From: a bacterium
Lineage (GTDB): Bacteria; Acidobacteriota; Polarisedimenticolia; Polarisedimenticolales; Polarisedimenticolaceae
DNA: 64,000 nucleotides
Reading direction: 5' to 3'
Assembly: GCA_024226515.1 (NCBI GenBank)
Contig: JAAELQ010000057.1
Coordinates: 12,723 to 76,722 of the forward strand
Below are positions 1 to 64,000 of this stretch, in pieces; positions within the stretch are counted from its first letter, which is position 1; each line of letters starts with the position of its first letter. The position numbers and the translations under genes were made by a program. A model generated the notes under the pieces. The model ran no database searches, was not told where the DNA came from, and was given only the letters and a program-made list of their open reading frames with translations.

Positions 1-726
1 CGGTTCTCGGTCCTGCTGGGCGAGGCGGAGCGCGAGCTCGTCGACGAGGTCGCGCTGCCGATCCCGCCCGAGACGACGCAGCCGGTGACGGCGACGATCG
101 AGATCGGTCAGGAGCAGACGATCTCGGAGCTCGACGTATCGGTCGACATCAACCAGAACGAGCCGCCCGAGCTGATTGTCGAGCTCAGCTCGCCGCAGGG
201 CACGACGGTGCGGCTGCACGATCAGTCTGCGGGAACTACGCAGTACGGGATTCAGCGACGCTACGACCTTGACGCTGCGCCCGACGGCCCGGGCACGATG
301 GCCGACTTCGTCGGCGAATCGGTGTCGGGCACCTGGACGCTGTCGATTCAGGACCTGGGCAACGTCTCGACCGGCGATGGGTCGCTGCGTAGCTGGACGC
401 TGCACATCGGCGTCGAGGGCAGCTGGGACTGTGCCCCGGCGGCCTGCCAGGATCCCGAGCCGGGTGAGGTCGCGGGGGTGACGCTCGAGCGGACGTCCAA
501 CGGCGGCTCGCACGACTTGATCTTCGGCTGGGACGCGCTGGTGCCGGTGTCGGGATACCACGTGTTGCAGTCGACCGTGGCGACGTTCGACTCGGGCGTG
601 ACCGAGATCGGACAGACGGACAGTGCGACGACGACTCTGGCCGTGGACGACCCGGACGGCCCCGCGCCGTCCGTGACGTACTTCCAGGTGCGCGGCGTCA
701 ACGGCTGTGGCGTCGAGGGACCTTGA
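1..726 (+). CDS. 3' end of a secreted multidomain protein: proprotein-convertase-type P-domain followed by an FN3-like C-terminal module (paralogous to the C-terminus of 29361..32738)
   Basis: Frame 1 is open from base 1 with no stop before track ORF 85..726, so the gene starts upstream of the window. TVRLHDQSAG...GTWTLSIQDLG...LRSWTLHI matches the P-domain pattern seen again at 32130..32426. The tail ...VTYFQVRGVNGCGVEGP* parallels ...VTFYQVRAVNGCSQESP* at 32735. Confidence 0.75.
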   Translation, partial: RFSVLLGEAERELVDEVALPIPPETTQPVTATIEIGQEQTISELDVSVDINQNEPPELIVELSSPQGTTVRLHDQSAGTTQYGIQRRYDLDAAPDGPGTMADFVGESVSGTWTLSIQDLGNVSTGDGSLRSWTLHIGVEGSWDCAPAACQDPEPGEVAGVTLERTSNGGSHDLIFGWDALVPVSGYHVLQSTVATFDSGVTEIGQTDSATTTLAVDDPDGPAPSVTYFQVRGVNGCGVEGP

Positions 727-736
727 GGGGGATGAG

Positions 737-2716
737 ATGAACAGGGTGAGAACGCTGTGTGTCGGGTTGTCGTTGACGGCTCTCGTGTCGACGGGGCTGG
801 TCGCGGCGCCGCAATACGTCGACGTCACGGCCGCGCGCAATATCAACTTCGTCGGGACCTACGGCAGCGGATTCCCCTTGATCTTCCCCGAGGACATGCT
901 GCAGGCCAACATGGGCAACGGAGCGGCGGTCGGCGACTACGACGGCGACGGCGACCTCGACATCTACCTGCTGGCCCAGCTCGACCTACCGAACGTGTTG
1001 CTGCGCAACGACCTCGACACGGGGTCGAAGACGTTCACCGACGTGACGGCCACCGCGGGCGTGGGCGACCTCGGCATGTCGCGCGTCGCGCACTTCGCGG
1101 ACCTCGACAACGACGGCGACCTGGACCTGGTGCTGGTCAACGACAACAACATGACGGCTCTCTTCCCGGTCTCCAAGCTGTACCGCAACGACGGCGGCAG
1201 TTTCACCGACGTGACCGCCGGCTCGGGCTTCGAACCGCTGGGCTTCCTGCGCTGTGGAACGTCTCTGGCCGACTACGACGGCGACGGCCTGCTCGACGTT
1301 TACGTGACCAACTGGGGGCTCGAGGCGAGCGTGGGGCAGCCCAACTTCCCGGGCTCGAACCGGCTGTATCGCAACCTCGGCGGGTTCACCTTCGAGGACG
1401 TCACCGAGGACGTAGGCCTGGGCACGCTGAACCGCGACAGCTTTACCGCGATCTTCCACGACTTCGACGACGATCAGCGCCCCGACCTGTGGGTCGCGCT
1501 GGATCACACCGAGGACGAGTTCTACTGGAACACGCCGACCGGTTTCGTCAACGACACGGCGGGTGTCGGGGCGGACCATACCGGCAACGACATGGGCATG
1601 GCGGCGGCCGACTTCGACGACGACGGCGACCTCGACGTCTACGCCACCAACATCACCGACCCGAACGGCATCTTCCCCACGACGCAGTACAACGTGATGC
1701 ACGTCAACCAGGACAACGGCGGCGGGTCGACGTTGTTCGTCGACGAGGCGACGACGCGCGGCGTCGAGGACACGTACTGGGGCTGGGGTGTCGAGTTCAC
1801 CGATTCCGAGAATGGCGGCGACCTCGATATCGTCGCCGTGACCGGCTTCGACGCCTACGTCGATCTGGCCGATCCGGGCTCGCCGATCTACACGACGCCC
1901 TCCGTGCTGTTCGTCAACGACTCGACGGCGATGTTCGTGCGCGACGCGACCGCCGGCCTCGAGGCCGAGGACGATTCGCGCGGCCTGGTCGCGTTCGACT
2001 ACGACCGTGACGGCGACGAGGACCTGCTGATCACGAACGTCAACCAGCCGGTGCGCCTGCTGGAGAACGTCAGCGATCCGCAGGGCCACTGGCTGACCGT
2101 GCGGCTGCAGCAGACCGCCGGCGGCAACCGGAACGGCGTGGGCGCGACCGTGTGGGCGACGATCGGCGGCAAGACCCGGCGCCGCGACATGATCGTCAGC
2201 GACAGTTACCTCACGGGCAGCCCGGCCGAGGTGCACTTCGGTTTCGGCGCCGCCTCGGTCGTGGACGAGCTGCGCGTGCAGTGGACGGACGGCAGCGAGT
2301 CGACCTACCACAACGTGCCCGTCGACCGCGAGATCGACATCGTGCAGCTCGGCCCGGACGGCGATCTGGACGGCGTCGAGGACGGCGTCGACTGCGCGCC
2401 GGGCGACGGCCTGCTGTGGTCCGCTCCGGGCCCGTCCGGGACGTTGACGTTGTCCGGCGGCACGTCGACTGCGCTGAGCTGGTCCGCGCCGGCGGAGCCG
2501 GGAGGCTCCACGCCACGCTTCGACCTCCTGCGCGGCACGGCCCCGGACCTGTCGGCGTCGACCTGCCTGCTGACGGACGTGCCCCAGACGAGCACGTCCG
2601 ACGGCGCGATGCCGGCGGACATCTACTACTACGTAGTGCGCGCGCGCAACGCGTGCGGTGCAAACGCCGGCAACGACTCGTCCGGTGCGCCGCGCACGCT
2701 CGGGTCGTGTCCGTGA
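737..2716 (+). CDS. CRTAC1/ASPIC-UnbV family FG-GAP (VCBS) repeat protein, secreted
   Basis: Track ORF 707..2716. The ATG at 737, preceded by GGGGGA (727-732), gives signal peptide MNRVRTLCVGLSLTALVSTGLVAAPQ. It has repeated Ca-binding FG-GAP-type loops (DYDGDGDLD, DLDNDGDLD, DFDDDGDLD, DYDRDGDED). An ASPIC/UnbV-type segment reads GGNRNGVGATVWATIGGKTRRRDMIVSDSYLTGSPAEVHFGFG. The C-terminal 111 aa form an FN3-like module. Confidence 0.85.
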   Translation: MNRVRTLCVGLSLTALVSTGLVAAPQYVDVTAARNINFVGTYGSGFPLIFPEDMLQANMGNGAAVGDYDGDGDLDIYLLAQLDLPNVLLRNDLDTGSKTFTDVTATAGVGDLGMSRVAHFADLDNDGDLDLVLVNDNNMTALFPVSKLYRNDGGSFTDVTAGSGFEPLGFLRCGTSLADYDGDGLLDVYVTNWGLEASVGQPNFPGSNRLYRNLGGFTFEDVTEDVGLGTLNRDSFTAIFHDFDDDQRPDLWVALDHTEDEFYWNTPTGFVNDTAGVGADHTGNDMGMAAADFDDDGDLDVYATNITDPNGIFPTTQYNVMHVNQDNGGGSTLFVDEATTRGVEDTYWGWGVEFTDSENGGDLDIVAVTGFDAYVDLADPGSPIYTTPSVLFVNDSTAMFVRDATAGLEAEDDSRGLVAFDYDRDGDEDLLITNVNQPVRLLENVSDPQGHWLTVRLQQTAGGNRNGVGATVWATIGGKTRRRDMIVSDSYLTGSPAEVHFGFGAASVVDELRVQWTDGSESTYHNVPVDREIDIVQLGPDGDLDGVEDGVDCAPGDGLLWSAPGPSGTLTLSGGTSTALSWSAPAEPGGSTPRFDLLRGTAPDLSASTCLLTDVPQTSTSDGAMPADIYYYVVRARNACGANAGNDSSGAPRTLGSCP

Positions 2717-4683
2717 GATCGCGCGCCAGCGTCGCGACGCTGCTGGTCGCGCTCGTCGCCGGAACGGCCTCGGCGGCGCCGCAGTTCGTCGACGCGACGG
2801 ACGGCGCCGGCATCGACTTCGTCACGACGTGGGGCAGCGTGTTCCCGCTGATCTTCCCGCACGACATCATGCAGCGAAACGTCGGCACCGGCGCCGCGGT
2901 GGGGGACTATGACGGCGACGGGGATCTCGACATCTACTTCCTGGCGCAGCTCGACCTGCCGAACAGGCTGTTCCGCAACGATCTGAATCTCGGAACCAAG
3001 TCGTTCACCGACGTCACCGCGACGGCGGGGGTCGGAGATCTCGGCTCGTCGAGGGTGACGAGCTTCGGCGACCTGGACAACGACGGCGACCTGGATCTCA
3101 TCCTGGTCAACGACAACGACACGAACGCGACCTTCTCCAAGAGCAAGATCTACCGCAACGACGGCAACGACACGTTCACCGACGTGACGGCCGGATCGAG
3201 CTTCGAGCCGCTGGGCTACCTGCGCTGCGGCGTCGCGCTGGCGGATTACGACGGCGACGGCCTGCTCGACATCTACGTCACCAACTGGGGCTACGAGACG
3301 GGCACCGGTAGCCCGATCTATCCCGGCTCGAACCGGCTGTACCGCAACCTCGGCGGCTTCGTGTTCGAGGACGTGACCGTCTCCTCCGGACTGGGCGTGC
3401 TCGCTCGCGACAGCCTCGGGGTGATCTTCCACGACTTCGACGGCGACCATCGTCCGGATCTGTGGGTCGCGGTCGACCACACGAGCGACGAGTTCTACTG
3501 GAACACGCCGACCGGTTTCGTCAACGACAGCGCCAACGTCGGGACGACGCATACCGGAAACGACATGGGTATGGCCTGCGCGGATTTCGACGACGACGGG
3601 GATCTGGACGTCTACATCACGAACATCACCGACGAGTTCTTCGGCTACACGCAGCACAACGTGCTGCACGTCAACGACCAGGACACGTCGGGCTCGGTGC
3701 ATTTCGTCGACGAGGCGCAGGCGCGCGGAGTCGAGGACACCTACTGGGGCTGGGGCGTCGAGTTCATCGACGTCGAGAACGACGCCGACCTCGATATCAT
3801 CGCGGCCACCGGCATGGACGAGTTCGTCTCCTTCCTGGATCCGGCGTCGCCGATCTACCAGACGCCGTCGGTGTTCTTCGAGAACGACTCCAGCGGAAAC
3901 TTCACGCGCAACAGTACGGCCGGGCTGGAGTACACTGACGACTCGCGGGCGCTGATCGCCTTCGACTACGATCGCGACGGAGACGAGGATCTGTTGTTCA
4001 CCAACATGAACCAGCCGGCGCGCTTGCTGGAGAATGTCAGCGATCCGCTGGGCCACTGGCTGTCGGTGAAACTGATTCAGACCGCGGGCGGCAACCGTGA
4101 CGGGGTCGGCGCGACCGTGTGGGCCACGATCGGTTCCACGACCAAGCGTCGCGACGTGATGACCAGCGACAGCTACGTCTCGGGCAACCCGGCCGAGGTG
4201 CACTTCGGTCTGGGGGCGGCATCCGTGATCGACACGCTGCGCGTCGAGTGGACGGACGGCAGCGAGTCGACCTACCACAACGTGCCGGTCGATCGGCGCA
4301 TCGAGATCGTGCAGCTCGGTCCCGACGGCGACCTCGACGGGGTCGAGGACGGCGTGGACTGTGCGCCCGCGGACGGCGGGCTGTGGTCCGCCCCGGGAGC
4401 CGCGACGGGCCTGGCCCTGACCGGCGGAGCGGCGACCCAGCTGAGCTGGAGCGCGCCGGCGATCTCCGGCGGCACGGACCCGCGGTACGATCTGCTGCGA
4501 TCCACGTCGCCGAATCTCGCATCCCATGACTGTCTATTGACCGACGCCGAGCAGACGACGGCGAACGACGCCTCGCTGCCGACCGAGGTCTTCTACTACG
4601 TGGTCAGAGCCGGAAACGGCTGTGGCGCGAACGCCGGCCAGGATTCGGCGGGCACCCCCCGTGGTCCCGGGGAGTGCCCATGA
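2713..4683 (+). CDS. CRTAC1/ASPIC-UnbV family FG-GAP repeat protein, tandem paralog of 737..2716
   Basis: The GTG at 2713 overlaps the upstream TGA (GTGA, 2713-2716) and gives signal peptide VRSRASVATLLVALVAGTASAAPQ. The track ORF start at 2152 lies inside the upstream gene. It is colinear with the upstream paralog along the full length, with the same FG-GAP loops, the same UnbV segment and the same C-terminal module ending GECP*. Confidence 0.85.
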   Translation: MRSRASVATLLVALVAGTASAAPQFVDATDGAGIDFVTTWGSVFPLIFPHDIMQRNVGTGAAVGDYDGDGDLDIYFLAQLDLPNRLFRNDLNLGTKSFTDVTATAGVGDLGSSRVTSFGDLDNDGDLDLILVNDNDTNATFSKSKIYRNDGNDTFTDVTAGSSFEPLGYLRCGVALADYDGDGLLDIYVTNWGYETGTGSPIYPGSNRLYRNLGGFVFEDVTVSSGLGVLARDSLGVIFHDFDGDHRPDLWVAVDHTSDEFYWNTPTGFVNDSANVGTTHTGNDMGMACADFDDDGDLDVYITNITDEFFGYTQHNVLHVNDQDTSGSVHFVDEAQARGVEDTYWGWGVEFIDVENDADLDIIAATGMDEFVSFLDPASPIYQTPSVFFENDSSGNFTRNSTAGLEYTDDSRALIAFDYDRDGDEDLLFTNMNQPARLLENVSDPLGHWLSVKLIQTAGGNRDGVGATVWATIGSTTKRRDVMTSDSYVSGNPAEVHFGLGAASVIDTLRVEWTDGSESTYHNVPVDRRIEIVQLGPDGDLDGVEDGVDCAPADGGLWSAPGAATGLALTGGAATQLSWSAPAISGGTDPRYDLLRSTSPNLASHDCLLTDAEQTTANDASLPTEVFYYVVRAGNGCGANAGQDSAGTPRGPGECP

Positions 4684-7499
4684 GACCGCACCGGATTCTG
4701 GTCGGCGTTGTTTTTATTCTCGGTACGCTCGGTCTTCCCTCCTGGCCCGGAGAATTGTCGCCGCGCCTGAAACGGGCGCTGCCCGCCGCCGGGCCGGGGG
4801 ACGAGCTGCCGATCGTCGTTCTGATGGATGCAGCCCCGGTCGACGGGGCTCTCCTCGACCGCCTGCGCGACATGAAGCGCAGGGAACGCCGCTCGTTCGC
4901 GATCGCTCGGATGAAGCAGCTCGCACAGAGCAGCCAGGCGCCGGTGCGCGCGGTGCTGGATGCGCTGCCCGGCGGAGCGCCCGAATCGAGAGTGCTGCTC
5001 GGGATCAACGGGCTCGCGCTGCGTGCCGACCCGCTGACGATTCGCAAGCTGGCCGAGCTTCCGCAGGTACGCTGGGTGCTGTTCGATAGCGGGGGCGGCC
5101 ACCCGGACGCCGCCCCGCGGTCGGGAGTCTCCGCGGCGGCCCGGGCCGCGTGGCGTCGCGGCAACCGCGCCGCGGGCGGCGGCCCGACGGGAGGGGACAC
5201 CTCCGGGCCGAACCCCGCGGCGACCGTTCGTCCCGAGCTGACGGCGATGGGGGCCGACGCCGTGTGGGCGTTGGGCCATACGGGCGCCGGGGTGATCGTC
5301 GCCATCGTCGACACCGGCTTCGACCGCACGCATCCCGATCTGGCCGATCACGTCTGGACCAATCTCGACGAGATCCCGGACAACGGCGTCGATGACGACC
5401 TGAACGGCTTCATCGACGACACCTGGGGCTGGGAGTTCTGCGACGACCACAACGACCCGGGGCAGGGCAACCAGCACGGGACGCAGGTCGCGGGCCAGGT
5501 CGCGGGAGACGGCACCAACGGAAAGGTCACCGGGATGGCGCCCGACGCCGAGCTGATGGCGCTGGCGATCGACTGCGACACGCCGTCGATCGGCTGGGCG
5601 GCCAGTGATTACGCGATCGCGGAGGGCGCGCACATCATCTCGCAGTCCTACAGCTGGTGGTGGACCGACCAGCCGGACTACGAGGCGTTCCGCCGTCAGA
5701 CCGACGCGGAGTTGGCGGCCGGCGTGATCCACGTCAACTCGGCCGGCAACCACGGCGGAAGTTCGACTTACCCGATCCCGTACAACATCTCGACTCCGGC
5801 CAACTGTCCGGCTCCCTGGCGCCACCCCGAGCAGGTGGCGGGCGGAGTGTCGTCGATGATCGGCGTCGGCAACATCGACTGGTTCTTCGACACGATCGCC
5901 TTCTCTTCATCCACCGGGCCGGCGGCCTGGGAGGACATCCGGGCCAATACCGACCCCGCCTACCCCCACACGATGCCGCCCGAGTATCGGGACTACCCGT
6001 ACGCGAACGGCGCGTCGCCCGGCCTGATCAAGCCCGACATCTCGGCCTACGGCAACTCGACCGAGTCGACCTGCCCCGGAGGCGTCTACTGCGCGTTCAG
6101 CGGTACGTCCGCGGCGCAACCGAAGGTCGCGGGCTCACTGGCGCTGATGCTGTCGGCCAACCCCGAGGCCTCGCCCGCGCTGCTGGCCGAGGCGTTGCTG
6201 ACGACGGCCGAGCACCGGGGCACGCTCGGCCTGAACAACGTCTACGGCGTCGGGCTGGTGCAGGCGCTGCCCGCGGTCGAGCTGGTGCAGTCGGACATTC
6301 TCTATCAGTCGCATGCGATCGACGACACGGCCGAGGGCAACGGCGACCTGGCCGCGGATCCCGGCGAGCGCGTCACGTTGCGCATCACCGTGCACAACGT
6401 CACCGAGTCGACGCCGATCAACGATGTGCAGGCGATTCTCAGCAGCTCCACCCCCGGAGTGGAGCTGCACAATCACGTCGGCTTTTACCCGCTGATCCCT
6501 GCTCTCGGCTCCGCCGAGAGCCAGGCCCCCCACTTCTCGCTGAGCATCGCCCCCGAGCTGTGCGCCACCACGATCGAGTTTGATCTGGAGCTGCGCTACA
6601 ACGGCCAGGTGCGCAGCGTGCAGTTCGCCGTCCAGGTCGGCGAGGCCGACTGGGTCACGCTGCTGGACGACGACTTCGAGACGGACAGTGGCTGGATGAC
6701 GGATCCCGGAACGGCGACCCAGGGCTACTGGGTGCGCGAGGACCCGATCCCGGTGCGCGACTTCTCGAACCGTCTGTCCAATCCGGAGGACGACACGACG
6801 GTGGCGCCGGGCACGCACTGCTGGGTCACGGGCAACGGATCGTCGGGGTTCTTCGACCCCAACGGCAACGACGTCGACGGCGGTACGGTCTCGCTGACCT
6901 CGCCCGCGTTCGGCTCGCCGTTTCTGCTGGCGCTCGATCTGAGCTACGACAGCTGGTACTACGACTCCAACATATCCGACGTGGACCGCTTCGACGTGCA
7001 GCTGTCCAACGACGGCGGCAGCAACTGGGTTCCGGTCGACGTCCGGAACAACGACTTCGGTGGCTGGGAGACCCGCAGCGTGGACCTGATCTCGGCCGTT
7101 GCTCCGACGAGCGACATGCGATTGCGCTTCAGCGCGACCGACGACCCGATCGACGGTCCGGTCGACGCGGCCGTCGACGAGGTCCGACTGCGGGGCATCC
7201 TCGCCATGTGCGACGACCACGTCCCGACCGTCTTGCAGTCGCCGAACCCGGTGGGTGACACGCTGCGACTCGTGCCGGCCGAGGGCGGCCATCTCCTGCT
7301 CGAGTGGGACGCCCCGCCGGTCGACGGCGCACACGATCCGGCGACGCTGTATCGCGTCGACCGCTCGGCGGCCGCCGACGCGGGGTTCGCGGAGATCGGT
7401 TCGGCCACGGCGACGACCTGGGTCGACGTCGACGGGCTCGCGGCACCGAGCGTGTCGTACTACCTCGTGCGGGCCGAGAACTCGGGTGGCGGAGAGTAG
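4680..7499 (+). CDS. Secreted subtilisin-family (S8) serine peptidase with C-terminal accessory domains
   Basis: The ATG at 4680 overlaps the upstream TGA (ATGA); the GTG at 4674 is an alternative. Catalytic motifs are VAIVDTGFD (Asp), HGTQVAG (His) and SGTSAAQPKVAG (Ser). It has a signal peptide (RILVGVVFILGTLGLPSWPG) and an I9-like propeptide. After the catalytic domain come a module shared with the metalloprotease (6321..6644), a jelly-roll/MAM-like region (DDFETDSGW...DEVRLRG) and an FN3-like tail (7209..7496, ...SYYLVRAENSGGGE*). Confidence 0.9.
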   Translation: MRPHRILVGVVFILGTLGLPSWPGELSPRLKRALPAAGPGDELPIVVLMDAAPVDGALLDRLRDMKRRERRSFAIARMKQLAQSSQAPVRAVLDALPGGAPESRVLLGINGLALRADPLTIRKLAELPQVRWVLFDSGGGHPDAAPRSGVSAAARAAWRRGNRAAGGGPTGGDTSGPNPAATVRPELTAMGADAVWALGHTGAGVIVAIVDTGFDRTHPDLADHVWTNLDEIPDNGVDDDLNGFIDDTWGWEFCDDHNDPGQGNQHGTQVAGQVAGDGTNGKVTGMAPDAELMALAIDCDTPSIGWAASDYAIAEGAHIISQSYSWWWTDQPDYEAFRRQTDAELAAGVIHVNSAGNHGGSSTYPIPYNISTPANCPAPWRHPEQVAGGVSSMIGVGNIDWFFDTIAFSSSTGPAAWEDIRANTDPAYPHTMPPEYRDYPYANGASPGLIKPDISAYGNSTESTCPGGVYCAFSGTSAAQPKVAGSLALMLSANPEASPALLAEALLTTAEHRGTLGLNNVYGVGLVQALPAVELVQSDILYQSHAIDDTAEGNGDLAADPGERVTLRITVHNVTESTPINDVQAILSSSTPGVELHNHVGFYPLIPALGSAESQAPHFSLSIAPELCATTIEFDLELRYNGQVRSVQFAVQVGEADWVTLLDDDFETDSGWMTDPGTATQGYWVREDPIPVRDFSNRLSNPEDDTTVAPGTHCWVTGNGSSGFFDPNGNDVDGGTVSLTSPAFGSPFLLALDLSYDSWYYDSNISDVDRFDVQLSNDGGSNWVPVDVRNNDFGGWETRSVDLISAVAPTSDMRLRFSATDDPIDGPVDAAVDEVRLRGILAMCDDHVPTVLQSPNPVGDTLRLVPAEGGHLLLEWDAPPVDGAHDPATLYRVDRSAAADAGFAEIGSATATTWVDVDGLAAPSVSYYLVRAENSGGGE

Positions 7500-7533
7500 C
7501 CCGGGGCCGCTGCTGCGCTTCGGCCGGAAGCGC

Positions 7534-8319
7534 GTGCTGATCGGCGTCGGCGTCTCCTGCGTCGCGATCGAGCTGTTGCTCGTGTTCCTGGACGCGACCG
7601 TCAACTACTCGCACTGGACGCGGCTGGGCATGATCCGGCGCCTGGTCAACATCACCCGGGAGGACGCCCTGGCCTCGTGGTTCGGCGTCACGCTGACCCT
7701 CATGGCCGCGCTGACGCTGTGGCTGATCTGGCTCGTGGCCCGGGCCGAGGGGGTCTCGCGCCGCGTCGCCGTGGGCTGGCTCGTGCTGGCGCTGCTCTTC
7801 AGCTACGTCACCGTCGACGACGGCGCGCAGGTGCACGAGCGTGTCGGCTCGGCGTTCAAGAAGGTGTACACGAAGGACATGTCGAAGGCCGAGCCCACGA
7901 CGATCGGCGGGAAGCTGCTGAGGAGGTTCCCCAGCTACGCCTGGCAGATCGTCTTCGCGCCCGCGTTCATCGCTCTGTTCGGCTTCATGCTGCTATTCCT
8001 CTGGACGCAGTTGCCGGATCCGCTGTCACGCTTCGCGATTTTCGCGGCGCTCGCGTGCTTCGGTCTGGCCGTGGGGCTCGATTTCGTCGAGGGGCTGGAC
8101 CCGGGGCACGAGTGGAATCTTTATTCGCGCATCGATGCCGCGTACGACCTGCAGAACTTCGCGCTCGTGCAGTTCGAGAAGAAGCCGTACGACGCGCTAC
8201 GCCACTTCTCGAAGTCCGCCGAGGAGTTCCTGGAGATGCTGGGGATGACCCTGCTGTGGGTCGTCTTTCTCTCGCATTTCATGAGTCGGGCGGAGACGCT
8301 ACGCGTCGAGTTCCGCTAG
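7534..8319 (+). CDS. Hypothetical polytopic membrane protein
   Basis: This is the in-frame part of track ORF 7099..8319 that lies downstream of the S8 stop (7497-7499). The GTG at 7534 follows GGAAG. There are five or six hydrophobic helices (VSCVAIELLLVFL, LTLMAALTLWLIWLV, VGWLVLALLFSYV, IVFAPAFIALFGFMLLFLW, FAIFAALACFGLAVGL, MTLLWVVFLSHF). I recognised no family, and the start codon is uncertain. Confidence 0.5.
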   Translation: MLIGVGVSCVAIELLLVFLDATVNYSHWTRLGMIRRLVNITREDALASWFGVTLTLMAALTLWLIWLVARAEGVSRRVAVGWLVLALLFSYVTVDDGAQVHERVGSAFKKVYTKDMSKAEPTTIGGKLLRRFPSYAWQIVFAPAFIALFGFMLLFLWTQLPDPLSRFAIFAALACFGLAVGLDFVEGLDPGHEWNLYSRIDAAYDLQNFALVQFEKKPYDALRHFSKSAEEFLEMLGMTLLWVVFLSHFMSRAETLRVEFR

Positions 8320-8327
8320 CGGACCTG

Positions 8328-11300
8328 TCAGTCGTCGTAGCGCCGTCGTTGCCGGCTGAACCTCGAGTACGCGATCGGTACGACGACCATGTTCAACGCG
8401 GTCGCCGAGAGCAGTCCGAACAGCATGACGATCGCCATCGGCGCCTCCAGTTCCGCACCGGGGTGCGAGCCCGCCAGCGCCAGCGGCACGAGGGCCAGTC
8501 CGGCCGAGAGCGCCGTCATCAGGATCGGTACCACACGCTCGCGGGCGCCGCGCACGACGGCATCTCCGAACGATCGAACGTTCTCTTCCTCCAGCAGGTG
8601 ACGGATGTGCGAGATCATCATGATGCCGTTGCGCGTCGCGACGCCGAACAGCGCGATGAAACCGATGATCGACGCGACCGATAGCACGCCGCCCGAGACG
8701 AACACCCCGACGGCCCCGCCGATCAGTGCCAGCGGCAGGTTGAGCATCACGATCACGGCATCCCCCAGCGAGCGGAACGCGGCCCACAGCAGGACCAGGA
8801 TCCCGAGCACGACGGTCAGGCCGAGCCAGACCAGCCGGCTCGACGCGGCGGCCTCGCTCTCGAACTGGCCGCCGTACTCGATCGCGTAACCGGCCGGAAG
8901 CGAGACCGATCCGGCGACCGCGGAGCGCAGCTCGTCCACGACGGAGCGCAGGTCGCGGCCCGCGACGTTGGCCGAAACGACGATCTTGCGCTGCCCGTTC
9001 TCGCGGCTGATGAAGTTCGGCCCCCGATCCTCGCGGATCCGCGCCACGGACTCGAGCGGGACGCGCGCCCCCGACGGCGTGTCGATGCGCGTGCGGCCGA
9101 TCGTGTCGAGGTCGGACTGGACCTCCTCGGGATAGCGCACGACGAGCGGGACCGAGACCTGGCCCTCGAAGATCCGACCGACCTCGCGTCCGACGAAGGC
9201 CGTCCGCATCGCCTGCGCCGCGGCGCCCGCGGGTTGGCCGTGTCGGGCCAGCGCCAGGTGGTCGAACTGCACGCGTACGGTCGGGATATCGGCCTGCGCC
9301 TCGACCGCCACATCGACCGCTCCGGGCACGGTATGCGCGGCCGACTCGACCTCGCGCGCCAGTCCGCGCAACACGTCGAGGTCCGGCCCGAAGATCTTCA
9401 CTGCGATCGCGGCCCGCGTGCCCGAGAGCATGTGATCGATGCGGTGCGAGATCGGTTGGCCGATCGTGATGTTCGTGCCCGGGACCAGCGAGAGCCGCTC
9501 GCGGATCTGTTCCAGCACTTCGTCCTTGCCGCGGCCGTTGAGGTCGAGGTTGACTTCGATCTCGCCGGCCTCGACACCTTGCAGGTGTTCGTCCAGCTCC
9601 GCGCGCCCGGTGCGACGCGCCGTCGCGGTGACCTCCGGGACGTCCAGCAGCAGCCGCTCGATCGCCGCCCCGAGCTTGTCCGACTCTTCGAGGCTCGTGC
9701 CGGGTTGCGTCACGGCGCTGATGGTGAGCGAGCCCTCGTTGAACTCCGGCAGGAACGCCCGCCCCATCCAGAAGAACGACGCGACCGCGGCCAGCAACAA
9801 CAACGCGGCCGTGGCGAGGAACAGCTTGCCGTGGCGCATGCACCACGTCAACTGGCGCTCGTACAGATTCTTGATGCCGCGGATCCAGCGCGGCTCGTGT
9901 CCGTCGCGGACCGCCTTCGAGCCCGGCAACAGCAGCGCGCACAGCGCCGGCGTCACCGTGAGCGCGACGAACAACGAGGCGAAGAGCGCGACGAGATAGG
10001 ACATCCCGAGCGGCCTCAGCAGCCGCCCCTCGACGCCGTGCAGAAAGAACAGCGGCATGAAGACGAGCCCGATCACGAGCGTGGCGAAGACGATCGAGCC
10101 GCGAATCTCGGCGCTTCCGCGATAGACGACCTCCAGCACCGGGCTGCGCTCGGCCTCGGGTCTCGCCGCGTTCTCGCGCAGCCGGCGGAAGACGTTCTCG
10201 ACGTCGATGATCGCGTCGTCGACGATCGAGCCCACGGCGATCGCCATGCCTCCCAGCGTCATGCTGTTGATCGTCGTCCCGGTCCACTTCATCGCCAGCA
10301 CGGCCGACAGCAACGAGAGCGGCATCGCGACCAGCGTGATCGACGCCGCGCGCAGGTTGGCGAGGAACAGGAACACGATCACCACGACCAGGATGCCCCC
10401 GTCGCGCAGCGCGCGTGTCAGGTTGTGGATCGCCGTTTCGATGAAGTCGGCCTGGCGGAAGATGTCGCGATGGATCGTCATTCCGGCGGGCAGCGACGAC
10501 TGCAGCTCGTCGATTGTCGCCTCGAGTCGTCGCGTCAGCTCCAGCGTGTTCGTCCCGGGTTGCTTCTGGATCCCGAGGATCACGCTGCGCCGTCCGTTGT
10601 ACGAGCCCTCGCCGCGGCGCAGGGCGGGGCCGACCGCGACCCGGCCCAGATCGCGCACCAGCACCGGGCGCCCGTCGCGAGAGGTCACGACGGTCTGGCC
10701 GACCTGTTCCACGGTCTCGGGTCGTCCGATGCCGAGGATCAGGTACTCCTGTCCGCCCGACACGCGAAAGCCGGCGGAGGTGTTGCGGTTGGCCTGCTCC
10801 AGCGCTGACTCGACCTCGCCGAGCGTCACGCGGTAGGCGTCGAGCCGGTCGGGAGTCAGCAACACCTGGTACTGCCGTTCCGCGCCGCCGATGGTCGTGA
10901 CCTGCGAGACGCCGGTGACGGCGAGGATTCTCCTCCGCAGGAAGGTGTCGGCCGTCGAGCGCAGCTCGAGCGTCGAGTGCTCGCCGGACTCGAGGGCGAG
11001 AAACAGGATCTCTCCCATGATCGAGGAGATCGGCGCCAGCACGGGCGGCTCGACCGTGTCGGGGAGCGAACCGGACACGAGCGTCAGCTTCTCGTTGACC
11101 GTCTGTCGCGCGTGGTGGATGTCCTCGCCCCAGTCGAACTCGACCCAGACGATCGTCGCACCCACGGCCGTCACCGATCGCACACGTCGCACTCCGGCCG
11201 CGCCGTTCAGCGCGGCCTCGATCGGGAACGTGACCAGCGCCTCCATCTCCTCGGGAGCCATCCCACCGCCTTCGGCGAGGATCGTAACGGTCGGCGCCGT

Positions 11301-11426
11301 CAGGTCCGGCAGGACGTCGACCGGAAGCTGCGCGGCCTGCCACCCGCCCCAGGCGAGCAGCGCCACCGCCAGCGAGAGGACGATCGGCTTGTTCTCGAGT
11401 GACCAGCGAATCAACGAATCGATCAT
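8328..11426 (-). CDS. CusA/CzcA-family heavy-metal efflux RND inner-membrane pump
   Basis: 1032 aa. The N-terminus MIDSLIRWSLENKPIVLSLAVALLAWGGWQAAQLPVDVLPDLTAPTVTILAEGGGMAPEEMEALVTFPIE is typical of HME-RND pumps. It is the last gene of an OMF-MFP-RND operon. Confidence 0.95.
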   Translation of the reverse strand: MIDSLIRWSLENKPIVLSLAVALLAWGGWQAAQLPVDVLPDLTAPTVTILAEGGGMAPEEMEALVTFPIEAALNGAAGVRRVRSVTAVGATIVWVEFDWGEDIHHARQTVNEKLTLVSGSLPDTVEPPVLAPISSIMGEILFLALESGEHSTLELRSTADTFLRRRILAVTGVSQVTTIGGAERQYQVLLTPDRLDAYRVTLGEVESALEQANRNTSAGFRVSGGQEYLILGIGRPETVEQVGQTVVTSRDGRPVLVRDLGRVAVGPALRRGEGSYNGRRSVILGIQKQPGTNTLELTRRLEATIDELQSSLPAGMTIHRDIFRQADFIETAIHNLTRALRDGGILVVVIVFLFLANLRAASITLVAMPLSLLSAVLAMKWTGTTINSMTLGGMAIAVGSIVDDAIIDVENVFRRLRENAARPEAERSPVLEVVYRGSAEIRGSIVFATLVIGLVFMPLFFLHGVEGRLLRPLGMSYLVALFASLFVALTVTPALCALLLPGSKAVRDGHEPRWIRGIKNLYERQLTWCMRHGKLFLATAALLLLAAVASFFWMGRAFLPEFNEGSLTISAVTQPGTSLEESDKLGAAIERLLLDVPEVTATARRTGRAELDEHLQGVEAGEIEVNLDLNGRGKDEVLEQIRERLSLVPGTNITIGQPISHRIDHMLSGTRAAIAVKIFGPDLDVLRGLAREVESAAHTVPGAVDVAVEAQADIPTVRVQFDHLALARHGQPAGAAAQAMRTAFVGREVGRIFEGQVSVPLVVRYPEEVQSDLDTIGRTRIDTPSGARVPLESVARIREDRGPNFISRENGQRKIVVSANVAGRDLRSVVDELRSAVAGSVSLPAGYAIEYGGQFESEAAASSRLVWLGLTVVLGILVLLWAAFRSLGDAVIVMLNLPLALIGGAVGVFVSGGVLSVASIIGFIALFGVATRNGIMMISHIRHLLEEENVRSFGDAVVRGARERVVPILMTALSAGLALVPLALAGSHPGAELEAPMAIVMLFGLLSATALNMVVVPIAYSRFSRQRRRYDD

Positions 11427-11435
11427 CGCCGCTCC

Positions 11436-12974
11436 TCAGTGCACGTGGCCGTGGGACGGCGTCTGGGTGGTCATCGAGGCGAGCCGCACGAGATACGCGC
11501 CGCGGCTCACGACGCGCTCCCCGGGTTCGACGCCGTCGGACAGGTGGACGTACCCCTCCGAGCGGTTGCCGATACGGACGACGCGTCGCTCGAACGATTC
11601 TCCGCCGGTCTGGACGAAGACGATCGAACGGCCGGCGTCGTCGACCAAGGCCGATTCCGGAACCACCGTCCCCGGCGACTCCTCTCCCAGTAGCAGGCGC
11701 AGAACGACACTGCGTCCGACCTGTAGCCGGGCCTCGCGATTGTCGAACGCGAAACGCACCTCCGTCGTGCGCGAGTGGGGGTCGACGACGCGACCGACGG
11801 AGACCGGGCGCGAGAGAGCAACCGGAGGTCGATCTCCGGCGATCAGCTCTCCGCCCTCGACCGCGGCCAGCTCGGAAGCACGCGACTCGGGAACCTCACC
11901 GACGACGTGGACGCGGTCCGGGTCGACGACGCGGACCAGCATCTCGTTCTCCTCGATGCTCGCACCGGGCGCGAAGCCCGCCTCGGCCACGACGCCGTCG
12001 AACGGAGCGCGCACGATCAGCGCGCCGCCTCCCGCGGCCGGCTCGCCCGTCGCGCTCAGCGCGTTGAAGCGGTTCCACCGCTCGCGCGCGGCCGCCAGCC
12101 GGGCTTCGGACGCCGCCAGCTCGGCGTGGGACTCGTCGAGCCGGCGTGCGGGGAGTGCACGCGCCTCCACGAGCCGTTCGACGCGATCGCGTTCGGCGAC
12201 GGCCAGCCGCTGCTCCTGCTCGGCCTCGACCAGGGCGGCGCGCAGCGCGGCGGCGTCGCGCAGCCCGTCCGACCGCGGGACGATGCGTGCCAGGATCTCG
12301 CCCTTGCGCACCGGCGCGCCCGGGACGGGGACGTCGGACGTCTGAGCGATCCGTCCCGGAACCGGCGCGGCGAGGATCGCCTCGCCCCCGATCCTCGGCC
12401 GTACGACGGCCGGCACGTCGAAGCTGGGCCGCATCGGGCGCACCTCGGCGGGGGTCGTCGCGAAGTCGAGCGTCCACTGCTGTTCCTTGAGGAACGAGAT
12501 CGTGTCGACCTCCTCCTCGGCGATGGCCGGGTACTCACCGGCGGGATGGACGATCACCCAACCCAGCTCGTGGCGGTCGTCGAGGTCGGGCGCCTCGACG
12601 CGCAGGCTCATCTCGTACGTGCCGGGCTCCTTCATCGCGAGGTCGACGCCGAAGATGCCGGGCCTCGATGCGCCGTCACGGAACTCGTAACCCACGCCCG
12701 CGTCGGAACGCAGCGTCACGACGACCTCGCCCTCGGAGAGGGGAGAGAAGTCGGAGAGCCTGGTGACGTGGATCGCCGTACGCCCGGTCTCGCCGGCCAT
12801 GAACACGGGATACTCCATGAACAGCTCGGTCTGCTCGGTGAAGCTCGTTACGGCGACCGTCGGTCGCTCCACGGCCGTCGCACCGGCATCGTCGTGGACG
12901 TGATCGTGCCGGTGGCAGGCCGCGAGGCCGCCCAGCGCGAGGGCGATCAGGATCGTGCAACTCGTCCACTTCAT
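11436..12974 (-). CDS. Efflux RND periplasmic adaptor (MFP, CzcB/CusB-like) lipoprotein with N-terminal His-rich stretch and an extra beta-rich domain
   Basis: Lipobox LGGLAAC is followed by HRHDHVHDD. Coiled-coil hairpin and barrel-sandwich regions are present (LRAALVEAEQEQRLAVAERDRVERL...). Its start overlaps the OMF gene stop by 4 nt, and it ends 9 nt before the RND gene. Confidence 0.9.
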   Translation of the reverse strand: MKWTSCTILIALALGGLAACHRHDHVHDDAGATAVERPTVAVTSFTEQTELFMEYPVFMAGETGRTAIHVTRLSDFSPLSEGEVVVTLRSDAGVGYEFRDGASRPGIFGVDLAMKEPGTYEMSLRVEAPDLDDRHELGWVIVHPAGEYPAIAEEEVDTISFLKEQQWTLDFATTPAEVRPMRPSFDVPAVVRPRIGGEAILAAPVPGRIAQTSDVPVPGAPVRKGEILARIVPRSDGLRDAAALRAALVEAEQEQRLAVAERDRVERLVEARALPARRLDESHAELAASEARLAAARERWNRFNALSATGEPAAGGGALIVRAPFDGVVAEAGFAPGASIEENEMLVRVVDPDRVHVVGEVPESRASELAAVEGGELIAGDRPPVALSRPVSVGRVVDPHSRTTEVRFAFDNREARLQVGRSVVLRLLLGEESPGTVVPESALVDDAGRSIVFVQTGGESFERRVVRIGNRSEGYVHLSDGVEPGERVVSRGAYLVRLASMTTQTPSHGHVH

Positions 12975-14206
12975 GGATTCACCTCCTGTCCGATGGCGCG
13001 ATCGCGATCGAGCGCGGCGCGGCGGGCGGCGTAGGCCACGTCGACAACTCGTAGCTCCGTCGTCAGCGACGAGCGGTAAGCGTCGAGCAGCTCCAGGATC
13101 CCGGCCTCGCCCTCGTCGTAGGCCAGCTCCGCGATGTTTCTCAACTCGGCCGCTCGCGACTCCACCTCGTGGCCGAGCCGCTCCGCGGCGCGGCGCGAGA
13201 CCTGCTCGCGCGCCAGCGCGGCGAGCACGTCGGCGCGAATCTCGCGCTCGAGACGCAGCACCTCGAGCTCGATGCGTTCCAGCGTCGCCGTGGCCCGTGC
13301 GGTCTCGACCTGTCCGCGATCGAACAGCGGCAGGGGAACGGTCAGCGCGGCGACGAAGCCCGAGTCCTCGACGCCCGGGGCCTCCGTGCGCTTCCAGCCC
13401 GCCGACAACGTCGGCTCGGGGAATCTCCGGCGCTGCGCCGAGCGCCGCTCGAGATCGGCGTGCCGGGCTCGCGCGCGGAGCGCCATGACGTCGCCGCGCT
13501 GGGCCAGCGCGACCGCGATCGCCGGTTCGGCTTGCGGAATCTCGCCGGTCGGCTCCAGGTCGCCGACCAGCCGCGCCGACTCCATTTCCAGCTGCGGGTC
13601 GAAGAACGCGCCGAAGCGGGCCCGCGCGACCGCCAGAGCCGCGGCGGCAGCGGAGATGTCGATCTCGATCGCCGCGAGCTCCTGCTCGGCGCGCAGGAGA
13701 TCGTAGCCGGAGCCCTCACCCTCACGCTCGCGTGCGGACAGGATGCCCACGACGCGGCGCAGCCGCTCCGCGCTTTCCCGTTGCTTCGCGGAGACCCGCT
13801 CGCGATACAGGACCTCGAAGAACGTCTCGCGCAGCTCGGCGACCGTGAGGCGAAGATCCCGCTCGGCGGCGAGACCCGCCGCCGACGCGGCCGCATCCGC
13901 CCCATCACGCGCGAGGCCGCGGCGCCCCGTGATCGGCAACGCCTGCTCGACGGCCAGGAACTCGTCTCGCGTTCCCGCCGCCTCTTCGACCGAATAGGAC
14001 AGCTCCGGGTTCGAGACGGGCGTCTCCAACCGCGACTCCGCGCTCGCCGCGCGTAGGACCGCGGGGGCGAGGCGAGCGTCGGGGCTCTGTTCCAGGAACA
14101 GTCGAAACGCTTCCGCTTCGGTCACGGAGCGGGCCGAGGCCGCAGCTCCGATCGGAAGCAGGAGAAACAGGATTATGGCCACGACGGGCCGCACGGACGG
14201 GGCCAT
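12971..14206 (-). CDS. TolC-family outer-membrane efflux factor (CzcC/CusC-like)
   Basis: 411 aa with signal peptide MAPSVRPVVAIILFLLLPIGAAASA. It has two repeated helical halves rich in Leu/Ala/Arg/Glu, typical of OEP proteins. GAGGAG lies 7 nt upstream of the ATG. It is first in the CBA gene order. Confidence 0.85.
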   Translation of the reverse strand: MAPSVRPVVAIILFLLLPIGAAASARSVTEAEAFRLFLEQSPDARLAPAVLRAASAESRLETPVSNPELSYSVEEAAGTRDEFLAVEQALPITGRRGLARDGADAAASAAGLAAERDLRLTVAELRETFFEVLYRERVSAKQRESAERLRRVVGILSAREREGEGSGYDLLRAEQELAAIEIDISAAAAALAVARARFGAFFDPQLEMESARLVGDLEPTGEIPQAEPAIAVALAQRGDVMALRARARHADLERRSAQRRRFPEPTLSAGWKRTEAPGVEDSGFVAALTVPLPLFDRGQVETARATATLERIELEVLRLEREIRADVLAALAREQVSRRAAERLGHEVESRAAELRNIAELAYDEGEAGILELLDAYRSSLTTELRVVDVAYAARRAALDRDRAIGQEVNP

Positions 14207-14279
14207 GAGCGGACTCCTCTCGGTTCGTTCGAACGATGTCGAACTGTGGACTCGCGCGGATCGCGCGCGGGGCGAGAGG

Positions 14280-14687
14280 TCAGACGGGCGGGGCTCGGGA
14301 GGGGGTCGGACTTCTGCGTGCCGGGCTCTCGGGGGGCGGGGATGCGTCCCTCGCCTCGAGCCGGGTCGTCGGCGTCGGCTCGACGAGCGCGATCCGTACG
14401 GTCATCGCCGGGACGCGCGGTCCCGCCTGGGCGAGCACGCCGATCGCCCCGAGGCTGATCGTGGTGTCCGTGTGGTGATCGACGTGACACGCGGGCTCGG
14501 GCGCCGTGCCGTGCGGATGCGGATGATGTCGATCGTGGTGCGCGGCATCACCGAAATGCGCGTGGTCCAGGTGCAGGGTCTGCGTAGGATCGTGGTGCTC
14601 TGCGGCGGCATGCACGTGCGACAACCCGGCGAGCGAGCCGAAGACGAGGTAGAGGGCGCATCCGCCCAGAACGAGGAACCTACGCAT
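14280..14687 (-). CDS. Small His-rich putative periplasmic/membrane metal-binding protein leading the RND operon
   Basis: This is the in-frame ATG at 14687 within track ORF 14280..14807. The N-terminal hydrophobic segment is MRRFLVLGGCALYLVFGSLAGL. It is followed by 16 His in about 50 residues (SHVHAAAEHHDPTQTLHLDHAHFGDAAHHDRHHPHPHGTAPEPACHVDHH). There is no Shine-Dalgarno sequence, and a promoter-like element abuts the ATG. I do not recognise the family. Confidence 0.5.
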   Translation of the reverse strand: MRRFLVLGGCALYLVFGSLAGLSHVHAAAEHHDPTQTLHLDHAHFGDAAHHDRHHPHPHGTAPEPACHVDHHTDTTISLGAIGVLAQAGPRVPAMTVRIALVEPTPTTRLEARDASPPPESPARRSPTPSRAPPV

Positions 14688-14694
14688 CGTCTCG

Positions 14695-14722
14695 AATATA
14701 TAGGACGGCTTCGTCAACGCAA
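14695..14722 (-). promoter_or_regulatory. Sigma70-like promoter, probably giving a leaderless or very short-leader mRNA for the His-rich ORF and RND operon
   Basis: The minus strand reads TTGCGT (14722-14717), N16, TATATT (14700-14695), CGAGACG, ATG (14687). The same TATATTCG element sits before the analogous ORF at 57570. The AT-rich hexamer stands out in this GC-rich DNA. Confidence 0.35.
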
Positions 14723-14967
14723 AGTGATGGGCGAATACCCCTGAATCGGGCGTCGACTCCGGTGCGATCCACCTCTCGCGGGAACGATCCCGCGCGTGGA
14801 CGTCCAAGGCGCTGCCGGTCTCGTTCGCCGTCCACTGGACGGAAGCACTCGAGGCGGCAACCGTCAGACCCTGCCGATCGATCGTGCTGCATGTGATTGG
14901 GCAGACTAAGGCGGCGGACCGATCGCTGATCGAACCGCCGCCCGTCTCGAAGCCTGTCGACGAGCGA

Positions 14968-16362
14968 TCAGCTCGGGTCGATCACGACGATTTCGACGCG
15001 CCGGTTCTTGGCGCGGCCCTCGGGCGTGTCGTTCGGCGCGACCGGACGGTCGGGGCCGAAGCCCTGCGCCTGCATCTTGCCCGGCGTCACGCCCATCTCG
15101 CTGAGGAACTGCTTCACCGCCTCGGCGCGCTCGATCGACAGCTTGTGGTTGACCTCGGTGCTGCCGGTCGAATCGGTGTGACCCTCGACGGCCAGCTTCG
15201 CGCCGGGAGCGGCCAGCAGCAGACCGGACAGCTTCGCCAGGACGTACTTGGCGTCGGTGGTCAGGCTCGACTTGCCGGAGCCGAACGCAGTCCCGGTCAG
15301 CGAGACGACGTAGCCGCGGTCGGTCACGGCGCTGGACGCCATCCGGCCCATCGCGCCGGAGAGCTGCTTCGCCAACTCCTTGCGACTCGCGTCGAGCGCG
15401 GCGCGGTTCCGGTTCGTGCTCTGCAATTGCTGGCGCGTCTTCGCCAGGTCGGCCTGGGTGGTGGAGAGGCTGGTCTTGGTGCGGTCGAGCTCGCCCTTCG
15501 TGGCGGTCAACTGGGCCTCGAGCTCGCTCGCCTTGCCCGATAGCGCCTGACGCTGGGCCGTCGCCTCGGCCTCCTTCGCGGCACGCTCCTCGGCCTCGAT
15601 CATGCTCGCGGTCTTGCGCAGCGCTTGGCCGGAGAGCTCGACCGTGCGCTTCGACGCCTCGACCTGCTTGCCGCCCTTCAGCTCGCGCGTCTCGGTGATC
15701 GCGGCCATCGCCTTCTCGAAGCCCGGGGAGTCGTGTTTGGCGGCGTCGAAGCGTTCGAGCAGCTCGAACGCCTTCTCGGCCTGGATCAGCGAGAGCGGTC
15801 TCTTCTTGTTCGCTTTGTAGGTCATGCCCGCGATCGACTCGTTGTCGCGCGAGATCAAGCCCTCGCGGTCCGACAGACCGCCGAAGGTGAACGCGGTCAA
15901 CGTGATCTTCTTCGCCGCCGGCGTGCCGGAGAAGAAGACGACGAGATCGCCGGGGTTCCACACGCTGACGATCGGCTCGGCGGTCACCATCACGGCGAAG
16001 TCGCGCTTGGTCGTCGAGAAGGTGACGTCGCCCTTCTTCGACCCGTCGTTCGCGAGCGTGCCCAGGTTGTCGACCGTTCCGTCGGGACTGACGGCCCACG
16101 CGACGTAGGACACGATGTCACCGCCGAACAGCACGGCGGGTGTCAGGTTGTCATAGCTCATCTCGATCGTGGAGCGGCCGGCACGATGCTCGACCTCGCA
16201 CTCCAGCGTGGCGGCCGGCGCGCGCTGCGTGCCCGCGATGGGCACCTCGATCGACTTGCCGTCCGGGAAGACCACCGCGGTCAGGCCCATCTCGGCGGCC
16301 GAAGTGGCGCCTGCAGCGAGCAGCGCAACGACGATACACGACACAAACAGCTTTCGACTCAT
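14968..16362 (-). CDS. OmpA-family protein (N-terminal beta-rich domain, long coiled coil, C-terminal OmpA peptidoglycan-binding domain)
   Basis: The ATG at 16362 is preceded by AGGAGGAGAGG. Signal peptide is MSRKLFVSCIVVALLAAGATSAAE. The C-terminus LAVEGHTDSTGSTEVNHKLSIERAEAVKQFLSEMGV...GRAKNRRVEIVVI is an OmpA_C motif. The track start at 16587 adds a 75-aa non-signal extension and was not used. Confidence 0.85.
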   Translation of the reverse strand: MSRKLFVSCIVVALLAAGATSAAEMGLTAVVFPDGKSIEVPIAGTQRAPAATLECEVEHRAGRSTIEMSYDNLTPAVLFGGDIVSYVAWAVSPDGTVDNLGTLANDGSKKGDVTFSTTKRDFAVMVTAEPIVSVWNPGDLVVFFSGTPAAKKITLTAFTFGGLSDREGLISRDNESIAGMTYKANKKRPLSLIQAEKAFELLERFDAAKHDSPGFEKAMAAITETRELKGGKQVEASKRTVELSGQALRKTASMIEAEERAAKEAEATAQRQALSGKASELEAQLTATKGELDRTKTSLSTTQADLAKTRQQLQSTNRNRAALDASRKELAKQLSGAMGRMASSAVTDRGYVVSLTGTAFGSGKSSLTTDAKYVLAKLSGLLLAAPGAKLAVEGHTDSTGSTEVNHKLSIERAEAVKQFLSEMGVTPGKMQAQGFGPDRPVAPNDTPEGRAKNRRVEIVVIDPS

Positions 16363-16722
16363 AGTGCCTCTCCTCCTGTGTTTCGAGTCTGTGGAAGTCC
16401 CCGTTTCCCTGAGCCTCGCCGGTCGGGTTGACTCGTCCCGAGGTGACGTGCGAGACCCGTTGCAACGCGGGGGGGACGGGGCCGGGATGGTATCCAAACC
16501 GAACAGGGGACGCCAGATCACGCTCGAGACGCTCCGCGACCTCGGCATCGTGACCTCCGAACGCACCCGGGGGGCGATATCGCCCATCAGCGCCCGATGC
16601 CTCAGGGCGCGGACTCACTGCCTGAATCGCCTAATCGTCCAAAAAAGCCCTCAAAAACGACAGATTGTTCCGTGGGGCCGCTCCCGAGGTCCCGCGGCAC
16701 GATCTGGCATCGTCGTTGCTAT

Positions 16723-16754
16723 CTGCATATCTCCGATATTTCGAAGGTATGCAG
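16723..16754. promoter_or_regulatory. Candidate operator: overlapping inverted repeats just upstream of, and overlapping the RBS of, the ArsR-family gene
   Basis: CTGCATA (16723-16729) and TATGCAG (16748-16754) form 7-bp arms 18 bp apart. A second repeat, ATATC-TCC-GATAT, lies at 16727-16739. The AT-rich palindromes end 3 nt before the ATG at 16757. ArsR/SmtB repressors classically bind imperfect 12-2-12 repeats overlapping their own promoters. Confidence 0.3.
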
Positions 16755-16756
16755 GG

Positions 16757-17104
16757 ATGAAAGAGATTTACCGCTTCCACGCCGAGATCTGCCGCTCCAT
16801 CGCCAACCCCAAGCGGCTCGAGATTCTCGATCTGCTGCGCGACGGAGAGGTCAGCGTCAGTGCGTTGGCGGAGCGTATGGAGATCAACGCGACGAACGTT
16901 TCCCAACAGCTCGCCGTGCTGCGCTCGGCCGGCGTCGTGCAGAAGCGGATGAACGGCACGACCGCGTACTACCGCCTGATGGACGACCGCGTCCTGAAGG
17001 CCTACGACCTGATGACGCAGGTGATGGAAGAGCAACTGGCGCTTCGCTCGAAAGCTCTGGACCAGGACGGCACGCCGCGTCGAGCCGCGACGCGAGGAAA
17101 GTGA
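16757..17104 (+). CDS. ArsR/SmtB-family winged-helix transcriptional regulator
   Basis: MKEIYRFHAEICRSIANPKRLEILDLLRDGEVSVSALAERMEINATNVSQQLAVLRSAGVVQKR is a typical HTH_5 core. The ELCVCDL metalloid site is replaced by GEVSVSAL. There is a single Cys at position 12. Confidence 0.9.
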   Translation: MKEIYRFHAEICRSIANPKRLEILDLLRDGEVSVSALAERMEINATNVSQQLAVLRSAGVVQKRMNGTTAYYRLMDDRVLKAYDLMTQVMEEQLALRSKALDQDGTPRRAATRGK

Positions 17105-17112
17105 GAAGAGAG

Positions 17113-17526
17113 ATGGAGATGCGCATCGGATTCCCGGGAGGGGAGAGAGTCGAGGCCGAGTACGGGAGCTTCACCATCCGCACCGACCAGCCGGCCCACA
17201 AGGGCGGCGAGGGTACGGCGCCGGCTCCGTTCGACTACTTCCTGGCGTCGATCGGGACGTGCGCCGGCTTCTACGTGCACAAGTTTCTCCGGCAGCGTGA
17301 CCTGCCCACGCAGGGCGTGCACGTCGTCCTGCGCACGACGAAGGACACCGAGCGCCGCATGATCGAGCAGATCGATCTCGACATCGTCGTGCCCGACGAC
17401 TTTCCGGAGAAGTACGAGAAGGCGATCGTACGTGCCGTCGACCAGTGCACGGTCAAACGCCACATCCTCACCCCGCCGCGCTTCAGCACGACCGTGAACC
17501 GCCCGGCGCGACAGATTGCTTCCTGA
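17113..17526 (+). CDS. OsmC/Ohr-family protein
   Basis: MEMRIGFPGG...KGGEGTAPAPFDYFLASIGTCAGFYV...AVDQCTVKRH carries the two conserved OsmC cysteines. A GTG at 17101 (GTGA overlap with the ArsR stop) is an alternative start. Confidence 0.85.
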   Translation: MEMRIGFPGGERVEAEYGSFTIRTDQPAHKGGEGTAPAPFDYFLASIGTCAGFYVHKFLRQRDLPTQGVHVVLRTTKDTERRMIEQIDLDIVVPDDFPEKYEKAIVRAVDQCTVKRHILTPPRFSTTVNRPARQIAS

Positions 17527-17542
17527 GGGACAGGAGCCTCGC

Positions 17543-19732
17543 ATGTCGACCGTATCGCGACGACGGTTTCTGAAAATATCCGGATGCGGTGCGGGGCTCG
17601 CCGCCGCGGCCTCCGCCGCACCGTACCTGCCCGGCGCCCAGGCCTCCGCCCAGGACGGCGAGCTGCGCCGCGTGCCCACCTTCTGCGACGTCTGCTTCTG
17701 GAAGTGCGGAGCGATCGCCACCGTCAAGGGCGGCAAGCTGTGGAAGATCGAGGGCAACCCCGAAGACCCGCTCAGCCGGGGACGCCTCTGCCCGCGCGGG
17801 ACGGGCGGCGTCGGGGCGCACCTCGACCCCGATCGGCTGCGCGCTCCGCTGATCCGTCGCGAAGCGCGCGGCCGCGAGGAGTGGGTCGAGGTGACGTGGG
17901 ACCAGGCGCTGGACCGCATCGCCGAGAAGCTGCAGGCGATCGAGAAGTCCCACGGACCGGAGGCCGTCGCGATGTTCAGCCACGGCATCGGCGGCGCGTT
18001 CCTCAAGCACACGATCAAGGCCTTCGGCTCACCCAACATCGCCGCGCCGTCGTACGCGCAGTGCCGCGGGCCGCGCGACGTCGGCTTCAGCCTGACGTTC
18101 GGCGAGGACGTCAGCAGCCCCGAGCGGACCGACATCAAGAACGCGCGCTGCCTCGTGCTGATCGGCTCGCACCTGGGCGAGAACATGCACAACACGCAGG
18201 TGCAGGAGTTCGCCGAGGCGATCGGCAATGGCGCCTCGGTCATCGTCGTCGATCCGCGCTTCTCCGTCGCCGCGAGCAAGGCCAAGCACTATCTGCCGAT
18301 CAAGCCCGGCACCGACCTCGCGTTGCTGCTGGCGTGGATGAACGTGCTCGTGACCGAGGGCCTGTACGACCGAGAGTACGTCGAGGCGTACGGCTACGGG
18401 TTCGACGCGTTCGAGTCCATCGTCGCGCAGTACACGCCCGAGTGGGCCTACGCGCGGACGACCATTCCGCCGCAGTTGATCCGCGAGACTGCGCGCGAGA
18501 TGGCGCGCCAGCGGCCGGCCACGTTGGTCCACCCGGGGCGTCACGTCACGTGGTACGGCGACGACGCGCAGCGCAGCCGCGCGATCGCGTTGCTGAACGC
18601 ATTGCTCGGAAGCTGGGGCCGCCGCGGCGGCTTCTACAGTCAGGCCAGCATGGACGTGCCCGGCTATCCCTATCCGCCGTACCCGAAGCCGGACCGGCCC
18701 AGGGCGGACAACCCGGGCAAACGCTATCCGTTCGCCGACGGCGCGCTGTCGACGGGGATCCGCGAGGCCACGCTGACCGGCGAGCCGTATCCGATCAAGG
18801 GCTGGCTGGTCTACGCGACGAACCTGCTGCAGGCGCTGCCGAATCAGGAAGAGACGATCCGCGCCATTCGGCAGCTGGATCTGATGGTCGTGGTCGACGT
18901 GGTTCCGAGCGAGATCGCGGGCTGGGCCGACGTCGTCCTGCCCGAGTCGGTCTATCTCGAGCGACACGACGAGCTCAACGTCGAGTGGTTTCGCGAGCCG
19001 TTCGTCGCTCTGCGGCAGCCGGTCGTCGACGCCCCGCACGAGCAGAAACCCAACTGGTGGATCGCGCGCGAGCTCGCGAAACGGCTGGGACTGGAGCGTT
19101 ACTTCCCGTGGACGGACATCGACGACTATCTGCGTCGCAGGGTCGAGTCCGCGGGCCTGGATTACGACCGGCTGAAGCGTGACGGAATCCTCCGCGGCGC
19201 GCGTCAGCCGATCTACTTCGACGAGGGAGTGCCCGCGGAGTTCCCGACGCCGTCGGGGAAGATCGAGTTCTACTCGTCGCAACTGGCGGCCGCCGGTTTC
19301 GACGCGGTGCCGAAGTACACGCCGCCCGACGAGCCGCCTCCCGGCTACTTCCGGCTGCTCTACGGCCGCTCGCCGGTGCACTCGTTCAGTCGCACGCAGA
19401 CCAACCCGATCCTCGCCGAGATGATGGACGAGAACGAGGTCTGGCTGAACGCGGACATCGCCCGGCGCTACGGCCTCGCCAGCGGCGACCGTGTGCGGCT
19501 GCGCAACCAGGACGACGTGTTGAGCGATCCGATTCGCGTCAAGGCCACACAGCGCATCCGCGGCGACTGCGTCTACATGGTGCACGGCTTCGGTCACACC
19601 GCCCGCGGGTTGCGCAGCACACGAGGCAAGGGCGCCAGCGACGCGAGTCTGATCACGCGCTACACCATCGATCCGCTGATGGGCGGCAACGGAATGAGCG
19701 TCAACTTCGTCAAGCTCGAACTGGAGGCATGA
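17543..19732 (+). CDS. Molybdopterin (bis-MGD) oxidoreductase catalytic subunit, polysulfide/thiosulfate-reductase (PsrA/PhsA)-like, Tat-exported
   Basis: The ATG at 17543 follows CAGGAG. Twin-arginine signal is MSTVSRRRFLKISGCGAGLAAAASAAPYLPGAQA. The N-terminal 4Fe-4S motif is C-x2-C-x3-C-x27-C (CDVCFWKCGAIATVKGGKLWKIEGNPEDPLSRGRLCPRG). It is followed by ferredoxin and NrfD-type subunits. Confidence 0.9.
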   Translation: MSTVSRRRFLKISGCGAGLAAAASAAPYLPGAQASAQDGELRRVPTFCDVCFWKCGAIATVKGGKLWKIEGNPEDPLSRGRLCPRGTGGVGAHLDPDRLRAPLIRREARGREEWVEVTWDQALDRIAEKLQAIEKSHGPEAVAMFSHGIGGAFLKHTIKAFGSPNIAAPSYAQCRGPRDVGFSLTFGEDVSSPERTDIKNARCLVLIGSHLGENMHNTQVQEFAEAIGNGASVIVVDPRFSVAASKAKHYLPIKPGTDLALLLAWMNVLVTEGLYDREYVEAYGYGFDAFESIVAQYTPEWAYARTTIPPQLIRETAREMARQRPATLVHPGRHVTWYGDDAQRSRAIALLNALLGSWGRRGGFYSQASMDVPGYPYPPYPKPDRPRADNPGKRYPFADGALSTGIREATLTGEPYPIKGWLVYATNLLQALPNQEETIRAIRQLDLMVVVDVVPSEIAGWADVVLPESVYLERHDELNVEWFREPFVALRQPVVDAPHEQKPNWWIARELAKRLGLERYFPWTDIDDYLRRRVESAGLDYDRLKRDGILRGARQPIYFDEGVPAEFPTPSGKIEFYSSQLAAAGFDAVPKYTPPDEPPPGYFRLLYGRSPVHSFSRTQTNPILAEMMDENEVWLNADIARRYGLASGDRVRLRNQDDVLSDPIRVKATQRIRGDCVYMVHGFGHTARGLRSTRGKGASDASLITRYTIDPLMGGNGMSVNFVKLELEA

Positions 19733-19736
19733 GGCG

Positions 19737-20276
19737 ATGGCTCGCTTCGGCATGGTGATCGATACGACGAGATGCGTGGGGTGCATGGACTGCGTCGTCG
19801 CCTGTAAGACGGAGAACGAGGTGCCGCAGGGCTACTGCCGTGACTGGATCGTGGAGGAAGCCCGCGGAGCGTTCCCCGATCTACAACTCGAGATTCGCAG
19901 CGAACGCTGCAATCACTGCGACAACCCGCCCTGCGTCTGGTGCTGCCCCACCGGAGCCAGCCACGTGAGCGACTTCGGCAAGCTGGTGCAGATCGACAAG
20001 GAAGTGTGCATCGGTTGCAAGGCGTGCCTGGCGGCCTGCCCCTACGACGCACGCTACATCCATCCCGACGGCTACGCCGACAAGTGCACGTTCTGCGAAC
20101 ACCGCATCAAGGATGGGCTGGATCCCGCGTGCGTGGCCGTGTGCCCCACACACTGCATGCACTTCGGCGACCTGGATGACCCGGACAGCGAAGTGTCGAG
20201 GCTGATCCTCTCGCGACGGCACCACACGCTGCTGGCCGCGGCCGGCACGAAACCCAGGATCTACTTCCTGACCTGA
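19737..20276 (+). CDS. 4Fe-4S ferredoxin-type electron-transfer subunit (PsrB/NrfC-like)
   Basis: It has four Cys clusters (CVGCMDCVVACK, CNHCDNPPCVWCCP, CIGCKACLAACP, CTFCEHRI...CVAVCP). It starts 4 nt after the catalytic subunit stop. Confidence 0.9.
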   Translation: MARFGMVIDTTRCVGCMDCVVACKTENEVPQGYCRDWIVEEARGAFPDLQLEIRSERCNHCDNPPCVWCCPTGASHVSDFGKLVQIDKEVCIGCKACLAACPYDARYIHPDGYADKCTFCEHRIKDGLDPACVAVCPTHCMHFGDLDDPDSEVSRLILSRRHHTLLAAAGTKPRIYFLT

Positions 20277-20286
20277 GGAGCGGGGA

Positions 20287-21225
20287 ATGGTCGAGCTGAC
20301 GAGCACGCGCGCCAACGAGATGGTCGATCCGGTGCTTCATGTGTGGGGCTGGGAGATACCGGTCTACCTGTTTCTCGGCGGGCTGGTCGCCGGGATGATG
20401 GTCATCTCGGGCTACTTCCTGTTCTCGGGACGCTACCGCAACACGCACTGCGTGTGTCACGTCGTGCCGGGTCTCGGTCTCGTGCTGCTGAGTGTCGGGA
20501 TGCTCGCGTTGTTCCTGGACCTCGAGCACAAGGCGTACGTCTGGCGCCTGTACGTGACGTTCATGATCCGCTCGCCGATGTCGTGGGGGGCGTGGATCCT
20601 GCTGCTGGTCTACCCGGCGCTGGTCGCGAACTTCGTGCTGCGACCGCCCGCACCGCTCGCGCGACGGATTCCGCAGTTGCAGGCCGTATCGAGTCGGCTG
20701 CTGGCGCGAGAACAGTGGGTCAAGTGGATCGGCGCGGCGAACATGCTGCTGGGCATGCTGCTCGGCGTCTACACCGGGATCCTGCTCAGCGCGCTCGGCG
20801 CCCGCCCACTGTGGGGCAGTGCATTGCTGGGGCCGCTGTTCCTGGTCTCGGGTATGTCCGCGGCTGCCGCGCTGGTGCACCTGATCGCGCGTGAGCGGCA
20901 GGAGCGCGAGCTGCTGGCCAAGGCGGACAACGGCTTCCTCGTGATCGAGCTGGTGCTGATCGGGTTGTTCTTCGTCGGGCTCGCCTCGACGACCGCCGTT
21001 CACATGGAGGCCGCGAAGATGTTCTTCGGCGGCCCGTACACCGCCCAGTTCTGGGTTCTCGTCGTCGGCATCGGCATCGTCGTTCCGCTCGGACTGCAGC
21101 TGCTGGCGGTGCAGCACCGCATCCGGCACACGCCCGTGGCCCCGATTCTCGTCATCGGCGGCGGCCTGCTCCTGCGCTTCGTGATCGTGGCCGCAGGTCA
21201 GCTGTCGCACTGGAACGCCTCGTAG
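20287..21225 (+). CDS. NrfD/PsrC-family membrane anchor subunit
   Basis: 312 aa with about eight hydrophobic helices. The N-terminus ...HVWGWEIPVYLFLGGLVAGMMVISGY is typical of polysulfide-reductase NrfD proteins. Confidence 0.85.
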   Translation: MVELTSTRANEMVDPVLHVWGWEIPVYLFLGGLVAGMMVISGYFLFSGRYRNTHCVCHVVPGLGLVLLSVGMLALFLDLEHKAYVWRLYVTFMIRSPMSWGAWILLLVYPALVANFVLRPPAPLARRIPQLQAVSSRLLAREQWVKWIGAANMLLGMLLGVYTGILLSALGARPLWGSALLGPLFLVSGMSAAAALVHLIARERQERELLAKADNGFLVIELVLIGLFFVGLASTTAVHMEAAKMFFGGPYTAQFWVLVVGIGIVVPLGLQLLAVQHRIRHTPVAPILVIGGGLLLRFVIVAAGQLSHWNAS

Positions 21226-21238
21226 AAAGGTGACAACG

Positions 21239-21766
21239 ATGGACTCTGCGACTCGTCCCCAACCGTACATGAACCCCTACCTCGCCGGCCTGGGTCTCGG
21301 TCTCGTACTGCTGTCCTCGTTCGTGATCATGGGTCGCGGCCTCGGGGCCTCCGGCGCCGTCTCTTCTGTCGCCGCGGTGGCGGTCGAGAGCGTGGCGGCG
21401 GAGCATGCCCGCAGCAACGAGTTCTACTCCGGCTACCTCGAGGGCGGCAACGGGCATCCGCTGAAGTCCTGGCTGGTGTTCGAGGTGCTCGGCGTGATCG
21501 TCGGCGGCTTCGTCTCCGGCGCGCTGGCGCGACGCACGAGAAGGACCGTCGAGCGCGGACCGCGGATCTCGGTCGGTGCGCGCATGACGCTGGCCTTGAT
21601 CGGTGGGGCGCTGATGGGATTCGGCGCGAAGCTGGCCCACGGTTGCACCAGCGGTCAGGCGCTGACCGGAGGGGCGTTGCTCAACGCCGGTAGCTGGGTC
21701 GTGATGCTGATGTTCTTCGCGGGCGCCTACGCGCTGGCCTGGTTCATGAGGAGGCAGTGGCGATGA
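21239..21766 (+). CDS. YeeE/YedE-family (sulfur-transport domain) membrane protein, half-size, copy 1
   Basis: The ATG at 21239 lies 8 nt after GAAAGG. The conserved loop is GAKLAHGCTSGQALTGG. There are four hydrophobic helices. Confidence 0.8.
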   Translation: MDSATRPQPYMNPYLAGLGLGLVLLSSFVIMGRGLGASGAVSSVAAVAVESVAAEHARSNEFYSGYLEGGNGHPLKSWLVFEVLGVIVGGFVSGALARRTRRTVERGPRISVGARMTLALIGGALMGFGAKLAHGCTSGQALTGGALLNAGSWVVMLMFFAGAYALAWFMRRQWR

Positions 21767-22356
21767 TGGCACCGCTGTACAAGTACGGGCTGTTCGGCGA
21801 CGAGGCGTCCCTGGTCGTTGCCTTCCTGATCGGGATCGGTTTCGGTTTCTTCCTCGAGCGCGCCGGGTTCGGCAGCGCCAGGAAGCTGATGGGGCAGTTC
21901 TACCTGACCGACATGGCGGTGTTCAAGGTGATGTTCACCGCGGTCGTCACGGCGATGCTCGGCCTGTTCTACCTCGGCTGGATCGGCGTGCTGGATCTGT
22001 CGCTGGTCTACCTCAGCGAGACGTGGCTCCTGCCCCAGGCGGTCGGCGGGCTGCTGCTGGGGTTCGGCTTCATCATCGGGGGCTACTGTCCGGGCACATC
22101 GATGGTGGCGATCGCCACCGGCAAGATCGACGCCCTGTTGTTCGCGGCGGGAGTGTTCGTCGGGATCGTCGGCTTCGGCGAGGCCTGGCCGCTGATCTCC
22201 GGCTTCGCCGCCTCGACCGCGCTCGGCACGCAGACTCTTCCGGGTGCGCTGTTCCTGCCCTACGGCGTGCTGGTGTTCGTCATCGTCCTGATCGCGCTCG
22301 TGGCCTTCCGCGGCGCCGAGTGGGTCGAGGCAAGGGCGGCGGAGAAGGCGTCATGA
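21763..22356 (+). CDS. YeeE/YedE-family (sulfur-transport domain) membrane protein, half-size, copy 2
   Basis: The ATG at 21763 overlaps the upstream TGA (ATGA) and lies 8 nt after GAGGAGG (21748-21754). The conserved loop is IIGGYCPGTSMVAIATG. The track start is a GTG at 21757. Confidence 0.8.
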   Translation: MMAPLYKYGLFGDEASLVVAFLIGIGFGFFLERAGFGSARKLMGQFYLTDMAVFKVMFTAVVTAMLGLFYLGWIGVLDLSLVYLSETWLLPQAVGGLLLGFGFIIGGYCPGTSMVAIATGKIDALLFAAGVFVGIVGFGEAWPLISGFAASTALGTQTLPGALFLPYGVLVFVIVLIALVAFRGAEWVEARAAEKAS

Positions 22357-22988
22357 AGCGACTCAACGCACGACAGGCAGCCACGGCTGTCGCCGCCGCG
22401 CTGGGAGTCGTGGCCCTGCTGGGCGATCCCTACGGCGGTGGTGTAGTGACGATCGACGCGCGGGAGCTGGGCCGCATCGTCGAGACGAAGCAGGACCACG
22501 TCGCCGCGCCGGAGCTGGCGGACTGGATCCTCCAGGGCCGCACGGATTTCCGCCTGATCGACGTGCGCGAGGCGGAGGCCTACGCCGAGTATCACATCCC
22601 GGGCGCCGAGCACGTGCCGCTCTCCGCGCTGGCCGACTACGGCTTCTATCGCAACGAGAAGATCGCGCTCTACTCCGACGGCGGGATCCACGCCGCGCAG
22701 GCCTGGATGCTGTTGAAGGCGCTGGGGTACCCCGGCGTCTACACCGTCCTCGGCGGCCTCGACGCGTGGAAGGAGGAAGTCCTGTTTCCCGCGCCGCCGC
22801 CCGGCAGCGAAGCGGAGGCGCTGGCCGCGTTCGAGCGAGCCAGGGAAGTCGCGCAGCACTTCGGCGGCTCGCCGCGGGTCGAGGGCGGCGAGCGGGCCGA
22901 GATCGGGGTCGAGCTGCCGCGCGTCGAGCCGCCGGCTGCCACGTTCGCGCCGACCGCGCGGAAGAAAAAGAGGAAGGAAGGCTGCTGA
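22353..22988 (+). CDS. Secreted rhodanese-homology-domain protein with Ser at the catalytic-Cys position and a Lys-rich tail ending -EGC
   Basis: The ATG at 22353 overlaps the upstream TGA (ATGA). Signal peptide is MKRLNARQAATAVAAALGVVALLG. The rhodanese core is FRLIDVREAEAYAEYHIPGAEHVPL...KIALYSDGGIHAAQAWMLLKALGYPGVYTVLGGLDAW. The tail is ...TARKKKRKEGC*. Confidence 0.85.
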   Translation: MKRLNARQAATAVAAALGVVALLGDPYGGGVVTIDARELGRIVETKQDHVAAPELADWILQGRTDFRLIDVREAEAYAEYHIPGAEHVPLSALADYGFYRNEKIALYSDGGIHAAQAWMLLKALGYPGVYTVLGGLDAWKEEVLFPAPPPGSEAEALAAFERAREVAQHFGGSPRVEGGERAEIGVELPRVEPPAATFAPTARKKKRKEGC

Positions 22989-24725
22989 TCAGAGGCCGCG
23001 GTCGCCCCTGTCCGTGTGCACGTAGCGGAACCAGACCAACTCGTCGAGATCGACATCCCCGGTCGGCGCGTTCCATTCGGGCTCGGCTTCCGCCCACCGT
23101 TGTCGTAGCTCGTCGGCCATCGCCCGGGCGACGTCGAAGTAACCCCTGCGCTCGGTCGCGAGCGCTTCCTCGTCGATCACCGGTCGGTTGCCGTCGGTCG
23201 CGGCGCGCAACCCCGCGAGACTCAGCTCGAACGGCGCCTGCCCCGCGTCCGGCTTCTCCAGGTGACGCCAGACGCCGTCGTGCCAGCCCAGGCGGTACAG
23301 CGGGACGAACTGCATGCCGTGGCTCGCCACGAACTCGACGGCGGACAGGATGAACTCGATGTCCGACTCCGACGAGTACCACGGCAGCGAGACGCGCACC
23401 CAGCCCGGCTTCATTCCGTTGAGGCCTCGACGAACCAGCGCGCGGAACGCCGCGGATTTCTCGTGGTCGATCCCCAGCAGCCGGTGCCCGTAGGGCCCGG
23501 CGCACGAGCAGCCCGCCCGGTTCTGGATCCCGAACAGGTGATCGAGCAGGGCGGAGATGAAGTCATGGTGCAGCCCCTCGATCTCGATCGGCACGATCGC
23601 CAGGCGCGCCAGGTTCGGTGGCCCCAGGATCTCGATCCGCGTGTGCCGCGCGAGGCGCTCGGTCGCCCGTTCAGCGAGGGCGACCTCGTGCTCGAACACG
23701 GTCTGCGGTCCCGCGCTGTCCTTGATCATGAAGCCGATCGCCGCGCGAACGTCGCCGAGGATCGCGGGCGTGCCGCCCTCCTCGCGCTCGGCGAGGCGCC
23801 CGACGTAGTCCACGTCCTCGCTGCGCGGCCCGGCGACGTAGTCCACCGTGCCGCCGCCCGGGCGCTCCGGTGTGCGCGTGCGGAACAGCTCGCGATGGGC
23901 CACGAGCACCCCCGAGGACTCGGGGCCGCCGACGAACTTGTGCGGTGAGAGAAAGATGGCGTCGATCCGTTCGTCGGGGTCCGCGGGGTGCATGTCGATC
24001 GGCATGTACGGGGCCGCGGCGGCGAAGTCGAAGAAGGCGAACGCCCCCGCGCCGTGCAGCACGCGAGCGATCGCCCGCACGTCGGAAATCACGCCGGTCA
24101 CGTTGGATGCGGCCGAGAAGCTGCCGATCCGCAGCGGGCTCGAGGCGTGCTCGTCGAGCTGCCGCCTCAGTGCTGAGAGGCAGACCGCGCCGCGCTCGTC
24201 GAGACCGATCTCGACCACCTCGGCGATCGACTCGAGCCACGGCAGCTCGTTCGAGTGATGTTCGTAGGGCCCGACGAAGACGACGGGCCGCTCGTCCTCG
24301 GGAACCGCACGGGACAGGCCGTAGCGCCGCTCCAGCGGTTCCGGGACGCGCAGCCCGAGTAGCCCGACGAGTTTGTTGACCGCCGCGGTCGCCCCGGAAC
24401 CGACGAAGACGACCTCGTCGTCCGCGCCCGCGTTGACCGAGCGCGCGATGACCTGTCGTGCGTTCTCGCGTAGTTCGGTCATCATCCGGCCCGTCGTCGA
24501 GATCTCGGTGTGCGTGTTGGCGTAGAACGGGCGGATGCCGCGGATCCAGTCCTCGACCGGTTGCAGGTGCCGGCCGGTGGCGGTCAGATCGGCGTAGCAG
24601 ATCAGCCGCTTGCCGAAGGGGGTCTCGATGTGGACCGCCCTGCCGATCTCCTCGCCGCGCACCCAGTCCGCCGTGGCGGCGAAGTCGTTCGAAAGAGTCG
24701 TCGTCCTGTCGTCGTTTCCGTCCAT
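22989..24725 (-). CDS. Aminotransferase class-V fold PLP-dependent enzyme (cysteine-desulfurase-like, long form)
   Basis: FYANTHTEISTTGRMMT..., VVFVGSGATAAVNKLVG and the PLP-lysine motif FLSPHKFVGGPESSGVLV are present. The ATG at 24725 (MDGNDDR...) is preferred over the track GTG at 24761. The gene is convergent with, and abuts, the rhodanese gene. Confidence 0.85.
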   Translation of the reverse strand: MDGNDDRTTTLSNDFAATADWVRGEEIGRAVHIETPFGKRLICYADLTATGRHLQPVEDWIRGIRPFYANTHTEISTTGRMMTELRENARQVIARSVNAGADDEVVFVGSGATAAVNKLVGLLGLRVPEPLERRYGLSRAVPEDERPVVFVGPYEHHSNELPWLESIAEVVEIGLDERGAVCLSALRRQLDEHASSPLRIGSFSAASNVTGVISDVRAIARVLHGAGAFAFFDFAAAAPYMPIDMHPADPDERIDAIFLSPHKFVGGPESSGVLVAHRELFRTRTPERPGGGTVDYVAGPRSEDVDYVGRLAEREEGGTPAILGDVRAAIGFMIKDSAGPQTVFEHEVALAERATERLARHTRIEILGPPNLARLAIVPIEIEGLHHDFISALLDHLFGIQNRAGCSCAGPYGHRLLGIDHEKSAAFRALVRRGLNGMKPGWVRVSLPWYSSESDIEFILSAVEFVASHGMQFVPLYRLGWHDGVWRHLEKPDAGQAPFELSLAGLRAATDGNRPVIDEEALATERRGYFDVARAMADELRQRWAEAEPEWNAPTGDVDLDELVWFRYVHTDRGDRGL

Positions 24726-24849
24726 CTTCTTACCAATACCACACCGGTTGCGCGAAGACACTCACGCGTTGCGCGAGAATCCCCCCCGAAGGACGCCTGC
24801 GGCGTCGTGACCTGCTATATTCCGTGCCCGATTCGCGAAGGAGACTCCG

Positions 24850-25434
24850 ATGCGCTTCAGGCAGCTTGTTGTCGGCATTCTCACCTGTCTCGTGGCCGCT
24901 GCGGCCTCGACCGCGGCGGCGGACGGTGAGTTCGAGTTCGCACTCAACGACGAGGCGGTCGACCTCCGCCTGCTGTTCCTGACCGGAGGGGACGAGGACG
25001 GACGGTTCGCGTTCGGCGGTCGCTACCTGAACTCGGACGAGGACGACATCGACGCCTCGATTCCAGCGCTGATCGCCGGCTTTCTCGGCAGCGCGTCGTC
25101 CAACGAGCGTTTCGACTTCTTCGTCGGGGTGCAGGGGATGTTCGGCGAGGCGCTCGACGAGGACGTCAGCGCGGCGGCCGTCGGCGGCGCGGTGGCCTGG
25201 ACGCCCGAGTTCGCGGAGGGGTTGCTCCTGGCCGCCGAGATCTACTGGGCGCCGGACTCGCTGTCGTTCGGCGACACCGAGGACCTGATCAACTGGCAGG
25301 TCAAGGCGGGTTACGAGGTCACGAAGCGTTTCCAGGCGCACGTCTCGTACCACGAGCTCGAGGTCGAGGTCGACGACGTCGGCGAGATCGACGTCGACGA
25401 TTCGGCGCGGATCGGTGTGACGCTGAAGTTCTGA
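24850..25434 (+). CDS. Putative small outer-membrane beta-barrel protein (YfaZ-like)
   Basis: AAGGAG lies 6 nt upstream. Signal peptide is MRFRQLVVGILTCLVAAAASTAAADG. The sequence has alternating amphipathic strands and a C-terminal ...RIGVTLKF* with terminal Phe, typical of OMPs. Confidence 0.6.
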   Translation: MRFRQLVVGILTCLVAAAASTAAADGEFEFALNDEAVDLRLLFLTGGDEDGRFAFGGRYLNSDEDDIDASIPALIAGFLGSASSNERFDFFVGVQGMFGEALDEDVSAAAVGGAVAWTPEFAEGLLLAAEIYWAPDSLSFGDTEDLINWQVKAGYEVTKRFQAHVSYHELEVEVDDVGEIDVDDSARIGVTLKF

Positions 25435-25441
25435 GGCGACC

Positions 25442-26242
25442 TTACTTGGGGTACAGCAGCGTGAGCTGCACACGTGCCCCGAGTCCCTCGGGGCCGCCGT
25501 CGGGCGCGTCGGCCCAGTAGCGCAGGCCCGCGCCGAGCTGCACGCGCTGCTTGCCCCACGTCATCAGCTTGGACACGAGCCCGTTGATCGGGATCGACCA
25601 CTCCTCGGTCTCCCAGTCGTAGGTCGACTCGGAGTTGAGCGTGTAGGTCCACGCCTTCTTCGTCGTGAGCGCCAGGAATGGCTGCATGAAGGTCGCGCTG
25701 ACGTCCGCGCGCTCGTCCTTGCCGGCGAACGACTCGATGTGGTTGACGAGCCCCCCGTAGGTCAGCCCGCCCGACTGCTTCAGCGCGACCGCGGTCGGGC
25801 CGGCGCCCCACTTCTCGCCGGTCAGCCGGTCGTCGCTTCCCGTGGGGAACAGCAGCACGGGGCCGACGCCCCAGACGAGGCCGCCCTTTGTCGGTTGCTT
25901 CGGCGAGAAGAACAGGCTCTGCACGATGTCGCCGATTCCACGCTCGTCGCCCGAACCCGACGGAACGTCGCTCTGCCGGATCACCGGCAGGATGGTGCGC
26001 GAGATGAGGTTCCAGTTCTCGGTCATCGAGAACGGCAGCACCGGCTGCACGTTGACGAACAGCTTGTCGCCGTCGTCGTCGACGCCGAAGTCCTGATCGT
26101 AGTTGAACTGCAACGGAAGGCTGACGAGGGACGAGATCGGGTTGGAGAGCTTCTTGGCCAGTTCCTCGGCACTCTCCTCGGCGGCCGCGGAGAGCCCCCC
26201 GAGAACGAGTATCGCCGCCAAGATCAGTGCCGTCTGCTTCAT
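25442..26242 (-). CDS. Outer-membrane transporter/porin of the MetA-pathway (phenol-degradation-like) beta-barrel family
   Basis: The ATG at 26242 follows GAGGAG. Signal peptide is MKQTALILAAILVLGGLSAAAEE. LSNPISSLVSLPLQFNYDQDFG...FVNVQPVLPF is typical for this family. The track start at 26362 was not used. Confidence 0.65.
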   Translation of the reverse strand: MKQTALILAAILVLGGLSAAAEESAEELAKKLSNPISSLVSLPLQFNYDQDFGVDDDGDKLFVNVQPVLPFSMTENWNLISRTILPVIRQSDVPSGSGDERGIGDIVQSLFFSPKQPTKGGLVWGVGPVLLFPTGSDDRLTGEKWGAGPTAVALKQSGGLTYGGLVNHIESFAGKDERADVSATFMQPFLALTTKKAWTYTLNSESTYDWETEEWSIPINGLVSKLMTWGKQRVQLGAGLRYWADAPDGGPEGLGARVQLTLLYPK

Positions 26243-26407
26243 CTTGTCGCTCCTCGCGTAAGGGATCGAAGGCTTCAGGCTATCCATCCCCTCGCGCGGA
26301 GTCAATCCGCCCGGGTGTCCGGCCGCGTCCTCGCCACCGTTCGTGGTAGCGTTGCCCGGCACGATGGTGGCGTGAAACGGCCGCGCCGCACGGAGACCGC
26401 GGGAGTC

Positions 26408-27271
26408 ATGAAGATCGATGTCCTGGCCCTGGATCTGGAGGGGACGCTGATCTCCAACGCGATGAGCCAGATCGCGAGGCCCGGTCTGGGTGAGTTTCTC
26501 GATTTCTGCGCCGTGTCCTTCCCGCGAGTCGTCATCTACACCGCTGTGTCGGAGGACCGCTTTCGGGACATCGCGCAGGTGCTGATCGACGAGGGGACGG
26601 TGCCCGCGTGGTTCGACAGCCTCGAGTATGTCGCGTGGGACGGGAGCGTGAAGGACCTGCGCGCGATCCCGGATGCGGATCCGCTACGGACTCTTCTCGT
26701 CGACGACTATCCGCCCTACGTGCACACGTCACAGCGGGGGCAGTGGATTGCGGTCCATCCGTTCGACGCGCCCTATACGGACGAGGACGACGAACTGGGT
26801 CGCGTGCGCGCCGCCCTGGAGCCGATGGCGACCCGGTTGTCGACGCCACTTCTGGCGACCGGCGTGTTGCAGCGTCGCACGCATCGTCAGGCCTCGGCGA
26901 TTCCGTGTCGCTCCGGACCGGGCGGCGCGGAGATCCTGCTCGTCACATCAAACGGCGGACGGTGGATCCTGCCCAAGGGCATCGTCGACCCCGGCGACTC
27001 GCCGGCACAGACGGCCGAGCAGGAGGCGCTGGAAGAAGCGGGCGTTGTCGGTACGGCCCTTGCCGAGCCGTTCGCGGCCTACGAGTACACGAAACGCGCC
27101 ATGCGACTCTGGGTGCTGGTCTACCTGTTGCCGGTCGAACAGTCGCTCTCCGATTGGGATGAATCCCGATTACGGATGAGACGTTGGGTGACGGTCGACG
27201 AGGCGCTGAGGCTCGTCGACCGACACCAGATTCGCGCGGTCATCGGACGCTTCGCCGAGAATCCGCGGTAG
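26408..27271 (+). CDS. Fusion protein: N-terminal NIF/FCP1-like HAD phosphatase domain plus C-terminal Nudix hydrolase domain
   Basis: The N-terminus is MKIDVLALDLEGTLISN (HAD motif I with DLEGT in place of DxDxT) ...LLVDDYP. The C-terminal part carries a near-canonical Nudix box, GIVDPGDSPAQTAEQEALEEAGV. The upstream 223 codons of the track ORF overlap the opposite-strand OMP gene. Confidence 0.75.
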   Translation: MKIDVLALDLEGTLISNAMSQIARPGLGEFLDFCAVSFPRVVIYTAVSEDRFRDIAQVLIDEGTVPAWFDSLEYVAWDGSVKDLRAIPDADPLRTLLVDDYPPYVHTSQRGQWIAVHPFDAPYTDEDDELGRVRAALEPMATRLSTPLLATGVLQRRTHRQASAIPCRSGPGGAEILLVTSNGGRWILPKGIVDPGDSPAQTAEQEALEEAGVVGTALAEPFAAYEYTKRAMRLWVLVYLLPVEQSLSDWDESRLRMRRWVTVDEALRLVDRHQIRAVIGRFAENPR

Positions 27272-27276
27272 CTTCG

Positions 27277-29076
27277 CTACAGCCGCGAGACCAGCATCTC
27301 GCGCTCGAAGATCAACTCCTTCGGCAGATGATCGCTCAGCTCGAGGAACAACTCCTCGTGCTGCATCGTCTGTTGCTTCCAGGTCTCGCGATCGACGAGC
27401 ATCACCTCGTCCCACACCTCGCGCGGGAAGTCGAGGCCGTCCCAGCGGATGTCCTCGAAGCGCGGCTCCCAACCGATCGCCGTCTCCTTGGCCTTGGCGC
27501 CGAAGCGCGAGCGCTCGACGATCCACTCGAGGATGCGCATGTTCTCGCAGAAGCCGGGCCACAGGAACTCGCCGTCGGCGTTCTTGCGGAACCAGTTGAC
27601 GTGGAAGAAGCGGGGCAGCTCGGTCAGGCGCTTGCCCGTCTTGATCCAGTGCCGGAAGTAGTCGCCCATGTGATAGCCGCAGAACGGCAGCATCGCCATC
27701 GGGTCGCGGCGGATCTTGCCCACCGCTCCGGTCGCGGCCGCCGTGGTCTCCGAGGCCACGGTCGCTCCGAGGTACACGCCGTGGTTCCAGTTGAAGGCCT
27801 GGTACACGAGCGGCGTCGTCGTGGTGCGCCGCCCGCCGAAGACGAAGGCGCTGATCGGCACGCCTGCAGGGTCTTCCCACGCCGGGTCGATCGTCGGGCA
27901 CTGCACCGCCGGCGCGGTGAAGCGGGCGTTGGGGTGCGACGAGAGCCGGCCGCAGTCCGGCGTCCAGTCCTCGCCCTTCCAATCGATCAGGTGCTTCGGC
28001 GGCTCCTGGGTCATGCCTTCCCACCAGACGTCGCCCTCGTCCGTCAGTGCGACGTTTGTGAAGATCGAGTTCTCCTTCATCGACTCCATTGCGTTGGGGT
28101 TTGTGTCGTAGGATGTCCCCGGAGCGACGCCGAAGAAGCCGGCCTCCGGATTGATCGCGCGCAGCTTGCCGTTCTCGTCGGGCTTGATCCACGCGATGTC
28201 GTCGCCGACGGTCGAGATCTTCCATCCCTTGTAAGCGTCGGGCGGCACGAGCATGGCGAAGTTCGTCTTGCCGCAGGCGCTGGGGAAGGCCGCGGCGACG
28301 TAGGTCGTCTGCTTGCCGGGCGAGGTGACGCCCATGATCAGCATGTGTTCGGCCAGCCAGCCTTCGTCGCGAGCCATCGTCGAGGCGATGCGCAGTGCGA
28401 AGCACTTCTTCCCGAGCAGCGCGTTGCCGCCGTAGCCGCTGCCGTAGGACCAGATCTCGCGATCCTCGGGGAAGTGGACGATGTACTTCTGCTCGCCGTT
28501 ACAGGGCCACGAAACGTCCTTCTGTCCCGCTTGCAGCGGCATGCCGACCGAGTGCACGCAGGGCACGAACGCTCCGCCGCCGAGGACGTCGAGCACCTTG
28601 CTGCCCATGCGCGTCATGATCTTCATGTTGACCACGACGTAGGGCGAGTCGGTGATCTGAATGCCGATGTGGGCGATCGGCGAGCCCAGCGGACCCATGC
28701 TGAACGGGATCACGTACAGCGTGCGGCCCTCCATGCAGCCGCGGAACAGCTTCTTCAGCGTGCCCTTCATCTCGATCGGATCGATCCAGTGGTTCGTCGG
28801 ACCGGCGTCGTCCGGGTTCGTGCAACAGATGAACGTGCGATCCTCGACGCGGGCCACGTCGGCCGGGTCCGAGCGACAGAGGAAGCTGTTGGGGCGCAAG
28901 CTCTCGTCGAGCTTGGTAAACGTCCCGGTCTCGACCATCCGGGCGCACAGCTCGTCGTACTCCTTCTGCGAGCCGTCGCACCAGTGGATCTGATCCGGCC
29001 GACAGAGCTTGGTCATCTTGTCGACCCAGCTCAGCAGTTTCTTGTTCGAGGTTCGTGCGCGAGTCTCCACGGCCAT
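27277..29076 (-). CDS. pckG: Phosphoenolpyruvate carboxykinase (GTP)
   Basis: 599 aa with GGAGGA 4 nt upstream. Full-length similarity to GTP-PEPCK is recognisable (...[19 protein letters not shown]..., FPSACGKTN kinase-1a/P-loop, [12 protein letters not shown]...FLWPGF). Confidence 0.97.
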
Positions 29077-29262
29077 GATGTCCTCCGTAATGGTCGAGGT
29101 CGGGCAACCGGTTGACGCCCCGAGTCGACACGGCTCCAGCGTGCGGCCGGCTCTACCGATCCTCTATTAATGTGGTAGCACCGGGGGGGCAGGGGGAACA
29201 GGCACGATAACTGACCGTTCCGGTCCCTGCGCCGGCTTGCATCGGTTGTATTCCCGTCACTT

Positions 29263-29280
29263 CTCGGGGTTAACCCCGAG
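29263..29280. promoter_or_regulatory. Perfect 18-bp palindrome in the divergent pckG / metalloprotease intergenic region
   Basis: CTCGGGGTTAACCCCGAG equals its own reverse complement. It lies 81 bp upstream of the GTG at 29361 and 187 bp upstream of the pckG ATG. It could be a dimeric regulator site, or a 7-bp stem with TTAA loop in RNA. Confidence 0.3.
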
Positions 29281-29360
29281 GGCCACGGGTGGGCGTTGCT
29301 CGTATACTCCCGGCGTCGTCGACAGGACCGCTCACTCTCCAGCGTCAGGAGGCGAACCCC

Positions 29361-32300
29361 GTGGGAAGCAAGCCGTTCGCGAATCGCGCGCTCCGTCTCG
29401 GAGTCGGTCTCGCCGTGACCTCGGTCGTGTGCGTGAGCGCCGTCCTCTCTGCCGGCCCGGACCCGACGCCTGAGGGCTTCGAGCGGCTCGCCAGGTCACG
29501 AAGTGGGTCCGTGGTCGCCGTGGCTCCGCGCAGCGTGGACGACTTGCCGGCCGCGGACGTCCTGCGCGCCGGCTGGCAGGCCTTTCGCCGGCGCCACCCC
29601 GGCGCCTGGAAGGTCTACCTGGACGAGCGCAGCGCGCTGCCCACGCTCGTCTCCGGCGCCGGGATTCGCGTGGCTGCGCCAGCGGACTCGTCGCCGACGG
29701 ACCTGGAGCAGCACCTGCGCGCCTTCGTCGACGCCAATCGCGACCTGCTGGACCCCTGGGGGGGGACCATGGCGCTGGACGAGGACGCCAGCGCCGAGCT
29801 GCGTCCCGGCCACCGGCAGCTCGTCTTTCGCCAGTCGGTTGACGGCGTGCTCGTCGAGAACTCCCGCTTCGACTTCCACGTCGTCGACGGCAAGCTGACG
29901 CTGTTCGGCGCGTCCAGGTGGGGCGCCCCGACCGTCGGCGGCGTGCCTGCGATCGCGGCCGACGAGGCCGCGGATCTGCTCGACGCCTACCTTCGCGGCG
30001 CCTCCGCGAGCCTCGAGCCGGTCGGGGAACCGCGGCTGGTGCTGCTGGCGCGGGACGCCGACCCGACGGTCGAGCGCAGTCCCAAGCGCTGGGTCGGGGC
30101 GCGCGGCGCGGGCCTGTCGCACACGCTCGTGTGGCGGCTGCGCTACCGCGAGGCCAGAGGACCGGAAAGCTGGATCGCGGAGGTCGACGCCCACGACGGT
30201 CGCGTGCTCGCCTTCTTCGACGACACGCGGCACCACGCGGTCCGCGGCGGCGTCCTGCCCGAGTCACCGGATGAGGGCTGCACGTCCGGTGGGTGCGAGA
30301 TCGCCGGCTTCCCGATGCCGTTCGCCGACTGGACCGAGGACGGGCAGGCGACGGAGAGCGCCGACGCGTTCGGCAACCTGGCCTGCGTCGATCCGCAGGC
30401 GACGTTCGAGACGGCGCTGAGCGGGCCGTACTTCGAGGTCGACGACGATTGCGGCCCCGTTCTGGCGAGCGGGGGCTGCGCGGACGGGATCGATCTCGGA
30501 CTGCGCGCGGGCGAGAATTGCGAGGTCGCGCCCGGCTCGTCCCCGGGGAACACCGTCGCCGCGCGCAGCGCCTATTACCACGCCAACCGCGTGGCCGAGG
30601 TCGCGCGCTTCTACAATCCGGGCAACGCGTACCTCAACGAGCCGGTGCGGATCAACACCAACTGGAACCAGCACTGCAACGCCTCGTACGGCAACGGGGG
30701 CATCTACCTCTACCGCGCCGGGACGAGCTGGGCCGAGTGCGCCAACAGCGGCGAGATCCAGGGCATCATCGTCCACGAGTGGGGCCATGGCTACGACGAG
30801 AACGACGGCGGGGGCTGGGACCGGACCTCCGAGGCCTACGGCGACATCGTCGCCATGCTCGCCTCGCGCCAGTCCTGCTTCGGGCCGGGGTTGTTCCTGG
30901 ACGGCCGCACCTGCTCGGGCTCCGGCGACGCGTGCCTGACCTGCACCGGCTTCCGCGATCACGACTGGGCGGCGCGCCAGGCCAACACTCCCGCCACGCC
31001 GCAGGTGTTCGTGCAGAACAATTGCCTCCCCGGTACGGGGGACTCGCCCTGCGGCGGGCAGGTCCACTGCGAGTCCTATCCGATCGACGAGTCGATCTTC
31101 GACCTGGCGACCAGGGACCTGCCGGCCTCCGGGATGGACGCCGATTCGGCGTGGCAGCTCGTCGAGCGGCTGTGGTACACGACGCGCGCCGGATCCGGCG
31201 GGGACATCTACAACTGCGCCCTGCCCAGCTCCGACAGCTGCGGCGCCGGTAGCTGGTACCAGCGCATGCGCGTGGCCGACGACGACGACGCCGACCTGTC
31301 GAACGGCACGCCGCACGCCGCCGCGCTGTACGCGGCCTTCGCACGGCACAACATCGCGTGCGGACTACCGGGCGACCCCGAGAACCAGAGCACGTCTTCC
31401 TGCCCGGCGCTGACACAGCCCGCGCTGACGGTAGACGAGACGGGCGCGACGCCGCAGCTCGGGTGGAGTCCCGTGGCGAACGCGGCCGAGTACCTCGTGT
31501 TGCGCGGCGACCTCGGCTGCGACAAGCAGCAGGTGCCCGTCGAGGTCCTGCCTGCGCCGACGACGACCTGGGACGACACGCTGCCGGATCCCGGCGTCGC
31601 GCGCGCCTACCGCGTGCAGGCGATCGGCTCGAACGCCGCCTGCCGCAGCGCGGTGTCCAACTGCGAGCTCGCCGGGGGCGGGCCGCGGCTGCAGCTCAAC
31701 GCCTACTCCGTGCTGGAGGAGGGCAACAACATCAACGGCAACGGCGTCGCCGACCCGGGGGAGACCGTGCGCATCCCCGCGACGCTGTTCAACGGCGGCT
31801 CCGCCGACGCCGAATCCGTGAGCGGACGCCTGCGCACGGTCGACCCCGCGCAGGGACGCGTCGTCGAACCGGTCGCGCCGTATCCGGATCTTGCCGTCGG
31901 TGAGGCCGCAGACTCCTCACAGCCGCACTTCGAGCTGACGTTGTTCGAGTCCGGACCCTCGTGCGGGGACCGCGTCGAGCTGGAGCTCGACATGGAGGCC
32001 GACGGCGCCTCGACCCGCCGCAGTCGAATCGAACTGCAGCTGGGTAGCTTCGAGGGAGAGTTCGTCAAGGTCGACGGGCAGACGATCCCGATCGTCACCC
32101 AGCAGCCCGTCCTGTCCACGCTGGAAGTGCTCGAGGCTCACCTGATCGACGATCTCGACATCACGGTCGAGATCGGCCACTCCTACGTGCACGAGCTGAC
32201 AGTCGATCTCACCTCGCCGCAGAACACGACGGTCCGTCTGCACGCGAACAGCTCCGGCGGACCGGGGCCCTCCACGCGCTACGACCTGTTCGCCCAGCCG

Positions 32301-32738
32301 GACGGCCCGGGCTCGATGGCCGACTTCAACGGCGAGTCGACGCTGGGCACGTGGACCCTGTCGGTCGAGGACAACGGTTTCTCCGGTCCCAACACCGGCA
32401 CGCTTCACGGATTCACGCTTCACGTGAGCTCGCCCGACGCGTTCGGCTGCACGGTCTCGCCGTGCCCCGAGCCGACACCGACGGAGGCCCCGCAGGGGCT
32501 CCTCGTCGACAAGCTCCACGGCGGGGGAGGCATCGACATCGTCTTCGACTGGTCGCCCGTGGGGGCGGCCGCCGGCTACCACGTGCTGGGCGCCCCGGGG
32601 CCGGAGTTCCAGTCGGCAGTCGATCTCGTGGGCCGGACGGACGGAGCGACGACATTGACCGTGGGGCAAGCCGCGGGGCCGCAGGTGACCTTCTACCAGG
32701 TGCGGGCGGTCAACGGCTGCAGCCAGGAATCCCCCTGA
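29361..32738 (+). CDS. Secreted HExxH zinc metalloprotease with propeptide-like N-region, P-domain and FN3-like C-terminal module
   Basis: The GTG at 29361 lies 8 nt after AGGAGG (29347-29352). Signal peptide is VGSKPFANRALRLGVGLAVTSVVCVSAVLSAG. The zinc motif is IIVHEWGHGYD, with HEWGH at 30774-30788. A module at 31716..32045 is shared with the S8 protease. The P-domain is at 32130..32426 and the tail at 32448..32735. I cannot assign the MEROPS family by eye. Confidence 0.85.
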   Translation: MGSKPFANRALRLGVGLAVTSVVCVSAVLSAGPDPTPEGFERLARSRSGSVVAVAPRSVDDLPAADVLRAGWQAFRRRHPGAWKVYLDERSALPTLVSGAGIRVAAPADSSPTDLEQHLRAFVDANRDLLDPWGGTMALDEDASAELRPGHRQLVFRQSVDGVLVENSRFDFHVVDGKLTLFGASRWGAPTVGGVPAIAADEAADLLDAYLRGASASLEPVGEPRLVLLARDADPTVERSPKRWVGARGAGLSHTLVWRLRYREARGPESWIAEVDAHDGRVLAFFDDTRHHAVRGGVLPESPDEGCTSGGCEIAGFPMPFADWTEDGQATESADAFGNLACVDPQATFETALSGPYFEVDDDCGPVLASGGCADGIDLGLRAGENCEVAPGSSPGNTVAARSAYYHANRVAEVARFYNPGNAYLNEPVRINTNWNQHCNASYGNGGIYLYRAGTSWAECANSGEIQGIIVHEWGHGYDENDGGGWDRTSEAYGDIVAMLASRQSCFGPGLFLDGRTCSGSGDACLTCTGFRDHDWAARQANTPATPQVFVQNNCLPGTGDSPCGGQVHCESYPIDESIFDLATRDLPASGMDADSAWQLVERLWYTTRAGSGGDIYNCALPSSDSCGAGSWYQRMRVADDDDADLSNGTPHAAALYAAFARHNIACGLPGDPENQSTSSCPALTQPALTVDETGATPQLGWSPVANAAEYLVLRGDLGCDKQQVPVEVLPAPTTTWDDTLPDPGVARAYRVQAIGSNAACRSAVSNCELAGGGPRLQLNAYSVLEEGNNINGNGVADPGETVRIPATLFNGGSADAESVSGRLRTVDPAQGRVVEPVAPYPDLAVGEAADSSQPHFELTLFESGPSCGDRVELELDMEADGASTRRSRIELQLGSFEGEFVKVDGQTIPIVTQQPVLSTLEVLEAHLIDDLDITVEIGHSYVHELTVDLTSPQNTTVRLHANSSGGPGPSTRYDLFAQPDGPGSMADFNGESTLGTWTLSVEDNGFSGPNTGTLHGFTLHVSSPDAFGCTVSPCPEPTPTEAPQGLLVDKLHGGGGIDIVFDWSPVGAAAGYHVLGAPGPEFQSAVDLVGRTDGATTLTVGQAAGPQVTFYQVRAVNGCSQESP
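32130..32426 (+). other. Proprotein-convertase-type P-domain inside the metalloprotease
   Basis: The segment reads LEAHLIDDLDITVEIGHSYVHELTVDLTSPQNTTVRLHANSSGG...GSMADFNGESTLGTWTLSVEDNGFSGPNTGTLHGFTLHV. The same pattern occurs at about 85..420 in the truncated first gene. Confidence 0.7.
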
Positions 32739-32777
32739 TCGGGCGGATCCGTCGCCTGGACAATAAGAGGATCCCCC

Positions 32778-32808
32778 GGTAACAAGGGGGTAACATGGGC
32801 CGGGTAAC
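32778..32808 (+). promoter_or_regulatory. Three direct GGTAAC repeats upstream of the TPR-HK-RR::STK operon (candidate OmpR-type regulator boxes)
   Basis: GGTAAC occurs at 32778-32783, 32789-32794 and 32803-32808, with spacings of 11 and 14 bp; the last two are GGGTAAC. They lie 39-69 bp upstream of the ATG at 32847. A lone GGGTAAC also lies at 38491-38497 in the next divergent intergenic region. Confidence 0.3.
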
Positions 32809-32846
32809 GTCTCCTTCATCGGATTCAGCAAGAAGGAGGAGCTGCC

Positions 32847-34304
32847 ATGAATGCCCACAGAATCCCCGGATTGACGCGATGCCTGTTGTCCTCGCTGCTC
32901 GGACTGGCGGTCACGATCGCCGTGGCGGCCGACTCCACGGGAGAGCTGCTGGAGAAGGGGATCTACACCGAGGAGACGGTCGGGGACCTCTCCGCCGCGA
33001 TCGAGATCTACACCCGGGTCGTCGAGGACGCCGAGGCCAATCGTCCGCACGTCGCGCAGGCCCAGTTTCGTCTCGGGATGATCCACCTCAAGCGTGGCGA
33101 CGACGCCGCGGCCCGCGCCGCGTTCGAGAGCGTGGTACGCGATTACCCCGAACAGGAAGCGCTGGTCGCCGAGGCGCAGCAGCGACTCGCGGCGTTCCGC
33201 TCCACGCTCGACCTGCTGCCCGCGCCGTGGGAAGACGGCGAGTACCTGCAGTACAACGTGGCGATGCCGACCGGCAAGGTGATCGGGGCCGTGTTCACGG
33301 TCGCCCACTCGACCGAGGTCGACGGGATCGAAGCGTGGCTGCTCGAGTTGCGCAAGATGGTCATGTCGGCTGCCACGAATCAGGGCGTCAGTCAGGTCTA
33401 CGTCGATCGCGAGACGCTGCACCCGATCCGCAGCAGCATGCGCCACGGGCTCATGGGAAGTGCGGATGCGGTCTACGGGCCCGACCGCGTCGAAGTGAAG
33501 AACTCGCAGATGGACATCAACATCGATACGGACAACGTCGTGTTCGACAACGAACAGACGCTGCATCTGTTCCGCACCTTGCCTCTCGCGCCCGGGTATC
33601 GGGCCACGCTCAGCGTTCTGCCGACCTGGGTCGGCATCGAACTCGGCGTCGAGGTGGAGGTCACGGGTATCGAGACCTGTACCGTTCCCGCCGGAGAATT
33701 CGAGTGCTACGCCACGTCGATCAGTGTCGGCCCGACGCTGCAGAAGCTGTGGTTCTCGACGGACTCCGATCGCTACCTGCTGCGCCAGGAGGGCGGGGGC
33801 GTCAAGCTCGAGCTGGCCGAGATCGGACGCATCACTCCCGACCGGCCGGCGTCGTATGCCATCGAGGACTTCGGCGTTTCCGGGACGCTGCCCGAGGCGT
33901 GGGTCGGTTACGTGCATCGCCTGCCGCAGAAGCCGGATACCGTCATCGTGCGCGCCGGCGATCCGGATGCGGTGGCGGTCAACGTGATCGAGATCGATCG
34001 CTGTCCGCACGGCGAGTGCCCCGATCTGGAGCGCACCGCGCGCCGCGAGCTGGAGGGCGCGCAGAGACGTTTCGAGGACTACACGATGCGCGAGGGGAGC
34101 TGGACCGAAACGAATCTCGGCGGGCGCCGGACGATCGGCTTCGTCGGAGACTACCTGCAGGACGGAAAGCCCTGGGTCCAGTACCGCATGTACAGCTTCG
34201 CGGGCGATCTTCGCCTCGAGTTCATTTTCCGTTCGCCGGTGGAACGCTTCGAGCAGCTGCGCGCCGCGATGGACGCGGTGGCCGACAACCTCCGCGCAGA
34301 GTAA
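32847..34304 (+). CDS. Secreted TPR-repeat protein with C-terminal beta-rich domain (function unknown)
   Basis: AGGAGG lies 8 nt upstream. Signal peptide is MNAHRIPGLTRCLLSSLLGLAVTIAVAADS. The TPR-like N-terminus is LSAAIEIYTRVVEDAEANRPHVAQAQFRLGMIHLKRGDDAAARAAFESVVRDYP. It ends 10 nt before the histidine-kinase gene. Confidence 0.7.
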   Translation: MNAHRIPGLTRCLLSSLLGLAVTIAVAADSTGELLEKGIYTEETVGDLSAAIEIYTRVVEDAEANRPHVAQAQFRLGMIHLKRGDDAAARAAFESVVRDYPEQEALVAEAQQRLAAFRSTLDLLPAPWEDGEYLQYNVAMPTGKVIGAVFTVAHSTEVDGIEAWLLELRKMVMSAATNQGVSQVYVDRETLHPIRSSMRHGLMGSADAVYGPDRVEVKNSQMDINIDTDNVVFDNEQTLHLFRTLPLAPGYRATLSVLPTWVGIELGVEVEVTGIETCTVPAGEFECYATSISVGPTLQKLWFSTDSDRYLLRQEGGGVKLELAEIGRITPDRPASYAIEDFGVSGTLPEAWVGYVHRLPQKPDTVIVRAGDPDAVAVNVIEIDRCPHGECPDLERTARRELEGAQRRFEDYTMREGSWTETNLGGRRTIGFVGDYLQDGKPWVQYRMYSFAGDLRLEFIFRSPVERFEQLRAAMDAVADNLRAE

Positions 34305-34314
34305 CGGATCCACG

Positions 34315-42201: not shown

Positions 42202-42585
42202 TCACCTCGGACGGTCCACGTGCTGGTCGATCAGAATCGGGTTGCCGTCGGGATCGACGACGACCATGCTGGCCGGGCCGTCGCTCGAATCGTCGGCGCG
42301 CGTCTTGACCTCGACGCCGCGCTCGTCCAGCAGTGCCTGTAGATCGCGCACGTCGGTGAACGTCTTCGGGTGGTCGCCGTTCGCGCTCCAGCCCGGATTG
42401 AAGGTCAAGATGTTCCGCTCGAACATGCCCTGGAACAGCCCGATCGTGGACGTCCCGTTCTGCAGGATCAACCAGTTCTGGTCGGCCTGGCCGTGGATCA
42501 CCTCGAAGCCGAACTGCTCGTAGAACGAGCGCGACACGGCGAGGTCTTTCACGGTCAGGCTGATCGAGAAGGCACCCAGTTCCAT
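42202..42585 (-). CDS. VOC-family (glyoxalase/bleomycin-resistance fold) protein
   Basis: [29 protein letters not shown]...[23 protein letters not shown] lies 6 nt upstream. Confidence 0.85.
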
Positions 42586-42623
42586 CGGATTCTCCCTTGC
42601 GTGCGTGGCGTATGCCGACCCGG

Positions 42624-43337
42624 CTATTTGAAGCTGGCGTTCTCCACGATGACGGCATAGCGATAGCCGGCGCCGAAGTCCTTGTCGACGGCCACGACGC
42701 CCTCGACGAGAACGGTCTCGCCGACCGCGGTCGTGGCGCTAGAGGTCACGGTGACGTCGTCGGTGCCGTCCTTCGTGTTGCCGGTCCCGTCCCGGAGGTG
42801 GATCCAGTTGCGACCCATGATGTTGGGGCTGTACTTCACGACCTTGCCGCGCAGCGTGACGGTCTTGCCGGCCAGGCTGTCCTTCTCGGCGTAGAGCTCG
42901 GAGATCGTCTTGCCGGCGGCGCCCTCGGCTCGCGTGACGTCGATCGACGCCGCGCCCATCCCGCCGTGCTGCGGCACGTGCGGGTTCGCCGCGCTCCGTT
43001 CCAGCGGAATCTCGGCCGCTCCGTCCGCGAGCGTCCCGAAGTAGATCGTCTCGAACGTCCGCTTCAGCGTCTTGCTGTTGAAGTTCGCCATCGCTTGCGG
43101 GTTCGCGATGACGACGCGGGATCCGATCTCGAGGCTCGCTTGCGGCACCGCCGCCCAGGCCTCGCCGTCGGACGTCTCGAAGCGCACGTAGGTGTAGCCG
43201 GCGGCGTCGAGCGTTTCCAGGACCTTGCCGGAGATCCGGTTCGATTCGGCCGCCGGGTCGGGGGGTGGGGTCGCGCCCGCCTGGATCGCGTATCCAAGGG
43301 CAAGGATCGCCAGAGCAACCGTCAACACTGAACGCAT
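42624..43337 (-). CDS. Secreted hypothetical protein with two OB-fold-like halves
   Basis: GGAGGA lies upstream. Signal peptide is [22 protein letters not shown]. It contains [28 protein letters not shown]... and [30 protein letters not shown]...[28 protein letters not shown]. The family name is not recognised with confidence. Confidence 0.55.
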
Positions 43338-43443
43338 GTCATCCTCCGCTGGTTCGTGTGAGATACGGGCATGTTAGCGACGGGAGCCCGCGCCCGCAGC
43401 CCCGATCTCCGCGTCGCCGCCGATCCGGTAGAATCTCCGGTGG

Positions 43444-44352
43444 ATGGCCGATTCGACCTACGATCGCGTGCGTTTGCGCCTCTGCGTTCTGCTGCTGGCG
43501 GCGACGTGTCACTGCGCGACGAGCCGCGACTCGCCCGCGCCGCCGCCGAGCGTCGCGCAGCAGGAGCGGATCGCGATCGAGGCGCAGGACGTCCGCGGTA
43601 TCTCGGGGCTGGCCCGAGCGCCCGATGGGGCGCTGTGGGCGGTGGGGGAGCGCGACCGTGTTCTGCTCAAGCTTTCGGCCGCCGACGGGGTCACACTCTC
43701 ACGGCGAACGATCGAGGGCGTCGATAGGGGAGTCGACCTCGAATCGCTGGCCCGACTCTCCGAGACCTCGATCGCAGCCGGCACCGAGAGCCGTGAGCAC
43801 GGTCGAGCGGTCGACTTGATCTACTTCGTCGAGCTCGGGACCGACGACGCGCGCGTGACGCATCACATCGTGTTCCCGTATTCCCTGTGGGGCGTGTCGC
43901 CGAAGCGCAACGAGGGGGTCGAGGGGCTGTGCCATGCCGACTCGATCCTGCTCGCGGGGATCGAGACCGTCGTCGAACGAGACGGGGATCGACTCGCCGC
44001 CGTCGGGCGCTACGACGTCGACGCCGAGACCTGGACGCCGTTCTGGTTGCGGCTGACCAGCCCGGCCGGCAAGCTCTCCGCCCTGGATTGCAGGACCGAC
44101 GGCGACGAGCTCGAGGTCCTCGCGGTCGAACGCCATTTCGGTGTCACGCGGGTCCTGCGATTCTCCGTGCCGCGACGCGGGGCGATCGACGTTGTCGTGC
44201 CGACGGTCGCGCTGGACCTCACCCCGAACATCCTCCCCACCGACAATTTCGAGGGCGTCGTCCGGGTCGGCGACGATTCCGCGATGCTGGTTCTGGACAA
44301 TCAGTTCGGCTCGATCACGGGGCCGAACGTGCTGGTCCGCGTGTCATTCTGA
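43444..44352 (+). CDS. Putative lipoprotein, esterase-like-activity-of-phytase (beta-propeller) family
   Basis: Lipobox-like LLLAATC is present. Repeated NxEG-type motifs occur (KRNEGVEGLC, PTDNFEGVV), plus GISGLARAPDGALWAVGE. The start is uncertain: ATG at 43444 or GTG at 43468. Confidence 0.6.
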   Translation: MADSTYDRVRLRLCVLLLAATCHCATSRDSPAPPPSVAQQERIAIEAQDVRGISGLARAPDGALWAVGERDRVLLKLSAADGVTLSRRTIEGVDRGVDLESLARLSETSIAAGTESREHGRAVDLIYFVELGTDDARVTHHIVFPYSLWGVSPKRNEGVEGLCHADSILLAGIETVVERDGDRLAAVGRYDVDAETWTPFWLRLTSPAGKLSALDCRTDGDELEVLAVERHFGVTRVLRFSVPRRGAIDVVVPTVALDLTPNILPTDNFEGVVRVGDDSAMLVLDNQFGSITGPNVLVRVSF

Positions 44353-46056
44353 GCCGAGCGGAAGCCGGAACGCCGCGGCCTCCTCCGCGTTGCGCAGATA
44401 GACGACACCGTTCGCGACGATCGGGTGGTTCCAGGTCTTGCCGTCCAGCGCCTCGACCTTCGCGACCTCCTCGAGCCGCTCGGGTGTCGCGCGCAGCAGC
44501 ACCAGCTCTCCGCGCTCCGACAGCACGAGCAGCAAGTCTCGATCGGGCAGCAGCAGTAGCTGGCCGTTTCCGTAGCGTCCGCCCTTCCAGGCCCGTTCGC
44601 CCGTCTCGACGTCGATCGCGGCCATGATGTTGCGGTCGAAGCCGTAGGCGGTTCCGCGATGCACGACCAGATCGTTGAAGTGCGACTTCAACGCGCGCGA
44701 GGTCCACACCTCGTCCGTCGTCCACGCACCGGCGCCGTTCGACGCGAGAGAGATCCTGCGCGTGCCCTGGATGAAACTCGAGATCAGCATGCCCGTGCCG
44801 CCGTTCAGCAGCGCGGGTTGTGCGACGCGCTCCTCGCCGCCTCCGGCCGGCCAGTCGTGCATCCAGAGCGCCTCGCCCGTCGCCGGGTCGATCGCGAACA
44901 CACCCTCGCCCGTGATCATCACGACCTGCCGGACACCGTCGACCGTGACGAGGTGCGGCGAGCTGTAGCTCAGTCCGCCCGCGGTCCCGTACCAGCGCGG
45001 TTCTCCGGTGGCGACGTCGTAAGCCACGACCGAGCGACCGTCGCTCGCCTCGGGCGCGTGCACGATCGCCACGTCGTCGACGACCAGGGGCGAGCTGGCG
45101 AAGCCCCAGTTCGGCACCTCGGCGCCGCTGTCCTGCGCGAGATTGCGCGTCCAGCGCGGCTCGCCGGTCGCGGCGTCGAGACAGCTCAGGATGCCGGTGG
45201 CGCCCAGCGCGTACAGCCGTCCGTCGTGATAGGTCGGGGTCGAGCGCGGTCCCGCACCGCCCAGCGCCTCCCAGAACCGCCCCGGGTAGGTGTGCAGCCA
45301 GATCGGTGCGCCGCCGGCCGCGTCGTAGCAAACCACGGCCTCGTCCTCGTCGCGTTGTTCCTGCGTGCACAGGCGATCGCCGACGAGGACGAACGAGCTC
45401 CACGCCGGTCCGACGGGGCGACGCCAGATCTCCCGCGGTGGGTTCGTCTTCCAGTCCGTTCCGAGCGTGAGCCCGCGGACGATCCCGTCGCGCGCAGAAC
45501 CGCGGAATCCGGGCCACGCGGCCTCTGCGACGGTTTCGGCGTTCGCCGCCGTGTCGGGCACCGCGCTGGCGTCCGAAGCCAGGAACCGATCCTCTGCGGT
45601 GGAACTCCAGCGCCAGGCGTAATCGTTGTCCATCGAGCCCCGCACGCCGTTCGTGCGCACGAGGGTCCAGCCGAGGCTGGCGATCAGGATCGCCGCGACC
45701 GTCACGACGCGTCGATCGAAGAATAACGAGGCGACGAACACCGCGCACAGCCACGGGACGCCGGGCAGCAGCGCGACCCACCTGGCCGACGGGTCGGCGA
45801 GGAACACGGCGGCCGTGTGCGCAACGATCATCAGCAGCAGGGCGCCTATCCGTTCACTCCATCGCGCGCGGCTGAAGAACAGCCACCAGAGCAACAGCAG
45901 CAACGTGCCGATCGTGAGCGAGCCCAGCATCGCGTAGAACATCGCCGGGCTGGCGGGTGCGATCCAGGCCGGGACGTACAGCGTCGCGAGCTGCAGGACC
46001 GCGACGAGCACCCCGGGCCATAACCGCAGGGGCTTCGTCCTGTCCGAGCCGCTCAT
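44344..46056 (-). CDS. Membrane-anchored PQQ-like/BamB-like beta-propeller repeat protein
   Basis: Four N-terminal TM helices (LWPGVLVAVLQLATLYV, MFYAMLGSLTIGTLLLLLWWLFF, ...) are followed by repeated ...G.L.A.D..TGE..W propeller blades (LDAATGEPRWT, YDVATGEPRWY, IDPATGEALWM, IDVETGERAWK). The ATG at 46056 is preferred; the track GTG at 46107 is possible. Confidence 0.8.
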   Translation of the reverse strand: MSGSDRTKPLRLWPGVLVAVLQLATLYVPAWIAPASPAMFYAMLGSLTIGTLLLLLWWLFFSRARWSERIGALLLMIVAHTAAVFLADPSARWVALLPGVPWLCAVFVASLFFDRRVVTVAAILIASLGWTLVRTNGVRGSMDNDYAWRWSSTAEDRFLASDASAVPDTAANAETVAEAAWPGFRGSARDGIVRGLTLGTDWKTNPPREIWRRPVGPAWSSFVLVGDRLCTQEQRDEDEAVVCYDAAGGAPIWLHTYPGRFWEALGGAGPRSTPTYHDGRLYALGATGILSCLDAATGEPRWTRNLAQDSGAEVPNWGFASSPLVVDDVAIVHAPEASDGRSVVAYDVATGEPRWYGTAGGLSYSSPHLVTVDGVRQVVMITGEGVFAIDPATGEALWMHDWPAGGGEERVAQPALLNGGTGMLISSFIQGTRRISLASNGAGAWTTDEVWTSRALKSHFNDLVVHRGTAYGFDRNIMAAIDVETGERAWKGGRYGNGQLLLLPDRDLLLVLSERGELVLLRATPERLEEVAKVEALDGKTWNHPIVANGVVYLRNAEEAAAFRLPLGSE

Positions 46057-46160
46057 TGCGACGGCCCGGAGCACAGGACGAGAAGCAGGTCGGCGGCGCG
46101 ATCGCACAGCGGCTCGCCGGTCCGCACGTTCAGCTCGAGGTCGTAGAAACGGACTCTCAT
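46053..46160 (-). CDS. Candidate 35-codon upstream small ORF translationally coupled to the propeller gene
   Basis: It is not in the track (below 60 aa). The ATG at 46160 lies 6 nt after AAGGAA (46172-46167). The translation is MRVRFYDLELNVRTGEPLCDRAADLLLVLCSGPSQ*. Its TGA (46055-46053) overlaps the ATG at 46056 (ATGA). No homology evidence is available. Confidence 0.25.
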   Translation of the reverse strand: MRVRFYDLELNVRTGEPLCDRAADLLLVLCSGPSQ

Positions 46161-46185
46161 GGACGGTTCCTTCACGTTCAGGGTG

Positions 46186-47061
46186 TCAGAGCAGCAGTTC
46201 CATCTCGAACTGCGCGACGTTGGATTCGAAGCCCAGTCCGAGCAGCAGGTCGCGCATGCCGCTGTCCGTATCGGGCACGTTGACGAGCTTGACCGCGTCG
46301 CTCACTTCGGGAACGCGCGCCAGCAGGTGTCGCAACAGCGACGACCCGACGCCGCGCCGCCGGTGATGTCGCGCCACGACGAGATTGAGGATCCAGTTCT
46401 GCAGCGGGTAGTACACGGCCGTCCCGACTAGCTCGTCGCCGGCGAAAGCGCCGTAGGCCTGCACCGTGACCGGGATTCTCAGGACACCCGCCGGCGAGTT
46501 CTCCCACGAAGGTTGCCAGTCGAGGTGCTCGGCGAGCTCGAGGATCCGTCCGCGATCGATCTTCTCGATCCGGACTCCGCCGTCCCTGCGGCCGGTGCGC
46601 TGTCGCTCCAGCGCAGCCGCCGGCAACTCGAAGCAGTCGAAGCGGCGCGTGACGTCGAAGCCGACCCGGCGGTAGGCCTTGATCGCCGGCTCGTTGACCG
46701 TCAACACCTCGAGCAGGAAACGGACGATGCCGCGTTCGCGCAGGCGCGGTAGCGCGAACTCGAACATGCGCCGCGCGAGACCCTGTCCCCGATAATCCGG
46801 CAGGATGCCGGTGGCTGCGTCGAACGCGCTGCGCTCGCCCTGCCAGTCGTCGATGCCGGTCAGCGAGATGGCGACGAGTCGATCGCCGTCGAAGGCGCCC
46901 ACCGAGCAGTCGGCGGCGTAGGCGTTCTTCGTCAGGCGTGCGCCGAGGCGCTGCTCGGCCAGCCGGCCCACGGGAAGGTAGTAGTCGGCGAAGGCCGCGC
47001 GGAACGCGTCGCTGATGTCCGCCAGGGGAGTGTCGGTCAGGAAGTCGAGACGCAGGCTCAT
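46186..47061 (-). CDS. GNAT-family N-acetyltransferase (two acetyltransferase-like halves)
   Basis: The ATG at 47061 gives MSLRLDFLTD.... Acetyl-CoA-binding motifs are present (YRGQGLARRMF, HHRRRGVGSSLL). The track start at 47193 adds a non-homologous 44-aa extension. Confidence 0.8.
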   Translation of the reverse strand: MSLRLDFLTDTPLADISDAFRAAFADYYLPVGRLAEQRLGARLTKNAYAADCSVGAFDGDRLVAISLTGIDDWQGERSAFDAATGILPDYRGQGLARRMFEFALPRLRERGIVRFLLEVLTVNEPAIKAYRRVGFDVTRRFDCFELPAAALERQRTGRRDGGVRIEKIDRGRILELAEHLDWQPSWENSPAGVLRIPVTVQAYGAFAGDELVGTAVYYPLQNWILNLVVARHHRRRGVGSSLLRHLLARVPEVSDAVKLVNVPDTDSGMRDLLLGLGFESNVAQFEMELLL

Positions 47062-47144
47062 GTCGGGTTCACTCGTCGGATCGCAGCCGGGCCATCCGGT
47101 TGTCGTCGAGCACGAGAGTGGACGGCTCGTTCCCGGACCGGCTC

Positions 47145-48890
47145 CTAGGCGACTTCGTCTCGCTTGACGGCCGAGGGAATCAGCACGCGGCACAGGCGCT
47201 TGGTGAAGTAATAGATTCGCTTGAAGTTCTCGAGGATGTTCATCTCCATCGAGTACGTTTCCTCGCGGTTCGGAGCGTCGGCCACCAGCCGCTCGGCACC
47301 GTGCAATGCTGCGGCGTCCGCCAGGCGGTTGACGTCACGCTTCATCGCGATGACGACCTCCGCCGCCTCCTGGTTCTTCTGGGTCACCGCCAGCAATGCC
47401 GAGTCGAGCGCCCGGAGCACCGTGGAGTGGAACTCGTGGATCACCTTCTGCGTCTGGGGACTGATCTGCAGCCCGACGTCGATGCGGCGGTTTCCGAGCG
47501 TGACCAGGTTGGTCTCGACGATGTCCCCGATGTTCTCCAGGTCGTTGGTCGAGGCCATGAGCTGGATGAACTCATCGGTTTCCTTCTCGGTGAGCTTGAC
47601 CTGGCTGATTCCGCCAAGGTACGAGACGATCCGCCCGTGCAGGGTGTCGACGGCATCGTCCATCTTGGCGACCTGTTCGAGCTCCTCGCGGGTGCCCGAG
47701 AGCACCGCGGGCAGGATCGCAACCAGCATCTCCTTCACCCGATCGCCCAGATGGAGGATCTCGAGTCGCACACGGTCCAGCGCCAACGACGGCGTGCTGA
47801 GGAGCTCCTGGTCCAGGTACTTCGCACGCACGGCCTCTTCCTCGTCGATCGGCCGATCCGCGACGATCCGTTCCGCCAGCCAGGCGAACTGGCTCGAGAA
47901 TCCGATGAACAGGATCGTGTTGGCCACGTTGAAGATGGTATGGCTGTTCGCGATCTGCCGCGGCGTCTCGGCCGCCAGCTTGGCGGCGCCGCTCAACCCC
48001 TCCGCCGCCGGCGAAATCCACGACACCATCTGGGCCAGATAGCCAATGAAGGGCAGCCACACGAGGACACCGGCGACGTTGAACAGGATGTGGACCAGCG
48101 CGGCGCGCAGCGCCTCTCGCGGTTTGCCGATCGCGGCGAGCAGGGCGGTGACGCAGGTGCCGATGTTGGAGCCGAAGATCAGGGCGATGCCCGCAGGCAG
48201 GGTGATGAACCCCTGGCTGGCGAGCACGATCACGATGCCGGTCGTCGCCGAGGACGATTGGACGAGCGCGGTGAATGCCGCCCCGGCCAGAATGCCGACG
48301 GCCGGATGCTCCATACGGATCATCAGATCCAGGAACGGCGGGTAGTCGCGCAGGGGCTCCATCGCGTCGCCCATCACGGTCATGCCGAAGAACACGAGTC
48401 CGAGGCCCATCAGCCCGGCTCCCCGCTGGCGGGTGCGCTCCTGCTTGCCGACGAACAGCATGGCGAAGCCCACCGCAACCATGAGCAGGGCGTACTTGGT
48501 GATCTTGAAGGCGATGATCTGGGCCGTGATCGTGGTGCCGATGTTGGCGCCCATGATGACGCCGATGGATTGCGCCAACGACATCAGGCCCGCGGTGATG
48601 AAGCCGACGACCAGGACCGTGGTCACCGACGACGACTGGATCACCGCGGTGACGAAGGCTCCGGTGATGGCAGCCATCAGTCGGTTTCGCGTGAGCTTGC
48701 CCAGAATGTCCTTCATGCGCTCGCCGGCACTGGCCTTGAGCGCGTCGGACATCTTGTCCATGCCGTACAGGAAGATCGCGAGGCCGCCGAACAGGCTGAT
48801 CACGATCGCGAACGGTCTCAGAGGAGCTATCGCGGAGCTGTCGCTCGCGGCCGCCACCGTCGATGCGCCGACTGCCAACAATGAGTCCAT
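47145..48890 (-). CDS. Na/Pi-cotransporter family protein with C-terminal PhoU-like domain
   Basis: The ATG at 48890 follows AAGGA. FLYGMDKMSDALK...AVIQSSSVTTVLVVGF and the second-half motif ALVQSSSATTGIVI are present. The C-terminal helical PhoU repeats read ...ASTNDLENIGD.... Confidence 0.9.
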   Translation of the reverse strand: MDSLLAVGASTVAAASDSSAIAPLRPFAIVISLFGGLAIFLYGMDKMSDALKASAGERMKDILGKLTRNRLMAAITGAFVTAVIQSSSVTTVLVVGFITAGLMSLAQSIGVIMGANIGTTITAQIIAFKITKYALLMVAVGFAMLFVGKQERTRQRGAGLMGLGLVFFGMTVMGDAMEPLRDYPPFLDLMIRMEHPAVGILAGAAFTALVQSSSATTGIVIVLASQGFITLPAGIALIFGSNIGTCVTALLAAIGKPREALRAALVHILFNVAGVLVWLPFIGYLAQMVSWISPAAEGLSGAAKLAAETPRQIANSHTIFNVANTILFIGFSSQFAWLAERIVADRPIDEEEAVRAKYLDQELLSTPSLALDRVRLEILHLGDRVKEMLVAILPAVLSGTREELEQVAKMDDAVDTLHGRIVSYLGGISQVKLTEKETDEFIQLMASTNDLENIGDIVETNLVTLGNRRIDVGLQISPQTQKVIHEFHSTVLRALDSALLAVTQKNQEAAEVVIAMKRDVNRLADAAALHGAERLVADAPNREETYSMEMNILENFKRIYYFTKRLCRVLIPSAVKRDEVA

Positions 48891-49100
48891 TGAGGTCCTT
48901 TGCGAAAAGAGACCCGGAGTCCACAAAGCTCGCTGCCGTCACGGACTCGAGTTCTCCAGTAGTCTACAATGCCATCGCGAATTCGGATTTGATCTCGGCG
49001 ATTTTTTGGTCCGACTCTTCGCTTGACGGTCGGCGACACGCCTTCGGGCCGCCGCGGCATGCGGAGAGGTTCCTACCCGGCAATGGGTGACGAGGGTGCG

Positions 49101-49592
49101 ATGCCGGACAAGAAGCGCAAGAGAATCGGTCCGGTCCTGGTGGCCGTCGACTTCTCGGAATCCTCTGCGAATGCCTTGCTCTGGGGCGCGCGCGCGGCGG
49201 ACGCCTTCGGTGCGCCGCTGCTCGCCGTTCATGTCGTGCACGATCCCGGCTCGACACCGGGCTACTACCAGCACGTGAGGAAGGCGAAGAAGCACATCCA
49301 CCGGATCGAAGAGGCGGCGGAAGAGATGATGGCCGATTTCGTCAAGAGGGTCCGCTCGAAGCATCCGAAGCTGGCGGCGCTGAAGGCGATGGAGATCCGG
49401 CTGGTCGTCGGCCTGCCCGTCAATCGCATTCTGGAGATCGCGAAGAGACGCGCCGCCCGCCAGATCGTGGTCGGTAGCCGTGGGCGGAGCGGGCTGCCCG
49501 CGCTGTTGATCGGTTCGAAGGCGTTGAAAGTGGCGCAACTGGCGCCGATGCCCGTGACGATCGTCAAGGGTCGGGAATGGGGACCAAAGTAG
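49101..49592 (+). CDS. Universal stress protein (UspA family)
   Basis: The ATG at 49101 follows GAGGG. ILVAVDFSESS... and the C-terminal ATP-binding motif VVGSRGRSGLPALLIGSKALKVAQLAPMPV are present. Confidence 0.85.
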   Translation: MPDKKRKRIGPVLVAVDFSESSANALLWGARAADAFGAPLLAVHVVHDPGSTPGYYQHVRKAKKHIHRIEEAAEEMMADFVKRVRSKHPKLAALKAMEIRLVVGLPVNRILEIAKRRAARQIVVGSRGRSGLPALLIGSKALKVAQLAPMPVTIVKGREWGPK

Positions 49593-49708
49593 TCCACCAG
49601 TCACACGGTATCGTCGCTATTTTGGATCTCCTGCAGGATTTTCTGCACGGTTCCGGCAGAGGACCCAACTTCCACAGATGCTCGAGACCGCCCCACAGGG
49701 TCTGATCC

Positions 49709-49727
49709 GATCGCTGATTCAGCGATC
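49709..49727. promoter_or_regulatory. 19-bp palindrome (9-bp perfect arms) 13 nt upstream of the mgtE start codon
   Basis: GATCGCTGA-T-TCAGCGATC lies where an SD sequence would be expected, and none is visible. It is a candidate operator or translation-occluding hairpin. Confidence 0.35.
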
Positions 49728-49739
49728 CCCATCGGCCGC

Positions 49740-51128
49740 ATGACCTTCGATCGCCGCCAGGCCGTGATCCTCGAGTCGGTGCGCCGATTCCTGCGCCGTT
49801 CCGCGCCCGGTCACCTCGTCAAGCTGATGAGCAAGATCCGGCCCGCCGATTTCCCTCCGATCTACGAGCGGCTGATCGAGCGCGAGCGGCTCCAGATCTT
49901 CCGCACGTTGGCGGATCGCGATCCGGAGCGCGGTGCCCAGTTTCTCGTCGAGCTGCCCACGGGCGAGGGGCCGGTGGTGTTGCGAGCGTTGGAGGCGCGT
50001 CAAGCGGCGGCGTTGCTGGATCTCTGCGCGGACGACGACGCCGCCGAGCTGCTGGCGGGACTCGAGGACGACGAGGCGCAGGCGATTCTCAAGGCGATGG
50101 AGCCCGAGGAAAAGCGGGCGGTCGAGCAGCTGCTGAGTTACGAGGAAGAGACCGCCGGGCGCATCATGACCCCGGACGTCATGTCGCTGAGCGAGGACAC
50201 CACGGTCGAGGATGCGATCTCGGCCCTGCAGACGGGGGCGGACGTGGAGGTGGCGTTCTACCTCTACGTCGTCGACGCACGACAGCACCTGGTCGGGGTC
50301 CTGTCGTTGCGCGAGTTGCTGTTGCATCCACCCGGGACCCGGCTCGGCCAGTTCATGAACACCGACCTGATCACCGTGCGCGCGGACGCCGATCAGGAGG
50401 TCGCGGCCCAGATGGCCGCCAAGTACGACCTGCTGGGCTTGCCGGTGGTCGACGATCAGGGGCGTCTGGTCGGGATGGTGACGATCGACGACGTGGTCGA
50501 CGTGCTGCGCCAGGAGGCCACCGAGGACATCTTCAAGATGGCCGGTACCTCCGAGGAAGAGCGTATCGAGCCCTCGATCCTCAAGTCGGCCAGGATTCGT
50601 TCGCCATGGCTGCTGGCCACGTTCCTCGGCGGCGTGGTTGCGTCATTCGTCATCGGCAGCCACGACGAGTCGCTCAGCGCGATCTGGGGGCTGGCGGCCT
50701 TTCTGCCCATCGTGCTGGGGATGGGAGGTTCGGCGGGCAACCAGTCGGCAACGGTGATCATCCGCGGGCTGGCCACCGGACGGATTCAGGAAGGAGCGTT
50801 CGCCAGAACGTTCTGGCGCGAGGTCGGAGTGGCCGGCTTGCTCGGCATTCTCTACGGCGTTCTGGTTGGGTTCTTCTGCTACGGGCTGCTGCTCTTCCGC
50901 GGCGGCGAATCGGCCACCGCGACCGGCCTGTGGTATCCGGTCGTGATCGGCGCGGCCCTCGGGGGGTCGATGCTGCTGGCAACGACCGTGGGGGCGATGT
51001 TCCCGCTGCTGCTCGCGCGCTGGAAGATCGATCCCGCCGTCGCGACGACGCCCTTCGTCACCACCGCCACCGATGTCCTGGGTTCGCTGATCTACGTGTT
51101 CCTGATCAGTTGGTTGCTCTTCAGGTGA
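49740..51128 (+). CDS. mgtE: Magnesium transporter MgtE
   Basis: 462 aa with an N-domain, tandem CBS domains (TPDVMSLSEDTTVEDAI..., GLPVVDDQGRLVGMVTIDDVVDVL) and a five-helix TM domain with the GMGGSAGNQSAT motif. Confidence 0.92.
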   Translation: MTFDRRQAVILESVRRFLRRSAPGHLVKLMSKIRPADFPPIYERLIERERLQIFRTLADRDPERGAQFLVELPTGEGPVVLRALEARQAAALLDLCADDDAAELLAGLEDDEAQAILKAMEPEEKRAVEQLLSYEEETAGRIMTPDVMSLSEDTTVEDAISALQTGADVEVAFYLYVVDARQHLVGVLSLRELLLHPPGTRLGQFMNTDLITVRADADQEVAAQMAAKYDLLGLPVVDDQGRLVGMVTIDDVVDVLRQEATEDIFKMAGTSEEERIEPSILKSARIRSPWLLATFLGGVVASFVIGSHDESLSAIWGLAAFLPIVLGMGGSAGNQSATVIIRGLATGRIQEGAFARTFWREVGVAGLLGILYGVLVGFFCYGLLLFRGGESATATGLWYPVVIGAALGGSMLLATTVGAMFPLLLARWKIDPAVATTPFVTTATDVLGSLIYVFLISWLLFR

Positions 51129-51152
51129 CCGCGGAGCGCGAGGAGGACGATC

Positions 51153-51632
51153 GTGCGCAAGAGAAACCTGTTCGCCCTGGCCCTGCTGGCTCCCGCTCTT
51201 CTTTCCGGATGCGTGGGGACGGGTCACGAAGAACCCCAGGTGGAAGAGCCGGAGTACTTCCTGTTGCGACCCGAGGTCGAGAAGGCTTACGGCTACTCCC
51301 ACGCCGTCCGGATCGGCGACGAGATCAAGATCTCGGGCGCGGTGAGCATGGACGATCAGGCCAACCCGACCGCGGTCGGTGACCTCGAGCAGCAGATGAA
51401 GAACGCCTACTCCGACCTGGAGCAGGTGCTGGCGCACTACGGCTGTACTTTCGACGACGTCGTCGTCGAGAACGTCTACACGACCGACATGGCGAAGTTC
51501 CTCGAGGTCGCCGCCTATCGCAGCACGATCTACACCAAGAACTTCCCCGCCGGAAGCTGGGCCGAGGTCAAGGGTCTCGCGCTGCCCGAGTTCATGATCG
51601 AGATCGAGCTCGAGGCGTACAAGCCGCGGTAG
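51153..51632 (+). CDS. RidA/YjgF/L-PSP-family lipoprotein
   Basis: The GTG at 51153 lies 6 nt after AGGAGG. The lipobox is LLSGC. YSHAVRIGDEIKISGAVS... and the C-terminal ...MIEIELEAYK are typical of the RidA fold. Confidence 0.85.
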   Translation: MRKRNLFALALLAPALLSGCVGTGHEEPQVEEPEYFLLRPEVEKAYGYSHAVRIGDEIKISGAVSMDDQANPTAVGDLEQQMKNAYSDLEQVLAHYGCTFDDVVVENVYTTDMAKFLEVAAYRSTIYTKNFPAGSWAEVKGLALPEFMIEIELEAYKPR

Positions 51633-51634
51633 AG

Positions 51635-52309
51635 CTACTGCGCCCCGAGGGCCCGCGGAAAGAGGATGTTGTTCTCCAGGTGGATGTGCTCGTGTAGCGA
51701 TTGCTCGAGGGCGGCCAACCCGTGCCACAGCGCACGCCAGGTGTTGCACGCCTCCTCCGGGACGGTGTAGCCCTCGGTCAGCTCCCGCAGCCGATGCAGC
51801 GCCTTGCCCGCGTTGTCGTGTTCGTGCTCCATGACCGAGATCGGGCCGCCCGCCATCGCGCCCTGCCCCTGGCGGATCATGGGGAACAGGATCTGCTCCT
51901 CCTTCGCCATGTGTTGCTCGAGCTCGGCCTTCAGGCCGGTGCAGATCGACGCCAGCTCGGGCAGTGCGTCGGGTCGCTTGTCCCCGTGGACCCGGGCGAC
52001 CTTCTGCGCCATCTCCTCCAGCCGCGGCAGCTCTTCGTAGAGCGGCTTGTGGTAGTTGGCGAGGATGTGATCGATGAGATCGCCGAGCGGCGCCTCGTCC
52101 CAGCGGATCACCTCCGCGGTAGGCGAGGCGACCTCTTTCTCGATCTCCGCCAGGACCGCCTGAGCGTCCAGGCCGCGTTGCTCGCAGACTTCTCCCAGAG
52201 GCTTGCCGCCCCCGCAACAGAAGTCGATCCCGTGCCGCGAGAAGACTCTCGTGGCCAGGGGGTGCTCGGTGGCGATCCGTCCGATCTTGCTGTCGAGCTG
52301 GAGTTTCAT
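51635..52309 (-). CDS. ytfE: Iron-sulfur cluster repair di-iron protein (RIC/YtfE/ScdA family)
   Basis: The N-terminal ScdA_N motif is FSRHGIDFCCGGGKPLGEVC. Hemerythrin-like His/Glu motifs are present (HHKPLYEELP, HMAKEEQILFP, MEHEHD, HIHLENNILFP). Confidence 0.9.
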   Translation of the reverse strand: MKLQLDSKIGRIATEHPLATRVFSRHGIDFCCGGGKPLGEVCEQRGLDAQAVLAEIEKEVASPTAEVIRWDEAPLGDLIDHILANYHKPLYEELPRLEEMAQKVARVHGDKRPDALPELASICTGLKAELEQHMAKEEQILFPMIRQGQGAMAGGPISVMEHEHDNAGKALHRLRELTEGYTVPEEACNTWRALWHGLAALEQSLHEHIHLENNILFPRALGAQ

Positions 52310-52354
52310 GGTGTCGTCTCCTCGTTCTTGATGGACCGCTCGATCTCTCGTCGG

Positions 52355-55432
<3,078 letters not shown>

Positions 55433-55454
55433 GGTTGTCCGGCGACCTCTCGAG

Positions 55455-57050
55455 CTATTCGTGGACGCAGCCCGCCCCGAGGCGTGAGGCGAGGAGCTGG
55501 GATTTCAGTGCAAAGCCTCCCGCGACGACCACGGACTCGTCGGCATTCAGGCCGGCGACGACCTCGATCCGGTCGTCATGTCTGGCCCCGAGGGTCACCG
55601 GTCGGGCTTCGAACAGGTCCTCGAAGAACTCCACGAACACGATCGTGGTTCCGGTCACGTTTTGCACGGCAGACATCGGAACGACCACCGCCCGGTCCGT
55701 GCGGGAGGTCGTGATGCGCGCGCGCGCGAACATCCGCGCCTTCAGCTGTCCGTCGGCGTTCGGGATCTCGACTCGCCCCCGGACCTGGCGCGTGCGCTCG
55801 TCCACCGTCGGCGAGACCCATGTCAGGGTTCCGTCGAACTCGCGACCGGGCAGCGAGTCGACGGTGAGCGTCGCCGACTGTCCCGCGCTGACGCGCGAGA
55901 CCTGCGATTCCGGAACGTACACGGTGGCCCACAGCACGGCGGTGTCGGTGAGCGTGAACAGAGCGTCGGCCTGTTCCACAACCGCGCCCTGGACCGCCGT
56001 GCGCTCGACGATCTCGCCGGCGAAGGGCGCTCGAAGCTCGAGAACTCCCGGCGTACTCTGTTGACGCTCGAGTGCCTCGATCTGCCCCTCGTCGAACCCG
56101 AGCACCAGCAGCCACTGGCGCGCCTGGCGCAGTGCCGCGGTCGCCACGTGGTGCGCCACCTCGGCCTCCTGATAATCCTTCTCGGACGCGATGCGCTGGG
56201 CCAGCAGGTTGCGATGACGCTCGAGCACCGTCTCCCGCAGCTCGTGGTCGGCCATCGCGCGCAGGTAAGCACCCTGCGCCTCGCCGATGGTCTCGGAGGT
56301 CAGCGTCGCCAGCAGGTCGCCCTGTCGGACCCGGCCGCCCAGGTCCACCTCGACGCTCTTGACGACGCCGCGTGCCAGCGACGTGATCTGCGTCAGCTTG
56401 TTCTGATTGAACGCGAGCTCGGCGAGGCAGCTCACGCCGTCCTCCATCGGCTGCACGTCCGGTGTCGCCACGACGACGCCGGCCTGCGCCGCGGAGGCCT
56501 CCGACGCCAGGCGCACCTTCAGGCCCTGTCCCGGCGACTCCCGGGCCAGCAGCTCGGGATGGCAGATGCCGCACTCGCGTTCGAGGACGCCGTGCTCGTT
56601 GCACATCAGCCCCGGCCCGGGCGCCTCGCCGCCGGGCGAGGGGGCCGCCGCACCCTCGGCCGGTTCGGGGGAGTCCTCGAGCAACTCCGGATGACAGAGG
56701 AAGCACTCGTCCTCGTAGAGCGAATGCTCCTTGCACCACAGCCGCTCCTTGTCTTCGATCTCGGGGTGACACAACCAGCAGCGGTCCTCGTATCGGGCGT
56801 GCTCGCGGCACCACAGCCGCCCCTTGTCACGCAGGCTCGCGTCGCAGATGAAGCACTGGTCCGCGGGCGCACCGTGTGCGGCGCACGTGGCGCCGTCGGT
56901 CTCCGTCTGGGCGGCCGGTTCCGGGGGCTCGGGGCCGGCGTCGTCTCCGTTGCCGGCGGGAGAGCAGGCCGAGAGCAGGAGCAGAGTCATCGCGGCCAAC
57001 GCGAGCGGCAATCGATGACGTTTCAGATCCGTCTGTCTGTCGATTCGCAT
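55455..57050 (-). CDS. Efflux RND periplasmic adaptor (MFP) lipoprotein with N-terminal array of four Cys/His metal-knuckle repeats
   Basis: GAGGT lies 6 nt upstream and the lipobox is LLLSAC. Four repeats of C-x-[AE]H-x6-C-x2-C[HD]PE[IL] lie at aa 56-167. Canonical MFP domains follow (...VVKSVEVDLGGRVRQGDLLATL...). Confidence 0.9.
   Translation of the reverse strand: MRIDRQTDLKRHRLPLALAAMTLLLLSACSPAGNGDDAGPEPPEPAAQTETDGATCAAHGAPADQCFICDASLRDKGRLWCREHARYEDRCWLCHPEIEDKERLWCKEHSLYEDECFLCHPELLEDSPEPAEGAAAPSPGGEAPGPGLMCNEHGVLERECGICHPELLARESPGQGLKVRLASEASAAQAGVVVATPDVQPMEDGVSCLAELAFNQNKLTQITSLARGVVKSVEVDLGGRVRQGDLLATLTSETIGEAQGAYLRAMADHELRETVLERHRNLLAQRIASEKDYQEAEVAHHVATAALRQARQWLLVLGFDEGQIEALERQQSTPGVLELRAPFAGEIVERTAVQGAVVEQADALFTLTDTAVLWATVYVPESQVSRVSAGQSATLTVDSLPGREFDGTLTWVSPTVDERTRQVRGRVEIPNADGQLKARMFARARITTSRTDRAVVVPMSAVQNVTGTTIVFVEFFEDLFEARPVTLGARHDDRIEVVAGLNADESVVVAGGFALKSQLLASRLGAGCVHE
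56550..56885 (-). repeat. Four tandem Cys3-His-type knuckles in the adaptor N-terminus
   Basis: The units are CAAHGAPADQCFICDASL, WCREHARYEDRCWLCHPEI, WCKEHSLYEDECFLCHPEL and MCNEHGVLERECGICHPEL. Confidence 0.8.
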
Positions 57051-57174
57051 TCTTTACCTCGAGTTACGTACCTGGAAGGGCGCCGCGGGCACAACGCCGG
57101 ACGAAGTGCGTGGGCGCGCAGGCGGCCGCTCGTAGCGCGCTACGGGAGCAGCCGAGTCGGGGTGTGGCGGGAGA

Positions 57175-57570
57175 TCAGATCAGCAGAACGACGGTGCGTA
57201 TCGCGGAGAGACTCGTCTCGCCCGCGTCGGCGACCGCTGCTCCGGGAGTGCGCGTTTCCGCGGGTGCGGTAACACCTCGCCGGAGTGCCGACGCGGATGC
57301 GACGTCGAGAGATGCCTTGTGGGGGCTCGCTCCCGCCGTGGTCGGCGCGGCGTCGACGGTAATGCAGCAAACGCAATCGGATCCACCGTGGAGCTGCGTC
57401 GACCCGGCGAGACGGGACTCGCCACCGTCGTTGCGCTCTCCACAGCAATCGGGGTCGCTGCCGTCCCCGAGGCACAGCAGCATTCCTGCCGCGACCGGAG
57501 AGACGTGTCCCAGCAGCATGACGCCGACGGCGACGGATGCCAGGACCTTCATGGCGAGCGAATTACCCAT
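57175..57570 (-). CDS. Small Cys-rich putative membrane/periplasmic metal-binding protein leading the second RND operon
   Basis: This is the in-frame ATG at 57570 within track ORF 57175..57609. It reads MGNSLAMKVLASVAVGVMLLGHVSPVAAGMLLCLGDGSDPDCCGERNDGGESRLAGSTQLHGGSDCVCC..., with six Cys in clusters. There is no SD, and a strong promoter abuts the ATG. The ATG at 57552 is an alternative start. Confidence 0.45.
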   Translation of the reverse strand: MGNSLAMKVLASVAVGVMLLGHVSPVAAGMLLCLGDGSDPDCCGERNDGGESRLAGSTQLHGGSDCVCCITVDAAPTTAGASPHKASLDVASASALRRGVTAPAETRTPGAAVADAGETSLSAIRTVVLLI

Positions 57571-57579
57571 GTGCCACCG

Positions 57580-57609
57580 AATATAGTCATGGCGCACCCT
57601 CGGTGTCAA
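57580..57609 (-). promoter_or_regulatory. Strong sigma70-like promoter for the second RND operon (leaderless or very short leader)
   Basis: The minus strand reads TTGACA (57609-57604, a perfect -35), N18, TATATT (57585-57580), CGGTGGCAC, ATG (57570). Confidence 0.45.
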
Positions 57610-57649
57610 AACGCCTCTTTTGCCCCGATTCTGTTACCTTGCCAGCCGC

Positions 57650-59284
57650 ATGATCGCGCTTACCAACATCAGCAAGCAGTACGGACGGCAGGTGTTGTTC
57701 GTCGACGCCTCGTTCCAGGTGCGCAGCGGGGAGAAGATCGGTCTGGTCGGACCCAACGGGGCCGGAAAGACGACGATCTTCCGCATGCTGTCCGGTGAAG
57801 AGCAGCCCGACGACGGAGGCGTCACGATCCCCAAACGCACGACCGTCGGTTACTTCAGGCAGGACGTCGAGAGCATGGGTGGAAACTCGACCCTCGACGA
57901 GGCGATCGGCGGCAGCGGGCGGGTCGGCGAGCTGCACCACCAGCTGGCCGAGCTGGAGCACGACATGGGCGACCCGGCCAAGGCGGACCGGATGGACGAG
58001 ATTCTGGCCCGCTTCGGCAACGTACAGGAGGAGTATCAGCAGGCCGGCGGCTACGAGCTCGAGGCGCGTGCCCGCGAGGTCCTGCAGGGACTGGGCTTCG
58101 AGGCGGCGATGATCGACGGCGACGTCGCCGAGCTGTCCGGCGGCTGGAAGATGCGTGTGGCGATGGCCAAGGTGTTGCTGGCCGACCCCGACGTGCTGTT
58201 GATGGACGAGCCGACGAACCATCTGGACATCGAGTCGATCCTGTGGCTCGAGGAGTACCTCAAGCGCAGCAAGGCGACGCTCGTGATGACCTGTCACGAT
58301 CGAGACTTCATGAACCGCATCGTCGATCGGATCGTCGATATCGATGGGGGAGCCTTGATCGAGTACTCGGGCGACTACGATCACTTCGTCGCCGAGCGGC
58401 GCCTGCGCGCAACCCAGCGCGAGGCGTCCTATCAGCGCCAGCAGGCGATGCTGGCCAAGGAACAACGTTTCATCGAGCGCTTCTCCACGCACGCGGCCAA
58501 GGCCGCACAGGTGCAGAGCCGGGTCAAGAAGCTGGAGAAGATCGAGACGATCGAGCTGCCCAAGCGTCACAAGTCGGTCAAGTTCGAGTTCCGCACGCCG
58601 CCGAGGTCCGGCGAGGACGTTGCCGTGCTCTCGGGGATCGACAAGAGCTTCGGCGAGCGGACGATCTACGAGGGGTTCGGCCTGACGATTCGTCGTGGCG
58701 AGCGCTGGTGCGTGATGGGTCGCAACGGAGCGGGAAAGACGACGCTGCTCAAGATGGTGTGCGGAGCCCTGGCGCCGGACAGCGGCACGGTGAGCATCGG
58801 TCCGTCGGTGACGCTGGGCTACTTCGCCCAGCAGGCCCTGGATGTACTGGATCCGCAGGCCACGCTGCTCGACCAGCTCCAACGCGACTTTCCGATGGAA
58901 TCGCAGCCGACGCTGCGCAAGCTGCTCGGTGCGTTCCAGTTTCCCGGGGACGACGTGGACAAGAAGATCGCCGCGCTGTCGGGCGGTGAGAAGACGCGAC
59001 TCGTGATCAGTCGAATGTTGTTGAACCCGCCGAACTTCCTCGTGCTCGACGAGCCGACGAACCATCTCGACCTGGAGACCAAGGAGATGTTGATCGAAGC
59101 GCTCGCCGGGTTCGACGGCGCCATGCTGTTCGTGTCGCACGACCGGGAGTTCTTGCGCGGTCTGTCCAACCGCGTGCTCGACCTGCAGCCCGAAGACGAG
59201 AGCCACGGTCCGGACAGGTACAGCGGGGGATACACGGAGTGGGTCGAAGCGACCGGGCAGGACGCCCCGGGCGTTCACCGCTGA
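57650..59284 (+). CDS. ABC-F family ATPase (two ABC domains, no TM domain)
   Basis: The ATG at 57650 gives MIALTNISKQYG.... Walker A occurs twice (GPNGAGKTT, GRNGAGKTT). Signature motifs are LSGGWKMR and LSGGEKTR. Walker B motifs are LLMDEPTNHLD and LVLDEPTNHLD. Confidence 0.92.
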   Translation: MIALTNISKQYGRQVLFVDASFQVRSGEKIGLVGPNGAGKTTIFRMLSGEEQPDDGGVTIPKRTTVGYFRQDVESMGGNSTLDEAIGGSGRVGELHHQLAELEHDMGDPAKADRMDEILARFGNVQEEYQQAGGYELEARAREVLQGLGFEAAMIDGDVAELSGGWKMRVAMAKVLLADPDVLLMDEPTNHLDIESILWLEEYLKRSKATLVMTCHDRDFMNRIVDRIVDIDGGALIEYSGDYDHFVAERRLRATQREASYQRQQAMLAKEQRFIERFSTHAAKAAQVQSRVKKLEKIETIELPKRHKSVKFEFRTPPRSGEDVAVLSGIDKSFGERTIYEGFGLTIRRGERWCVMGRNGAGKTTLLKMVCGALAPDSGTVSIGPSVTLGYFAQQALDVLDPQATLLDQLQRDFPMESQPTLRKLLGAFQFPGDDVDKKIAALSGGEKTRLVISRMLLNPPNFLVLDEPTNHLDLETKEMLIEALAGFDGAMLFVSHDREFLRGLSNRVLDLQPEDESHGPDRYSGGYTEWVEATGQDAPGVHR

Positions 59285-59291
59285 GAGTCCC

Positions 59292-62099
59292 TCAGGGGCA
59301 GGCGACGCGGGACCGGGCGAAGCACGGCGTCGCCGCGGCCGGGCGCGCGACTCCGTTCGAGTCGAAGCCGTAGCCCCCTTCGCGGTTCGTGTCGCTCGGC
59401 ACGATCAGGAAGTAGTGATCGCCCGGCTCGATCGGGATCGTGTCGAAGGTCTCGCCGCCGGTCCCGCATTTCACGGGCCGGTGATTCCAGCTCCACTCGC
59501 CGGACTCGGGGAGCGAGCCGCGGTAGATCGCGTAGTCGGTCAAGCCCGCCGTGACGTTGCAGCTCGTGCCCCAGCTCAACTCCAGCGCATCCGTCCCGGA
59601 CCGGGACAGGGCCAGGGAGGTGCCGGGGACGAGGTCGCCGTCCGGCGTCTCTCCGATGCCGCCGGGTAGGGTGGCTCCCATGCCGAGAGCGGGCAGGACC
59701 ACCAGCGCCAGATCGGGGTCGTAGTTGAACATGATGAAGCCGCCGGTGCCGGCCTCGCGGGTGGCCCGGACCTGCGCGATGACGGCGTCCGGGGTGAGGT
59801 GCGTGGCGTCGTTGGAGACGCCGATGCCCGGATAGATCGGCACCCGTCCGGCTGCGAGGCCCAGCTGCTCTGTGATCAGTTCGCGGAATCGATCGTAGTC
59901 GGGCGTGGTGCTCATCGGAAACAGGAAATCGACGATCCCGCGATCGATCCAGTCGACCCAGTCCTGGCCGGCGTTGCCGAAGGCCACGGAGTAGTCGCCG
60001 TAGACCGCGGCCGAGATGCGGACCTCCGGGTCGATCGCGCGGGCGCCGTCGTACACCGCCTGCACCAGGTTGGTGATCTGTGCGCGGCGCCACGGGAGGA
60101 ACTCCGCCTCCAGCGGCCCGCCCGCTCGCACGTCCGCCGGCCAGAGAGTGACGCTGTTGCCGGTGTCGGCCTCGAAGCGGGTGCGGCAGCCGTCGCAGTA
60201 GCAGTAGTCCGGACCGGGGTAGCGGATGTAGTCGAAGTGCAGACCGTCGACGTCGTAGTTCTGCACGACCTCCAGCATCGAGTCGCGCTCGAGCGCGAGG
60301 TTGTCGGGATGGGATGGGCAGAGCCAGTCGGTCTCCTCGCCGAACGCCGATACCTGCAAACGCTCTTCCGTTCGCATCTGGTCGACGAAACTCTGAGGGG
60401 CCTTGCCCAGGTTCCAGTTCACCTTCCAGATGTGGGCCTCGATTCCATGAGCATGAGCGGCGTCCACACAGGCGCTGATCTGATCGCCGTAGTTGTTGAA
60501 CTGAGACGAGTGGGGCAGCAGAGCGCTGTCGTAATGCGCCAGGCCGGCCCTGAGACTGTTGGGGAACACCGCGCTGAACCCGTTGTCGACCAGCGTCGAG
60601 ATCGCGCTCGGCCAGTCACCGGGAAAGGGACCGGTGCCGGCATGCTCCCACACGGCGCGGAACTCCGGCAGCACGGACGACTGGGCGAGGTAGTACGCCT
60701 CCTGAAGCCGGGAGCGGGCGTCGATCGCGGTCCAGACCGCAGCGGCATGCTGCCCCAGGGCCACCTCGGCGAGCGCCTGGTTGCGGACGACGGCGGCGGC
60801 CGCGAGTGCAGCCGCCACCTCGACCTGGCGCGGTGTGGAGGCCCCCGCGCTCGAGATGTCGGCCACGGCCTCGCCGTAGTCGTCGTACTCGGCGATCCGG
60901 CCGATGCGTTCGATCGCGGCCGACGCCGCGTCGGGCCAGATCTCCGGTACGTAGTGGCCGATCAGTCCGAGCAGCATCTTCTGCTTGTTCAGCCGATCGC
61001 TGGCATGGAGGATGTGCGACATGAACGCGCCGTTGTCGCCGGCCAGCCAGGCCGCGTCGCCGGTCGGATTCCCCGCGCTGTCGTGCCACTCGGCGACGAC
61101 TCGCGCATCGAGCACCGGACGCGGCACGGCGTTGGTGATGGTCCAGGAGTTCTGCCGCGCGCTCTCGGGTAGGGGCGCGATCGTCGGGTCGTCGAACTCG
61201 AACGAGGCGTAGTCACCGACCGTGCTTCCGGTCTGCTCGATCCCGAGCAGATCCTCGAGCCGATCCGAGAGTAAGAAAAAGGCCAGCAGCTTGCCGCCGG
61301 ATGCGACGAATCCCTCGAGGGCGGTCATCTGCGAATCGCTGACGATCTCGTTGAACGGCAGGACGGCGATCTTGCTGTGGTCCAGGTAGCCGTCGTCGAT
61401 GGCGGGGCCGTCGAGCACGCCGATGGAGATGTCGTACTCGTCCAGAAAGAAACGGATCAGCTCGGCCATCTTGTGGCCGGAGGACTGATCGGTCTCGTCG
61501 TCGCGGAAGATGAACACCAACGGCGAATAAGCCCGCAGCTCGCGCACCGCCAGCACGGTGTCGTCTTCCGACCCGCGCCAGGGCGACAGCCGGATCGTGT
61601 CGACCTGATCCCATCCGCCCGGTGTCCCTTCCTCGCTGAAGTCGGTCACGGCGAAGGTCAGGGTCTGCCAGCCGGATCGGGTGATCTTGTGCGACTGGGA
61701 GTACCAGCCGGACCCGGAGTGGAAGTAGAGCGTCAGCAGCGAGACCGCATCCGGGTCCGGCACGTAGATCTCCAGCGCGAACATGGGGTAGCTCGACAGG
61801 TCGATCGTGCCGAGTCGATCCCAGTAGCAACGATCCGGCAGGGCGCTGAAGTTGCAGGCGAGCTGCATCACCCGCTCGGTTCCCCACTCGCCGGAGTCGG
61901 CCATCGTGACCCGCGGGGAGGTGGCCCTCGCGAGCCACGCCGCCTGGGCGGCCGCGTCGCTCGCGTACTCGAACTCGTCGAGGATCAGGCTGTCGGCCGG
62001 GGCCGGCCCGGCGCCGAGAATCAGCGAGAGCAGGCCGAGCACCAGGAGTCCCGGGCAGGTCGGCGGCGAACAACAGCGAGCGCGGCGGGTCGTCGACAA
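59292..62099 (-). CDS. Secreted glycoside-hydrolase-like family 10 (GHL10/DUF187, YngK-like) protein with N-terminal carbohydrate-binding-like domain and FN3-like Cys-capped C-terminal module
   Basis: The TTG at 62099 lies 4 nt after GAGGGA. Signal peptide is ...CPGLLVLGLLSLILGAGPAPADS. The GHL10 core reads ...FRAVWEHAGTGPFPGDW..., VDGLHFDYIRYPG..YCYCDGCRTRF, ...DFLFPM. The tail at 59295..59615 reads LELSWGTSC...DYAIYRG...HYFLIVPSD..EGGYGFDS.G..RP....C......CP*. Confidence 0.85.
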   Translation of the reverse strand: MSTTRRARCCSPPTCPGLLVLGLLSLILGAGPAPADSLILDEFEYASDAAAQAAWLARATSPRVTMADSGEWGTERVMQLACNFSALPDRCYWDRLGTIDLSSYPMFALEIYVPDPDAVSLLTLYFHSGSGWYSQSHKITRSGWQTLTFAVTDFSEEGTPGGWDQVDTIRLSPWRGSEDDTVLAVRELRAYSPLVFIFRDDETDQSSGHKMAELIRFFLDEYDISIGVLDGPAIDDGYLDHSKIAVLPFNEIVSDSQMTALEGFVASGGKLLAFFLLSDRLEDLLGIEQTGSTVGDYASFEFDDPTIAPLPESARQNSWTITNAVPRPVLDARVVAEWHDSAGNPTGDAAWLAGDNGAFMSHILHASDRLNKQKMLLGLIGHYVPEIWPDAASAAIERIGRIAEYDDYGEAVADISSAGASTPRQVEVAAALAAAAVVRNQALAEVALGQHAAAVWTAIDARSRLQEAYYLAQSSVLPEFRAVWEHAGTGPFPGDWPSAISTLVDNGFSAVFPNSLRAGLAHYDSALLPHSSQFNNYGDQISACVDAAHAHGIEAHIWKVNWNLGKAPQSFVDQMRTEERLQVSAFGEETDWLCPSHPDNLALERDSMLEVVQNYDVDGLHFDYIRYPGPDYCYCDGCRTRFEADTGNSVTLWPADVRAGGPLEAEFLPWRRAQITNLVQAVYDGARAIDPEVRISAAVYGDYSVAFGNAGQDWVDWIDRGIVDFLFPMSTTPDYDRFRELITEQLGLAAGRVPIYPGIGVSNDATHLTPDAVIAQVRATREAGTGGFIMFNYDPDLALVVLPALGMGATLPGGIGETPDGDLVPGTSLALSRSGTDALELSWGTSCNVTAGLTDYAIYRGSLPESGEWSWNHRPVKCGTGGETFDTIPIEPGDHYFLIVPSDTNREGGYGFDSNGVARPAAATPCFARSRVACP

Positions 62100-62245
62100 G
62101 GGTTCCCTCGGCCAGAGCTGAATCGACCTTCAATATACGCCAGATCCGCCGATCGGCTGCGACGGTTGTTACATTGCTGTGACAGCATTCCGCCCGGAAA
62201 TCGCGCACCATTCTCCTCCGAGAGCAACTCACTGGAGGAACGTCG

Positions 62246-63370
62246 ATGAACAGAGCCGGAACGATTCGAACCGTCCTTGTCGTCCTTGCCACCGCACTGG
62301 CGGCTCTCTCCGCGTCCGCCGCGCCGGAGACTCGCCCGGTCGACGTGGTGGTCATGCTCGACACCTCGGGCAGCATGGAGAACCTGCTCGACGCCACGCG
62401 GGCCCGCGTGTGGGACGTCGTCAACGAGCTGGGTCGCATGAAGCCCACGCCCGAGCTGCGCGTGGGTCTGCTCAGCTTCGGCACGGAGGCGGCCTCCGAG
62501 GAGCAGGGCTACATCGTGCGGCACCTGGACCTGACCGCCGATCTGGACGAGGTCTACGCCGAGCTGATGGCGTTGACGATCGGCGGCGGCGAGGAGTACG
62601 TCGGTCGCGCCATCAACGAGGCGCTGGACGGTATGAGCTGGAACCCCGAGTACGATGCGCTACGGGTGATGTTCGTGGCCGGCAACGAGTCGGCGGACCA
62701 GGGAGTCGAGGACAACGACTTTCGCATCGCGACGCGCGCCGCGAACGACAAGGACATCATCGTCAACTCGCTGTACGCCGGAAACCGCGAGCAGGGCGTC
62801 GTCGAGAAGTGGCACGAGGTGGCTCAGCTCGGCAAAGGCAACTTCTCCGCCATCGATCCCGCGATAGGCTCGATCCAGATCGCGGCCCCGCAGGACGCCA
62901 GGTTGCTCGAGCTGAACGCCAACCTCAACACGACGTACGTTCCCTACGGCGAGAAGGGGCAAAACGGTCTGGCCAACCAGATTGCGCAGGACGGCAACGC
63001 GTCGCGCCTCGGCGTCCAGTCCTGCAGCAGCCGCATCGTGGCCAAGGGCGGTGCCCTGTACAACAATGCTTCATGGGACCTCGTGGACAGGACGCTCGAA
63101 GAGGGCTTCGGCTGGGATGCGATCTCGGTTGCCGATCTACCCGAGGAGATGCAGGCGATGACGGCCGAAGAGAAGGTCGAGTTCATCGAGGTCAGGCGCG
63201 TGCAGCGTGAGGGCATCCAGAGCGAGATCCAGGCGCTGAGCGCGGCGCGTGAAGAGTTCGTCCAGCAGGCGATCGCCGACAGGATCGGCAAGGCCGGGCT
63301 CGGCGAGGCGATGCGCAACGCGATCCGCGAGCAGGCGATGGCCAAGGGCTTCAAGTGCGAAGGCTGCTAG
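62246..63370 (+). CDS. Secreted von Willebrand factor type A (VWA) domain protein ending -CEGC
   Basis: GGAGGA lies 6 nt upstream. Signal peptide is MNRAGTIRTVLVVLATALAALSASAAPE. The MIDAS motif is VVVMLDTSGSM, with later ...GGGEEY... and ...VAGNESADQG. The C-terminus is ...MAKGFKCEGC*. Confidence 0.85.
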   Translation: MNRAGTIRTVLVVLATALAALSASAAPETRPVDVVVMLDTSGSMENLLDATRARVWDVVNELGRMKPTPELRVGLLSFGTEAASEEQGYIVRHLDLTADLDEVYAELMALTIGGGEEYVGRAINEALDGMSWNPEYDALRVMFVAGNESADQGVEDNDFRIATRAANDKDIIVNSLYAGNREQGVVEKWHEVAQLGKGNFSAIDPAIGSIQIAAPQDARLLELNANLNTTYVPYGEKGQNGLANQIAQDGNASRLGVQSCSSRIVAKGGALYNNASWDLVDRTLEEGFGWDAISVADLPEEMQAMTAEEKVEFIEVRRVQREGIQSEIQALSAAREEFVQQAIADRIGKAGLGEAMRNAIREQAMAKGFKCEGC

Positions 63371-63396
63371 CAGACTGAAGGTCGATCTTGGCGCAA

Positions 63397-64000: not shown

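Follow-up and report, generated by a model that had tools for sequence, protein, structure and literature searches.

The window, that is, the whole 64-kb stretch of DNA analyzed here, contains roughly 45 genes, seven of which encode proteins ending in a related C-terminal module (m1 to m7). The modules, the pieces of m2, an eighth and weaker copy, and the gene run that holds four of the carriers are located as follows (positions within the window):

1–7499, + strand: operon-like run of genes, all four carrying a module (in order, P-domain protein, CRTAC1a, CRTAC1b, S8 protease)
424–723, + strand: m1, type B, directly 3' of the P_proprotein domain of a host protein cut by the window start; ends -NGCGVEGP
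2357–2713, + strand: m2, type A, C-terminal module of the CRTAC1-like protein at 707–2716; ends -SCP
2357–2395, + strand: DxDxDGxxDxxDC loop, first piece of m2
about 2426–2656, + strand: FN3 core, middle piece of m2
2657–2713, + strand: irregular G-strand tail, last piece of m2, with the -SCP end
4324–4680, + strand: m3, type A, C-terminal module of the other CRTAC1-like paralogue; ends -ECP
7188–7496, + strand: m4, divergent Cys-poor form, C-terminus of the S8 protease; ends -NSGGGE
about 31422–31622, + strand: weak FN3-like domain with Cys, internal to the HExxH protein and non-terminal (eighth copy)
32430–32735, + strand: m5, type B, C-terminal to P_proprotein in a 1149-aa HExxH metalloprotease; ends -NGCSQESP
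39627–39926, + strand: m6, divergent type-A-like form, C-terminus of a protein without a Pfam domain; ends -FCQ
59295–59663, − strand: m7, GHL10-type form with the tail GGYGFDSNGVARP; ends -ACP

Within the operon-like run, genes 1 and 2 are only 11 nt apart, and stop and start codons overlap at two junctions (GTGA at 2713–2716 and ATGA at 4680–4683). An earlier reading of this DNA, made from the letters alone (hereafter, the sequence-only reading), had placed the ends of all seven open reading frames correctly, as checked in the translations; these also contain the strings it had quoted (LSWSAP, LEWDAP, FDWSP, FGWDA, LSWGTS, and YYYVVRARNACG through HYFLIVPSD), and Cys is indeed the penultimate residue in four of the seven (-SCP, -ECP, -ACP, and -FCQ). 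The host identities agree as well, i.e., P_proprotein, FG-GAP_3 with UnbV_ASPIC (twice), Peptidase_S8, HExxH with P_proprotein, and GHL10; the m6 host, which had been called hydrolase-like, has no Pfam match. All hosts had been described as signal-peptide proteins, and signal-peptide-like N-termini were read from the translations of the six complete ones, the first host being truncated at the window edge. The limits of the modules had to be redrawn, as they start earlier than claimed, at an upstream Cys, and in type A also take in the DxDxDG loop, while the Cys that had been put into a central strand lies ~10 residues after the Y-x-L strand and outside of it. No common motif was found in the DNA 3' of the seven stop codons.

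The relatedness of the copies was analyzed using HMMs built from non-window sequences only (external HMMs), which were run on 744 six-frame fragments of the window. The best scores were 119 bits for m2 and 111 for m3, both with the type-A HMM, and 117 bits for m5 and 94 for m1 with the type-B HMM, while the divergent forms reached 32 bits (m6, domain E 7e−9), 21 bits (m4, external type-A HMM; 8.6 bits with type B), and 12.5 bits (m7, domain E 0.006). None of the unrelated fragments among the 744 fell below a domain E of 0.5. The sequence-only reading had made its claim depend on the seven copies aligning significantly beyond generic FN3 features; the foreign-sequence HMMs recover the seven and no other window frame. 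The claim of one shared module stands in so far as all seven are related, but the set is not homogeneous: it comprises at least two tight subfamilies, type A (m2 and m3, 64% identical) and type B (m1 and m5, 68 bits when compared with each other), plus three forms that are each divergent (m4, m6, and m7). A profile-profile comparison of types A and B with hhalign gave 97% probability (E 1e−10). Judged by their scores (32 and 12.5 bits), m6 and m7 are peripheral to type A, and the tail of m7 aligns with it. Orthologues were found for m4 (fragment P0312, ending -NSGGTE) and for m7 (fragments P0001 and P0015). The internal domain of the HExxH protein scored 11.3 bits with an HMM of the seven copies and 5–8 bits with the external HMMs.

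It could be argued that the seven C-termini have no real feature in common and resemble each other only because their composition, in a high-GC genome, is that of generic FN3 or beta strands. The Pfam fn3 model would fit such a reading, as its gathering threshold (PF00041, 25 bits) is not reached by any copy (best 14.8 bits, E 0.035, for m2, and no match for the other six), and so would the weak scores of m7 and m5 against the type-A HMM. Nevertheless, it is refuted by the external HMMs, which find the seven modules and no further window frame, by the hhalign probability between the two types, and by the same protein ends in >200 external homologues, and we consider it extremely improbable.

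Type A is a ~120-residue unit in which a DxDxDGxxDxxDC loop is joined to an FN3 core. Its four Cys (C13, C70, C100, and C118) are near-invariant, the last being followed by a single residue and the end of the protein (-CP). Within the Asp loop, D1, D3, D5, D12, and C13 are each >90% conserved. The defining marks of the type are the Asp-loop Cys, C70, the NxCG Cys, the penultimate Cys, and the extreme C-terminal position, and m2 and m3 fit them. Type B halts five residues past the F strand with -NxCxxE[GS]P, has no G strand, and retains two of the type-A Cys, the first and the third. It always lies downstream of P_proprotein, via a Pro/Thr-rich linker (EPTPTEAP), and is marked by GYHVLQS and by FFQVRAVNxCxxEGP followed by the protein end, with m5 and m1 fitting this description. 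A Cys pattern common to all seven copies, as had been proposed, is not present: there is just one Cys in m4, the pattern is C-C- in type B, and the type-A Cys that remain in m7 are the second and the fourth (-C-C), plus an extra pair, while the full CCCC pattern was counted in 91 modules. Since variant forms lose certain Cys together, two disulfides are proposed, and the pattern suggests the pairs C13–C100 and C70–C118. The former bond would link the Asp loop with the FG loop, and the latter would staple the C-terminal tail onto the core. The module m6, which has neither the DxDxDG loop nor the third type-A Cys, shows the pattern CC-C, which is at odds with the proposed pairing.

The fibronectin-III fold that had been read from the strand pattern is supported by a high-confidence AlphaFold model of type A based on a 51-sequence alignment (pLDDT 92.3, pTM 0.82), which replaced an earlier run with 11 sequences (pLDDT 66, weak FN3 matches). 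The best 50 matches of this model in the PDB are all FN3 (target TM-score about 0.65, rmsd 2.2–2.9 Å), a sequence search of the PDB returned generic FN3 domains only, and distant profile matches are PF00041 proteins. The identity of the seven C-termini as divergent fibronectin-III-fold domains is well supported, and we regard it as highly probable. Nevertheless, no Pfam or NCBIfam model covers the 51 type-A members, of which the fn3 model matches three (all with E ≥ 0.025), and no description of a type-A or type-B domain was found in the literature; types A and B are uncurated (uncatalogued) families. The pooled profile of the seven copies matched 18,892 proteins, and the top matches sampled are PF00041 tandem arrays, i.e., ordinary internal fn3 repeats, an outcome that the sequence-only reading had itself named as speaking against its claim. 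The YYxVRAxN motif of the F strand occurs widely in ordinary bacterial fn3 domains, too (P0013, P0014, and P0017), and thus points to no family-specific binding surface.

The proposed C-terminal bias is absent with the pooled profile, but holds database-wide when subfamily-specific profiles are used. In type A, 158 of 161 non-redundant modules lie ≤ 20 residues from the stop codon, and in type B about 40 of 42 matches are terminal, counts that come from protein-level searches giving only proteins < 260 aa, rest largely on contig-edge fragments, and were cross-checked by DNA-level scans. These scans, which carry no protein-length bias, agree on the terminal position, and seven further modules, encountered incidentally in sequence flanking related loci, are terminal without exception. 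Among the 158 terminal type-A modules, the exact -CP end is found in 135 and a penultimate Cys in 146, and nearly all type-B matches end in -CxxE[GS]P. Canonical fn3-like domains in the same sequences are, in contrast, internal in 22 of 26 cases. The strictly terminal position that had been described is not absolute: 98% of type-A modules are terminal, but a single copy each was seen in N-terminal (L041) and internal (L016) position, along with a tandem pair (P0306) and stand-alone proteins that consist of a signal peptide and the module only. The L041 copy forms the N-terminus of an RHS protein; in polymorphic toxins, the N-terminus is the site of trafficking domains. These rare N-terminal, internal, and stand-alone copies point to an autonomous domain. 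The terminal bias could also stem from spread as a 3' cassette with its own stop codon, rather than from function.

As had been suggested, the module is spread across unrelated exported hosts, which include Kelch, S8, FG-GAP, Sortilin/BNR, MopE, DUF11, RHS, M36, M1, M23, and PA domains, and signal-like N-terminal segments are visible in related host frames. In 3 of 31 hosts, the region N-terminal to the module contains genuine TSP_3 arrays. Module-carrying genes often adjoin each other, also at other loci. All six specific genome matches belong to Acidobacteriota, with a Ca. Polarisedimenticolaceae protein being 72% identical to the CRTAC1 host, and types A and B are found in Acidobacteriota plus soil and sediment metagenomes, a taxonomic range that is a lower bound given that the locus scans were limited to the pattern [FY]YY[LV]VRA[RG]N. 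The sequence clusters yielded a single organism label, that of an Actinomycetota MAG fragment.

We also searched for a partner or a sorting machinery. The sequence-only reading had seen no cognate sorting enzyme, and none was found among the window genes, which are all ordinary; the T9SS core genes PorV, PorU, SprA, and GldKLMN do not occur within the 64 kb either. When 1,457 frames taken from 63 related loci and the window were clustered all against all, no neighbor family recurred across independent loci, except for the module carriers themselves.

The almost exclusive placement at the extreme C-terminus of exported proteins indicates that the module may serve as an address tag or as an anchor. 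Our best guess, which we infer tentatively, is a folded targeting or retention domain. The module would be exported via Sec and would then fold and oxidize outside the cytoplasm, where it could act as an autonomous terminal domain that holds or directs varied cargo, possibly through binding to a common envelope or matrix partner. Functionally, dockerins or lectin-type anchors would be closer parallels than cleavable sorting peptides of the tripartite kind. A more specific version appears rather unlikely. In it, the modules would tag cargo for a pathway of export or surface attachment that is as yet undescribed in Acidobacteriota and other soil and sediment diderms, and a dedicated outer-membrane or surface receptor would read the folded, disulfide-locked FN3 domain with its fixed Pro-terminated end.

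A passive role has to be weighed against targeting or retention. The module might be an end-cap or spacer, i.e., a stable, disulfide-locked, Pro-terminated FN3 domain without a specific partner, which stabilizes enzymes or shields their C-termini from exoproteases and spreads by 3'-end cassette shuffling that spares the N-terminal signal peptide. The generic FN3 fold and the F-strand motif shared with ordinary fn3 are consistent with this, as are the Pro-terminated ends of both subfamilies with the last Cys 1–5 residues from the terminus, the many secreted proteases encoded by the organism, the tolerance of internal and N-terminal positions, and the outcome of the partner search (no partner or cognate enzyme at 63 related loci and in the window). 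However, ordinary spacer FN3 domains are mostly internal or tandem, as are those in the same sequences, and the stand-alone proteins made of signal peptide and module would have no cargo to protect. In addition, the -CP end and the Asp loop are conserved across very different hosts, which implies a constraint above that expected of a passive spacer. We hold the end-cap to be somewhat unlikely.

Two further explanations assign the module a role during export. It could be an outer-membrane secretion signal that an unknown translocon reads in the periplasm, perhaps with later removal or attachment, in other words, an acidobacterial counterpart of the T9SS CTD. The near-exclusive terminal position with a fixed end, the range of hosts (proteases, glycosidase-like enzymes, propellers, and a toxin), the density of carriers (7 of roughly 45 window genes, and adjoining carriers at other loci), and a size and beta-sandwich resembling the T9SS CTD would all suit such a signal, but N-terminal, internal, tandem, and stand-alone copies occur, no conserved neighbor gene was seen at the 63 related loci, and no T9SS CTD was matched by sequence or among the top 50 structures. 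Moreover, T9SS was confined to Bacteroidetes in a survey of 2,484 genomes (PMC4793230), and we judge this explanation unlikely. Alternatively, the module may be a C-terminal prodomain of the pre-peptidase type that aids folding or latency during export and is clipped off outside the cell, as the several protease hosts (S8, HExxH, M36, M1, and M23) and the invariable position of type B after P_proprotein and its linker could indicate. Many hosts are not proteases, though (CRTAC1/FG-GAP, Kelch, GHL10, MopE, and RHS), the PPC model (PF04151) is unmatched, type A has no conserved cleavage motif upstream, and the two putative disulfides together with the conserved terminus suggest a domain made to persist, which renders a prodomain improbable.

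Among the degraders of soils and sediments, Acidobacteriota are abundant, and to our knowledge little is understood of how their proteases and glycosidases get onto the outer membrane or across it. A domain family at the C-termini of a large and diverse group of exported enzymes provides a handle for predicting the extracellular proteome of uncultured lineages, as well as an entry point for phylogenetic profiling toward a cognate receptor or sorting system. As these 100–120 residues are unannotated in current Pfam and NCBIfam, the two families merit curated models, even if the domain should be a mere end-cap.

Among the closest known domains is the fn3 of bacterial secreted hydrolases (PF00041, clan E-set/Ig-like), with which the modules share the B-strand Trp, the C-strand Tyr, the F-strand Y-x-V-x-A-x-N and, for type A, the predicted fold. 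They differ in having two conserved Cys pairs (putative disulfides), an Asp-rich loop fused on the N-terminal side, a G strand that is irregular (type A) or missing (type B), and a single-copy, nearly always extreme C-terminal placement with a fixed end, whereas ordinary fn3 is internal or tandem. The opening DxDxDGxxDxxDC of type A resembles one calcium-binding TSP type 3 repeat in its residues (PF02412; only 1 of the 51 type-A modules reaches E 0.33), but it would be a single repeat built into an FN3 unit. Other lineage-typical, beta-rich C-terminal domains of secreted proteins, proteases included, are PPC and TIGR03437, the latter being the acidobacterial Solibacter C-terminal domain of unknown function. 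The PPC model found no match in the seven modules at E ≤ 10 or in the 51 family members at E ≤ 1; neither PPC nor TIGR03437 gave a model match at E ≤ 1–10, and the hosts of the module reach well beyond peptidases.

The modules are not members of the T9SS CTD, PEP-CTERM, and GlyGly-CTERM families with which the sequence-only reading had compared them, as there is no model match and neither a transmembrane segment nor an Arg-rich tail. Tripartite signals are short and run from a signature motif through a transmembrane helix to an Arg-rich cluster, with an invariant Cys near the end in MYXO-CTERM and CGP-CTERM (10.1101/2023.06.07.544157). The modules are similarly C-terminal on varied exported proteins and have a Cys near the end, but type A is a folded domain of ~120 residues in which the stop comes one residue past the Cys. 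All seven are devoid of a hydrophobic stretch or basic tail of the PEP-CTERM, GlyGly-CTERM, MYXO-CTERM, or LPXTG kind, the proteins end 0–5 residues past the last conserved residue, and the NCBIfam CTERM models have no match in the seven modules or the 51 family members.

With the T9SS CTD of Bacteroidota, the module has in common a beta-sandwich of ~80–120 residues that forms the very C-terminal end of numerous unrelated enzymes and adhesins with signal peptides, with many copies per genome and scattered carrier genes. The CTD models (TIGR04183/PF18962 and TIGR04131) have no match in the seven modules at E ≤ 10 or in the 51 members at E ≤ 1, and no CTD is found among the top 50 structural matches; the module further differs by its Asp loop and presumed disulfides, by its acidobacterial host, and by its rare non-terminal and stand-alone copies. 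The dockerin model (PF00404) is likewise unmatched in the seven modules and the 51 members, the DxDxDG loop is present only once in type A, and we know of no cohesin-like partner for the module. The dockerins of cellulosomal enzymes are comparable as C-terminal modules on many secreted enzymes of one organism, with an acidic loop of the DxDxDG type and a working model of a tag bound by a surface scaffold, but they are helical and have a duplicated EF-hand-like pair, whereas the module combines one acidic loop with a beta-sandwich. If the modules were indeed cargo tags, their function would correspond to that of the T9SS CTD or the dockerin-cohesin system.

From sequence comparison, the seven C-terminal modules of the window (m1–m7, with m2 as the focal module) are homologous at the superfamily level, yet they make up more than one module. 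The sequence-only reading had placed them at the ends of seven open reading frames, which the translations confirm, ends included, and signal-peptide-like N-terminal segments were read from the translations in all six complete hosts.

C-terminal modules of the window and their hosts (Pfam search)
424–723 (+): m1, type B (after a P-domain); P_proprotein, protein cut by the window start
2357–2713 (+): m2, type A; CRTAC1-like protein, FG-GAP_3 and UnbV_ASPIC
4324–4680 (+): m3, type A; tandem CRTAC1-like paralogue, FG-GAP_3 and UnbV_ASPIC
7188–7496 (+): m4, divergent; Peptidase_S8
32430–32735 (+): m5, type B; HExxH protein with P_proprotein
39627–39926 (+): m6, divergent; no Pfam domain
59295–59663 (−): m7, divergent; GHL10

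The P-domain protein, the two CRTAC1-like paralogues and the S8 protease, all module-bearing, are encoded in an operon-like tight run (1–7499, +) with stop/start codon overlaps (GTGA at 2713–2716, ATGA at 4680–4683), the start of the next gene sitting within the terminal Pro codon and stop of the preceding module gene. Directly downstream of the S8 gene, and overlapping it, lies the gene of a multi-pass membrane protein (7099–8319, +) with no Pfam match and no homologue among 63 related loci. The window has a G+C content of 65–70%, and its remainder consists of ordinary diderm chromosomal genes (RND/HlyD/OEP efflux, OmpA, PEPCK, two-component systems, transporters). Among these, a Psr/Phs-like respiratory operon (17516–22356, +; molybdopterin oxidoreductase, 4Fe-4S dicluster protein, NrfD membrane subunit) with two Sulf_transp half-proteins after the NrfD gene is consistent with a sulfur-cycling sediment acidobacterium. 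The HlyD/CusB-type membrane-fusion protein (55455–57050, −) carries four N-terminal Cys/His repeats (C.EH......C..CHPE) before its barrel-sandwich domain, which suggests that this adaptor of the adjoining RND pump (52355–55432) has an extension for metal binding. A fusion of response-regulator receiver, winged helix and Ser/Thr kinase (36274–37860, +) is encoded immediately upstream of the m6 host gene, with a 43%-identical homologue near the CRTAC1 orthologue of a Ca. Polarisedimenticolaceae contig (L001, 2851–5595), and a collagen-like Gly-X-Y repeat (Pfam Collagen, E 4e-6) occurs in a protein of 466 aa (40728–42128, −) encoded near a PP2C phosphatase gene.

All seven tails could be aligned, with high pairwise scores only for m2–m3 (155 bits) and m1–m5 (68 bits) and about 13–41 bits for the remaining pairs. 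In order to avoid circularity, HMMs were built from foreign homologues only and searched against 744 six-frame fragments of the window. The type-A HMM recovered m2 (119 bits), m3 (111), m6 (32), m1 (26), m4 (21), m7 (12.5) and m5 (8.6), the type-B HMM m5 (117 bits) and m1 (94), and no unrelated frame among these fragments had a domain E-value < 0.5. The two types also matched each other in profile–profile comparison (97% probability, E 1e-10, 92 columns), the aligned region opening at the first Cys and closing at the NxC motif. It is on these window scores and this match that the superfamily-level homology rests; of the claim that seven proteins share one module, the kinship holds, while the single module gives way to two types and three divergent forms (m4, m6, m7), each of the latter with metagenome orthologues of its own (P0312 for m4, P0001 and P0015 for m7). 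A weak eighth FN3-like copy with Cys (…QLGWSPVANAAEYLVLRGDLGC…AYRVQAIGSNAAC…) was seen internally in the HExxH metalloprotease (~31422–31622, +), which has a terminal copy as well.

None of the seven modules falls under a Pfam or NCBIfam model; the sole signal was fn3 (14.8 bits for m2, gathering score 25), which also matched 3/51 type-A family members (E ≥ 0.025). The AlphaFold model of type A was uncertain with 11 sequences (pLDDT 66) and reached pLDDT 92.3 and pTM 0.82 with 51 (Asp loop pLDDT 96). Its best 50 PDB matches were all FN3 domains (titin, integrin beta-4, neogenin and similar proteins; target TM-score ~0.65, rmsd 2.2–2.9 Å) and a PDB sequence search returned generic FN3 domains only, so that the FN3-like strand pattern had been read correctly. 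A profile pooling the seven copies matched 18,892 of 1.84 billion representative proteins in a search that used no word index. The best 150 of these were giant proteins with 7–46 matched stretches, and all three matches sampled contained canonical PF00041 arrays, i.e., the top matches were ordinary internal repeats, the outcome that the sequence-only reading had itself named as refuting its proposal.

The C-terminal bias, lost in the pooled profile, is pronounced in the subfamily profiles. At the protein level, type A matched 112 metagenomic proteins, ~105 of them specifically (> 50 bits), reaching 0–20 residues from the protein end and ending mostly in -CP. As all were < 260 aa, which favours contig-edge fragments, the test was repeated by DNA-level scans, independent of protein length. 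In species-representative genomes, six specific loci were found, all in Acidobacteriota MAGs (two Ca. Polarisedimenticolaceae, four assigned to Acidobacteriota only) and all with the module at the extreme C-terminus; one of the six, L001, encodes a protein 72% identical to the CRTAC1-like host of the window, which puts the window close to Ca. Polarisedimenticolaceae. Metagenome contigs yielded 53 loci, the specific ones being nearly all terminal, and seven extra modules met by chance in flanking genes were terminal without exception. Altogether, 158/161 non-redundant type-A modules lie ≤ 20 residues from the stop codon, 135 of the 158 with an exact -CP end and 146 with a penultimate Cys, vs. 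low-scoring canonical fn3-like domains of the same sequences, internal in 22/26. The type-B profile matched 41 proteins, nearly all of which stop directly after -CxxE[GS]P. Type-A hosts include Kelch propellers, S8, FG-GAP, Sortilin/BNR, MopE, TSP_3, DUF11, RHS, M36, M1, M23 and PA proteins, with N-terminal signal-like segments in most complete frames. Neighbours of module genes are often module-bearing themselves, always C-terminally (flanks of L003, L021/L022, L024, L027, L029 and L037), and other genomes, too, have carriers clustered in pairs, either tandem or convergent.

Type A runs from a DxDxDGxxDxxDC loop through the FN3 core to the tail GxGxxSxGxPRxxxxCP, while in type B the P-domain is followed by a linker (CxPxxCxEPTPTEAP) and a module terminating in -FFQVRAVNxCxxEGP. 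Four (near-)invariant Cys mark type A, namely C13 (in DCAP), C70, C100 (in NxCG) and the penultimate C118. This CCCC pattern was present in 91/131 aligned modules and CCC- in 23/131, the latter being likely an alignment artefact of long-tail variants, which also end in -CP. Type B has C-C-, m7 and its orthologue -C-C plus an additional pair, and m6 CC-C. Since Cys 1+3 and 2+4 were lost jointly in two separate lineages, the patterns suggest disulfides C13–C100 and C70–C118 in type A, with which m6 is not in accord; this putative pairing would agree with FN3 topology, where the N-terminus should lie beside the FG loop.

Exceptions to the terminal position indicate that the module is an autonomous domain able to work elsewhere in proteins and not an obligatory C-terminal peptide: a type-A copy that comes directly behind the signal peptide in an RHS protein of 2068 residues (L041, 620–6823), an internal one followed by ~200 residues (L016, 3313–6972), a tandem pair of type-B-like copies (P0306), a complete 196-residue gene of signal peptide, short linker and module (P0218), and a membrane-anchored protein of 148 residues with an N-terminal membrane segment (P0271; L064, 4001–4447). 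In its phage-like surroundings, the P0271 gene has a Phage-tail_3 gene upstream and a gene for a Hydrolase_2 (SleB-type) cell-wall hydrolase as its immediate downstream neighbour. Polymorphic RHS toxins have the toxin at their C-terminus and trafficking domains at their N-terminus, and the L041 placement, a single case, is thus compatible with a targeting role.

The modules are folded FN3 domains with conserved Cys, an acidic loop and a fixed Pro-terminated end, and Sec-exported proteins of many kinds carry them in genomes of the Acidobacteriota type. We tentatively propose, at somewhat less than even odds, that they would fold and oxidise outside the cytoplasm and act as a terminal domain for targeting or retention that is common to these proteins, binding a shared envelope or matrix partner. 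Such a generic address or anchor is favoured over a substrate-binding module or a plain spacer by host breadth, by local density (7 of ~45 window genes, with tandem neighbours elsewhere) and by how strongly the exact terminus is constrained. A passive end-cap that stabilises its host and has spread as a 3' cassette is a less probable explanation. Binding is preferred to a translocation signal because non-terminal and stand-alone copies exist. A T9SS-like secretion signal is improbable: T9SS CTD models matched neither the seven modules nor the 51 family members (Pfam/NCBIfam), no T9SS CTD was among the 50 best PDB matches, and a survey covering 2,484 genomes found T9SS in Bacteroidetes only (PMC4793230). 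Least probable is a PPC-like cleaved prodomain, as PPC models do not match; dockerin was rejected likewise.

The fold is known, whereas the two subfamilies lie outside Pfam (2025 copy) and NCBIfam (release 20), and the literature search found no paper describing them. They are defined by their pattern of Cys together with an acidic loop, a G strand that is truncated in type B, and C-terminal ends that are fixed. Both types are good candidates for curated family models and for seeking a partner by phylogenetic profiling. They do not yet amount to evidence for a new sorting system. In line with the sequence-only reading, which saw no cognate sorting enzyme in the window, no sortase, exosortase, rhombosortase or T9SS-component look-alike was found there, and no gene family recurs beside module-bearing genes across the 63 loci, which is weak evidence since known sorting-tag carriers are also scattered around genomes. 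The suggested likeness to T9SS CTDs, PEP-CTERM and GlyGly-CTERM was not borne out. Tripartite sorting signals are short, with a signature motif ahead of a transmembrane segment and then a cluster rich in Arg (Haft 2023 preprint, 10.1101/2023.06.07.544157), whereas the module proteins end directly behind their last Cys, which excludes PEP-CTERM, GlyGly-CTERM, MYXO-CTERM and LPXTG.
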